In this document: positions 1 through 32,000 of the stretch, piece by piece
How positions within the stretch are numbered: position 1 is the stretch's first letter
How the letters are laid out: each line of letters opens with the position of its first letter
From: Gelidibacter japonicus
Lineage (GTDB): Bacteria; Bacteroidota; Bacteroidia; Flavobacteriales; Flavobacteriaceae
NCBI RefSeq assembly: GCF_010725055.1
Contig: NZ_BJKB01000002.1
Coordinates: forward strand, 463,405 to 495,404
Direction: 5' to 3'
Length of the DNA: 32,000 nt
Made by a program: the position numbers and the translations under genes
Notes under the pieces: model-generated
The model's database searches: none
What the model saw: the letters and a program-made list of their open reading frames with translations, nothing else
What the model was told of the DNA's origin: nothing

Positions 1-464
1 GAGAGTGAGCCCAAAGCTTTCGAAGGATCTATGGCCTTCTTACCTTCTGTTATAAATTCTTCAGCCTCCATTTTTGATGTAGCCTTATGTACCAATTCTC
101 CTTTTGAATTGATAAAGAGATAGGTTGGATAGGATTGGACACCAAATCTTTTACCAAGTTCTGGGCCTTCTCCTTTTTCCATATCTATTTTCGCATTGAT
201 GAAGGATTTATTATAAAACTCATAGACTTCCTGTTTTACAAAGACATTTTTATCCATCCACTTACAAGGGGCACACCACGAAGTGTAACAATCAATGAAG
301 ATTAATTTATTTTCTTTAGCTGCCTTAGCTAAAAGACCGTCAAAATTTGTTTCTTGAAAATCAATTTCTTTATGATTCTCAATTTTTTCCGCCACTTCAG
401 TCGGTTTATCCTTACATGTGTAGAACACCAAACTCAGCATTACTATGATCATAGTATTTTTCAT
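1..464 (-). CDS. Thioredoxin-fold (CxxC) lipoprotein, partial; C-terminus lies beyond the left window edge
   Basis: Manual reverse-strand translation from ATG at 464..462 gives MKNTMIIVMLSLVFYTCKDKP...LIFIDCYTSWCAPCKWMDKNVF...GVQSYPTYLFINSKGELV. This shows a lipoprotein-type signal ending in Cys, a WCAPC redox motif and a cis-Pro (SYPT) thioredoxin-fold signature. Its ATG shares one base with the TAA stop of the upstream SusD-like gene (TAATG). Not in the supplied ORF track because it is truncated. Confidence 0.8.
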   Translation of the reverse strand, partial: MKNTMIIVMLSLVFYTCKDKPTEVAEKIENHKEIDFQETNFDGLLAKAAKENKLIFIDCYTSWCAPCKWMDKNVFVKQEVYEFYNKSFINAKIDMEKGEGPELGKRFGVQSYPTYLFINSKGELVHKATSKMEAEEFITEGKKAIDPSKALGSL

Positions 465-1840
465 TAGTAATCAGGGTTTTGAATAATTAAACCATCGGAT
501 AAGTCGACAGATTGCATAGGGATTGGTAAAATAAGTTTTGAATCGGATGAAATTGTTTTAAAACTATTAATATCAAGATCTCCCTCTTTATGAAACCTCA
601 CCAAATCAAACCAATCTTCACCACTTTCAGCACCCAATTCAAATATTTTTTCATTGCGGATGATTTCCAGAAGTTCGGCCTTATTGGTCGTTGTAATCAG
701 TGGGTTTTCACTACGTTCCCTAATCTTATTGAGAGCATCGAGTGCAGCACCTGAATCGTCATCACCTCTTAAAACAGCTTCAGCAAAAATCAAATAGACT
801 TCGTCCAAACGAAGGAAATACTCTGTATCGGCAGTTAATGGAACTCCGTTATAGGTAGAATTATTAAACTTTGCATTTCGTGCAGCTCCTGATGTGGTGT
901 AAGCAATTGCTGCATCCTTTCTTGCATCACCTTCCATGAAATCAACATAATATTCTGAAGGCAAATAATAAGCTCGAAATATAAATGCCTTATTATTACG
1001 GTCATTTAGATTATCAAAAGGCGTTTGAAAGAGTACTTCTTTAGTATCAATGATTTTTTTTATAAAAATATCGGCAAAAGTATCTTCGAGTGTTCTGTTC
1101 TCTAATTCTATAACTTCTAAAGCTGCTTGTGCGGCTTGTGAATAATCTTTTTTATACAATAACACTTTACTCTTTAATCCTTTTGCGAATATTTTTGAGG
1201 TGTAAAATGTATCTGAAAAGTCAGGCGCATTTTGAATGGCATAATCCAAATCGGCCAAAATCAACTCATAGACTTCTGATACTGTAGCTCGTGGTTGCAC
1301 TGTAGCATCTTTAATTGGCTGTTCTTTCAAGACGATACCATATTCGGAATTGATATCATAAAATTGCCCCCAAAGACGCAACAAATAAAAATGAGACAAG
1401 GCTCTCAACGCTCTTGCTTCTCCGATGATTTCCTTTTTTCTTGTTTCATCAGCCTCTAGTAATGCCGTTTTAGTGATTACATGATTAGCATTATTGATCA
1501 AGAAATACATTTTAGCATAAATTATTTCTGCATAAAAATTATCAGGAGACACATCGTTATTAAAAAACGCATTCTCAGAGCTTCCAGCAAACGATCCGGG
1601 TTTCATGGTAACACCCATCAACGATGTCAATCCAGGAGCATATCCTGTAAACTCCAGATTCTTTAGAATTCCATACGTACCATATAAAACGGTTTGAGCT
1701 TGATCTAAATTGGTAATCACCTTGTCTTCAGAAACCTGGTATACTGGTTCTACATCTGTAACATCTGTTAAGTTACAGGAGGTGTTAACTAAAAGCGCTA
1801 AGACGAGAATAGCGAATGTATATATTTTAAATAGTTTCAT
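464..1840 (-). CDS. RagB/SusD-family nutrient-binding outer-membrane lipoprotein
   Basis: 458-aa ORF with signal peptide and lipobox Cys (LLVNTSCNL). Size and TPR-like helical composition are typical of SusD. It lies 4 nt downstream of a SusC-type receptor on the same strand. Confidence 0.9.
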   Translation of the reverse strand: MKLFKIYTFAILVLALLVNTSCNLTDVTDVEPVYQVSEDKVITNLDQAQTVLYGTYGILKNLEFTGYAPGLTSLMGVTMKPGSFAGSSENAFFNNDVSPDNFYAEIIYAKMYFLINNANHVITKTALLEADETRKKEIIGEARALRALSHFYLLRLWGQFYDINSEYGIVLKEQPIKDATVQPRATVSEVYELILADLDYAIQNAPDFSDTFYTSKIFAKGLKSKVLLYKKDYSQAAQAALEVIELENRTLEDTFADIFIKKIIDTKEVLFQTPFDNLNDRNNKAFIFRAYYLPSEYYVDFMEGDARKDAAIAYTTSGAARNAKFNNSTYNGVPLTADTEYFLRLDEVYLIFAEAVLRGDDDSGAALDALNKIRERSENPLITTTNKAELLEIIRNEKIFELGAESGEDWFDLVRFHKEGDLDINSFKTISSDSKLILPIPMQSVDLSDGLIIQNPDY

Positions 1841-1844
1841 AATA

Positions 1845-4800
1845 TTATAAGTTTAAGTTTAATCCTAATGTAAAAGTTCTAACGGATGGATAGCTTGCAC
1901 TATCATACCCTTGGCTGAAATTACTGGCAGCGTTATAGTTTACCTCTGGGTCTAGGCCGCTGTATTTTGTAATTACAAACACATTGCTTGCCGACAATGA
2001 GATACTTGCGCGTTGTATAAACAACTTCTTTAATATGTCTGGATTAAATTTATAAGTGACATTTAAGTTTTTCAATTTAATAAAGGAGGCATCCTCAATG
2101 AAAAAATCAGAATCTCTTCTATTGTTGTTTGGATCGCCAGAAACTAATCGAGGGATATCCACATTCGGATTTTGTGATGTCCATGCCCCAAGAATTTCCT
2201 TAGAATAATTGTTGTTGTAATTACTAAAGATCAACAGATCCTTCTTATTGCTGTTATACAAATAATTACCAACACTATAATTAAATAAGGCCGAGACTTC
2301 AAAATTGCCAAATCTGAAGATGTTATTGAATCCACCAAAAAAGTCGGGTTCTGCGTTTCCAATGATATCTCTATCATCTCCACCAATATAACCGTCATTA
2401 TTGACATCAACATACATAAAATCTCCAGGAGCTGTATTATTTGATTGATAAACACCATTTGGAGATGCCGCATTTAGAGCGTCTATTTCCTCTTGGTTCT
2501 GAAAAATCTTAGCTACTCTATACCCTTCGAAATAACTAATAGATTCTCCTTCAATCAAATTCCTGTAATAACCTCCATTCAATTTTAACACTTTACTCTT
2601 AATGGTGGTCAAATTAAACTCAGAAGTCCATTGAAATCTCTCAGTAGCAATGATATCCACACCAACCTGAAATTCAAAACCTTTATTCAAGAAATCCCCA
2701 ATATTTGAATATTGGCTTGTTCCTCCTGTTTCAAGAATGACATCACGCAGTAAAATCTGATCGGAAGTGTTTTTATTAAAGTAGCCCACGCTACCATTGA
2801 TTCTTCTATCCCAAATTGAGAAATCCAAAGCGATATCCAATTGATCGGTGGTTTCCCACTTAATGTCTGGATTAGGAATAGTATTGGATACAACCCCATT
2901 GTTATTATTGTAATAACTTCCAGCTTCAAAGAATGTTGCATACTGGAAATCTGAAAAATTGGCAGATCCCGTTTTCCCATAGGACGTTCTCAATTTTAAA
3001 TCATCTATAAAATCGACATTAAAAAATTCCTCCTTAGAAATTCGCCATGCTATAGCCCCCGATGGGAAATAGCCCCACTGGTTTTTAGGTCCAAATTTTG
3101 TTGAATTATCCGCTCTTCCAGTGAATGTTAGGTAATATTTATTATCAAAATTATAATTAGCTCTTAAAAAATATGAAGCCAGTCCGCTAATGGTCCCACC
3201 ACTAGTTAAGTTCAAACTAGACGCTGCTCCAGGAGTAACCATCACATCATCATCAGGGAAATCGGTGGCTCTAATACTAGTAAAATCACTTTTATTTTCT
3301 GTGAAAGAAACTCCACCTACAGCATTAAACTCATGTTTTTTTATAGACTTGCTAAAAGTCAGCGTATTATCCCAGATTCTTGAAGAGTAATCAGAATTTG
3401 ATTGATTTAAAGTCCCTTTTCTGTTATTTCTTAACTCAAATGGATCATAACTTGGAGTATACCTGAAGCTTTCATTGTCACCTTTAGTATAGGAATAAGT
3501 TGATTTAAACTGAAGTCCTTTAGTAATCTCATATTCAGCAAACAAGGAAAGCATCAAGTTTTGACTATCCACGTAAGAAGGGTATCTTACTTTGGCATAA
3601 GGGTTTGCCAGAAAGTTCGAAGGATCATTGGCATACTCACCATTCTCCTTAAAAACTGGAATATCTGGTCTGTATTTTATAGTTTGGTAATAGAAAGTTG
3701 AATTACTTCCTTTGTTGTTGGAGTCACTATAATTAAAATTGACACCTACTCTTAACTTATCAGATAAACTCGTTTCCAGTTTTGCTCTTAAATTGTTTCG
3801 TTTGTAATTGGTGCCGTAAATAACACCTTTTTGGTCTGTAACGCCCGCAGAAAGGGAATAAAGTGAAGACCCATTAAGTGAGCCTCCGTTGGCATTTAAA
3901 TAATAGTTAGTATTAATTGCTGTTTGATCTGTTTGCTTTTGCCAGTTGGTATTTACCTCTCTACCGAACGGATAAAGCTCATCGTCATTAGGAATTGTCG
4001 CTCCCGCATTTCCATATGCTTTTTCAACAACGCTATGATATTGGTTTGCATCAAGCATGGAATAATCATTCGTAAAGCTTGATATGGTCGTGGTAGAACT
4101 TAAGCTAATGCTTGGGACCGAAGAATAACTTCCCTTTTTAGTAGTTATGATAACTACTCCATTGGCACCTCTTGATCCATATATAGCGGTTGCGGATGCA
4201 TCTTTTAAAATGTCTATACTCTCAACATCCATTGGATTGATCGATGAAAGTGGCGACAAAGTACTTGAGAAATTTTGAGCATAAAAATCGTTGCCTTGCC
4301 CTTGACCTATTTCCATTGGTAAACCGTCAATAACATATAAAGGTTCGTTGTTACCAAATACTGAAGTTATACCACGTATTCTTATAGAAGCATTAGCTCC
4401 TGGAGCACCTGAAGCAGTCACTACATGAACACCAGAAGCTCTTCCAACCAGTGCGTTATCAACACTTATTGGATTAGTTTTATTCATTTCAACAACATTA
4501 ACTTTAGAAACTGAACCCGTAATATCACTCCGTTTTTGAGACCCATAACCTACTAAAACAACTTCTTCCAAAGACTCAGAATCTACCGTAAGAACTATAT
4601 TTATTAATAAATCTTCCCCAACTGGAACTTCCATTGGCATCATGCCAACATAGCTAAACTTTAAAACCTCTCCTTTTGAGGCCTTTATTGAGTACCTCCC
4701 ATCTATGTCAGTGGCGACACCATTGGCAGACCCCTTAACCAATACCGTAACCCCACCCAGTGGCATACCGTTTTCATCCTTGACCTGACCAGTTACAACT

Positions 4801-5117
4801 GACTGTTGTTGTTTCTTCTTGATAATAATCTCATTGGTACCAGTTAGGATAACATCATAATTGTTGTTCCCTAAACTAAGTTCCAGAAGTTTATTTGCTG
4901 TAATTACTCCTTTTTCCAAAGTAACCTTAGGCGCATTTTTAAACATATCCTCCTGATAAATAAATGTATATTGGGTTTGCGTCCTTATCAGGTCAAAAAC
5001 TTGGTCAATGGACAACACTTTATTCTCGTCAATACTAATTTTAGCATTCTGCGATAAAATTGTCGTTGATGTCAAACTAAATACTGAAGTACAAAATAAA
5101 AGGATAAATGTTCTCAT
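1845..5117 (-). CDS. SusC-type TonB-dependent transducer with N-terminal STN signalling domain
   Basis: ORF 1845..5177; the likely true start is Met21 (MRTFILLFCTSVFS, ATG at 5117..5115). An STN-like extension (ISIDENKVLSIDQVFDLIRTQTQYTFIY..., about 4812-5054) precedes a CarboxypepD_reg-like domain (VTGQVKDENGMPLGGVTVLVKG), a TonB-box/plug region (EEVVLVGYGSQKRSDITGS) and a C-terminal beta-barrel ending in an aromatic-rich strand. The STN domain fits the adjacent FecR and ECF sigma genes. Confidence 0.9.
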   Translation of the reverse strand: MRTFILLFCTSVFSLTSTTILSQNAKISIDENKVLSIDQVFDLIRTQTQYTFIYQEDMFKNAPKVTLEKGVITANKLLELSLGNNNYDVILTGTNEIIIKKKQQQSVVTGQVKDENGMPLGGVTVLVKGSANGVATDIDGRYSIKASKGEVLKFSYVGMMPMEVPVGEDLLINIVLTVDSESLEEVVLVGYGSQKRSDITGSVSKVNVVEMNKTNPISVDNALVGRASGVHVVTASGAPGANASIRIRGITSVFGNNEPLYVIDGLPMEIGQGQGNDFYAQNFSSTLSPLSSINPMDVESIDILKDASATAIYGSRGANGVVIITTKKGSYSSVPSISLSSTTTISSFTNDYSMLDANQYHSVVEKAYGNAGATIPNDDELYPFGREVNTNWQKQTDQTAINTNYYLNANGGSLNGSSLYSLSAGVTDQKGVIYGTNYKRNNLRAKLETSLSDKLRVGVNFNYSDSNNKGSNSTFYYQTIKYRPDIPVFKENGEYANDPSNFLANPYAKVRYPSYVDSQNLMLSLFAEYEITKGLQFKSTYSYTKGDNESFRYTPSYDPFELRNNRKGTLNQSNSDYSSRIWDNTLTFSKSIKKHEFNAVGGVSFTENKSDFTSIRATDFPDDDVMVTPGAASSLNLTSGGTISGLASYFLRANYNFDNKYYLTFTGRADNSTKFGPKNQWGYFPSGAIAWRISKEEFFNVDFIDDLKLRTSYGKTGSANFSDFQYATFFEAGSYYNNNNGVVSNTIPNPDIKWETTDQLDIALDFSIWDRRINGSVGYFNKNTSDQILLRDVILETGGTSQYSNIGDFLNKGFEFQVGVDIIATERFQWTSEFNLTTIKSKVLKLNGGYYRNLIEGESISYFEGYRVAKIFQNQEEIDALNAASPNGVYQSNNTAPGDFMYVDVNNDGYIGGDDRDIIGNAEPDFFGGFNNIFRFGNFEVSALFNYSVGNYLYNSNKKDLLIFSNYNNNYSKEILGAWTSQNPNVDIPRLVSGDPNNNRRDSDFFIEDASFIKLKNLNVTYKFNPDILKKLFIQRASISLSASNVFVITKYSGLDPEVNYNAASNFSQGYDSASYPSVRTFTLGLNLNL

Positions 5118-5275
5118 GATACATTTTACAATTGCTTTCCGAGGATAGAATAGCGTGTTGGTAAACTTAATTTCCATAAATTTGTGTTTTAGTTAGTTAA
5201 ATTTTTAATTAATTAAATACTCAAAAGGGATTAAGTTCATTACTGTGAGAGGTCGTGACTTGTCCCTTTATTTTT

Positions 5276-6433
5276 TTACTCTATAGTTACTTTCTTATTT
5301 TCTATTTCGAATTGATTTATAAATCCAGTATTTTGAATGGTTGTAAGAATCTTTTCAAGATCCTGATGTTTACTCAAGACACCGTTGAATTTTATATTTT
5401 CTGCCTCTTTATCCTTGAATGCAACGTCAACATCATACCACCTTGATAACACTGTCATGATGTCTTTTAAGGCTAAATTCTTAAAACTGAACATTCCATT
5501 TCTCCATGAAGTTTCACCGTAAACATCAACTGATGAAACCACCAATGTGTTCTCCATTTCATTTAAAACAACTTGCTGTCCTGGTTTAAGCTTCAATCCC
5601 TCTTGATTCTCAGTAGCTACCATAACCATACCTTCTACTAATGTCGTATAAGTCAAGTCTTCATCCTGATAGGCTTTTACATTAAACTCAGTCCCGAGTA
5701 CTTCAACATGCTGTCCCTTGGAAGTGACACTAAATGTTGCACCATTATGAAGTTTACTTGGTGATACATCAAAGTAAGCCTCGCCATAAACTAACTCAAC
5801 ATTGCGAGGCTGTCCTTTAATAAAGCTAACAGGGTATTTTAACTGTGTTTCTGAATTTAACCAAACTTGAGTGCCATCAGATAGTTTTACGAAAAACTGA
5901 CCACCTCTAGGAATTGTCAAATAATTGTATGTTATTTTGCTTTCAACATTTTCTTGCTCATCACCTTGATATATCACACGTTCACCGTCGCTACGTATAT
6001 TATCATCATCATAGTTCTTACCCTTCTCCAAAGCAATACTGGTACCATCTTCCAGTGTCAATATGGCCTTATCGGTACCTATCTTTATAGACTCCTCGGA
6101 AACAATTTTGGATTGTGTTTCAGTTTCAACTTTATCAAATTGGTTAAAAACTCCAATAGCCAAAAAGACAACCACAGATGCCGCAATAGCATAAGCCAAA
6201 TAAGATTTGAACGGATAGGTTTTTCTGCGTGAAGTCTTGTCCTCTATTTGAGTGAGGATATCTTGCCAAATTTTGTCTTGACTCTCTTTAACATCCTGTA
6301 GATTGTTGTCAAATAGAACAGCATTCCCATCTTGATAGGAATCAAGAAAAGTTTCTAATAATTCTAATTCTTCAGGAGAACACTGATTATTTATATATTT
6401 ATCAAAAAGCTCTTTCGCTTGTTTTAAATTCAT
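5276..6433 (-). CDS. FecR-family transmembrane anti-sigma factor / sensor
   Basis: ORF 5276..6544; the likely start is Met38 (MNLKQAKELFDKYINNQCSPEELELLETFL, ATG at 6433..6431). It has a single TM helix (YLAYAIAASVVVFLAIGVF) and a periplasmic FecR-type domain (LEDGTSIAL...DGTQVWLNSETQLKYP). It sits between an ECF sigma gene and an STN-bearing SusC. Confidence 0.85.
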   Translation of the reverse strand: MNLKQAKELFDKYINNQCSPEELELLETFLDSYQDGNAVLFDNNLQDVKESQDKIWQDILTQIEDKTSRRKTYPFKSYLAYAIAASVVVFLAIGVFNQFDKVETETQSKIVSEESIKIGTDKAILTLEDGTSIALEKGKNYDDDNIRSDGERVIYQGDEQENVESKITYNYLTIPRGGQFFVKLSDGTQVWLNSETQLKYPVSFIKGQPRNVELVYGEAYFDVSPSKLHNGATFSVTSKGQHVEVLGTEFNVKAYQDEDLTYTTLVEGMVMVATENQEGLKLKPGQQVVLNEMENTLVVSSVDVYGETSWRNGMFSFKNLALKDIMTVLSRWYDVDVAFKDKEAENIKFNGVLSKHQDLEKILTTIQNTGFINQFEIENKKVTIE

Positions 6434-6583
6434 TGAAATAAAAATTAAAATCGATTGATTTATTATATGTACCGAAAAGAACACATTGGTACACGTCAGA
6501 TTTGAGATTTTTTTTATAAAAAGCATAAAACCAACCTCAAACACTTGACTACAAGAACCTTAAACCGAAATCAAAATTTAATT

Positions 6584-7162
6584 TTAGAAATGGTTCTCAA
6601 AGAATACTATGAAAAAGAAGAGTAGTTCTTCTCTGTGAAGATTCGCCCTAATCGTGATCAAGGCTTTGGAAATTTGATTTTTTACGGCCTGAATGGACAC
6701 ATTCAAGGTTTCAGCTATCTCCTTATTAGATTTGTGATCATACCGGCTTAATTCAAATATTTCCTTACAACGTGGCGGTAATTGATTGACAACATCTTGA
6801 ATGGTAGACTCTAATTCGTCATATTCCATTTTTTTTGCAGCATTCATGGAGACGTCAACAATATTCAGACGAGTTAAATCCTCATTTGAAAACTTATAAT
6901 CTCTGAAATAATTAAACACTTGAAATTTAACGGCCCGGAAGAGATAAGCCTCTACATTTTCAATAGAATTGGTCTTTCTTTTCGACCAGAAATCGATAAA
7001 AACATTCTGGACCAAGTCTTCACAAACATCTCTCTTTTTCAATATATTCAAGGCATACACAAGCATCTTGCCTGCGTATCTCTGATAAAGCTCTTCAAAA
7101 GCTTTTATATCATCAACAGCTATTCGTTTCAACAGCGCATGATTAGTATAGGACGTAAACAT
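6584..7162 (-). CDS. ECF-type RNA polymerase sigma-70 family factor
   Basis: 192 aa. Region-2-like segment (FEELYQRYAGKMLVYALNILKKRDVCEDLVQNVFIDFW) and region-4 HTH (KSNKEIAETLNVSIQAVKNQISKAL). Located upstream of the FecR-like gene. Confidence 0.9.
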   Translation of the reverse strand: MFTSYTNHALLKRIAVDDIKAFEELYQRYAGKMLVYALNILKKRDVCEDLVQNVFIDFWSKRKTNSIENVEAYLFRAVKFQVFNYFRDYKFSNEDLTRLNIVDVSMNAAKKMEYDELESTIQDVVNQLPPRCKEIFELSRYDHKSNKEIAETLNVSIQAVKNQISKALITIRANLHREELLFFFIVFFENHF

Positions 7163-7224
7163 GTTTGAACAAAGGATAGGGCTTAAAAGTATAAAAAATA
7201 ATCAACACCGAAGTAAATAACCCA

Positions 7225-7266
7225 AAAAAGACGAAGACTTTCACTAAAAAGACGAAGACTTTCACT
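7225..7266. repeat. Perfect tandem duplication, 2 x 21 bp (AAAAAGACGAAGACTTTCACT)
   Basis: Copies at 7225-7245 and 7246-7266 are identical by direct reading. The repeat starts 2 nt after the TolC-like stop codon (7269-7271) and lies about 60-100 nt upstream of the ECF sigma start at 7162. No self-complementarity, so it is not a hairpin. Confidence 0.9.
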
Positions 7267-7268
7267 AA

Positions 7269-8606
7269 CTAGTTCAAAGACAAACTACCCGCAAGTTGCT
7301 TCAAGGTGATTTCAGACAATTTAGCCTGGTAAATAGCGTTGCTTAAACGCAAGGAGGCTTGTATATAATTGAGTTGTGCTGTTCTGAATTCTATAGTTGG
7401 GATCGTTCCTATTTTATATTTCGCTAAAGTGATATCAAGATTTTCTTTCGCAATATTTTCATTCTTGGTCTCGAGTTCAATCAAGCTCAGATTGGTTTGA
7501 TAGGTTTGGAATGCGGTATGTAATTGTGATTTTATAGTCTGTGTCAGCTGGGCTATGGCAATTGTTGAATTTTCAATTTGAAGCTTAGCTATTTTTTCAT
7601 TTCTATTTTGATTGGAGCCGTTAAAAATATCTATACTGGCAGAAAATCCGTAATTCCATCCATGCGCATTATTTTTTGTAGTGAAACCCAAACTTGATTC
7701 TGAATCGCTGAAATTATAACCCGTATTGGCTGAAATTTTAGGGTAACGATTCCCCTTAACCTGCTTTAGTTCCAATTCAGAAATCCGTTTACTGATCAAT
7801 TGTGCCTGCAATTCCGGATTTTGAGTCGTTGCCAAATCCTCAAGTTCAGACAGCTGCAAATCACTCGCTATCAACACCTCATCCCTAACCTTAAATTTGG
7901 TTTCTGGGTCTCGACCCATAATTTCATTAAGTCTGATTTTTGTATTGGCATACACTTCAAGTTCTCTAATGTGAAGCGTCTTATCCGTATTGAGATCTAC
8001 TTGTGCATTCAGCACTTCCAACTTGGAAGCCTTGCCAATATTGAACCGGTTCTCAGCAAGTTCTACCCGTTGCTGGGAAATTACCAGAGTACTGTCTAAA
8101 GCGGTCAATTGCTGCTGGTGCTGGACCAAATCGTAATAAGTGATCATCACATCGCTCACCCGATTCAATAAGGCACTTTGCAACTCTGCTTTTCCCAATT
8201 TTTCAAGTTCTTTCAATCGGTCATAACGTGCGAACATGCCAAAACCATCAAAAATCGTCCAATCCAGTCCAACGCCATAATTGAGACTGTTGTTTTTTGC
8301 GTTATCCAATTCGATTATGTCACCGTTGGAACGGGTTTGCGATATATTTTGAGTGCTGTTATTGGTGTTGGCCTGGGCAAAAACCCGCGGGAGCATGCCA
8401 GCAAATCCAGGACTGACACCAAGAGAATCTGTTTTCAAATTGTTTCTTGCCAAACGAATATCGTAATTATTTTCCAAGGCAATTTCCACCGCTTTTTCAA
8501 GTGTCAATAGATCTTGCGAATGCGTATTCAATGAAAACAATCCCAAACACATACTCAGATATAGCGGCCAGAGCTTATACGGTTCCATAAGTATCAATTT
8601 TATCAA
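7269..8606 (-). CDS. TolC-family outer-membrane efflux channel
   Basis: 445-aa ORF; an alternative start at Met7 (8588) gives the signal peptide MEPYKLWPLYLSMCLGLFSLNTHSQ. The two-repeat coiled-coil/beta pattern is typical of the OEP family (LTLEKAVEIALENNYDIRLA...). It overlaps the 3' end of the RND pump gene by 14-32 nt, which implies co-translation. Confidence 0.85.
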   Translation of the reverse strand: MIKLILMEPYKLWPLYLSMCLGLFSLNTHSQDLLTLEKAVEIALENNYDIRLARNNLKTDSLGVSPGFAGMLPRVFAQANTNNSTQNISQTRSNGDIIELDNAKNNSLNYGVGLDWTIFDGFGMFARYDRLKELEKLGKAELQSALLNRVSDVMITYYDLVQHQQQLTALDSTLVISQQRVELAENRFNIGKASKLEVLNAQVDLNTDKTLHIRELEVYANTKIRLNEIMGRDPETKFKVRDEVLIASDLQLSELEDLATTQNPELQAQLISKRISELELKQVKGNRYPKISANTGYNFSDSESSLGFTTKNNAHGWNYGFSASIDIFNGSNQNRNEKIAKLQIENSTIAIAQLTQTIKSQLHTAFQTYQTNLSLIELETKNENIAKENLDITLAKYKIGTIPTIEFRTAQLNYIQASLRLSNAIYQAKLSEITLKQLAGSLSLN

Positions 8607-11600
8607 ATTCTGGATGATGTTTTCTTTTTCTTGACCACATCATATAAATAGACGGAATGACGAATAGGGTCAGAACAAGCGAAAACATGGTGCCGCCAAT
8701 AATGACCACCCCCATTCCGATACGACTTGTTGAAGCCGCTCCGATGGACAATGCAATTGGCAATGCTCCCAACGCTATAGTTAAACTCGTCATCAAAATT
8801 GGACGCAATCGGGAGACTGAAGCCTTTCGAATAGCTTCGTCCTTCGGGATGCCCTCTTCACGAAGTTGGTTGGCAAATTCTACTATCAAAATCCCGTTTT
8901 TCGTCACCAACCCAATTAACATGATGGTACCAATCTGGCTAAAAATATTCCAAGTCTGCCCAAATAACCACAATGAAAATAAAGCGCCCGCAACTGCCAT
9001 AGGCACGGTAAGGATAATAATAAATGGATCTATAAAACTTTCAAACTGAGCCGCCAAAATTAAAAATATGAGCAATAAAGCCAATCCAAACGCAAAAAGG
9101 GTATTGGAACTACTTTCCACAAAATCTCTCGACTCACCCCCCAAATCAGTGGTAAAAGTTTCGTCCAAAACCTTCGCCCGAATGCTCTCCATGGCATCAA
9201 TACCATCACTTATGCTCATCCCTGGTGCCAAACTTGCAGAAACCGTGGCCGACATATAACGGTTGTTGTGATATAGTTGTGGCGGACTACTATGTTCTTC
9301 AGTGGTCACTAAATTATCCATCTGTATCAATTCGCCCTTATCATTTTTGACGTACATTGACGTAAGATCCATCGGTTTACTACGATCTTTCTTATCAAAC
9401 TGTCCGATCACCTGATACTGCTTTCCATTCATCATAAAATAACCGAAACGCTGGCCACTTAACGATAATTGTAAGGTTTGTGCAACATCCAAAACCGAAA
9501 CGCCCAAGCTCTTTGCCTTTTCACGATCAATAGTGACATAGATTTCAGGTTTGTTGAATTTCAAATTCACATCCGTATTGGAAAAGACCGGATGATCCTC
9601 GGCTTCTTCCATAAACTCAGGAATTACTTCGCGTAACTTTTCAAAATTCTGAGCCTGAATTATATATTGAATTGGCATCCCTCCCCTTCTATTTACAGCG
9701 ATGGTTGGGGTTTCTGAGACACTCACACGGGCATTTTCATAATTTCTGGTCCATCGGGAAAGATCTTCGGCAATTTCTTTCTGAGAGCGATCGCGATCAC
9801 CTGGATCCACCAATGAAATGGTCGCACGACCGCTATTCACTGAAGACGATCCCCAGCCTGGAGAAGTGATAATTAAACTCACTTTTTTTTCTGGAATGGA
9901 ATCATTGATTAAATCGGTGATCTCGGTCATAAACCGATCCATATACTCATATGAAGCACCTTCTGGAGCCGTTACGTTAAGTCCGATATAACTTCTATCA
10001 TCGTAAGGTGCTGTTTCTTTTTGAAGCAAACTATAGAACACCCCAATCATCACAATACAGATGGCCAATACAGGGAAGCTCCACCATTTATTCTTCAGGA
10101 ACTTGCCTAATGAACTGGCATAGGCATTATTCATCTTCACGAAAAAAGGTTCTGTATAAAGATAAAACCGTGTTTGGTTCTGCTTTCCAGGTTTCATCAA
10201 ATAGGCATTCAGCATAGGCGTCAATGACAAAGAGACGAAGGCCGAAATCAAAACGGCCGCACCAATAACCACACCAAATTCTCGAAACAATCGGCCAACA
10301 AAGCCCTCCAAGAAAATTACAGGAAGAAAAACTGCTGCCAGCGTCACCGAGATGGAAATCACCGCAAAGAAAATCTCATTGGAACCCTTGATTGCAGCCT
10401 CAATGGGCGACATGCCTTCTTCTACTTTTTTATAGATATTTTCAGTGACCACAATCCCGTCATCTACCACCAATCCCGTGGCGAGGACAATAGCAAGCAG
10501 GGTCAATACATTGATAGAAAACCCAAACATCCACATTATAAAGAAGGTCGCAATCAAGGATACAGGAATATCGATTAGTGGTCGCATGGCAATGGACCAG
10601 TTTCTAAAGAAGAAAAAGATGACCAAGATGACTAAAACAATGGAAATCCCCAAGGTTTCCACAACCTCGGTAATGGCGCGTTTGACGAATAAGGTATCAT
10701 CAATCACGACGTTCAATTTGAAATCGGCAGGCAAATCTTTTTTAAGCTTGTCAAATTCCTCATAGAACGCGTCGGCGATAGCTACATAGTTGGTTCCCGG
10801 TTGTGGTACAATTGCCAAAGCCACCATAGGTTGCCCAGAGTCGCTCAGCTTGGTTTCCATGTTTTCAGCTTCTAGGGTAGCCTTTCCAATATCACTAAAA
10901 CGTACTACTTTCCCATTTTCAGCGGAAATGATGATATCATTAAATTCTTCTTCGGTAGAGAGATTACCAATAGTTTTTATGGTCAATTCGGTATTGGCGC
11001 CCGTTAATTTACCAGAAGGCAACTCGACGTTTTGCGACAACAATGCGCTTCTCACTTCTGCAACGGTTACACCGTACGACGCCAATTTTAATGGATCAAT
11101 CCATAAACGCATGGCATATTTTCGCTGTCCCCAAATTTGAACACTACTTACTCCCGGAATGGTTTGCAAACGCTGAGCTAAAACATTATCCGCATAGTCT
11201 GTAAGTTCCAGAATGTTCCTGTTATCGCTCTGAACCGTCATGGAAATAATGGCACGCGAATCGGCGTCAGCCTTTGACACTACCGGTGCAGCATCAATAT
11301 CCTGAGGCAAGCTCCGAATGGCTTGTGACACTTTATCACGCACGTCATTGGCGGCTTCTTCAAGATCTTTATCAAGGTTGAATTCAATACTGATTCGACT
11401 GGAGCCCTGGTTGCTTGAGGACGTTATATTCCTGATTCCATCAATACCATTGATCGCTTTTTCAAGTGGTTCCGTGATTTGGGATTCAATAATATCGGCA
11501 TTCGCACCTGAATAACTAGTCCTCACAGATATTTGTGCCGGATCAATAGAAGGAAACTCCCGTACCCCAAGATAGGTAAAACCAATAATCCCGAACAACA

Positions 11601-11664
11601 TAATGGTCAAGTTCATGACAATGGCCAGTACGGGACGTTTAATGCTTAAAGTAGATAAACTCAT
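8575..11664 (-). CDS. RND efflux transporter permease subunit (AcrB/HAE1-like)
   Basis: 1029 aa with the 12-TM plus two large periplasmic loop architecture. The N-terminus MSLSTLSIKRPVLAIVMNLTIMLFGIIGF...GVREFPSIDP and conserved TM4-region motifs (GLVVDDGIVVTENI) are typical of AcrB-family pumps. Confidence 0.92.
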   Translation of the reverse strand: MSLSTLSIKRPVLAIVMNLTIMLFGIIGFTYLGVREFPSIDPAQISVRTSYSGANADIIESQITEPLEKAINGIDGIRNITSSSNQGSSRISIEFNLDKDLEEAANDVRDKVSQAIRSLPQDIDAAPVVSKADADSRAIISMTVQSDNRNILELTDYADNVLAQRLQTIPGVSSVQIWGQRKYAMRLWIDPLKLASYGVTVAEVRSALLSQNVELPSGKLTGANTELTIKTIGNLSTEEEFNDIIISAENGKVVRFSDIGKATLEAENMETKLSDSGQPMVALAIVPQPGTNYVAIADAFYEEFDKLKKDLPADFKLNVVIDDTLFVKRAITEVVETLGISIVLVILVIFFFFRNWSIAMRPLIDIPVSLIATFFIMWMFGFSINVLTLLAIVLATGLVVDDGIVVTENIYKKVEEGMSPIEAAIKGSNEIFFAVISISVTLAAVFLPVIFLEGFVGRLFREFGVVIGAAVLISAFVSLSLTPMLNAYLMKPGKQNQTRFYLYTEPFFVKMNNAYASSLGKFLKNKWWSFPVLAICIVMIGVFYSLLQKETAPYDDRSYIGLNVTAPEGASYEYMDRFMTEITDLINDSIPEKKVSLIITSPGWGSSSVNSGRATISLVDPGDRDRSQKEIAEDLSRWTRNYENARVSVSETPTIAVNRRGGMPIQYIIQAQNFEKLREVIPEFMEEAEDHPVFSNTDVNLKFNKPEIYVTIDREKAKSLGVSVLDVAQTLQLSLSGQRFGYFMMNGKQYQVIGQFDKKDRSKPMDLTSMYVKNDKGELIQMDNLVTTEEHSSPPQLYHNNRYMSATVSASLAPGMSISDGIDAMESIRAKVLDETFTTDLGGESRDFVESSSNTLFAFGLALLLIFLILAAQFESFIDPFIIILTVPMAVAGALFSLWLFGQTWNIFSQIGTIMLIGLVTKNGILIVEFANQLREEGIPKDEAIRKASVSRLRPILMTSLTIALGALPIALSIGAASTSRIGMGVVIIGGTMFSLVLTLFVIPSIYMMWSRKRKHHPEFDKIDTYGTV

Positions 11665-11667
11665 CAG

Positions 11668-12732
11668 TTAGGATTGATTCTTTAAATTCACTTTTACCGG
11701 GGTACCATTTCTGAGTGACATGACTCCAGATGTTAATATGGTATCACCTACTTTAATTCCAGACAGCACACGTACTTCACTGTCCGTTCTGGCTCCAGTT
11801 TCAACTTCCACCTCTTTGGCTTTTCCATTTTCCATGACGAATATTTTCTTGCCGTTTTGGATAGGGATCAAGGCTTCTGTTGGTACCAATAATGCGTTAT
11901 TGACAGTTTCAAGTGGTAAGGTCACATAGGCAAAAGTGCCTGGGTACAATTTATCTTCCTTGTTTTCGGCAATAGCTCTCATTCTCAAAGTTCTTGTGGC
12001 AATATCCACCTGTGGCTCTATCGCATAGATTTTCGCCGTGTGTTCTTCTTTGGAATTGGAGGTTGTAAATGTCAATATCGTGCCCACTTTCATACGGGAA
12101 ACATATTTTTCCGGAACGGCAAATGTTAATTTTAGCTGACTTGTATTGACCAGTTTGGCAATTGGTGTTGACGGCGTAACATAAGTACCTTTAGAAATAG
12201 CGCGCAAACCGATGGTTCCCGAAAAAGGAGCACGAACGGTTGTTTTTGATAATTGGGCCGCAATCAGATCGGCTTGGGCCCGTGCAGATTCAAAATCGGC
12301 GTTGGACACATCAAATTCCTCCTGACTTATCGCCTGTTTATCCAATAACAGCTTAGCTCTTCTCTGATTTTCAGAAGCCAACTGTTGCGCCGTTTTTACT
12401 TGCGACAGTTGGGCGCGAAGTTCAATGTCATTGACTTTAAACAGAACTTGTCCTTTTGAAACCTTTTTACCTTCTTCAAAATTGATACTTTCTACAATTC
12501 CGGAGATTTCACTTCGTATCTCAATTTCCTCATTGGCCTCCAAGGTGCCGGAAAGGGTAAGGTTTTCTGCAAATTTCTCGGCTTGGAGGACTTTCCCTTC
12601 AACACTCATCACAGTGGCTGTTCGTTGAGCACCTTTCGGACTGCTGGCTTTGGAATTCACACTAATTCTATTAGCGATGAGCGCAATTATTCCGCAGATA
12701 ATAATGGCGATAATAATGTATCTTTTTTTCAT
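11668..12732 (-). CDS. RND efflux periplasmic adaptor (membrane fusion protein, HlyD/AcrA family)
   Basis: 354 aa with an N-terminal membrane anchor, lipoyl/barrel-sandwich segments (EIRSEISGIVESINFEEGKKVSKGQVLFKV), a coiled-coil hairpin and beta-barrel segments (VRAPFSGTIG). It ends 3 nt upstream of the RND pump start. Confidence 0.9.
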   Translation of the reverse strand: MKKRYIIIAIIICGIIALIANRISVNSKASSPKGAQRTATVMSVEGKVLQAEKFAENLTLSGTLEANEEIEIRSEISGIVESINFEEGKKVSKGQVLFKVNDIELRAQLSQVKTAQQLASENQRRAKLLLDKQAISQEEFDVSNADFESARAQADLIAAQLSKTTVRAPFSGTIGLRAISKGTYVTPSTPIAKLVNTSQLKLTFAVPEKYVSRMKVGTILTFTTSNSKEEHTAKIYAIEPQVDIATRTLRMRAIAENKEDKLYPGTFAYVTLPLETVNNALLVPTEALIPIQNGKKIFVMENGKAKEVEVETGARTDSEVRVLSGIKVGDTILTSGVMSLRNGTPVKVNLKNQS

Positions 12733-12773
12733 TAAAAGATGGTTATATAAATTCAGGATAGTTCATGGTTACA

Positions 12774-12781
12774 CAAATCTA
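12774..12781 (-). promoter_or_regulatory. Candidate Bacteroidota -7 promoter box (TAGATTTG, matches TAnnTTTG) for the efflux operon
   Basis: Plus-strand CAAATCTA at 12774-12781 reverse-complements to TAGATTTG, 41 nt upstream of the adaptor ATG. It is an exact consensus match, but an 8-mer of this composition occurs by chance roughly once per 1-2 kb. Confidence 0.35.
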
Positions 12782-13022
12782 ATTTTTTAAATTTAGAAGT
12801 ACCAAAACTTAAGTTTATTTAACAGATTTTAAGAGAATTTGCATAAAAATCTACTATAATGTTTAAAGACGAGGTATTGAATTAGAAACTGTGTGTTTAA
12901 TAGAAGTAGGCGTCGGGCTATTAAAAGCCACATGAGGGAAACAATTTAACTGGGAATAGTCCCATATGTAGTATTTTAAATAGTATAAACTTTTTTATTA
13001 GGATTTCCACAAGTGGTTTAAT

Positions 13023-13030
13023 TAACTTTG
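13023..13030 (+). promoter_or_regulatory. Candidate Bacteroidota -7 promoter box (TAACTTTG, matches TAnnTTTG) for the TonB-dependent receptor
   Basis: Exact TAnnTTTG match 31 nt upstream of the ATG at 13061, implying a short leader of about 25 nt. Confidence 0.35.
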
Positions 13031-13060
13031 ACACCATATTAAAACCAACCAAAAACCACA

Positions 13061-14878
13061 ATGAATTTTAGAATTCTACCCTTAGTATTTCTCATTCCTT
13101 CCTGTTTAATAGCCCAAGAAAACCAAAACACACCCCAGGATCTCGACGAAATCATCATCTCGGCGCAACGCATTGAAATACCTTTTTCAAAAGAATCACG
13201 CTCTATAATGATTATCACCGCAGAGGACATCAAGTTGAGTCCAGCCACTTCTTTGGCGAAACTTTTACAGGAAGTAGCAGGCTTGGATATAAGACAACGC
13301 GGCACGAATGGTATGCAGGCCGACTTATATATTAGAGGAGGTGGATTCGATCAAACACTTCTCCTGATTGACGGCATCAAAATGGACGATGCGCAAACGG
13401 GACATCATATTTTAAATGCAGCTTTACCTTTAGAAATCATTGAACGTGTAGAAATTATTAAAGGGCCAGCTGCACGAGTTTATGGACAAAATGCATTTAC
13501 GGGTGCGGTGAATATCATTACCAAGAAAAAAAGTCCTGATCAACTGTCCATCGCATTGAGTGGTGGTTCGTATGACCAGTTGGGTGCTGCAGTTACCGCC
13601 AGCAACAATTTTGAAAACTCAAATCACTTAATGCATTATTCGAAAAACGTCTCTGAAGGCTATCGTTATAACACCGATTATGACACGGAAAACTATTTTC
13701 TTAAGAGCGCCTTCAATACTCAAAACACCCCAATTGAAGTTTTGGCCACCTTAACTGAAAGAAAATTTGGAGCGAACGGATTTTACGCCACGCCATCGGC
13801 AACTGATCAATACGAAGAAACCCAAACGAGTCTTGTAGGGGTCACCACACGATATAAAAAGAATAACTTGACCATCACGCCACAAGTTTATTGGAGGCGC
13901 AATCAAGACCTCTACTTGTACAATAGACAGAATCCAACCGGCTATAGAAATCTGCATATTTCCAATAAAATTGGCGCTCAAATAAATGGATCTTATCATT
14001 CAAATATTGGAATTACAGGCTTCGGCGTCAATTTTGAAAAAGTCTTCATATCGAGTAATAACTTAGGCAACCACTCGCGAACCATAACGACCTTGTTTTT
14101 GGAACAACGGTTTAAACTTTTGAATGATCGTGTCGATTTAACCCCAGGAGTTGCCATGTCTTATTACTCAGATTTTAAGTTTCACGCCTTTCCTGGAATT
14201 GATGCTGGCGTGGATATTACCAAAAACCTTCGTGCTTATGCAAACGTAGGCTATACGTATAGAATCCCCACCTATACTGATTTGTTCTACAGCGACCCCA
14301 CCACTTTGGGCAACGATCAGTTAAAACCCGAAGAAGCCATTGCTGAGGAATTCGGAATTAAGTTTAAGAAGTCGACGTTTAATTTGACATTAAGTTTATT
14401 CAATAGGGATTCAAAAAATTTAATAGACTTCATCAAAACCACCGAGGATGAACCTTTTCAGGCCACCAATATCAGAAGTCTTAATACCAAAGGCTTTGAG
14501 ACCTCCGTCGATTATGGGTTTTCGATGTTGACCTTTGATCAGAAAATCAATTTTGGATATACCTTTATTGAGGATAAAATAAAGGAATTAGACCTTCCGT
14601 ACTCCAGATATGCCATCAATTCGTTGAAACATCAATTTATCGCGAATTTCAGATCTCAATTGATCAAGAATTTCTCACAAACGATTCTCTATAAATACGC
14701 CGTTCGTAACGCAGGAGATGACTATGGTGTGATGGACATCTCATTAAACTATCAAAATCATAATTTTGACATTTCAATGTCGGCTAATAATATTTTCAAT
14801 GCTGAATACACTGAAACGAATTTAGTGCCGATGCCTAAAGGGAATCTTCTCTTTGGGGTGACCTATAAATTCGATTAG
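13061..14878 (+). CDS. TonB-dependent outer-membrane receptor, small BtuB/CirA-like class
   Basis: 605 aa with a signal peptide, TonB-box-like DEIIISAQR, plug-domain motifs (DIRQRGTNGMQADLYIRGGGFDQTLLLIDGIKMDD, IERVEIIKGPAARVYGQNAFTGAVNIITKK) and a beta-barrel ending in ...LFGVTYKFD. Substrate not inferable. Confidence 0.88.
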   Translation: MNFRILPLVFLIPSCLIAQENQNTPQDLDEIIISAQRIEIPFSKESRSIMIITAEDIKLSPATSLAKLLQEVAGLDIRQRGTNGMQADLYIRGGGFDQTLLLIDGIKMDDAQTGHHILNAALPLEIIERVEIIKGPAARVYGQNAFTGAVNIITKKKSPDQLSIALSGGSYDQLGAAVTASNNFENSNHLMHYSKNVSEGYRYNTDYDTENYFLKSAFNTQNTPIEVLATLTERKFGANGFYATPSATDQYEETQTSLVGVTTRYKKNNLTITPQVYWRRNQDLYLYNRQNPTGYRNLHISNKIGAQINGSYHSNIGITGFGVNFEKVFISSNNLGNHSRTITTLFLEQRFKLLNDRVDLTPGVAMSYYSDFKFHAFPGIDAGVDITKNLRAYANVGYTYRIPTYTDLFYSDPTTLGNDQLKPEEAIAEEFGIKFKKSTFNLTLSLFNRDSKNLIDFIKTTEDEPFQATNIRSLNTKGFETSVDYGFSMLTFDQKINFGYTFIEDKIKELDLPYSRYAINSLKHQFIANFRSQLIKNFSQTILYKYAVRNAGDDYGVMDISLNYQNHNFDISMSANNIFNAEYTETNLVPMPKGNLLFGVTYKFD

Positions 14879-14929
14879 TATATTCCATCGGTGTAGAACC
14901 TTACCGACAAATATTGAAACTCAATGAAG

Positions 14930-15649
14930 TTAAAATATCATAATCGCTCCCGAAACACACAAGAGCAGCATCAATGATCTTTTAAATAATTTTTCATCAA
15001 TCTTCGAAAACGTCCGTTTCCCTAAAAACTGAGCAAGTAGAAATATGGGAAAGACAAATAATGCCATTTTTAAGTGATTGACATTTAATATCCTACTTAC
15101 TGCTAAAGCTGGGACACGAGTGATGGTAACCAGTCCTAAAACTCCTATCATTGTGGCTCGAAACACTTTTATACTATGAGCGGTGTTTTCAACGCAAATC
15201 ACATACAAAGGTCCACCAGTTGAGAATACACCTGAAAAAAAACCACCCATAACTCCAAATCCAATAACTCCATTCTTATTAAGTTTTATTTTCGTTTTTC
15301 CAAAAGAGACATAGGCTACATACAGTAAGATAAAGACTCCCAACCCTCTTTTTAAAATGATGGGTTTTGCATAGCTAAGCACTACAATCCCTAAAATGAC
15401 GCCTATCACCGAGGTCAATGCCAACTGGAGAATGATTTTCCTATCAATATTCCGCCATTCCTTCATGATTAGAAAAACACTCGAAAACAGATAAAAAATG
15501 GAAATAAAAGCGATTGCATCAGGGAGTTGCATTTTAAAAAGCAAAATAGGAAGCGCCATCAAAGACCCAGCAAACCCGACAACAGTCTGCACATAAAAAC
15601 CCACGAATATTCCAATTGCGAGAATAAAAAAAACTTCTAAGGACATCAT
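14930..15649 (-). CDS. TauE/SafE-family (DUF81) anion-export-type membrane permease
   Basis: 239 aa, polytopic (about 7-8 TM), with glycine-rich repeat segments (VGFAGSLMALPIL; GGFFSGVFSTGGPL) characteristic of TauE/SafE. Confidence 0.75.
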   Translation of the reverse strand: MMSLEVFFILAIGIFVGFYVQTVVGFAGSLMALPILLFKMQLPDAIAFISIFYLFSSVFLIMKEWRNIDRKIILQLALTSVIGVILGIVVLSYAKPIILKRGLGVFILLYVAYVSFGKTKIKLNKNGVIGFGVMGGFFSGVFSTGGPLYVICVENTAHSIKVFRATMIGVLGLVTITRVPALAVSRILNVNHLKMALFVFPIFLLAQFLGKRTFSKIDEKLFKRSLMLLLCVSGAIMIF

Positions 15650-15772
15650 AAAATCATCTTATTAAACAGTATAAAATTACGAGATACGCAATCAATATGT
15701 AAATAGATTAAGTGGCAATCTCCACATAATTCCAAATAAAACGTGTATTTTTATCTTAAAACAATCGAATCG

Positions 15773-16201
15773 ATGGTCAGTGATATAGATAGAGAAATAA
15801 TCGGTTTATTAAAAATAAATGCTCGAGCCTCTTTTGCAGAAATAGGAAGAAAAATAGCGCTTTCTCCCTCCGCGGTTCGAGAACGCGTTCAGAAATTAGA
15901 AGATCTGGGAGTTATAAAATCTTATGGTGTTAAATTAAATCAAGCTCTTTTAGGAAATGGGCTGGAAGTATTTATTCTACTGAAAATCTTTGACGGAAAG
16001 TTGAAATATATTTTATCGGAAATCAATACCTTCCCCGAAGTCCAGGAAGTATACAGAATAACTGGGCCTTATAATATCCACGTTCGGGTTGTGCTCCGCG
16101 ATCAACTACACCTACAACAATTTATAGATAAACTCATTCAATATGGCAGCCCCACTACTCTTCTCATTCTATCAGAAATTGAAAATAGAAAGGGTAGCTG
16201 A
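15773..16201 (+). CDS. Lrp/AsnC-family transcriptional regulator
   Basis: The ORF track starts at an upstream GTG (15743); the likely start is ATG 15773 (MVSDIDREIIGLLKINARASFAEIGRKIALSPSAVRERVQKLEDLGVIKSY). It has an N-terminal HTH_AsnC-type domain and a C-terminal RAM/AsnC_trans_reg ligand domain (EVYRITGPYNIHVRV). Divergent from the TauE-like gene. Confidence 0.9.
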   Translation: MVSDIDREIIGLLKINARASFAEIGRKIALSPSAVRERVQKLEDLGVIKSYGVKLNQALLGNGLEVFILLKIFDGKLKYILSEINTFPEVQEVYRITGPYNIHVRVVLRDQLHLQQFIDKLIQYGSPTTLLILSEIENRKGS

Positions 16202-16213
16202 TTAGAGCTACCC
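16181..16213 (-). terminator. Rho-independent terminator for the GH2 gene
   Basis: An 8-bp perfect stem GGGTAGCT (16192-16199) pairs with AGCTACCC (16206-16213) across a 6-nt loop. On the minus strand the stem is followed by TTTCTATTTTC. It lies 30 nt downstream of the GH2 stop and overlaps the last codons and stop of the convergent Lrp gene. Confidence 0.6.
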
Positions 16214-16242
16214 CGACATATTTATCTATTTTAAGATGATTA

Positions 16243-19452
<3,210 letters not shown>

Positions 19453-19505
19453 TCATTCCGCTGTGCGATTATGCTGTTAGTATGCACGTTCCGTTTCGAA
19501 TAATT

Positions 19506-22500
19506 CTAAAATTGCATGATATCTTCCGCTAATATTTTTCTCAAATAAAAGAGCAATTCTTCGGCGTTATCTTTAGTAAAAATAATTGGGGGTTTAATCT
19601 TCAATACGTTATGATCTGGACCATCAGTACTCATTAAAATACCGTGATCTTTCATTCTATCTGCTAAATAATCGGTTTGGGCTGCCAATGGATTCATATC
19701 CGCATCCACCAATTCAATTCCAAGAAATAAACCTTGTCCACGCACATCACCAATAATTGGAAACTCGTGAGCCAATTTACGGAGTTCATCTTTTAAAAAT
19801 GTTCCGACTTTTAAGGCGTTTTCCTGTAATTTCTCCCGCTTTACAGTGCGTATCACCTCAGCACCAATAGCACAGGACACTGGATTCCCACCAAAAGTAT
19901 TGAAGTATTCCATGCCATTCGCAAACTTATCTGCAACCTCACGTGTACAAGCCACTGCAGCAAGGGGATGTCCATTACCTAAAGGCTTGCCAATAGTGAC
20001 AATATCTGGAACCACATCATGTAATTGAAAGCCCCAAAATGTTTTCCCCGTCCTGCCGCAACCCGTTTGGACTTCGTCAGAAATACAAAGGCCGCCAGCT
20101 GCTCTCACTTTTTCATAGGCTTTGGCTAAAAACCCTTCTGGCAACTCAACTTGTCCGCCGCAGCTGATAATAGGTTCTATAATGAATGCACCTACGCCAC
20201 GGCTTTTTTTATGGACAACATCGATTTGTTTTTGGACTTCTTCTGCATATTTCTCTGCGCTGTCCTCGCCTCTATATTTTCCTCTAAACGCATCTGGCAA
20301 AGGGAAAATATGGGTATGTTCTGGAGCACCACTTCCTCCTTTTCCATCAAATTTATAAGAACTAATGTCGATGCACATATTACTATTGCCATGATAGCCC
20401 ACTTCACTGGCTATTATATCCCGTTCGCCAGTGGCCGCTTTGACCATTCTAATGGCCAGTTCATTGGCTTCACTGCCCGAATTGACAAAATGTAAAACAC
20501 TTAATTCTGGTGGCAAGGTTTCAATAAGTTCTTCGGCCAGGGCATTGATATTGTCGTGCAAATAGCGCGAATTGGTATTGATCAGAGCCATTTGTTCTTG
20601 ACCTGCCTTTACCACGTCATAATTTTCATGACCAACATGCGCCACGTTATTGACGGTGTCCAAATATTTACGTCCGTACTGGTCCATTAAATATTGACCC
20701 GCACCGCGAACCATTTTGATGGGCTCTTTATATTGAAGACTTAAGCTTTTGCCTAAATGTTGCTTTCTATAGTTGATTAATTCGGCATTGGAAGTGCCAT
20801 CAATTTTTTGAAGCGCTTCGGTTTTAAATAACACATTCGGATTTGGACAGATATTCTTCCACACGTTTATTTGATTATAATACGCAACGCCGGGGAAATC
20901 ATTCTTATAATCTAAAAGTGACAACATGAGCTGAAAATGAAGATGAGGCACCCAATTGCCGTTTTCTTGTGAAGCTCCTAATGCTCCGATTTTTTCATCT
21001 TTCTTTATAGTGTCCCCAACTTTATTTTTAGTAGCGCTTTCAACCGATAAATGCCCATATAGGGTGTAGAATTCAAAGTCGTCGGCTTGGTGTTTTAGAA
21101 TAACCAATCCACCATATTCCTTATCACCAGCGTCATTGACAGCAATAACCACTTCGCCATCAAATAGCGCATGAACTGGAGTGCCGCTTGGCAACCAAAA
21201 ATCAACCCCTAAGTGGATGGTTCTACTTTCCTTTCCGGAATTTCCTATTTTATCATAAGCATCCGACGTATATAAAGCACGAGGTTCTAAATAGCCACCG
21301 GCGATAATTTTGTTAGAATTTTTCTTTTGAAGCCGGTCAATTTTAAACTGAAAGAGGTCCAGATCGTTAAATTCCTCTTGGTGACCGATCCATTTGCTCG
21401 ACACACTCAAATCGACGTGATGTACGTCGTTCTTGTCAATGGTTGGAAACAGGTGGTTTAGTTCAAAACTTTGTTTTTCAGCCCAATCCTTAAACGCCTT
21501 TGTCTTAGGATGTGCTTCGTAACCACAGGTATTTCTAAAACTGAAATGCGCAAAATCCGGACTTATATTGCGCCATTTCTCAAGCACTTTCCAAGCTGGT
21601 TTTTCACTGATCAACAAGTAGGTGTTATCAGGTTCTGCAATTTTATTGATGGCCGATTTAGTCACTGAAATCACCAATCGCATGGCAATAGCATTGTATA
21701 AATGCGCTAATTCGTCCTCTTGCAATTCAAACGTCGAATGATAGCCTTGAACAATCGGCAAAGCCGCTTCCAACGGGTCGTTATGATCCATTATAGCATA
21801 CGCGCAAGCAACGGCAACATCATTTATAATCTGGGTATGAACAGCGTCGCCATAATCTATGACCGCTTCAACTTTAGGTTCAAGTAAATCGGAGGAGACA
21901 ATGATATTATTATCGTTGGCATCATTGTGAACGACTGCTTTTCTTAATTTCGAATAGGTATCTTGAGAGACTTCAAACAGATTTTGAAAATATTCAACGA
22001 TGGCTTTTTCTTCATCTCTAAACAGGTCAACATGGTCTTTTGTCCAAAGCGATTGTGCCACATCCCAATCAAATCCGCGATGTGCTTCTGCATGGTCAAA
22101 CCCTTGCAGCGATAGGGTCAACAATCCGCATTGTTTACCTAAACTAAAGCGCAAATCATCCAATTGCGGATTGATGCCACTCCAAACGCGGCCAGAAACC
22201 CAACTTAATAACCGCACATGGCGTTCCTTTCCAAAATCATCGGTGATTTTAGAAATAGCATTTCCATTCGTATCACTTATAACTTTGGGCGCCATTAGAT
22301 TTCGCCCATGATCTGCAACAAACTGCAATAGTTGTTGTTGAAAATCAAGATAGTTCTCATTTTCGTTCGGCCGGGATATTTTTAGAATGTAACCAGGCCC
22401 ATTATCAACCTTAATTCTAAAGTTAAAATCCAATTCGCCAGGAAGTGCTGTTGCCTTTCCTTTAATCTGGAATAGCTTGAAGAGAATGTCTTCAGCCTGC

Positions 22501-22532
22501 TGATTTGATATTTTTAAGTTGTCGTAGTTCAT
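19506..22532 (-). CDS. Three-domain fusion: APH-fold hydroxylysine-kinase-like domain, M23 metallopeptidase domain, and class-III aminotransferase-fold AGXT2L-type phospho-lyase-like domain
   Basis: 1008 aa, no signal peptide. Residues 1-330 carry the kinase motifs YILKISR, VVHNDANDNN (catalytic loop, nt 21906-21929) and VIDYGDA. Residues about 410-540 carry the M23 motifs HLGVD (H440/D444, nt 21201-21215), LYGHL and HLH (H530/H532, nt 20937-20945). Residues about 585-1008 carry NNVAHVGH, NTNSRYLHDN, NSGSEAN, CGGQ, DEVQTGCGRTGKTFWGFQ, VPDIVTIGKPLGNGHP (PLP lysine K849, nt 19986-19988), MEYFNTFGGNPVSCA and NVLKIKPP. As I recall them, these closely track the human AGXT2L1/AGXT2L2 phospho-lyases. 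Confidence 0.85.
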   Translation of the reverse strand: MNYDNLKISNQQAEDILFKLFQIKGKATALPGELDFNFRIKVDNGPGYILKISRPNENENYLDFQQQLLQFVADHGRNLMAPKVISDTNGNAISKITDDFGKERHVRLLSWVSGRVWSGINPQLDDLRFSLGKQCGLLTLSLQGFDHAEAHRGFDWDVAQSLWTKDHVDLFRDEEKAIVEYFQNLFEVSQDTYSKLRKAVVHNDANDNNIIVSSDLLEPKVEAVIDYGDAVHTQIINDVAVACAYAIMDHNDPLEAALPIVQGYHSTFELQEDELAHLYNAIAMRLVISVTKSAINKIAEPDNTYLLISEKPAWKVLEKWRNISPDFAHFSFRNTCGYEAHPKTKAFKDWAEKQSFELNHLFPTIDKNDVHHVDLSVSSKWIGHQEEFNDLDLFQFKIDRLQKKNSNKIIAGGYLEPRALYTSDAYDKIGNSGKESRTIHLGVDFWLPSGTPVHALFDGEVVIAVNDAGDKEYGGLVILKHQADDFEFYTLYGHLSVESATKNKVGDTIKKDEKIGALGASQENGNWVPHLHFQLMLSLLDYKNDFPGVAYYNQINVWKNICPNPNVLFKTEALQKIDGTSNAELINYRKQHLGKSLSLQYKEPIKMVRGAGQYLMDQYGRKYLDTVNNVAHVGHENYDVVKAGQEQMALINTNSRYLHDNINALAEELIETLPPELSVLHFVNSGSEANELAIRMVKAATGERDIIASEVGYHGNSNMCIDISSYKFDGKGGSGAPEHTHIFPLPDAFRGKYRGEDSAEKYAEEVQKQIDVVHKKSRGVGAFIIEPIISCGGQVELPEGFLAKAYEKVRAAGGLCISDEVQTGCGRTGKTFWGFQLHDVVPDIVTIGKPLGNGHPLAAVACTREVADKFANGMEYFNTFGGNPVSCAIGAEVIRTVKREKLQENALKVGTFLKDELRKLAHEFPIIGDVRGQGLFLGIELVDADMNPLAAQTDYLADRMKDHGILMSTDGPDHNVLKIKPPIIFTKDNAEELLFYLRKILAEDIMQF

Positions 22533-24563
22533 TTAGTCGTTTTGTAATAGCATGATAAGATGTGCTGCACTCCAACTGAAATTTTGGGCGTTTAAACCTT
22601 CTCCAGTGATGGGATGGTAATTCTCACGAATGGCTTTTCCTTTTCCTAAAACGCCATTGGCACCTTCAATAATTCGGATGGTCGCTTGATCTGCCTCTGT
22701 ATTAAATCCGTAATTGCGTAATCCCTGAACACCAAAATAAGCCTGATCCAGCCAGTTCGGGCCTCTCCAATAACCTTTTAGTGGATTGAATTTCTCATGA
22801 TCCGCACTCATGGTTTGAAAAGGGACTTTCGTATAGAACTTTTCAGGGTCCATCATTTTAAATTTTACAGCATTAGCTTGCTCTTGTGTTGTGGCATTTG
22901 CCCAAAGTGCGGTCCAGCCTTCACTTCCTTCACCTTTAATAAAAGTTTTACCGTCAAGAGTTGTATCATAAAACCAACCGTCCTCTGGGTCATAGAATTG
23001 TTCTTGGATTTTATCTTTCAATAGTGCTGCTTCGTCTTTATAGGTTTTTGCATCCTCTAATTTATTGATTATCTCTGCCAATTCACTTAAATAAAGTTTT
23101 TCAGCATACAAATAAGCGTTTAAATCGACACTTTCCTGATCTAAAGAATACGCACCTTCTCCGTTTTTAAGAATTTTGGAATCGTCAAAACGAATGGCAT
23201 TATCCATTCCACTTTCCCATTTTGCGGCTACTACGGTTCCATCGGTAGAACCATATTCACATAATCCATCTTGATCGTGGTCGCGTTTAGCGTACCACCA
23301 CTCGTGGTAATTTTTGATTTTCGGATACAACTCTTTTACAAATTCGGCATCCTTATCCTTTTCATAAATTTTAGCAACCGCCCATGCCGATAGTGGTGGT
23401 TTGGTGTCGCGGTAGTTATGCGCTTCAATTGTGGTATCTCGAAAGATACAATCGACTATAAATCCATCATCACTTTGAAAATCGAACATGGCCCGCATTT
23501 GATTTTTTGCCAAGTCGATGTCATAATAGGCTAATCCCACAGCATGTTTCCACGAATCCCAGGCCCAAAACCCGTGGAAGCCTATATAATGATAACTTGG
23601 AAATAAGCCTTCGTTGGTCAATTCCCCAGCAGGGATTCGCCAGTTATTTTGTAAGGTCAACTGTGACTTGGCCAGAACCCCAGCATATTTATCATCTTTA
23701 AATTCTGGTTTCCTATTTTCAATAATGGCTTTTAACTGATTGTTCTTTTCGCTTTTTCGAACTTCAAAAACCGAATCAAAATTCACGTTAGCTATGCTTT
23801 GTTTCTCTTCTTCCCAGGAATATTCAGGAAAAATAAAAGTTTGTGCCACCACAATTTCTTTGGTTTCGTTGGGTTTTAGAGTCAGAACCTCTTTTGCTTT
23901 ATAGTTTAAGCTATCAACCAACTCAACCTGCGTATTTTTAGGGAAAGTGAGGTAGCCTATAGCATCGGTTTCTGTGGAATTAATAGTGATGGTGTGATCA
24001 TTTTGCGATAATGAAATCCCTTCAATCAAAATTGGCGCATTTCCCCAAAGCACTTCCACATCGATCGTTTCATTACCAGTATTCTTGATTTTGGTCTGCA
24101 ATAAAGCGGTGTGGCCGTTTTTAAAAAGCAAGGTTTCGCTAACGGCTATTTTATCGCATGCATAATTCATTTCCAAGTGACTTGAATAACTACGTGAAGA
24201 TTCGGTCTTTAAGGATTCAGGATTGTTATCCACCCTAATCTTAGTATTTGCAAAAGAATTGCTTAACCAAACCCCGTTTTGCTGTGTCATTAAAAAAGGT
24301 CCTGTAAAGCCAATCACATCAGTTGTATCTTCAGGCATCCCATAGGCAAACCAAGCGCCCTGATCAGAAAACATAAGACCTGATCTGTCTTTAGCATCTT
24401 TCGGCGTGATATGATAATCCAAAATGTTTTCACTGAAATCCAGAAAATTATTTGCTTTCTCAGTTTTCTGTGATTCTTTTGAAGTATTGCAACTCAAATT
24501 AAATAACAATCCGAGTGTAATTACATATTTGGCCATTGTTTTCAGATACATCTTTTTAACCAT
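22533..24563 (-). CDS. GH63-family YgjK-like glycoside hydrolase (predicted alpha-glucosidase), lipoprotein
   Basis: 676 aa with signal and lipobox (ITLGLLFNLSCNTS; alternative starts at Met5 and Met10). An N-terminal beta-sandwich is followed by an (alpha/alpha)6 catalytic domain with YgjK/trehalase-clan motifs: GFHGFWAWDSWKHA, KPPLSAWAV, RDHDQDGLCEYG, WESGMDN (putative catalytic Asp), YWRGPNWLDQ, IRENYHPITGE (putative catalytic Glu) and NFSWSAAHLIMLL. Its stop abuts the ATG of the fusion gene (TAAATG). Confidence 0.8.
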   Translation of the reverse strand: MVKKMYLKTMAKYVITLGLLFNLSCNTSKESQKTEKANNFLDFSENILDYHITPKDAKDRSGLMFSDQGAWFAYGMPEDTTDVIGFTGPFLMTQQNGVWLSNSFANTKIRVDNNPESLKTESSRSYSSHLEMNYACDKIAVSETLLFKNGHTALLQTKIKNTGNETIDVEVLWGNAPILIEGISLSQNDHTITINSTETDAIGYLTFPKNTQVELVDSLNYKAKEVLTLKPNETKEIVVAQTFIFPEYSWEEEKQSIANVNFDSVFEVRKSEKNNQLKAIIENRKPEFKDDKYAGVLAKSQLTLQNNWRIPAGELTNEGLFPSYHYIGFHGFWAWDSWKHAVGLAYYDIDLAKNQMRAMFDFQSDDGFIVDCIFRDTTIEAHNYRDTKPPLSAWAVAKIYEKDKDAEFVKELYPKIKNYHEWWYAKRDHDQDGLCEYGSTDGTVVAAKWESGMDNAIRFDDSKILKNGEGAYSLDQESVDLNAYLYAEKLYLSELAEIINKLEDAKTYKDEAALLKDKIQEQFYDPEDGWFYDTTLDGKTFIKGEGSEGWTALWANATTQEQANAVKFKMMDPEKFYTKVPFQTMSADHEKFNPLKGYWRGPNWLDQAYFGVQGLRNYGFNTEADQATIRIIEGANGVLGKGKAIRENYHPITGEGLNAQNFSWSAAHLIMLLQND

Positions 24564-24634
24564 TTCAAAGTTTTAAATCCATTTATATTATGACATAGCA
24601 AATTTCGTTTTTTTATTGACAATAACACAAAACT

Positions 24635-24655
24635 CACCTTTACTTGACCTTACAA
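24635..24655 (-). promoter_or_regulatory. Candidate operator, site A: TTGTAAGGTCAAGTAAAGGTG (read on the minus strand)
   Basis: Lies 71 nt upstream of the first GH63 ATG and 107 nt upstream of the divergent regulator gene. It differs by a single-base indel from the element at 26600-26621 and contains the direct half-sites GTAAGGT and GTAAAGGT spaced 10 bp start to start. Confidence 0.55.
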
Positions 24656-24761
24656 ATGCCTCTTTCATTAAAAATATTAAATTAATATTGTCGATATTTG
24701 ATAACACGCAAATCATTCTAAAAAGTATAAGTACAGCTCTGTTACTAAGAAATTCCAATTC

Positions 24762-26456
24762 ATGAAAAAGTTGACGCATTTTATTCTTTTCACCTTTATA
24801 TGCATTTGTTTTACAACACAGGCACAAACGAATATATGGGATGAAAACCCAGCTGATTCGCAAGTTGAATTGGACAGTTTGTTGACCATTTTACCTACAG
24901 TGAATCGGGTAAAAAAAACACCCTTGTTAAATAGGATTGCAGAGATCTATTGGTCAATCAACCCTGACAAAACCATAGAATATGCTTCAGAAGCCTTACA
25001 ACTATCAAAGGAATTCAATCAAAAAGAGCAAGAAGGCTTGGCCCTTATCAATCTTTGCCAAGGCTATTTATTTAATGATATTTATGATAAGGCCTTACAA
25101 TATGGTTTACAATCTCTAGAAATCCGGAAAGAGATTGGAAATGACTACGATTTGGCTTTTACCTTACGCACGCTTGGATGGCTCTATTATGACATTGGAT
25201 ATTTTGACAAAGCCTTGGAATATCATACGGAAGTACTCAAAATACACGAAAAAATAGGTTCAAAACAACGGATTGCCTACAGTTACAATAGTATAGGACT
25301 GATTTATGAGGGGAAAGGCGATTGCAATTTAGCATTATCCTTTTTTAAGCGATCCTTAAAACTCATCGAAGAGCTTGACAATAAGGACAGAATTGCCGAA
25401 GCCATGACCAATATGGGCATCTGTTATCGTAAAATCGATGACCTTGGTTTAGCCATAAGATACTTAGAATCGGCGCTGGAGATTACCAATGAAATCAAAT
25501 TCGATCACAAAAAAGTCTATATCCTGCATGAGCTGTCCATTGTCTATTTGAAACAGGAGGATTTTAAAAAAGCCCACGCTTTATTGGAAGAATCGAGAAT
25601 GATTATTCAAACGATCAAGAATAACAAAGAATTAATTTTAGAGAATAATAAAATCACCTCCGATTATTATGTCGCAACAAATAATTATAAGGAGGCCTAC
25701 AGTTACTACAAGAAATACATAGAAGAATCCTCTGAAATATTCTCAAGCACTGAAAGTGAAAGACTCGCCGAAATGAGAGTTTTGTACGAGGCCGAACGAC
25801 GTGAAAACGAAATTAAACTCTTAGAACAAGAACGACACTTAGAAGCACAAAAAAGAAATTTTCTACTCATTGGTGCGCTATTATTGGTCATTATTGCAGT
25901 CCTGATTATTGGAAGCCTCTGGAATAATATAAAAAAGAAGAAGGCCATCTACTTGCAGAGCCACAAACTCTCAAAAGAGAAGTTAAAAACACAATCTTTA
26001 GAACGCGAGAATCTTGAACACAAGTTAGAGTTTCGCCAAAAAGAACTCACAAACCTAGCCTTGTTTATCTCGCAACGTACTTCCATATATAAGGACTTCA
26101 CCAAGTCTTTAAAAGATTTAAAATTCACCGATTTAAAAGAGCTCAAAAAAAACATTGATAATCTTATAAAAGAATATACGTTTAAGTTTGATTTTAATGA
26201 AGACATTCAACGCTTCCATGCCAATATAGAAAATCTGCAAAGCGACTTTCTATTTAAAATCAAAGAAGAATTCCCGCATTTAACGGATAAAGATGTTCAG
26301 CTTGCTGTTCAGGTCAAACTCAAACTTAGCTCCAAGGAAATTGCCAATATAAATAATATCTCTTTAAATTCGGTGGAAATTGGCAGGCATCGATTAAGAA
26401 AAAAGCTCGGCTTGGAGTCAAAAGACAATCTTGTAACTTTTTTAGAAAACATTTAA
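24762..26456 (+). CDS. One-component transmembrane regulator: periplasmic TPR sensor, single TM helix, cytoplasmic coiled coil, LuxR/GerE-type HTH
   Basis: 564 aa. It has a signal peptide (MKKLTHFILFTFICICFTTQAQ), multiple TPR-like repeats (residues about 60-330, e.g. YDKALQYGLQSLEI, FDKALEYHTEVLKI, NLALSFFKRSLKL), a TM helix FLLIGALLLVIIAVLIIGSLW (nt 25860-25922) and a C-terminal HTH LTDKDVQLAVQVKLKLSSKEIANINNISLNSVEIGRHRLRKKLGL (nt about 26280-26417). Confidence 0.8.
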   Translation: MKKLTHFILFTFICICFTTQAQTNIWDENPADSQVELDSLLTILPTVNRVKKTPLLNRIAEIYWSINPDKTIEYASEALQLSKEFNQKEQEGLALINLCQGYLFNDIYDKALQYGLQSLEIRKEIGNDYDLAFTLRTLGWLYYDIGYFDKALEYHTEVLKIHEKIGSKQRIAYSYNSIGLIYEGKGDCNLALSFFKRSLKLIEELDNKDRIAEAMTNMGICYRKIDDLGLAIRYLESALEITNEIKFDHKKVYILHELSIVYLKQEDFKKAHALLEESRMIIQTIKNNKELILENNKITSDYYVATNNYKEAYSYYKKYIEESSEIFSSTESERLAEMRVLYEAERRENEIKLLEQERHLEAQKRNFLLIGALLLVIIAVLIIGSLWNNIKKKKAIYLQSHKLSKEKLKTQSLERENLEHKLEFRQKELTNLALFISQRTSIYKDFTKSLKDLKFTDLKELKKNIDNLIKEYTFKFDFNEDIQRFHANIENLQSDFLFKIKEEFPHLTDKDVQLAVQVKLKLSSKEIANINNISLNSVEIGRHRLRKKLGLESKDNLVTFLENI

Positions 26457-26599
26457 GGTATAAGGTTATTTCTGACAACCTTTTGCCCACATCTCATCCA
26501 ACAAAACACACTGATCAGCAAATTACTCCCACATAATCAGATACTTAAATAATTAAATTCAGATTTCAAAAGCCTCAATAAAATTAAAATTTATATAGG

Positions 26600-26621
26600 T
26601 TGTAAAGGTCAAGTAAAGGTG
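26600..26621 (+). promoter_or_regulatory. Candidate operator, site B: TTGTAAAGGTCAAGTAAAGGTG
   Basis: Lies 95 nt upstream of the SusC ATG at 26717. It contains a perfect direct repeat GTAAAGGT at 26602-26609 and 26613-26620 (11-bp phasing) and matches site A apart from one extra A. Confidence 0.55.
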
Positions 26622-26716
26622 GTTTCTAATGTTTTGTCTCAAAATAATTTCATATTTGGTATTCTTAAACTTAAGTTAAATCGAAGTTTCAGCTAACTAA
26701 TAAAGAAATTACTAAC

Positions 26717-29700
26717 ATGAAAAAAAAACAATCAAAAAATCAAATTCACTCTTATAAAAGTCTGTTTTTATTACTTTTTGTATTTGTGTCTTTTGGATTT
26801 ATGACCAACACGCATGCTCAAGGCATCTTGGTGAAAGGAACAATTACAGATAATTCTGGAATACCCGTTCCAGGAGCAACGGTTATGGTAAAAAGCGATC
26901 CATCTGTTGGGACACAGTCTGACTTTGACGGAAATTATTCTCTTGAAGTACCAAACAACCAAACCATATTGGTTTTTAGTTACTTGGGTTTTGCAACTAA
27001 AGAAATTATGGTAGGCTCCCAAACAACCATTAACGTGTCATTACAAGAAAGTGCTGAAGATTTGGATGAAATCGTTATTGTTGGATATGGTACCCAAAAG
27101 AAAAGTGATGTCACTGGAGCCATAAGCTCTGTCAAAAGTGAAGACCTCACAAAAGTGGTGACCACAAATCCTGTAGACGCACTCCAAGGTAGGGTTTCTG
27201 GTGTTACGGTAACCTCTTCTTCTGGAAGTCCTGGTTCTACATCAGATATCACCATTAGAGGCATTGGAAGTTTTGGGAACAATCAACCGCTTTATATTGT
27301 TGACGGTGTACAAGCTGACCCGTATTTTTTAAATGCCAATGATATTGAGTCCATTGAAGTTTTAAAAGACGCGGCTTCTGGTGCTATTTACGGAACACGA
27401 GCAGCTAATGGCGTCATTATCATTACCACAAAAAAGGGTAAAGCTGGCAAAACAAAGATCGAGATAGAAAGTTCTTTAAGCTCCAATACAGCTAGAGAGG
27501 CCATGAAGTTACTTGATGCCGATGGATACGTTTCCGTACATAGACAAATGTATGAGAATGCAGGTGCTAGTCTACCGCAATATGTTCAAAACCCACCCAA
27601 TGTGAATACCAATTGGATTGATGAAACCCACAGAACCGGTCAATTAAACCTATTGAATGTTCGCGTAAGTGGTGCCTCTGACAATATCAATTATAGCGTA
27701 GCTGGAAGTTACGCTGATGAAAAGGGGATTTTAATCGGTTCTGGATTTACCAAAAAAGGCATCAATGCCAACCTTTCATCCACGAAAGGGAAATTAAAAA
27801 TTAACACGAGTTTAAATTACAGTGAAACAAATCAAGAGGATTATAAATTCTCACTTAGGGAAACCTATTTCATATCACCCTTGATTCCTGTTTTAGATCC
27901 GTCTAAACCATCAGGTTATGGCTATAGAAGTGGCGATCTACCTGACCATCGAAATCCAGTTGGTGAAGCTGCTATTATTGATGGCTACACCAAGATGAAG
28001 TATTTCTTAGGAAATGTAGGTTTTACATATGAAATTATTGAAGGGCTTAATGCCAACGCAAACTTTTCCTTAGCCAACAGAGATAATTACACTTATGCTT
28101 TCCATCCGCCATTTCAGGTAAGGGATATTGATGACAATCCACAGAATGAATACGCCTTTGTTTCTGAGTACAACAGTGAATTCAGAAGGTTAAATCAAGA
28201 GTACACGCTCAATTACCAGTTTGATCTAGGTAAGCACTCGGTTAATTTATTGGCGGGATATCAACGAATCTCTGAACCATTTAAGGAAACCTACGTCCAA
28301 GCCGAAGGTTATAAGTTTGATGAGAATGGCGATAAAATCCCAGCTACAATATTAGATCCAAGTTTCAACACTATGAATGCCTTTGGCGACGGCACTTATT
28401 CGGCCGAAGGAACAAACGCAGAATATGCATTGGTATCTCAATTTGGAAGGGTTAATTACGCCTACAATGATCGCTACTTATTTCAAGCGAGTGTCCGAAG
28501 GGATGGTAGCTCAAAATTTGGGAAGAACAATCAATATGGTGTTTTCCCTTCTGTGGCCGCCGGGTGGAAGATAACAGATGAAGATTTTATGAAGAATCAA
28601 AATATCTTCAACTTCCTAAAATTACGCTTCAGCTGGGGGCAAGCAGGTAATGATAGTGCTTTGGGATATTACGATTATATCGCCCTTATCTCTCAAGGAA
28701 AAGACCGAAGTAATGGAGGTTATGTATTTGGAAATCCACAAACCTCATATTTAGGAAGTATCGCGCGCGATTTGCAGAATGATGACCTACAATGGGAAAC
28801 CAACACCTCATCAAACTTCGGAATCGACTTTGCCTCCTTGGGCAATAAGTTAAAAGGGGCCATCAACTATTATAGCACAACTACTCAAGATTTACTCATT
28901 ACAAAAGAGGTTTCCCCATCAAGCGGGGTCAACAATCCGATTGTAAACGTTGGAGAATTTGAAAATAAAGGATTGGAATTAGAGCTGGGCTATGTCAATA
29001 AAGATGGTGAATTTGGTTACTCAGCTTTTGGAACCTTTACCACCATTAACAGCGAAGTAACAAAACTCAGTAACGCCAATCAAAAATTATATGGGATTGG
29101 TTTATTGTTTGGATCGGATCATTTTGTGAACCAAACCCAAGTAGGTTATGAGCCTGGAGCCTATTTTTTACCTGTAGCCGATGGGATCTTCCAATCACAG
29201 GCCGAAATTGATGCTCACGGTGCGCAACCAAATGCCTCTCCTGGAGACATCAGGTTTGTAGATCAAAATGGTGATGGTGTAATAGATTCAAAAGACGAAA
29301 CCTATCAAGGCACGGCAATTCCTAAATACGAATACAGTTTGAGTCTTTCAGCCGATTACAAAAAATTTGACTTCAATATATTCTTCCAAGGTGTTGGAGG
29401 CAACAAAATATACAATGGCAACGATTTTAGATTGTTAAGCTTGGATACGGGAAGGAATTTTAGAGCTGAAGCGGAGAATGCATGGACGCCTTCCAACACC
29501 AACACCAACATTCCAAGAGCGGTATTGGGCGACCCTAACAGAAACAGTAGGGCCTCAACGAGATTTTTAGAAAAAGGCGATTATTTAAGAATCAAGACCA
29601 TTCAGATTGGGTATTCATTACCGACCAATATTCTGGAAACTTTAGAGTTGGATAAATTGAGAGTTTACCTTACCGGACAGGACTTATTTACATTCACCAA

Positions 29701-29812
29701 ATATAGTGGCCTAGACCCTGAAGTTGGAGGAAGCGTATTGTCAAGAGGTATTGATATTAATTTATATCCGAAATATAAATCGATAATTTTTGGAGTACAA
29801 TTAGCATTTTAA
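26717..29812 (+). CDS. SusC-type TonB-dependent receptor (no STN domain)
   Basis: 1031 aa with a signal peptide, CarboxypepD_reg-like domain (VKGTITDNSGIPVPGATVMVKS), TonB box and plug (DEIVIVGYGTQKKSDVTGAISSV; IESIEVLKDAASGAIYGTRAANGVIIITTKKG) and a C-terminal barrel ending FGVQLAF. Confidence 0.93.
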   Translation: MKKKQSKNQIHSYKSLFLLLFVFVSFGFMTNTHAQGILVKGTITDNSGIPVPGATVMVKSDPSVGTQSDFDGNYSLEVPNNQTILVFSYLGFATKEIMVGSQTTINVSLQESAEDLDEIVIVGYGTQKKSDVTGAISSVKSEDLTKVVTTNPVDALQGRVSGVTVTSSSGSPGSTSDITIRGIGSFGNNQPLYIVDGVQADPYFLNANDIESIEVLKDAASGAIYGTRAANGVIIITTKKGKAGKTKIEIESSLSSNTAREAMKLLDADGYVSVHRQMYENAGASLPQYVQNPPNVNTNWIDETHRTGQLNLLNVRVSGASDNINYSVAGSYADEKGILIGSGFTKKGINANLSSTKGKLKINTSLNYSETNQEDYKFSLRETYFISPLIPVLDPSKPSGYGYRSGDLPDHRNPVGEAAIIDGYTKMKYFLGNVGFTYEIIEGLNANANFSLANRDNYTYAFHPPFQVRDIDDNPQNEYAFVSEYNSEFRRLNQEYTLNYQFDLGKHSVNLLAGYQRISEPFKETYVQAEGYKFDENGDKIPATILDPSFNTMNAFGDGTYSAEGTNAEYALVSQFGRVNYAYNDRYLFQASVRRDGSSKFGKNNQYGVFPSVAAGWKITDEDFMKNQNIFNFLKLRFSWGQAGNDSALGYYDYIALISQGKDRSNGGYVFGNPQTSYLGSIARDLQNDDLQWETNTSSNFGIDFASLGNKLKGAINYYSTTTQDLLITKEVSPSSGVNNPIVNVGEFENKGLELELGYVNKDGEFGYSAFGTFTTINSEVTKLSNANQKLYGIGLLFGSDHFVNQTQVGYEPGAYFLPVADGIFQSQAEIDAHGAQPNASPGDIRFVDQNGDGVIDSKDETYQGTAIPKYEYSLSLSADYKKFDFNIFFQGVGGNKIYNGNDFRLLSLDTGRNFRAEAENAWTPSNTNTNIPRAVLGDPNRNSRASTRFLEKGDYLRIKTIQIGYSLPTNILETLELDKLRVYLTGQDLFTFTKYSGLDPEVGGSVLSRGIDINLYPKYKSIIFGVQLAF

Positions 29813-29832
29813 AAATTACAAAACATAATAAA

Positions 29833-31377
29833 ATGAAAAACGTATATAAAATAGTTCTAGTTGCTTTAATAATAACAACTACAACATCATGTAATGACGA
29901 TGATTTCTTAGAACAAACATCCGTAGACCAATTAACCTCTGCCAGTTTTTGGAGAAATGCCGAAGATGCGCAGTCCGGTTTAGTAGCGGCCTATTCAGAA
30001 TTGGAATCGAGAAGCAATTTCTGGGATGGATGGCAGGAAGGACGTCCAGTGGTTGAATATTTCAGATCTGATTATGCCCTACCTGGACCGGATGCAAGCA
30101 ACTACGCACATTGGATGTCCATTTATAATTTCACTTACACCAATGGCCATACTTTTATAGATGTGATATGGACCACAAACTATAAAGGATTAAATTTTGC
30201 CAATCAAGTGATTACCAAAGTTGGAGAAATGACCTCTGACAAGATATCGGAGGCGGAGAAAAAGCAAATAATTGGAGAAGCTACTTTTTTAAGAGGCTAT
30301 TACCACTTTAAATTATTGACGCTTTATGAGCAAATTATCTTAAGGACTGAGTTAATCTCCAACGAAACCTTAGACAAGCCGCTATCCACTCGTCCAGAGG
30401 CATGGGAAGTGATTATCAACGACTTCAAACAAGCTGCTGAGATGTTACAAACAGTGGACAATACCGAGCCTGGAAGAGCCACAAAAGGAGCCGCCTTAGC
30501 CTATTTGGGTAAAGCCTATATGTATAAAGCTGGTGATCCTTCTTCATCTGAAGCCTCCGACTTTGAAAATGCAGCACTGGCGTTTAAGCCAATTGTTGAA
30601 GGCGCAGCAGGTTCCTATGCCTTAGAGTCCGATTTTTCAAGCTTGTTTAATGGCGAAAATGAAAATAATAAAGAATCCATCTTTGAACTGCAGTTTAAAA
30701 CCGCAGATGCCACGTCGAATAACTCAACAAGACTACATGCTTTTGTAGGCGATTGGTCGATAGGTGGCTGGGGTGGTATTGCTGCCACCATGGACATTGT
30801 TAACGAAATGAAAAGTGAAGGCATGATTGCCAGCAACGGCCTGTATGACAATAGACTTTACGGTTCGCTCTATTTTAGAGATCCGTTCTATAATGACCCT
30901 AACACCAACCAAATGCAGGGAAGTACATGGGACGAGCTAATGATGGAAACTTATGAAAACACAAATGATAATGCCGTTTATTTTAGAAAATGGTTACCTA
31001 ATTATGTTTGGAACAATAGCTATGTTGGTGTTAATGTGGTATTGATGCGATATGCTGATGTGTTACTGATGTATGCTGAGGCGTTGAACGAAACCGGTGC
31101 TACACCTCAGGCCATTGATTTTATAAATAACGTAAGGGCAGTACATGGCCATATGCCTCCAATAACAGTAACTTCTCAGGCTGATGTCAAAAAACAAATT
31201 ATCCATGAACGAACCATGGAATTGACCTTAGAATCTGTACGGTTTTTTGATTTACGACGATGGAATATGTTAGACCAAGCCATGCAGGCAGCCGGTAGAA
31301 GTAATTTTAGTGCGGCATCTCACGCTTATTTGCCAATACCATTATCAGAGATTAACTCCAACTCTGCCATTAATTAA
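29833..31377 (+). CDS. RagB/SusD-family nutrient-binding lipoprotein
   Basis: 514 aa. The lipobox is followed by an acidic stretch (TTTSCNDDDFLEQ) resembling the Bacteroidota surface-lipoprotein export signal. SusD-like helical core (VLLMYAEALNETG, RFFDLRRW). It starts 20 nt downstream of SusC. Confidence 0.92.
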   Translation: MKNVYKIVLVALIITTTTSCNDDDFLEQTSVDQLTSASFWRNAEDAQSGLVAAYSELESRSNFWDGWQEGRPVVEYFRSDYALPGPDASNYAHWMSIYNFTYTNGHTFIDVIWTTNYKGLNFANQVITKVGEMTSDKISEAEKKQIIGEATFLRGYYHFKLLTLYEQIILRTELISNETLDKPLSTRPEAWEVIINDFKQAAEMLQTVDNTEPGRATKGAALAYLGKAYMYKAGDPSSSEASDFENAALAFKPIVEGAAGSYALESDFSSLFNGENENNKESIFELQFKTADATSNNSTRLHAFVGDWSIGGWGGIAATMDIVNEMKSEGMIASNGLYDNRLYGSLYFRDPFYNDPNTNQMQGSTWDELMMETYENTNDNAVYFRKWLPNYVWNNSYVGVNVVLMRYADVLLMYAEALNETGATPQAIDFINNVRAVHGHMPPITVTSQADVKKQIIHERTMELTLESVRFFDLRRWNMLDQAMQAAGRSNFSAASHAYLPIPLSEINSNSAIN

Positions 31378-31405
31378 ATAGTTTAGTTTAATTTGATTTA
31401 TTCAG

Positions 31406-31443
31406 AAAGAGCTGTCATTTTGTTGATGACAGCTCTTTTTATT
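31406..31443 (+). terminator. Rho-independent terminator after the SusD-like gene
   Basis: A 13-bp perfect stem AAAGAGCTGTCAT (31406-31418) pairs with ATGACAGCTCTTT (31426-31438) across a 7-nt loop, followed by a T run. It sits between the convergent SusD-like and MarC-like genes and may act in both directions. Confidence 0.8.
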
Positions 31444-31474
31444 CAATATTCTTTGAATCAAACGATAGCACGAG

Positions 31475-32000
31475 TTATGACAATAAATTAAATGAAAGTT
31501 TAACCCCTTCTATGATCATCCCAGTTCCAATAATCGCAATGATCAATCCCATTATTTTTCCAATTACTGAAATCACATTATATCCAACAACTTTAACAAT
31601 ATACTTACTAAGTCTAAAAGTTATATAAGTCAATAAACTCATCGATCCAAAAATGGCAATGACTAAAAACACCTGGAATGGTGTCACATTGGCAACAAAG
31701 TTCATAGCGGTAACAATTGTTCCTGGCCCGGCCAAAATAGGAATGGCCAATGGTGAGACCGCAATATTCTCATCAATATGGACATCCTTAATGTTCTTTA
31801 CATTCGATTTTTTTGATTGCAGCATTTCAAAACCAATGTAAAATATTAGGATTCCTCCAGTAATCTTAAATGCAGGAATACTAATATTAAACAATTCGAA
31901 AATATATTTCCCCAACAGGACAAAAACGACGACAATGATAAAAGCAATAATATTTGCCCTCTTGTTGATATCCCGTTTTGTTCTTTCATCAGCACCTTGG
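31475..32000 (-). CDS. MarC-family (UPF0056) integral membrane protein, partial; N-terminus lies beyond the right window edge
   Basis: The track ORF 31475..31915 begins at an internal TTG. The frame stays open to the window end, and my manual translation upstream gives ...QGADERTKRDINKRANIIAFIIVVVFVLLGKYIFELF. It is polytopic with MarC-like motifs (ITGGILIFYIGFEML, SPLAIPILAGPGTI). Confidence 0.75.
   Translation of the reverse strand, partial: QGADERTKRDINKRANIIAFIIVVVFVLLGKYIFELFNISIPAFKITGGILIFYIGFEMLQSKKSNVKNIKDVHIDENIAVSPLAIPILAGPGTIVTAMNFVANVTPFQVFLVIAIFGSMSLLTYITFRLSKYIVKVVGYNVISVIGKIMGLIIAIIGTGMIIEGVKLSFNLLS

What the first reader, a model, noticed from the sequence alone, without database searches (positions are those of the whole stretch)
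19506..22532. 1008-aa single polypeptide fusing kinase and phospho-lyase steps of an amino-alcohol degradation route
The N-terminal 330 residues have an APH/choline-kinase fold with an intact catalytic loop (HNDANDNN, nt 21906-21929) and metal-binding IDYGD. From memory, their motif order parallels human hydroxylysine kinase (YVLKIS, HGDLNDHN, LDFGD). The C-terminal 420 residues are a class-III PLP fold. Their motif set (NNVAHVGH, NTNSRYLHDN, DEVQ.G.GR.GK.FW.FQ, VPDIVT.GKP.GNGHP, MEYFNT.GGNPVSCA, NVLKIKPP) belongs to the AGXT2L ammonio-phospho-lyases, not to true transaminases. Fusing the two consecutive steps in one chain implies channelling of a phosphorylated amino-alcohol intermediate. As far as I know, the substrate of bacterial fusions of this type has not been established experimentally.
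Basis: partly seen in the sequence, partly recalled or inferred. Interest (0 to 1): 0.75.

Follow-up and report, generated by a model that had tools for sequence, protein, structure and literature searches.

The report
Kinase–peptidase–lyase enzyme in collagen-sugar operon
One 1008-residue bacterial protein joins a small-molecule kinase, a zinc-peptidase domain and a phosphate-eliminating PLP lyase, and its conserved neighbours suggest it finishes the breakdown of the sugar-bearing hydroxylysine of collagen; the fusion itself is a catalogued but biochemically untested family.

Summary
The ORF is real: 19506-22532, minus strand, 1008 aa, from Gelidibacter japonicus.

It has three domains, not two:
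- an APH-fold kinase (residues 27-265);
- a Peptidase_M23 domain (439-536) with all five catalytic residues intact;
- a class-III PLP domain (604-1001).

The PLP domain groups with the phospho-lyases, not the transaminases. Human ETNPPL scores 440 bits and Arthrobacter A1RDF1 315 bits, against 179 bits or less for any transaminase, racemase or decarboxylase.

The architecture is not new. It passes NCBIfam NF004799 (PRK06148, "hypothetical protein"). From my memory, such bacterial fusions were the clue used in 2012 to identify vertebrate hydroxylysine kinase and the AGXT2L lyases. I found no biochemical study of a bacterial fusion.

The genomic context adds the most. The gene is the middle of an operon: YgjK-like GH63 alpha-glucosidase, fusion, LacZ-type GH2 beta-galactosidase. 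A SusC/SusD pair lies beside it. This order recurs across many Flavobacteriaceae genera. In some genera it is embedded among genes for 3- and 4-hydroxyproline catabolism, Xaa-Pro peptidases and the Leloir pathway.

Best reading (about 0.6): cytoplasmic hydroxylysine kinase plus phosphohydroxylysine phospho-lyase, acting after collagen's Glc-Gal disaccharide is removed. The role of the M23 domain is unknown.

The parts
19506..22532 (-). Tri-domain gene (1008 aa): APH-type kinase, M23 domain, phospho-lyase-type class-III PLP domain. No signal peptide.
   Evidence: 100% identical to a Gelidibacter japonicus RefSeq protein. Full-length NF004799 hit of 1158 bits against a cutoff of 1128. AF2 model has pLDDT 91.7 and pTM 0.89.
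21438..22532 (-). Kinase domain (about aa 1-365). K51 lies in YILKIS, the catalytic loop is H202-N-D204-x4-N209, and the metal-binding motif is I-D226-Y-G-D229.
   Evidence: Pfam APH E 1.6e-21. D204, N209, D226, G228 and D229 are invariant in 69-85 homologues of 34-92% identity. The nearest solved folds are homoserine kinase 2ppq, amicoumacin kinase and aminopropanol kinase 6ef6.
21906..21929 (-). Catalytic loop HNDANDNN.
20853..21320 (-). Linker motif (G412-x-Y414-x-E416-x-R418-x-x-Y421) plus the M23 domain (Pfam 439-536). The catalytic set is H440xxxD444, H494 and H530xH532.
   Evidence: Pfam E 1.8e-18. Aligns to zoocin A, LytM and lysostaphin with the motifs in register. The five residues are kept in 83-93% of 124 representatives and are invariant in 85 sequences of 41-92% identity.
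19506..20810 (-). Phospho-lyase-type class-III PLP domain (aa 575-1008). The PLP lysine is K849 (nt 19986-19988), with D819 and Q822 in DEVQ.
   Evidence: phmmer: 6tor ETNPPL 2e-131, 5g4i A1RDF1 3e-93. Foldseek: 6tor 1e-43 with rmsd 1.3 A and 49% identity; 5g4i 1e-41; next hits about 1e-33. K849, D819 and Q822 are invariant.
22533..24563 (-). Upstream gene: YgjK-like GH63 (clan GH-G) alpha-glucosidase, a lipoprotein. Its stop codon abuts the fusion's ATG.
   Evidence: Pfam MGH1-like_GH, YgjK_N and GH63. PDB YgjK 3e-73. D336, WESGMD454N and E647 are invariant in 46 orthologues. Lipobox LFNLSC. Immediately upstream in 38 of 71 assessable loci, median gap 0 nt.
16243..19452 (-). Downstream gene: LacZ-type GH2 beta-galactosidase, a lipoprotein. 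The true start is probably the ATG near 19374.
   Evidence: Pfam GH2 domains. NCBIfam beta_gal_Bga2A 1006 bits against a cutoff of 999. Signal [17 protein letters not shown]. Immediately downstream in 40 of 67 assessable loci.
16191..16214 (-). Terminator-like hairpin after the GH2 stop codon; probable end of the three-gene operon.
   Evidence: 9-bp stem with 5 GC pairs and a T-rich tail. There is no comparable site between the three genes.
24762..26456 (+). Divergent TPR plus LuxR/GerE-type regulator.
   Evidence: Pfam. Same position in 13 related loci; replaced by an ECF sigma/FecR pair or a GntR regulator in others.
26717..31377 (+). SusC-like TonB-dependent transporter (26717-29812) and SusD-like protein (29833-31377).
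   Evidence: Pfam. Present beside the operon in 29-30 of 80 related loci.

Best explanation
The gene encodes a cytoplasmic three-domain enzyme of the PRK06148/NF004799 family.

Shown by sequence and predicted structure:
- The N-terminal domain is an APH-fold kinase with complete catalytic and metal-binding residues. Its nearest solved relatives phosphorylate hydroxyls of small amino compounds (homoserine, aminopropanol).
- The C-terminal domain is a class-III PLP enzyme of the ETNPPL/A1RDF1 phospho-lyase type.
- An M23 zinc-peptidase domain with all five catalytic residues lies between them.

Inferred chemistry:
- The kinase phosphorylates the hydroxyl of an amino alcohol.
- The PLP domain then carries out a 1,2-elimination of phosphate, releasing an aldehyde, ammonia and Pi.

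Inferred substrate, from conserved gene order: 5-hydroxy-L-lysine derived from collagen-type Glc-alpha1,2-Gal-beta-O-hydroxylysine. The proposed route is:
1. Glycopeptides enter through SusC/SusD.
2. The lipoprotein GH63 (YgjK-like) alpha-glucosidase removes glucose.
3. The lipoprotein GH2 beta-galactosidase removes galactose.
4. The aglycone is taken into the cytoplasm.
5. The fusion enzyme converts hydroxylysine, via 5-phosphohydroxylysine, to 2-aminoadipate semialdehyde + NH3 + Pi.

Speculative: the M23 domain hydrolyses a residual peptide bond at hydroxylysine (X-Hyl or Hyl-Gly). That would make the protein trifunctional.
For: Domains and catalytic residues.

Lyase clade:
- By sequence, 440 bits (ETNPPL) and 315 bits (A1RDF1) against 179 bits or less for all other solved class-III enzymes.
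- By structure, Foldseek gives 1e-43 and 1e-41 against about 1e-33.

Kinase fold neighbours are homoserine kinase and the microcompartment aminopropanol kinase. The best non-family NCBIfam hit is thrB_alt homoserine kinase.

Operon:
- 0-nt gap to GH63, no terminator between the genes, and a hairpin after GH2.
- GH63-like is immediately upstream in 38 of 71 loci. GH2 is immediately downstream in 40 of 67. Both are present in 30 of 63. The loci are species-dereplicated and span many genera.
- The GH63 catalytic triad is invariant.
- A YgjK mutant was crystallised with Glc-alpha1,2-Gal, PDB 3W7W, which is the collagen disaccharide.

Island genes in sister genera:
- a Pyr2C/Pip2C reductase above its cutoff, and a trans-3-Hyp dehydratase-like gene;
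- a 4-Hyp epimerase above its cutoff, plus D-amino-acid dehydrogenase-like, DHDPS-family and aldehyde dehydrogenase genes;
- Xaa-Pro dipeptidase and aminopeptidase, DPP-IV and S37 peptidases;
- GalK, GalT, mutarotase and an SSF symporter.

Of the 59 loci with full 10-kb flanks, 49 carry at least one such neighbour.
Against: - No biochemistry exists. Every substrate assignment rests on homology and gene neighbourhood.
- The best solved relative is the ethanolamine-phosphate lyase. No PHYKPL or HYKK sequence or structure was accessible, so ethanolamine and hydroxylysine specificity cannot be told apart by sequence here.
- Outside Flavobacteriaceae the gene stands alone with no informative neighbours: Acidobacteriota, Chloroflexota, Cyclobacteriaceae and Saprospiraceae. 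The collagen link may therefore be lineage-specific.
- The GH63-like protein is below the NCBIfam cutoff for YgjK (354 against 625 bits). YgjK's own natural substrate is only presumed.
- No inner-membrane hydroxylysine transporter and no 2-aminoadipate-semialdehyde dehydrogenase was identified in the operon.
- The hydroxyproline genes are not in this window.
- Bi-domain forms without M23 exist, so M23 is dispensable for kinase-lyase coupling.
Confidence: 0.6

Rival explanations
1. Ethanolamine route. The kinase makes phosphoethanolamine and the lyase converts it to acetaldehyde + NH3 + Pi, as ETNPPL does and as (from memory) was reported for Arthrobacter A1RDF1. Under this reading the glycosidase neighbours are only loosely related.
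Against: - ETNPPL is top by default, because no PHYKPL structure is in the PDB.
- No eut-type genes or acetaldehyde dehydrogenase lie in the conserved neighbourhood.
- The kinase domain hits Pfam APH and homoserine or aminopropanol kinases, not choline/ethanolamine kinase.
- The tight, conserved operon with two glycosidases and collagen-type islands is left unexplained.
Confidence: 0.15
2. Another hydroxylated amine is the substrate, for example aminopropanol, a hydroxy-amino acid other than 5-Hyl, or the aglycone of a different marine Glc-Gal glycoside. The chemistry is the same but the compound does not come from collagen.
For: Structural neighbours include aminopropanol kinase, which pairs with a class-III enzyme in RMM microcompartment loci. 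The family is widespread in soil and marine phyla with no collagen context.
Against: No other natural Glc-alpha1,2-Gal-beta-O-amino-alcohol is known to me. The recurrent 3-Hyp and 4-Hyp genes and the prolidase genes point to collagen specifically. There are no microcompartment shell genes.
Confidence: 0.17
3. The M23 domain is a zinc-binding structural or oligomerisation module and not a third catalyst. The protein would then be functionally a two-step enzyme.
For: Bi-domain homologues lacking M23 exist in Planctomycetota, SAR324 and others. About 7-17% of representatives have substitutions at one or more M23 catalytic positions. A pTM of 0.89 implies M23 is rigidly packed between the other domains. 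Degenerate M23 domains acting as non-catalytic activators are known, and NlpD and ActS appear among the weaker hits.
Against: All five catalytic residues are invariant across 85 sequences of 41-92% identity and are kept in 83-93% of 124 representatives. That is stronger conservation than a pure scaffold needs.
Confidence: 0.35
4. The C-terminal domain is a genuine aminotransferase, as its RefSeq name suggests.
For: RefSeq and JGI annotate it as a class-III aminotransferase or 4-aminobutyrate aminotransferase-like enzyme. It has the Pfam Aminotran_3 fold.
Against: It scores 440 and 315 bits to the two characterised phospho-lyases against 179 bits or less to any transaminase. All specific transaminase NCBIfam models fall far below their cutoffs. 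The obligate fusion to a kinase fits a phosphorylated substrate.
Confidence: 0.03

Closest known systems
Vertebrate hydroxylysine kinase (HYKK/AGPHD1) plus 5-phosphohydroxy-L-lysine phospho-lyase (PHYKPL/AGXT2L2). Veiga-da-Cunha et al. 2012, JBC 287:7246, known to me from memory; cited.
   Same: The pairing is the same: an APH-family kinase and an AGXT2L-type class-III PLP lyase. The proposed chemistry is the same: Hyl to 5-phospho-Hyl to 2-aminoadipate semialdehyde + NH3 + Pi.
   Different: Here both activities sit in one polypeptide with an extra M23 domain, in a bacterium, inside a glycosidase operon and PUL. Orthology to HYKK and PHYKPL specifically could not be tested with the available libraries.
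Human ethanolamine-phosphate phospho-lyase ETNPPL/AGXT2L1 (PDB 6TOR)
   Same: It is the closest solved structure (442 bits; Foldseek 1e-43, rmsd 1.3 A, 49% identity). All diagnostic motifs are shared.
   Different: ETNPPL is a stand-alone enzyme acting on phosphoethanolamine. Its substrate comes from an unrelated choline/ethanolamine-kinase-type enzyme.
Arthrobacter aurescens A1RDF1 phospholyase (PDB 5G4I/5G4J)
   Same: It is a bacterial member of the same lyase clade (317 bits, 38% identity).
   Different: It has a single domain, is more distant than the human enzyme, and several motifs differ (for example NNVPHVGH and NVLKMRPP).
Aminopropanol kinase (PDB 6EF6) and its class-III PLP partner in the RMM/aminoacetone-utilisation microcompartment of Mycobacterium
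   Same: It is a bacterial precedent for an APH-fold amino-alcohol kinase paired with a class-III PLP enzyme. The kinase is among the top structural neighbours, and the locus is described.
   Different: The genes are separate, the system is encapsulated in a microcompartment, and the substrate is different. Identity to the kinase domain here is only 17%.
Protein-glucosylgalactosylhydroxylysine glucosidase PGGHG (GH65, EC 3.2.1.107) and E. coli YgjK (GH63)
   Same: PGGHG removes glucose from Glc-alpha1,2-Gal-Hyl. YgjK binds Glc-alpha1,2-Gal (PDB 3W7W) and is the best homologue of the upstream gene.
   Different: The upstream gene is GH63-like, not GH65. No GH63 enzyme is known to act on collagen glycans (one search lists the known alpha-1,2-glucosidases).
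M23 (lysostaphin-type) metallopeptidases: LytM, lysostaphin, zoocin A
   Same: The HxxxD, catalytic His and HxH motifs are in register.
   Different: Those enzymes are secreted or periplasmic peptidoglycan hydrolases. This domain is internal to a cytoplasmic metabolic enzyme and has a family-specific conserved N-terminal extension.

Membership tests
NCBIfam NF004799 (PRK06148) tri-domain family | Full-length match above the curated cutoff | tested here: met
   1158.1 bits against a cutoff of 1128; residues 7-1003 match profile positions 10-1010 of 1015.
AGXT2L-type ammonio-phospho-lyases (ETNPPL/PHYKPL/A1RDF1) | Class-III PLP fold with the Schiff-base lysine and the PLP-binding Asp/Gln | tested here: met
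   Aminotran_3 E 6e-80. K849, D819 and Q822 are invariant.
AGXT2L-type ammonio-phospho-lyases (ETNPPL/PHYKPL/A1RDF1) | Closer to characterised phospho-lyases than to any transaminase, racemase or decarboxylase | tested here: met
   440 and 315 bits against 179 bits or less. Foldseek 1e-43 and 1e-41 against about 1e-33. No formal tree was built because PHYKPL sequences were not obtainable.
AGXT2L-type ammonio-phospho-lyases (ETNPPL/PHYKPL/A1RDF1) | Catalyses 1,2-elimination of phosphate and not amino transfer | not testable with these tools
   Needs an enzyme assay.
AGXT2L-type ammonio-phospho-lyases (ETNPPL/PHYKPL/A1RDF1) | Substrate class: phosphohydroxylysine versus phosphoethanolamine | tested here: inconclusive
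   Only ETNPPL is solved. Sequence cannot discriminate here. Gene context favours hydroxylysine.
APH-fold small-molecule kinases / hydroxylysine kinase (HYKK) | APH fold with the catalytic HxDxxxxN loop, the metal-binding DxG and the beta3 lysine | tested here: met
   Pfam APH E 1.6e-21. K51, D204, N209 and D226 are conserved. AF2 model has pLDDT 88, and the top PDB folds are APH-type kinases.
APH-fold small-molecule kinases / hydroxylysine kinase (HYKK) | Specific orthology to HYKK/AGPHD1 | not testable with these tools
There is no HYKK chain in the PDB searches. The afdb50 library was unavailable.
Peptidase family M23 | Zinc ligands HxxxD and the second His of HxH, plus two catalytic histidines | tested here: met
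   H440, D444, H494, H530 and H532 are present and aligned to zoocin A and LytM. They are invariant in 85 homologues.
Peptidase family M23 | Extracytoplasmic location, acting on the peptidoglycan cross-bridge | tested here: not met
   The domain has no signal peptide and is internal to a cytoplasmic enzyme. It works like, or at least looks like, an M23 hydrolase, but it is not a typical cell-wall M23 enzyme.
Bacteroidota polysaccharide/glycan utilisation locus (PUL) | Adjacent SusC/SusD pair with glycoside hydrolases and a dedicated regulator | tested here: met
   SusC 26717-29812, SusD 29833-31377, the TPR-LuxR regulator, and the GH63-like and GH2 lipoproteins. The arrangement is conserved in 29-30 related loci.

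The most novel reading that the evidence does not exclude
The three-gene operon and its PUL are an undescribed bacterial pathway for complete use of collagen's glucosyl-galactosyl-hydroxylysine. It would comprise:
- a GH63 enzyme acting as Glc-Gal-Hyl alpha-1,2-glucosidase (the only known one is GH65);
- a GH2 enzyme that cleaves Gal-beta-O-Hyl;
- a truly trifunctional cytoplasmic enzyme whose M23 domain frees hydroxylysine from a short collagen peptide before the kinase and lyase steps.
Probability: 0.35. Interest if true: 0.75.

Novelty: new variant of a known kind. Interest (0 to 1): 0.55.

Why it matters
- **Gap in knowledge.** Hydroxylysine and its Glc-Gal glycoside are hallmarks of collagen, the most abundant animal protein. 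I found no description of how bacteria dispose of them.
- **A testable route.** A defined operon linking deglycosylation to a kinase and phospho-lyase would give a concrete path for marine recycling of collagen carbon and nitrogen.
- **Unnamed family.** It would assign a function to a very large family currently labelled "hypothetical protein" or "aminotransferase". Hundreds of 50%-identity clusters span Bacteroidota, Acidobacteriota, Chloroflexota and Planctomycetota.
- **Unusual domain use.** It would show why a cell-wall-type M23 domain is retained inside a cytoplasmic metabolic enzyme.
- **If the hypothesis is wrong.** The protein is still a good candidate for testing the 2012 fusion-based inference directly on a bacterial member.

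Tried and rejected
- **Primary paper not held.** Veiga-da-Cunha 2012 was unavailable by PMC id and by PubMed id. What it says about bacterial bi- and tri-functional fusions is from my memory, backed only by the way later reviews cite it.
- **Kinase sequence search.** phmmer of the kinase domain against the PDB gave no hit at E <= 0.01. A separate AF2 model and Foldseek search were needed.
- **No coordinates.** Model coordinates are not exposed. Distances between the three active sites, and so any channelling, could not be examined.
- **Contexts outside Flavobacteriaceae.** Six tri-domain homologues and three bi-domain homologues showed no conserved partners. No stand-alone M23 gene lies next to the bi-domain forms.
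- **Promoter scan.** The sigma-70 scan found no more sites than shuffled sequence (37 against 32.5 +/- 6.7), and it does not model Bacteroidota promoters. Only the terminator-like site after GH2 was used.
- **Literature.** All ten searches found no paper linking this family, an M23 domain or a GH63/GH2 PUL to hydroxylysine. The library lacks most subscription journals, so absence is weak evidence.
- **Recalled HYKK sequence.** I considered aligning a human HYKK sequence recalled from memory and rejected it as not being a test.
- **Overlapping ORFs.** The plus-strand ORFs inside the gene (20151-20495 and 22000-22311) were treated as by-products of the long minus-strand frame.


Full report
**1. 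Observation**

The window holds an ATG-to-stop ORF at 19506-22532 on the minus strand, 1008 aa. HNDANDNN lies exactly at nt 21906-21929.

Pfam finds three domains, all far above their cutoffs:

| Domain | Residues | E-value |
|---|---|---|
| APH | 27-265 | 1.6e-21 |
| Peptidase_M23 | 439-536 | 1.8e-18 |
| Aminotran_3 | 604-1001 | 6e-80 |

The protein is 100% identical to a Gelidibacter japonicus RefSeq entry named only "aminotransferase class III-fold PLP-dependent enzyme".

**2. The C-terminal domain**

Against all PDB sequences, the best hits are the two characterised phospho-lyases:
- human ethanolamine-phosphate phospho-lyase 6TOR, 2e-130, 440 bits;
- Arthrobacter phospholyase A1RDF1 5G4I, 2e-92, 315 bits.

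Everything else is 179 bits or less, including dialkylglycine decarboxylase, racemases and GABA, ornithine or putrescine transaminases.

A high-confidence AlphaFold2 model was obtained (pLDDT 91.7, pTM 0.89). It superposes on 6TOR at 1.3 A rmsd with 49% identity (E 1e-43) and on 5G4I at 1e-41. A tenfold-order gap then separates these from racemases and transaminases at about 1e-33. The PLP lysine K849, D819 and Q822 are invariant in homologues down to 34% identity.

The domain clusters with phospho-lyases, not with transaminases.

**3. The N-terminal domain**

The catalytic aspartate D204, N209, the metal-binding D226 and G228-D229 are invariant. K51 and H202 are nearly so.

Sequence search of the PDB finds nothing. 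A separate AF2 model of residues 1-380 (pLDDT 88) has as nearest folds:
- Agrobacterium homoserine kinase 2PPQ;
- amicoumacin kinase;
- the microcompartment aminopropanol kinase 6EF6.

Antibiotic-type APH enzymes follow. The best non-family NCBIfam model is thrB_alt homoserine kinase.

It is therefore an APH-fold kinase whose nearest relatives phosphorylate hydroxyls of small amino compounds. Direct comparison with human hydroxylysine kinase was impossible: no HYKK entry was found in the PDB searches, and the AlphaFold-database library was offline.

**4. The middle domain**

The M23 signature is complete: H440-x3-D444, H494 in YGHLS, and H530-L-H532. It aligns in register with zoocin A, LytM and lysostaphin.

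Conservation of these five residues:
- 83-93% in 124 tri-domain cluster representatives of 35-62% identity;
- invariant in an 85-sequence alignment spanning 41-92% identity.

A family-specific motif, G412-x-Y414-x-E416-x-R418-x-x-Y421, precedes it and is at least 90% conserved.

The protein has no signal peptide. This is therefore a cytoplasmic M23 domain under purifying selection on its active site, which is atypical for the family.

About 785-aa homologues lacking M23 also exist, in Planctomycetota, SAR324, Chloroflexota and Ignavibacteriaceae. No separate M23 gene lies beside them.

**5. How new is the fusion?**

The full-length protein passes the curated NCBIfam model NF004799/PRK06148, named "hypothetical protein" (1158 against 1128 bits).

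An exhaustive HMMER scan of 1.84 billion cluster representatives returns hundreds of full-length relatives. A profile search shows tri-domain members in Saprospiraceae, Cyclobacteriaceae, Bacteroidales, Acidobacteriota and Chloroflexota.

From my own knowledge, Veiga-da-Cunha et al. (JBC 2012, 287:7246) started from bacterial bi- or tri-functional proteins that join an AGXT2L homologue to an APH-type kinase. From these they deduced that AGPHD1 is hydroxylysine kinase and that AGXT2L1/2 are ammonio-phospho-lyases. The paper is not in the held library. Later reviews cite it as an example of function found through gene fusion or comparative genomics.

The architecture is thus known. What is still missing is any experiment on a bacterial member, and ten literature searches found none.

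**6. Genomic context**

*In this window.* On the same strand:
- The stop codon of a 676-aa gene abuts the fusion's ATG. That gene is a YgjK-like GH63/clan GH-G glycosidase. It has a lipoprotein signal. Its catalytic set D336, WESGMD454N and E647 is invariant in 46 orthologues.
- Downstream lies a LacZ-type GH2 beta-galactosidase, above the NCBIfam equivalog cutoff. It is also a lipoprotein.
- A terminator-like hairpin follows it at 16214-16191.
- A TPR/LuxR-type regulator and a SusC/SusD pair are transcribed divergently.

*In related loci.* I examined eighty related loci, one genome per species.

| Feature | Count |
|---|---|
| GH63-like gene immediately upstream, same strand (median gap 0 nt) | 38 of 71 assessable |
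| GH2 gene immediately downstream | 40 of 67 |
| Both | 30 of 63 |
| SusC/SusD alongside | 29-30 of 80 |

The regulator varies between loci (TPR-LuxR, ECF sigma/FecR or GntR), as is usual for PULs.

*The larger island in other genera.* A typical order is OCD, ProRac, GH63-like, fusion, GH2, SSF symporter, GalK, GalT, GNAT, then on the opposite strand two M24 peptidases, a DAO-type dehydrogenase, DPP-IV, a second ProRac, DUF885, an aldehyde dehydrogenase and a DHDPS-family gene. Specific assignments from NCBIfam:
- The OCD protein passes the cutoff for Delta1-pyrroline-2-carboxylate/piperideine-2-carboxylate reductase.
- The neighbouring ProRac protein is best matched by trans-3-hydroxy-L-proline dehydratase, though below its cutoff.
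- The second ProRac protein passes the 4-hydroxyproline epimerase cutoff.
- The M24 proteins are best matched, below cutoff, by Xaa-Pro dipeptidase and Xaa-Pro aminopeptidase models.

Of the 59 loci with full flanks, 49 carry at least one of these themes.

**7. Interpretation**

3-hydroxyproline, 4-hydroxyproline and glycosylated 5-hydroxylysine are the characteristic modified residues of collagen. The collagen glycan is Glc-alpha1,2-Gal-beta-O-Hyl.

YgjK, the best homologue of the upstream gene, was crystallised with Glc-alpha1,2-Gal (3W7W). Its natural substrate is thought not to be nigerose. From memory, Miyazaki et al. 2013 proposed Glc-alpha1,2-Gal-containing sugars as its substrates.

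An alpha-1,2-glucosidase, a beta-galactosidase and a kinase/phospho-lyase homologous to the vertebrate hydroxylysine pathway sit in one operon. That is what stepwise degradation of Glc-Gal-Hyl would require. Galactokinase, GalT, mutarotase and a sugar symporter lie directly downstream in many genera, which fits galactose release.

I therefore rate hydroxylysine as the most likely physiological substrate in this lineage, at about 0.6. The steps rank as follows:
- Shown by homology: domain identities and intact active sites.
- Inferred from the characterised relatives: the chemistry.
- Inferred from context: the substrate.
- Speculation: the M23 role, for example cleaving X-Hyl or Hyl-Gly in a short peptide. 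Hyl is always followed by Gly in Gly-X-Y repeats, and many M23 enzymes cut at glycine.

**8. Caveats**

- Outside Flavobacteriaceae the gene stands alone, so the family as a whole may have other or broader substrates.
- The best solved relative is the ethanolamine enzyme, and PHYKPL could not be compared.
- The GH63-like protein is well below the YgjK equivalog cutoff.
- No hydroxylysine transporter and no aminoadipate-semialdehyde dehydrogenase was identified in the operon.
- Recurrent GNAT genes inside the operon are unexplained.
- "Channelling" remains untested.

**9. Verdict**

It is incomplete because it overlooks the M23 domain, and it overstates novelty because the fusion is catalogued and was exploited in 2012.

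The conserved collagen-type context gives a specific, testable substrate hypothesis that I could not find in the literature. Interest is moderate (0.55): a new variant of a known kind.

Noticed in passing
window 22533-24563 (-) and 16243-19452 (-): Both glycosidases flanking the fusion carry lipoprotein signals (LFNLSC and VLGC). The GH2 ORF as listed starts at a GTG 26 codons upstream of the likely true ATG near 19374. If the context hypothesis holds, these would be a GH63 Glc-Gal-Hyl glucosidase and a Gal-Hyl beta-galactosidase, neither of which has been described.
   Followed up: partly
window 21270-21299 (aa 412-421 of the fusion): The motif G-x-Y-x-E-x-R-x-x-Y, just N-terminal of the M23 core, is at least 90% conserved across homologues of 34-62% identity. 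Its function is unknown; it may be part of an M23 substrate site.
   Followed up: no
L013, L017, L035, L042 (between the GH63-like gene and the fusion); L009, L010, L020 and others (downstream): Small GNAT acetyltransferase genes recur inside or next to the operon. No role in the proposed pathway is obvious.
   Followed up: no
L009, L017, L021, L042, L044, L058, L077, L078: Immediately upstream of the GH63-like gene lies a pair made of an OCD-family reductase (passes the Pyr2C/Pip2C reductase cutoff) and a ProRac-family protein (best match trans-3-Hyp dehydratase). This is the known trans-3-hydroxyproline route. A 4-Hyp epimerase set lies on the other side.
   Followed up: partly
window 464-7162 (-): A second SusD/SusC pair with its own FecR-type anti-sigma factor and ECF sigma factor. 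It is a separate PUL-like unit with no glycosidase inside the window.
   Followed up: no
window 7269-12732 (-): An RND efflux trio: outer-membrane factor, AcrB-type pump (E 1e-290) and an HlyD-type membrane-fusion protein. The first two ORFs overlap by about 30 nt.
   Followed up: no
window 14930-16201: A divergent pair of a TauE/SafE-family exporter and an AsnC/Lrp regulator lies next to the operon's terminator. A TauE gene also sits directly upstream of the tri-domain gene in a Caldilineaceae contig (L082). This is possibly coincidence.
   Followed up: no
P0237 and relatives (L087-L089): Bi-domain (kinase plus lyase, about 785 aa) versions lacking M23 occur in Planctomycetota, SAR324, Ardenticatenaceae and Ignavibacteriaceae. 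In two Planctomycetota contigs the gene follows a GT4 glycosyltransferase and a large beta-helix protein.
   Followed up: partly

What the first reader, a model, noticed from the sequence alone, without database searches (positions are those of the whole stretch)
24635..26621. Near-identical 21-22 bp direct-repeat element upstream of both divergent arms of the locus (candidate shared operator)
Site A (24635-24655, read on the minus strand) is TTGTAAGGTCAAGTAAAGGTG. Site B (26600-26621, plus strand) is TTGTAAAGGTCAAGTAAAGGTG. They share a 15-nt exact core (GGTCAAGTAAAGGTG) plus TTGTAA, differing by one A. Each points toward its downstream operon, 71 nt before the GH63 start codon and 95 nt before the SusC start codon. 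Each consists of two GTAA(A)GGT half-sites phased 10-11 bp apart, about one helical turn, as expected for a dimeric HTH protein binding direct repeats. A 15-mer match between two roughly 200-bp intergenic regions is very unlikely by chance, on the order of 1 in 10,000. I did not see the element elsewhere in the window. Site A also lies 107 nt upstream of the LuxR-type regulator gene, so autoregulation is possible. The element ties the SusC/SusD arm and the GH63/fusion/GH2 arm into one regulon.
Basis: seen in the sequence. Interest (0 to 1): 0.68.

Follow-up and report, generated by a model that had tools for sequence, protein, structure and literature searches.

The report
Shared operator of a flavobacterial sugar-uptake regulon
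The two near-identical 21-22 bp elements are real and sit at a fixed distance upstream of both divergent promoters in at least 12 genera, so they are most likely the docking site of the neighbouring membrane-anchored regulator that switches on a small nutrient-uptake gene set.

Summary
Site A (24635-24655, minus) and site B (26600-26621, plus) read exactly as reported. They are the only two copies in the 4.67 Mb Gelidibacter genome.

The element is best read as two AAGGT cores exactly 11 bp apart in both sites. The single-A difference lies 5' of the distal core.

In 59 distinct sites from about 35 species and at least 12 genera, the proximal core ends 29 nt (GH63 type) or 30 nt (SusC type) before a Bacteroidota -7 box (nAnnTTTG). 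The sequence in between drifts. This places the element at about -43 to -62, an activator position.

The number of sites tracks the number of operons. There is one where SusC-SusD-GH63 are fused (Flavobacterium, Algibacter), two in the divergent layout, and four to five in Wocania, where the regulator lies 27-47 kb away.

In 401 Flavobacteriaceae genomes, the regulator ortholog occurs in 9. Those are exactly the 9 with strict sites.

The regulator has a signal peptide, a TPR sensor, one transmembrane helix and a GerE helix-turn-helix domain. Its cytoplasmic module is shared with BguR-type membrane one-component activators.

Binding and activation are inferred, not shown. Earlier notes on this same window had already proposed the glucosyl-galactosyl-hydroxylysine operon. 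This report adds its operator and regulon.

The parts
24635..24655 (-). Site A: TTGTAAGGTCAAGTAAAGGTG. Its two AAGGT cores lie at + strand 24647-24651 (distal) and 24636-24640 (proximal), and it points to the GH63 operon.
   Evidence: It is conserved in orthologous loci.
26600..26621 (+). Site B: TTGTAAAGGTCAAGTAAAGGTG. Its cores lie at 26605-26609 and 26616-26620, and it points to SusC.
   Evidence: It is conserved in orthologous loci.
24599..24606 (-). Predicted -7 box of the GH63 promoter (GAAATTTG, 7/8 match to TAnnTTTG). It starts 29 nt after the proximal core. The predicted transcription start is near 24593.
   Evidence: It is the second conserved block in the footprint. The transcription start is not mapped.
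26651..26658 (+). Predicted -7 box of the SusC promoter (CATATTTG). It starts 30 nt after the proximal core. The predicted transcription start is near 26664.
   Evidence: The transcription start is not mapped.
24693..24700 (+). Predicted -7 box of the regulator's own promoter (GATATTTG). It lies 41 nt beyond the distal core of site A, back to back with the GH63 promoter.
   Evidence: It is conserved as GATATTTG or TATATTTG at 39-45 nt (52 nt in Arenibacter) in other genera.
24762..26456 (+). Candidate binding protein of 564 aa. It has a signal peptide, a TPR array (residues 30-322), one transmembrane helix (about 366-388), a helical linker and a GerE/LuxR-type helix-turn-helix domain (509-563).
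   Evidence: Pfam, NCBIfam, the AlphaFold2 model, Foldseek and homology to a BguR-like paralog.
16243..24563 (-). Target operon 1. It comprises a GH63 alpha-glucosidase (22533-24563), a kinase/M23/class-III aminotransferase-like fusion (19506-22532) and a GH2 beta-galactosidase (16243-19452).
   Evidence: Synteny is shown.
26717..31377 (+). Target operon 2. It comprises SusC (26717-29812) and SusD (29833-31377).

Best explanation
**What the element is.** It is the operator of a small regulon: a tandem, head-to-tail pair of half-sites with consensus TGTAAAGGT-yaa-GTAAAGGTG and AAGGT cores 11 bp apart. It is centred near -52 (about -43 to -62) of the GH63 and SusC promoters. Both promoters have a good Bacteroidota -7 box but no well-placed -33 element.

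**Proposed mechanism.**
- The neighbouring 564-aa protein spans the inner membrane once.
- Its periplasmic TPR superhelix senses the imported substrate or a breakdown product. This is probably a collagen-type glycopeptide or glycosyl-hydroxylysine.
- Two cytoplasmic GerE-type helix-turn-helix domains then occupy the two half-sites on one face of the DNA.
- They recruit RNA polymerase, turning on SusC/SusD and GH63-fusion-GH2 together.

**Shown here.** The element exists and is unique in the genome. It is conserved in sequence, orientation and distance to the -7 box. It always precedes the same functional genes, and it co-occurs exactly with the regulator ortholog.

**Inferred.** That this protein binds the element, that binding activates, and what the signal is.
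For: **Uniqueness.** There are only 2 copies in 4.67 Mb.

**Footprint.**
- In 10 other Gelidibacter species, both sites and the two -7 boxes are the conserved islands in otherwise drifting intergenic DNA.
- In 59 distinct sites from at least 12 genera, the distance from core to -7 box is 29 or 30 nt in 54.

**Regulon logic.**
- Polaribacter, Arenibacter and Winogradskyella each have exactly the A and B pair genome-wide.
- Flavobacterium sp. W1B has one site before a single long operon that includes SusC, SusD, GH63 and the kinase/lyase.
- Algibacter has one site before SusC-SusD-GH63-GH2, with the regulator 17 kb away.
- Wocania has sites before SusC-SusD-M43 peptidase, before a sulfatase and before GH63-GH2, with the regulator 27-47 kb away.

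**Co-occurrence.**
- Among 15 other genomes of the genus, exact sites occur in all 10 that have the regulator and in none of the 5 without it.
- In 401 family genomes, the 9 with the ortholog are the 9 with strict sites.

**Regulator.**
- The DNA-reading helix (NISLNSVEIGRHRLRKKL) is nearly invariant among orthologs of 65-96% identity that keep the motif.
- A 42%-identical homolog with SIKSVEISRYRL has GTATAGGT-N3-GTATAGGT instead.
- The cytoplasmic part is 31% identical (E 1e-16) to that of a BguR-type paralog.
- BguR was shown genetically to be a PUL activator (preprint 10.64898/2026.01.10.698779).

**Other candidate.** The only other regulator in the window (AsnC type, 15743-16201) is not syntenic with the locus in any other genome.
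Against: - There is no binding, expression or transcription-start data.
- Co-occurrence is partly trivial, because in most genomes the sites flank the regulator gene and the whole locus is gained or lost as a unit. Only Wocania and Algibacter uncouple them.
- The Pfam GerE match of the regulator itself is below the gathering score (20.4 against 23.5).
- Canonical LuxR/GerE proteins mostly bind inverted repeats, not direct repeats (from general knowledge).
- The covariation between reading helix and half-site rests on one distant homolog.
- The -7 boxes are predictions from a consensus.
Confidence: 0.72

Rival explanations
1. The element is bound by the same regulator but acts as a repressor operator. 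Repression could work by looping between sites A and B, about 1.97 kb apart, and would be relieved by the signal.
For: There are two sites flanking the regulator gene in most genomes. No expression data exclude repression.
Against: - The element lies wholly upstream of the core promoter, at a strictly fixed 29-30 nt from the -7 box. That geometry is typical of activators.
- The promoters lack a properly spaced -33 element.
- Single-site genomes exist, so looping cannot be general.
- The related BguR is an activator.
Confidence: 0.1
2. The element is the site of a different DNA-binding protein encoded elsewhere, such as an Lrp/AsnC, LysR or other regulator, or a dedicated sigma factor. In this reading the TPR-GerE protein has another role.
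For: An AsnC-type gene lies at 15743-16201. LysR genes sit next to the regulator in Wocania and Algibacter. Binding has not been tested.
Against: - The AsnC/TauE pair is absent from the 10 kb flanks of every other locus, including other Gelidibacter species.
- No ECF sigma factor is linked to the locus.
- 29-30 nt from the -7 box is too far for a -35-type sigma element.
- The element is found in exactly the genomes that have the TPR-GerE ortholog.
- A tandem G-containing 8-mer is unlike AT-rich Lrp boxes (from general knowledge).
Confidence: 0.1
3. The element functions as RNA, for example a leader motif in transcripts that start further upstream, or it is a neutral relic of a duplicated promoter.
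For: It always has the same orientation relative to the downstream gene. The transcription starts are unknown.
Against: - A conserved -7 box lies downstream at fixed spacing.
- There is no Rfam match.
- No conserved structure involves the element.
- Conservation across at least 12 genera with diverged flanks rules out a neutral relic.
- In site A an upstream start would lie inside the divergent regulator promoter.
Confidence: 0.04

Closest known systems
BguR, the membrane-spanning one-component activator of laminarin PULs in Formosa agariphila (bioRxiv 10.64898/2026.01.10.698779)
   Same: - Signal peptide, periplasmic sensor, one transmembrane helix, helical linker and C-terminal GerE helix-turn-helix domain, with no phosphorelay domains.
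- The gene sits next to SusC/SusD.
- A conserved motif lies between the regulator and the first PUL gene.
- The cytoplasmic module is homologous: 31% identity, E 1e-16, to a BguR-type paralog in this genome.
   Different: - The sensor is a TPR superhelix rather than tandem beta-propellers plus a Y_Y_Y domain.
- The PUL is not a beta-glucan PUL.
- The element occurs on both sides of the regulator gene and drives two divergent operons.
- The BguR motif is shown only in a figure, so the sequences could not be compared.
MalT and MalT boxes of E. coli (from general knowledge)
   Same: MalT is a LuxR-type helix-turn-helix activator with a TPR-like sensor region (Pfam TPR_MalT hit). It binds asymmetric boxes arranged as direct repeats just upstream of the -35 region of promoters that depend on it.
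   Different: MalT is a cytoplasmic STAND ATPase. The protein here has no ATPase domain and is membrane-anchored with its TPR outside the cytoplasm.
SusR, ToxR and CadC: membrane-tethered one-component transcription activators (from general knowledge; SusR is also discussed)
   Same: A single polypeptide senses outside the cytoplasm and binds promoter DNA at the membrane. ToxR and CadC bind direct repeats upstream of the promoter.
   Different: The DNA-binding folds differ (winged helix in ToxR and CadC), and so do the sensors.
Hybrid two-component systems and ECF sigma/anti-sigma pairs, the usual PUL regulators
   Same: They are encoded next to SusC/SusD and are dedicated to one locus.
   Different: The protein has no kinase, receiver, AraC, sigma or anti-sigma domains.
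FimS-type sensor kinases of Porphyromonas with periplasmic TPR sensors
   Same: The N-terminal TPR plus transmembrane part matches the NCBIfam FimS model over residues 57-395 (E 9e-25, far below the family cut-off).
   Different: The output is a DNA-binding domain, not a histidine kinase.

Membership tests
BguR-type membrane-spanning one-component PUL regulator and its operator | Signal peptide, extracytoplasmic sensor, single transmembrane helix, no HisKA/HATPase/receiver domains, C-terminal GerE helix-turn-helix domain | tested here: met
   - Pfam and NCBIfam show only TPR and GerE-like regions.
- The AlphaFold2 model has a TPR array at 30-322, a long helix at 329-392 and a four-helix C-terminus at 509-563.
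BguR-type membrane-spanning one-component PUL regulator and its operator | Cytoplasmic linker plus helix-turn-helix domain homologous to BguR-type proteins | tested here: met
   - Residues 413-563 are 31% identical, E 1e-16, to a 938-aa paralog whose GerE hit passes the Pfam cut-off.
- Two other paralogs have Reg_prop, Y_Y_Y and GerE.
- Formosa BguR itself was not compared.
BguR-type membrane-spanning one-component PUL regulator and its operator | Tandem beta-propeller plus Y_Y_Y periplasmic sensor | tested here: not met
   The sensor is a TPR superhelix. Its best structural matches are LGN/Pins and kinesin light chain TPR domains.
BguR-type membrane-spanning one-component PUL regulator and its operator | Association with beta-glucan PULs | tested here: not met
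   The targets are GH63, a kinase/lyase fusion, GH2 and SusC/SusD. In other genera they also include an M43 peptidase, sulfatases, piperideine-6-carboxylate dehydrogenase and a 270-aa gene with no NCBIfam match (DUF1338-like by my reading).
BguR-type membrane-spanning one-component PUL regulator and its operator | Conserved motif in the intergenic region before the first PUL gene | tested here: met
BguR-type membrane-spanning one-component PUL regulator and its operator | Regulator required for induction (activator) | not testable with these tools
   This needs a deletion mutant and expression measurements.
[quoted passage not shown] | Sequence match to the family model | tested here: inconclusive
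   - Pfam GerE E 4e-4, 20.4 bits against a cut-off of 23.5.
- NCBIfam TtrR and MctR C-termini E 1e-5 to 2e-4.
- PDB StyR E 0.15.
- Membership follows mainly from homology to paralogs that pass the cut-off.
[quoted passage not shown] | Typical dyad-symmetric (inverted-repeat) target site | tested here: not met
   The element is a direct repeat with no dyad symmetry. Direct-repeat exceptions such as MalT are known (from general knowledge).
Bacteroidota housekeeping promoter (-33 TTTG, -7 TAnnTTTG) | -7 box TAnnTTTG | tested here: met
   GAAATTTG, CATATTTG and GATATTTG are 7/8 matches. All are conserved across genera at fixed positions. The consensus itself is taken from general knowledge.
Bacteroidota housekeeping promoter (-33 TTTG, -7 TAnnTTTG) | -33 TTTG about 19-21 nt upstream of the -7 box | tested here: inconclusive
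   - Site A promoter: a TTTG lies 21 nt upstream in Gelidibacter, but it is not conserved elsewhere.
- Site B promoter: the TTTG lies 14 nt upstream, which is too close.
- Only a T-run follows the element.
Dispersed repeat (REP, MITE or other mobile repeat) | Many copies at unrelated sites | tested here: not met
   There are 2 copies in this genome and 1-5 in other genomes, all before the same gene set.

The most novel reading that the evidence does not exclude
The transmembrane-linker-GerE output module shared by BguR-type and TPR-type membrane regulators may recognise DNA as a head-to-tail dimer on 11-bp-phased direct repeats at about -43 to -62. That geometry differs from the dyad-symmetric binding expected of LuxR/GerE proteins.

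In the same reading, the TPR version is a periplasmic sensor of collagen-type glycopeptides. Its regulon (SusC/SusD, GH63, GH2, hydroxylysine kinase/lyase, and in some genera an M43 protease and the aminoadipate-semialdehyde branch) would define a bacterial pathway for glucosyl-galactosyl-hydroxylysine.

Hints that the rule may be general are 11-bp tandem repeats next to several paralogs:
- TACGTCA twice before a BguR-like SusC
- ATAGACAA three times after another TPR paralog
- TGTAAACC/TGTAACCC after a 28% homolog.
Probability: 0.3. Interest if true: 0.75.

Novelty: new variant of a known kind. Interest (0 to 1): 0.58.

Why it matters
Regulation of polysaccharide utilization loci in marine Flavobacteriia is almost unexplored. 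The BguR preprint names a single validated marine PUL regulator before itself.

This work gives an exact, testable operator, its promoter geometry and a complete small regulon for a second sensor type (TPR) of the membrane-spanning one-component class. It also gives a cross-genus data set of about 60 sites for designing binding and reporter experiments.

The regulon membership supports the earlier proposal that this locus degrades the glucose-galactose-hydroxylysine unit of collagen. In other genera the same element also precedes a secreted M43 protease and the enzyme for aminoadipate semialdehyde.

Tried and rejected
- **Sigma-70 promoter scan:** not above shuffles and not suited to Bacteroidota.
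- **Rfam on the region:** nothing found.
- **First composite genome pattern:** a fixed 33-N spacer missed most known sites.
- **Degenerate pattern ARGKY...GTAAAGKT in 401 genomes:** it gave as many hits as its reversed control. Only hits with AAGGT and GTAAAGGT are meaningful.
- **Class-level sample of 400 genomes:** no further orthologs, so covariation could not be extended.
- **Ekhidna homolog (48%, L048):** it has no recognisable element and its gene looks truncated.
- **PDB sequence search with the C-terminal 168 aa:** only a weak StyR hit.
- **Foldseek with the full model:** dominated by TPR proteins and says nothing on the helix-turn-helix domain.
- **AsnC-type regulator of the window as binder:** rejected for lack of synteny.
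- **Literature:** no paper was found on TPR-LuxR regulators of PULs or on GH63 with hydroxylysine.
- **BguR-like paralog promoters in this genome:** they show repeats, but I could not fix their geometry without orthologous alignments.
Full report
**1. The observation**

Reading the window confirms both sequences at the stated coordinates. Site A at 24635-24655 on the minus strand is TTGTAAGGTCAAGTAAAGGTG. Site B at 26600-26621 on the plus strand is TTGTAAAGGTCAAGTAAAGGTG.

The stated distances also hold. There are 71 nt from site A to the GH63 start and 95 nt from site B to the SusC start. The distance from site A to the regulator start is 106 nt.

The 15-nt core has no third copy in the window at up to 3 mismatches. 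It has none in the whole 4.67 Mb assembly at up to 1 mismatch.

The longest exact string shared by the two intergenic regions is 17 nt. In 20,000 composition-preserving shuffles, a shared string of 17 nt or more arose twice and 15 nt or more arose 18 times. The match is not chance, and the element is not a dispersed repeat.

**2. Gene context**

- GH2 beta-galactosidase, 16243-19452, minus strand.
- A 1008-aa fusion of a phosphotransferase, an M23 domain and a class-III aminotransferase-like domain, 19506-22532, minus strand.
- A GH63/MGH1-like alpha-glucosidase, 22533-24563, minus strand.
- The regulator, 24762-26456, plus strand.
- SusC, 26717-29812, and SusD, 29833-31377, plus strand.

Record titles of related loci place the window in Gelidibacter, family Flavobacteriaceae.

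**3. Anatomy of the element**

I collected every site and anchored the alignment on AAGGT. Both sites then show two AAGGT cores exactly 11 bp apart. The extra A of site B lies 5' of the distal core.

The consensus over 59 distinct sites is tGTAAAGGT-(c/t)a(a/t)-GTAAAGGTg, followed by a T-run. The distal half-site is looser (TGTAAGGT, TGAAAGGT or AGTAAAGGT). In Flavobacterium the proximal core can be AAGTT or AAGTC.

The element has no dyad symmetry. It is a head-to-tail direct repeat.

**4. Phylogenetic footprint and promoter geometry**

Ten other Gelidibacter species, with regulators 78-96% identical, keep both sites. They also keep the one-base difference between A and B. The surrounding intergenic DNA drifts.

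The only other conserved block in each region is a Bacteroidota-type -7 box. I take the consensus TAnnTTTG from general knowledge of Bacteroides and Flavobacterium promoters. The boxes are GAAATTTG at 24599-24606 on the minus strand and CATATTTG at 26651-26658 on the plus strand.

Across at least 12 genera, the gap from the proximal core to the -7 box is 29 nt for the GH63 type and 30 nt for the SusC type. This holds in 54 of 59 sites, although the sequence in the gap varies. The genera are Gelidibacter, Flaviramulus, Jejuia, Gelatiniphilus, Arenibacter, Lutibacter, Winogradskyella, Polaribacter, Maribacter, Wocania, Algibacter and Flavobacterium. One MAG labelled Saprospiraceae also carries the sites.

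If the -7 box spans about -12 to -5, the element covers about -43 to -62. Neither promoter has a conserved, properly spaced -33 TTTG. This is the layout of an activator-dependent promoter.

The regulator's own promoter box, GATATTTG at 24693-24700, lies back to back with the GH63 promoter. It sits 41 nt from the distal core. In other genera that distance varies from 39 to 52 nt. Autoregulation is therefore possible, but it is not indicated by the geometry.

**5. Regulon logic**

The number of sites follows the number of transcription units that carry the same functions.

| Genome | Sites | Genes downstream |
|---|---|---|
| Polaribacter ponticola, Arenibacter hampyeongensis, Winogradskyella bathintestinalis | 2 each genome-wide (the A and B pair) | Divergent GH63 and SusC arms |
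| Flavobacterium sp. W1B | 1 | One operon: 270-aa gene with no NCBIfam match (DUF1338-like by my reading), L-piperideine-6-carboxylate dehydrogenase (NCBIfam above cut-off), SusC, SusD, GH63, a 711-aa protein and a shorter kinase/lyase |
| Algibacter sp. PT7-4 | 1 | SusC-SusD-GH63-GH2; regulator 17 kb away |
| Wocania arenilitoris | 4-5 | SusC-SusD-M43 peptidase, a sulfatase gene, GH63-GH2, and a site on another contig; regulator (69% identical) 27-47 kb away next to a LysR gene |
| Gelidibacter G010 (second regulator copy, 78% identical) | Extra sites | A diverged site before an M43 peptidase and a further site before a second SusC |

**6. Which protein binds**

The regulator has several recognisable parts.
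- A signal peptide.
- A TPR array. Pfam TPR_12 gives E 5e-31. NCBIfam shows similarity to the TPR sensor part of FimS kinases.
- One transmembrane helix.
- A helical linker.
- A weak GerE-type helix-turn-helix domain.

The AlphaFold2 model (mean pLDDT 78) shows the TPR superhelix at residues 30-322. It shows a 64-residue helix containing the membrane span and a four-helix C-terminus at 509-563. The best structural matches of the TPR part are peptide-binding TPR domains such as LGN/Pins and kinesin light chain.

The cytoplasmic 150 residues are 31% identical (E 1e-16) to those of a 938-aa paralog whose GerE hit passes the Pfam cut-off. Two further paralogs have Reg_prop, Y_Y_Y and GerE domains, and all three sit directly before SusC genes.

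That architecture is the one described in 2026 as BguR. [quoted passage not shown] A motif was found between bguR and the first PUL gene (preprint 10.64898/2026.01.10.698779). The preprint mentions no TPR variant and links BguR only to beta-glucan PULs.

Co-occurrence is exact.
- In the genus, exact sites occur in all 10 other genomes with the regulator and in none of the 5 without it.
- In an even sample of 401 Flavobacteriaceae genomes from 302 genera, the ortholog (E of 1e-100 or lower) occurs in 9.
- Those 9 are the genomes with strict sites (AAGGT-N3-GTAAAGGT with a TTTG at the right distance).
- One of the 392 other genomes has such a string, and the bases after it are G+C-rich rather than the usual T-run.

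This test is not independent where the sites flank the gene. It is independent for Wocania and Algibacter.

The reading helix is almost invariant in all orthologs that keep the motif. A 42%-identical homolog with three changes in that helix has GTATAGGT-N3-GTATAGGT at the equivalent place. There the element lies 20 nt from a -7 box, about one helical turn closer. This is a single case and only suggestive.

The AsnC-type regulator at 15743-16201 is not found near the locus in any other genome, so it is not the binder.

**7. Most likely mechanism**

Two GerE domains of a membrane-anchored dimer occupy the two half-sites on one DNA face at about -46 and -57. They recruit RNA polymerase to promoters that lack a -33 element. 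The periplasmic TPR domain supplies the signal.

I put this at about 0.72. The rivals are a repressor role for the same protein (0.10), another binding protein or sigma factor (0.10), and an RNA element or relic (0.04).

From memory, and not tested, the half-site GTAAAGGT resembles the Bacillus GerE consensus RWWTRGGY. MalT is a precedent for a LuxR-type activator on direct repeats.

**8. What the regulon does**

Earlier notes on this same window proposed that GH63, the kinase/lyase fusion and GH2 degrade the Glc-Gal-hydroxylysine unit of collagen. My regulon reconstruction agrees and adds to it.

In other genera the same element controls a secreted M43 metallopeptidase. It also controls L-piperideine-6-carboxylate dehydrogenase, which takes the expected product of a phosphohydroxylysine lyase. 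In Flavobacterium it also controls a 270-aa gene that I read as DUF1338-like, although it has no NCBIfam match.

A peptide-binding type of TPR sensor would fit a glycopeptide signal. That last step is inference.

**9. Novelty and verdict**

The kind of regulator (a membrane-spanning one-component PUL regulator with a GerE output and an upstream motif) has been known since a 2026 preprint.

New here are the TPR-sensor variant, its exact operator, the fixed promoter geometry, the divergent two-promoter layout and the regulon. I found no paper on any of these. I class it as a new variant of a known kind, with interest 0.58.

Noticed in passing
window 26667-26689 (+); SusC leaders in L027, L030, L033, L034, L050, L052: Just after the predicted SusC transcription start, most genera have a stem-loop whose sequence differs but whose position is kept. 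It is followed by a conserved (G)ACTAACAAAT stretch.

In 7 of 10 genera the fold gives z -1.2 to -4.0. In this window it is weak (-2.2 kcal/mol, z +0.5). RNAalifold found no consensus because the stems do not align by sequence.
   Followed up: partly
L017:3996-10868, L018:822-2538 and 4011-9415, L019:3658 (Wocania arenilitoris); L015:7830-10981 (Gelidibacter G010): In other genomes the same element also precedes a type-IX-secreted M43 metallopeptidase and sulfatase genes. The regulon may therefore include the protease that releases the glycopeptide.
   Followed up: partly
L029:12161-19648; L073 (Flavobacterium sp. W1B): In Flavobacterium one site drives a single operon that begins with a 270-aa gene and L-piperideine-6-carboxylate dehydrogenase, ahead of SusC/SusD, GH63 and a shorter kinase/lyase. 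The 270-aa gene has no NCBIfam match and I read it as DUF1338-like. This is the expected downstream route from hydroxylysine to aminoadipate.
   Followed up: partly
G000 C3:50909-51131, C14:39970-40274, C3:45823-46017 (loci L075, L076): Other transmembrane-GerE regulators of this genome also have 11-bp-phased tandem repeats beside them. Examples are TACGTCA twice and ACCACnACA before SusC genes of BguR-like paralogs, and ATAGACAA three times after a 595-aa TPR paralog. Short repeats like these are partly expected by chance, and their promoter geometry was not resolved.
   Followed up: partly
L015:83-2400 and L020:5542-6204 (Gelidibacter G010): The second copy of the regulator locus in G010 is broken over two short contigs. 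It sits next to IS21-like transposase genes and a group II intron-type reverse transcriptase, which suggests a recent mobile duplication.
   Followed up: no
L030, L033, L034, L037, L039-L041, L043, L045, L052 (SusC/SusD after site B): In many genera the SusC/SusD pair after site B is only 29-40% identical to the one here. GH63, the fusion, GH2 and the regulator stay 57-82% identical. The transporter pair seems to have been replaced while the operator was kept.
   Followed up: no
L043 (MAG labelled Saprospiraceae) and L048 (Ekhidna MAG): A MAG labelled Saprospiraceae carries a 70%-identical regulator with both sites, which points to mis-binning or transfer. The 48%-identical Ekhidna copy looks truncated (400-aa open frame) and has no recognisable element.
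   Followed up: no
window 14930-16201: The AsnC-type regulator and TauE permease pair next to the GH2 gene is not found within 10 kb of the locus in any other genome, including other Gelidibacter species. It is probably not part of this system.
   Followed up: yes
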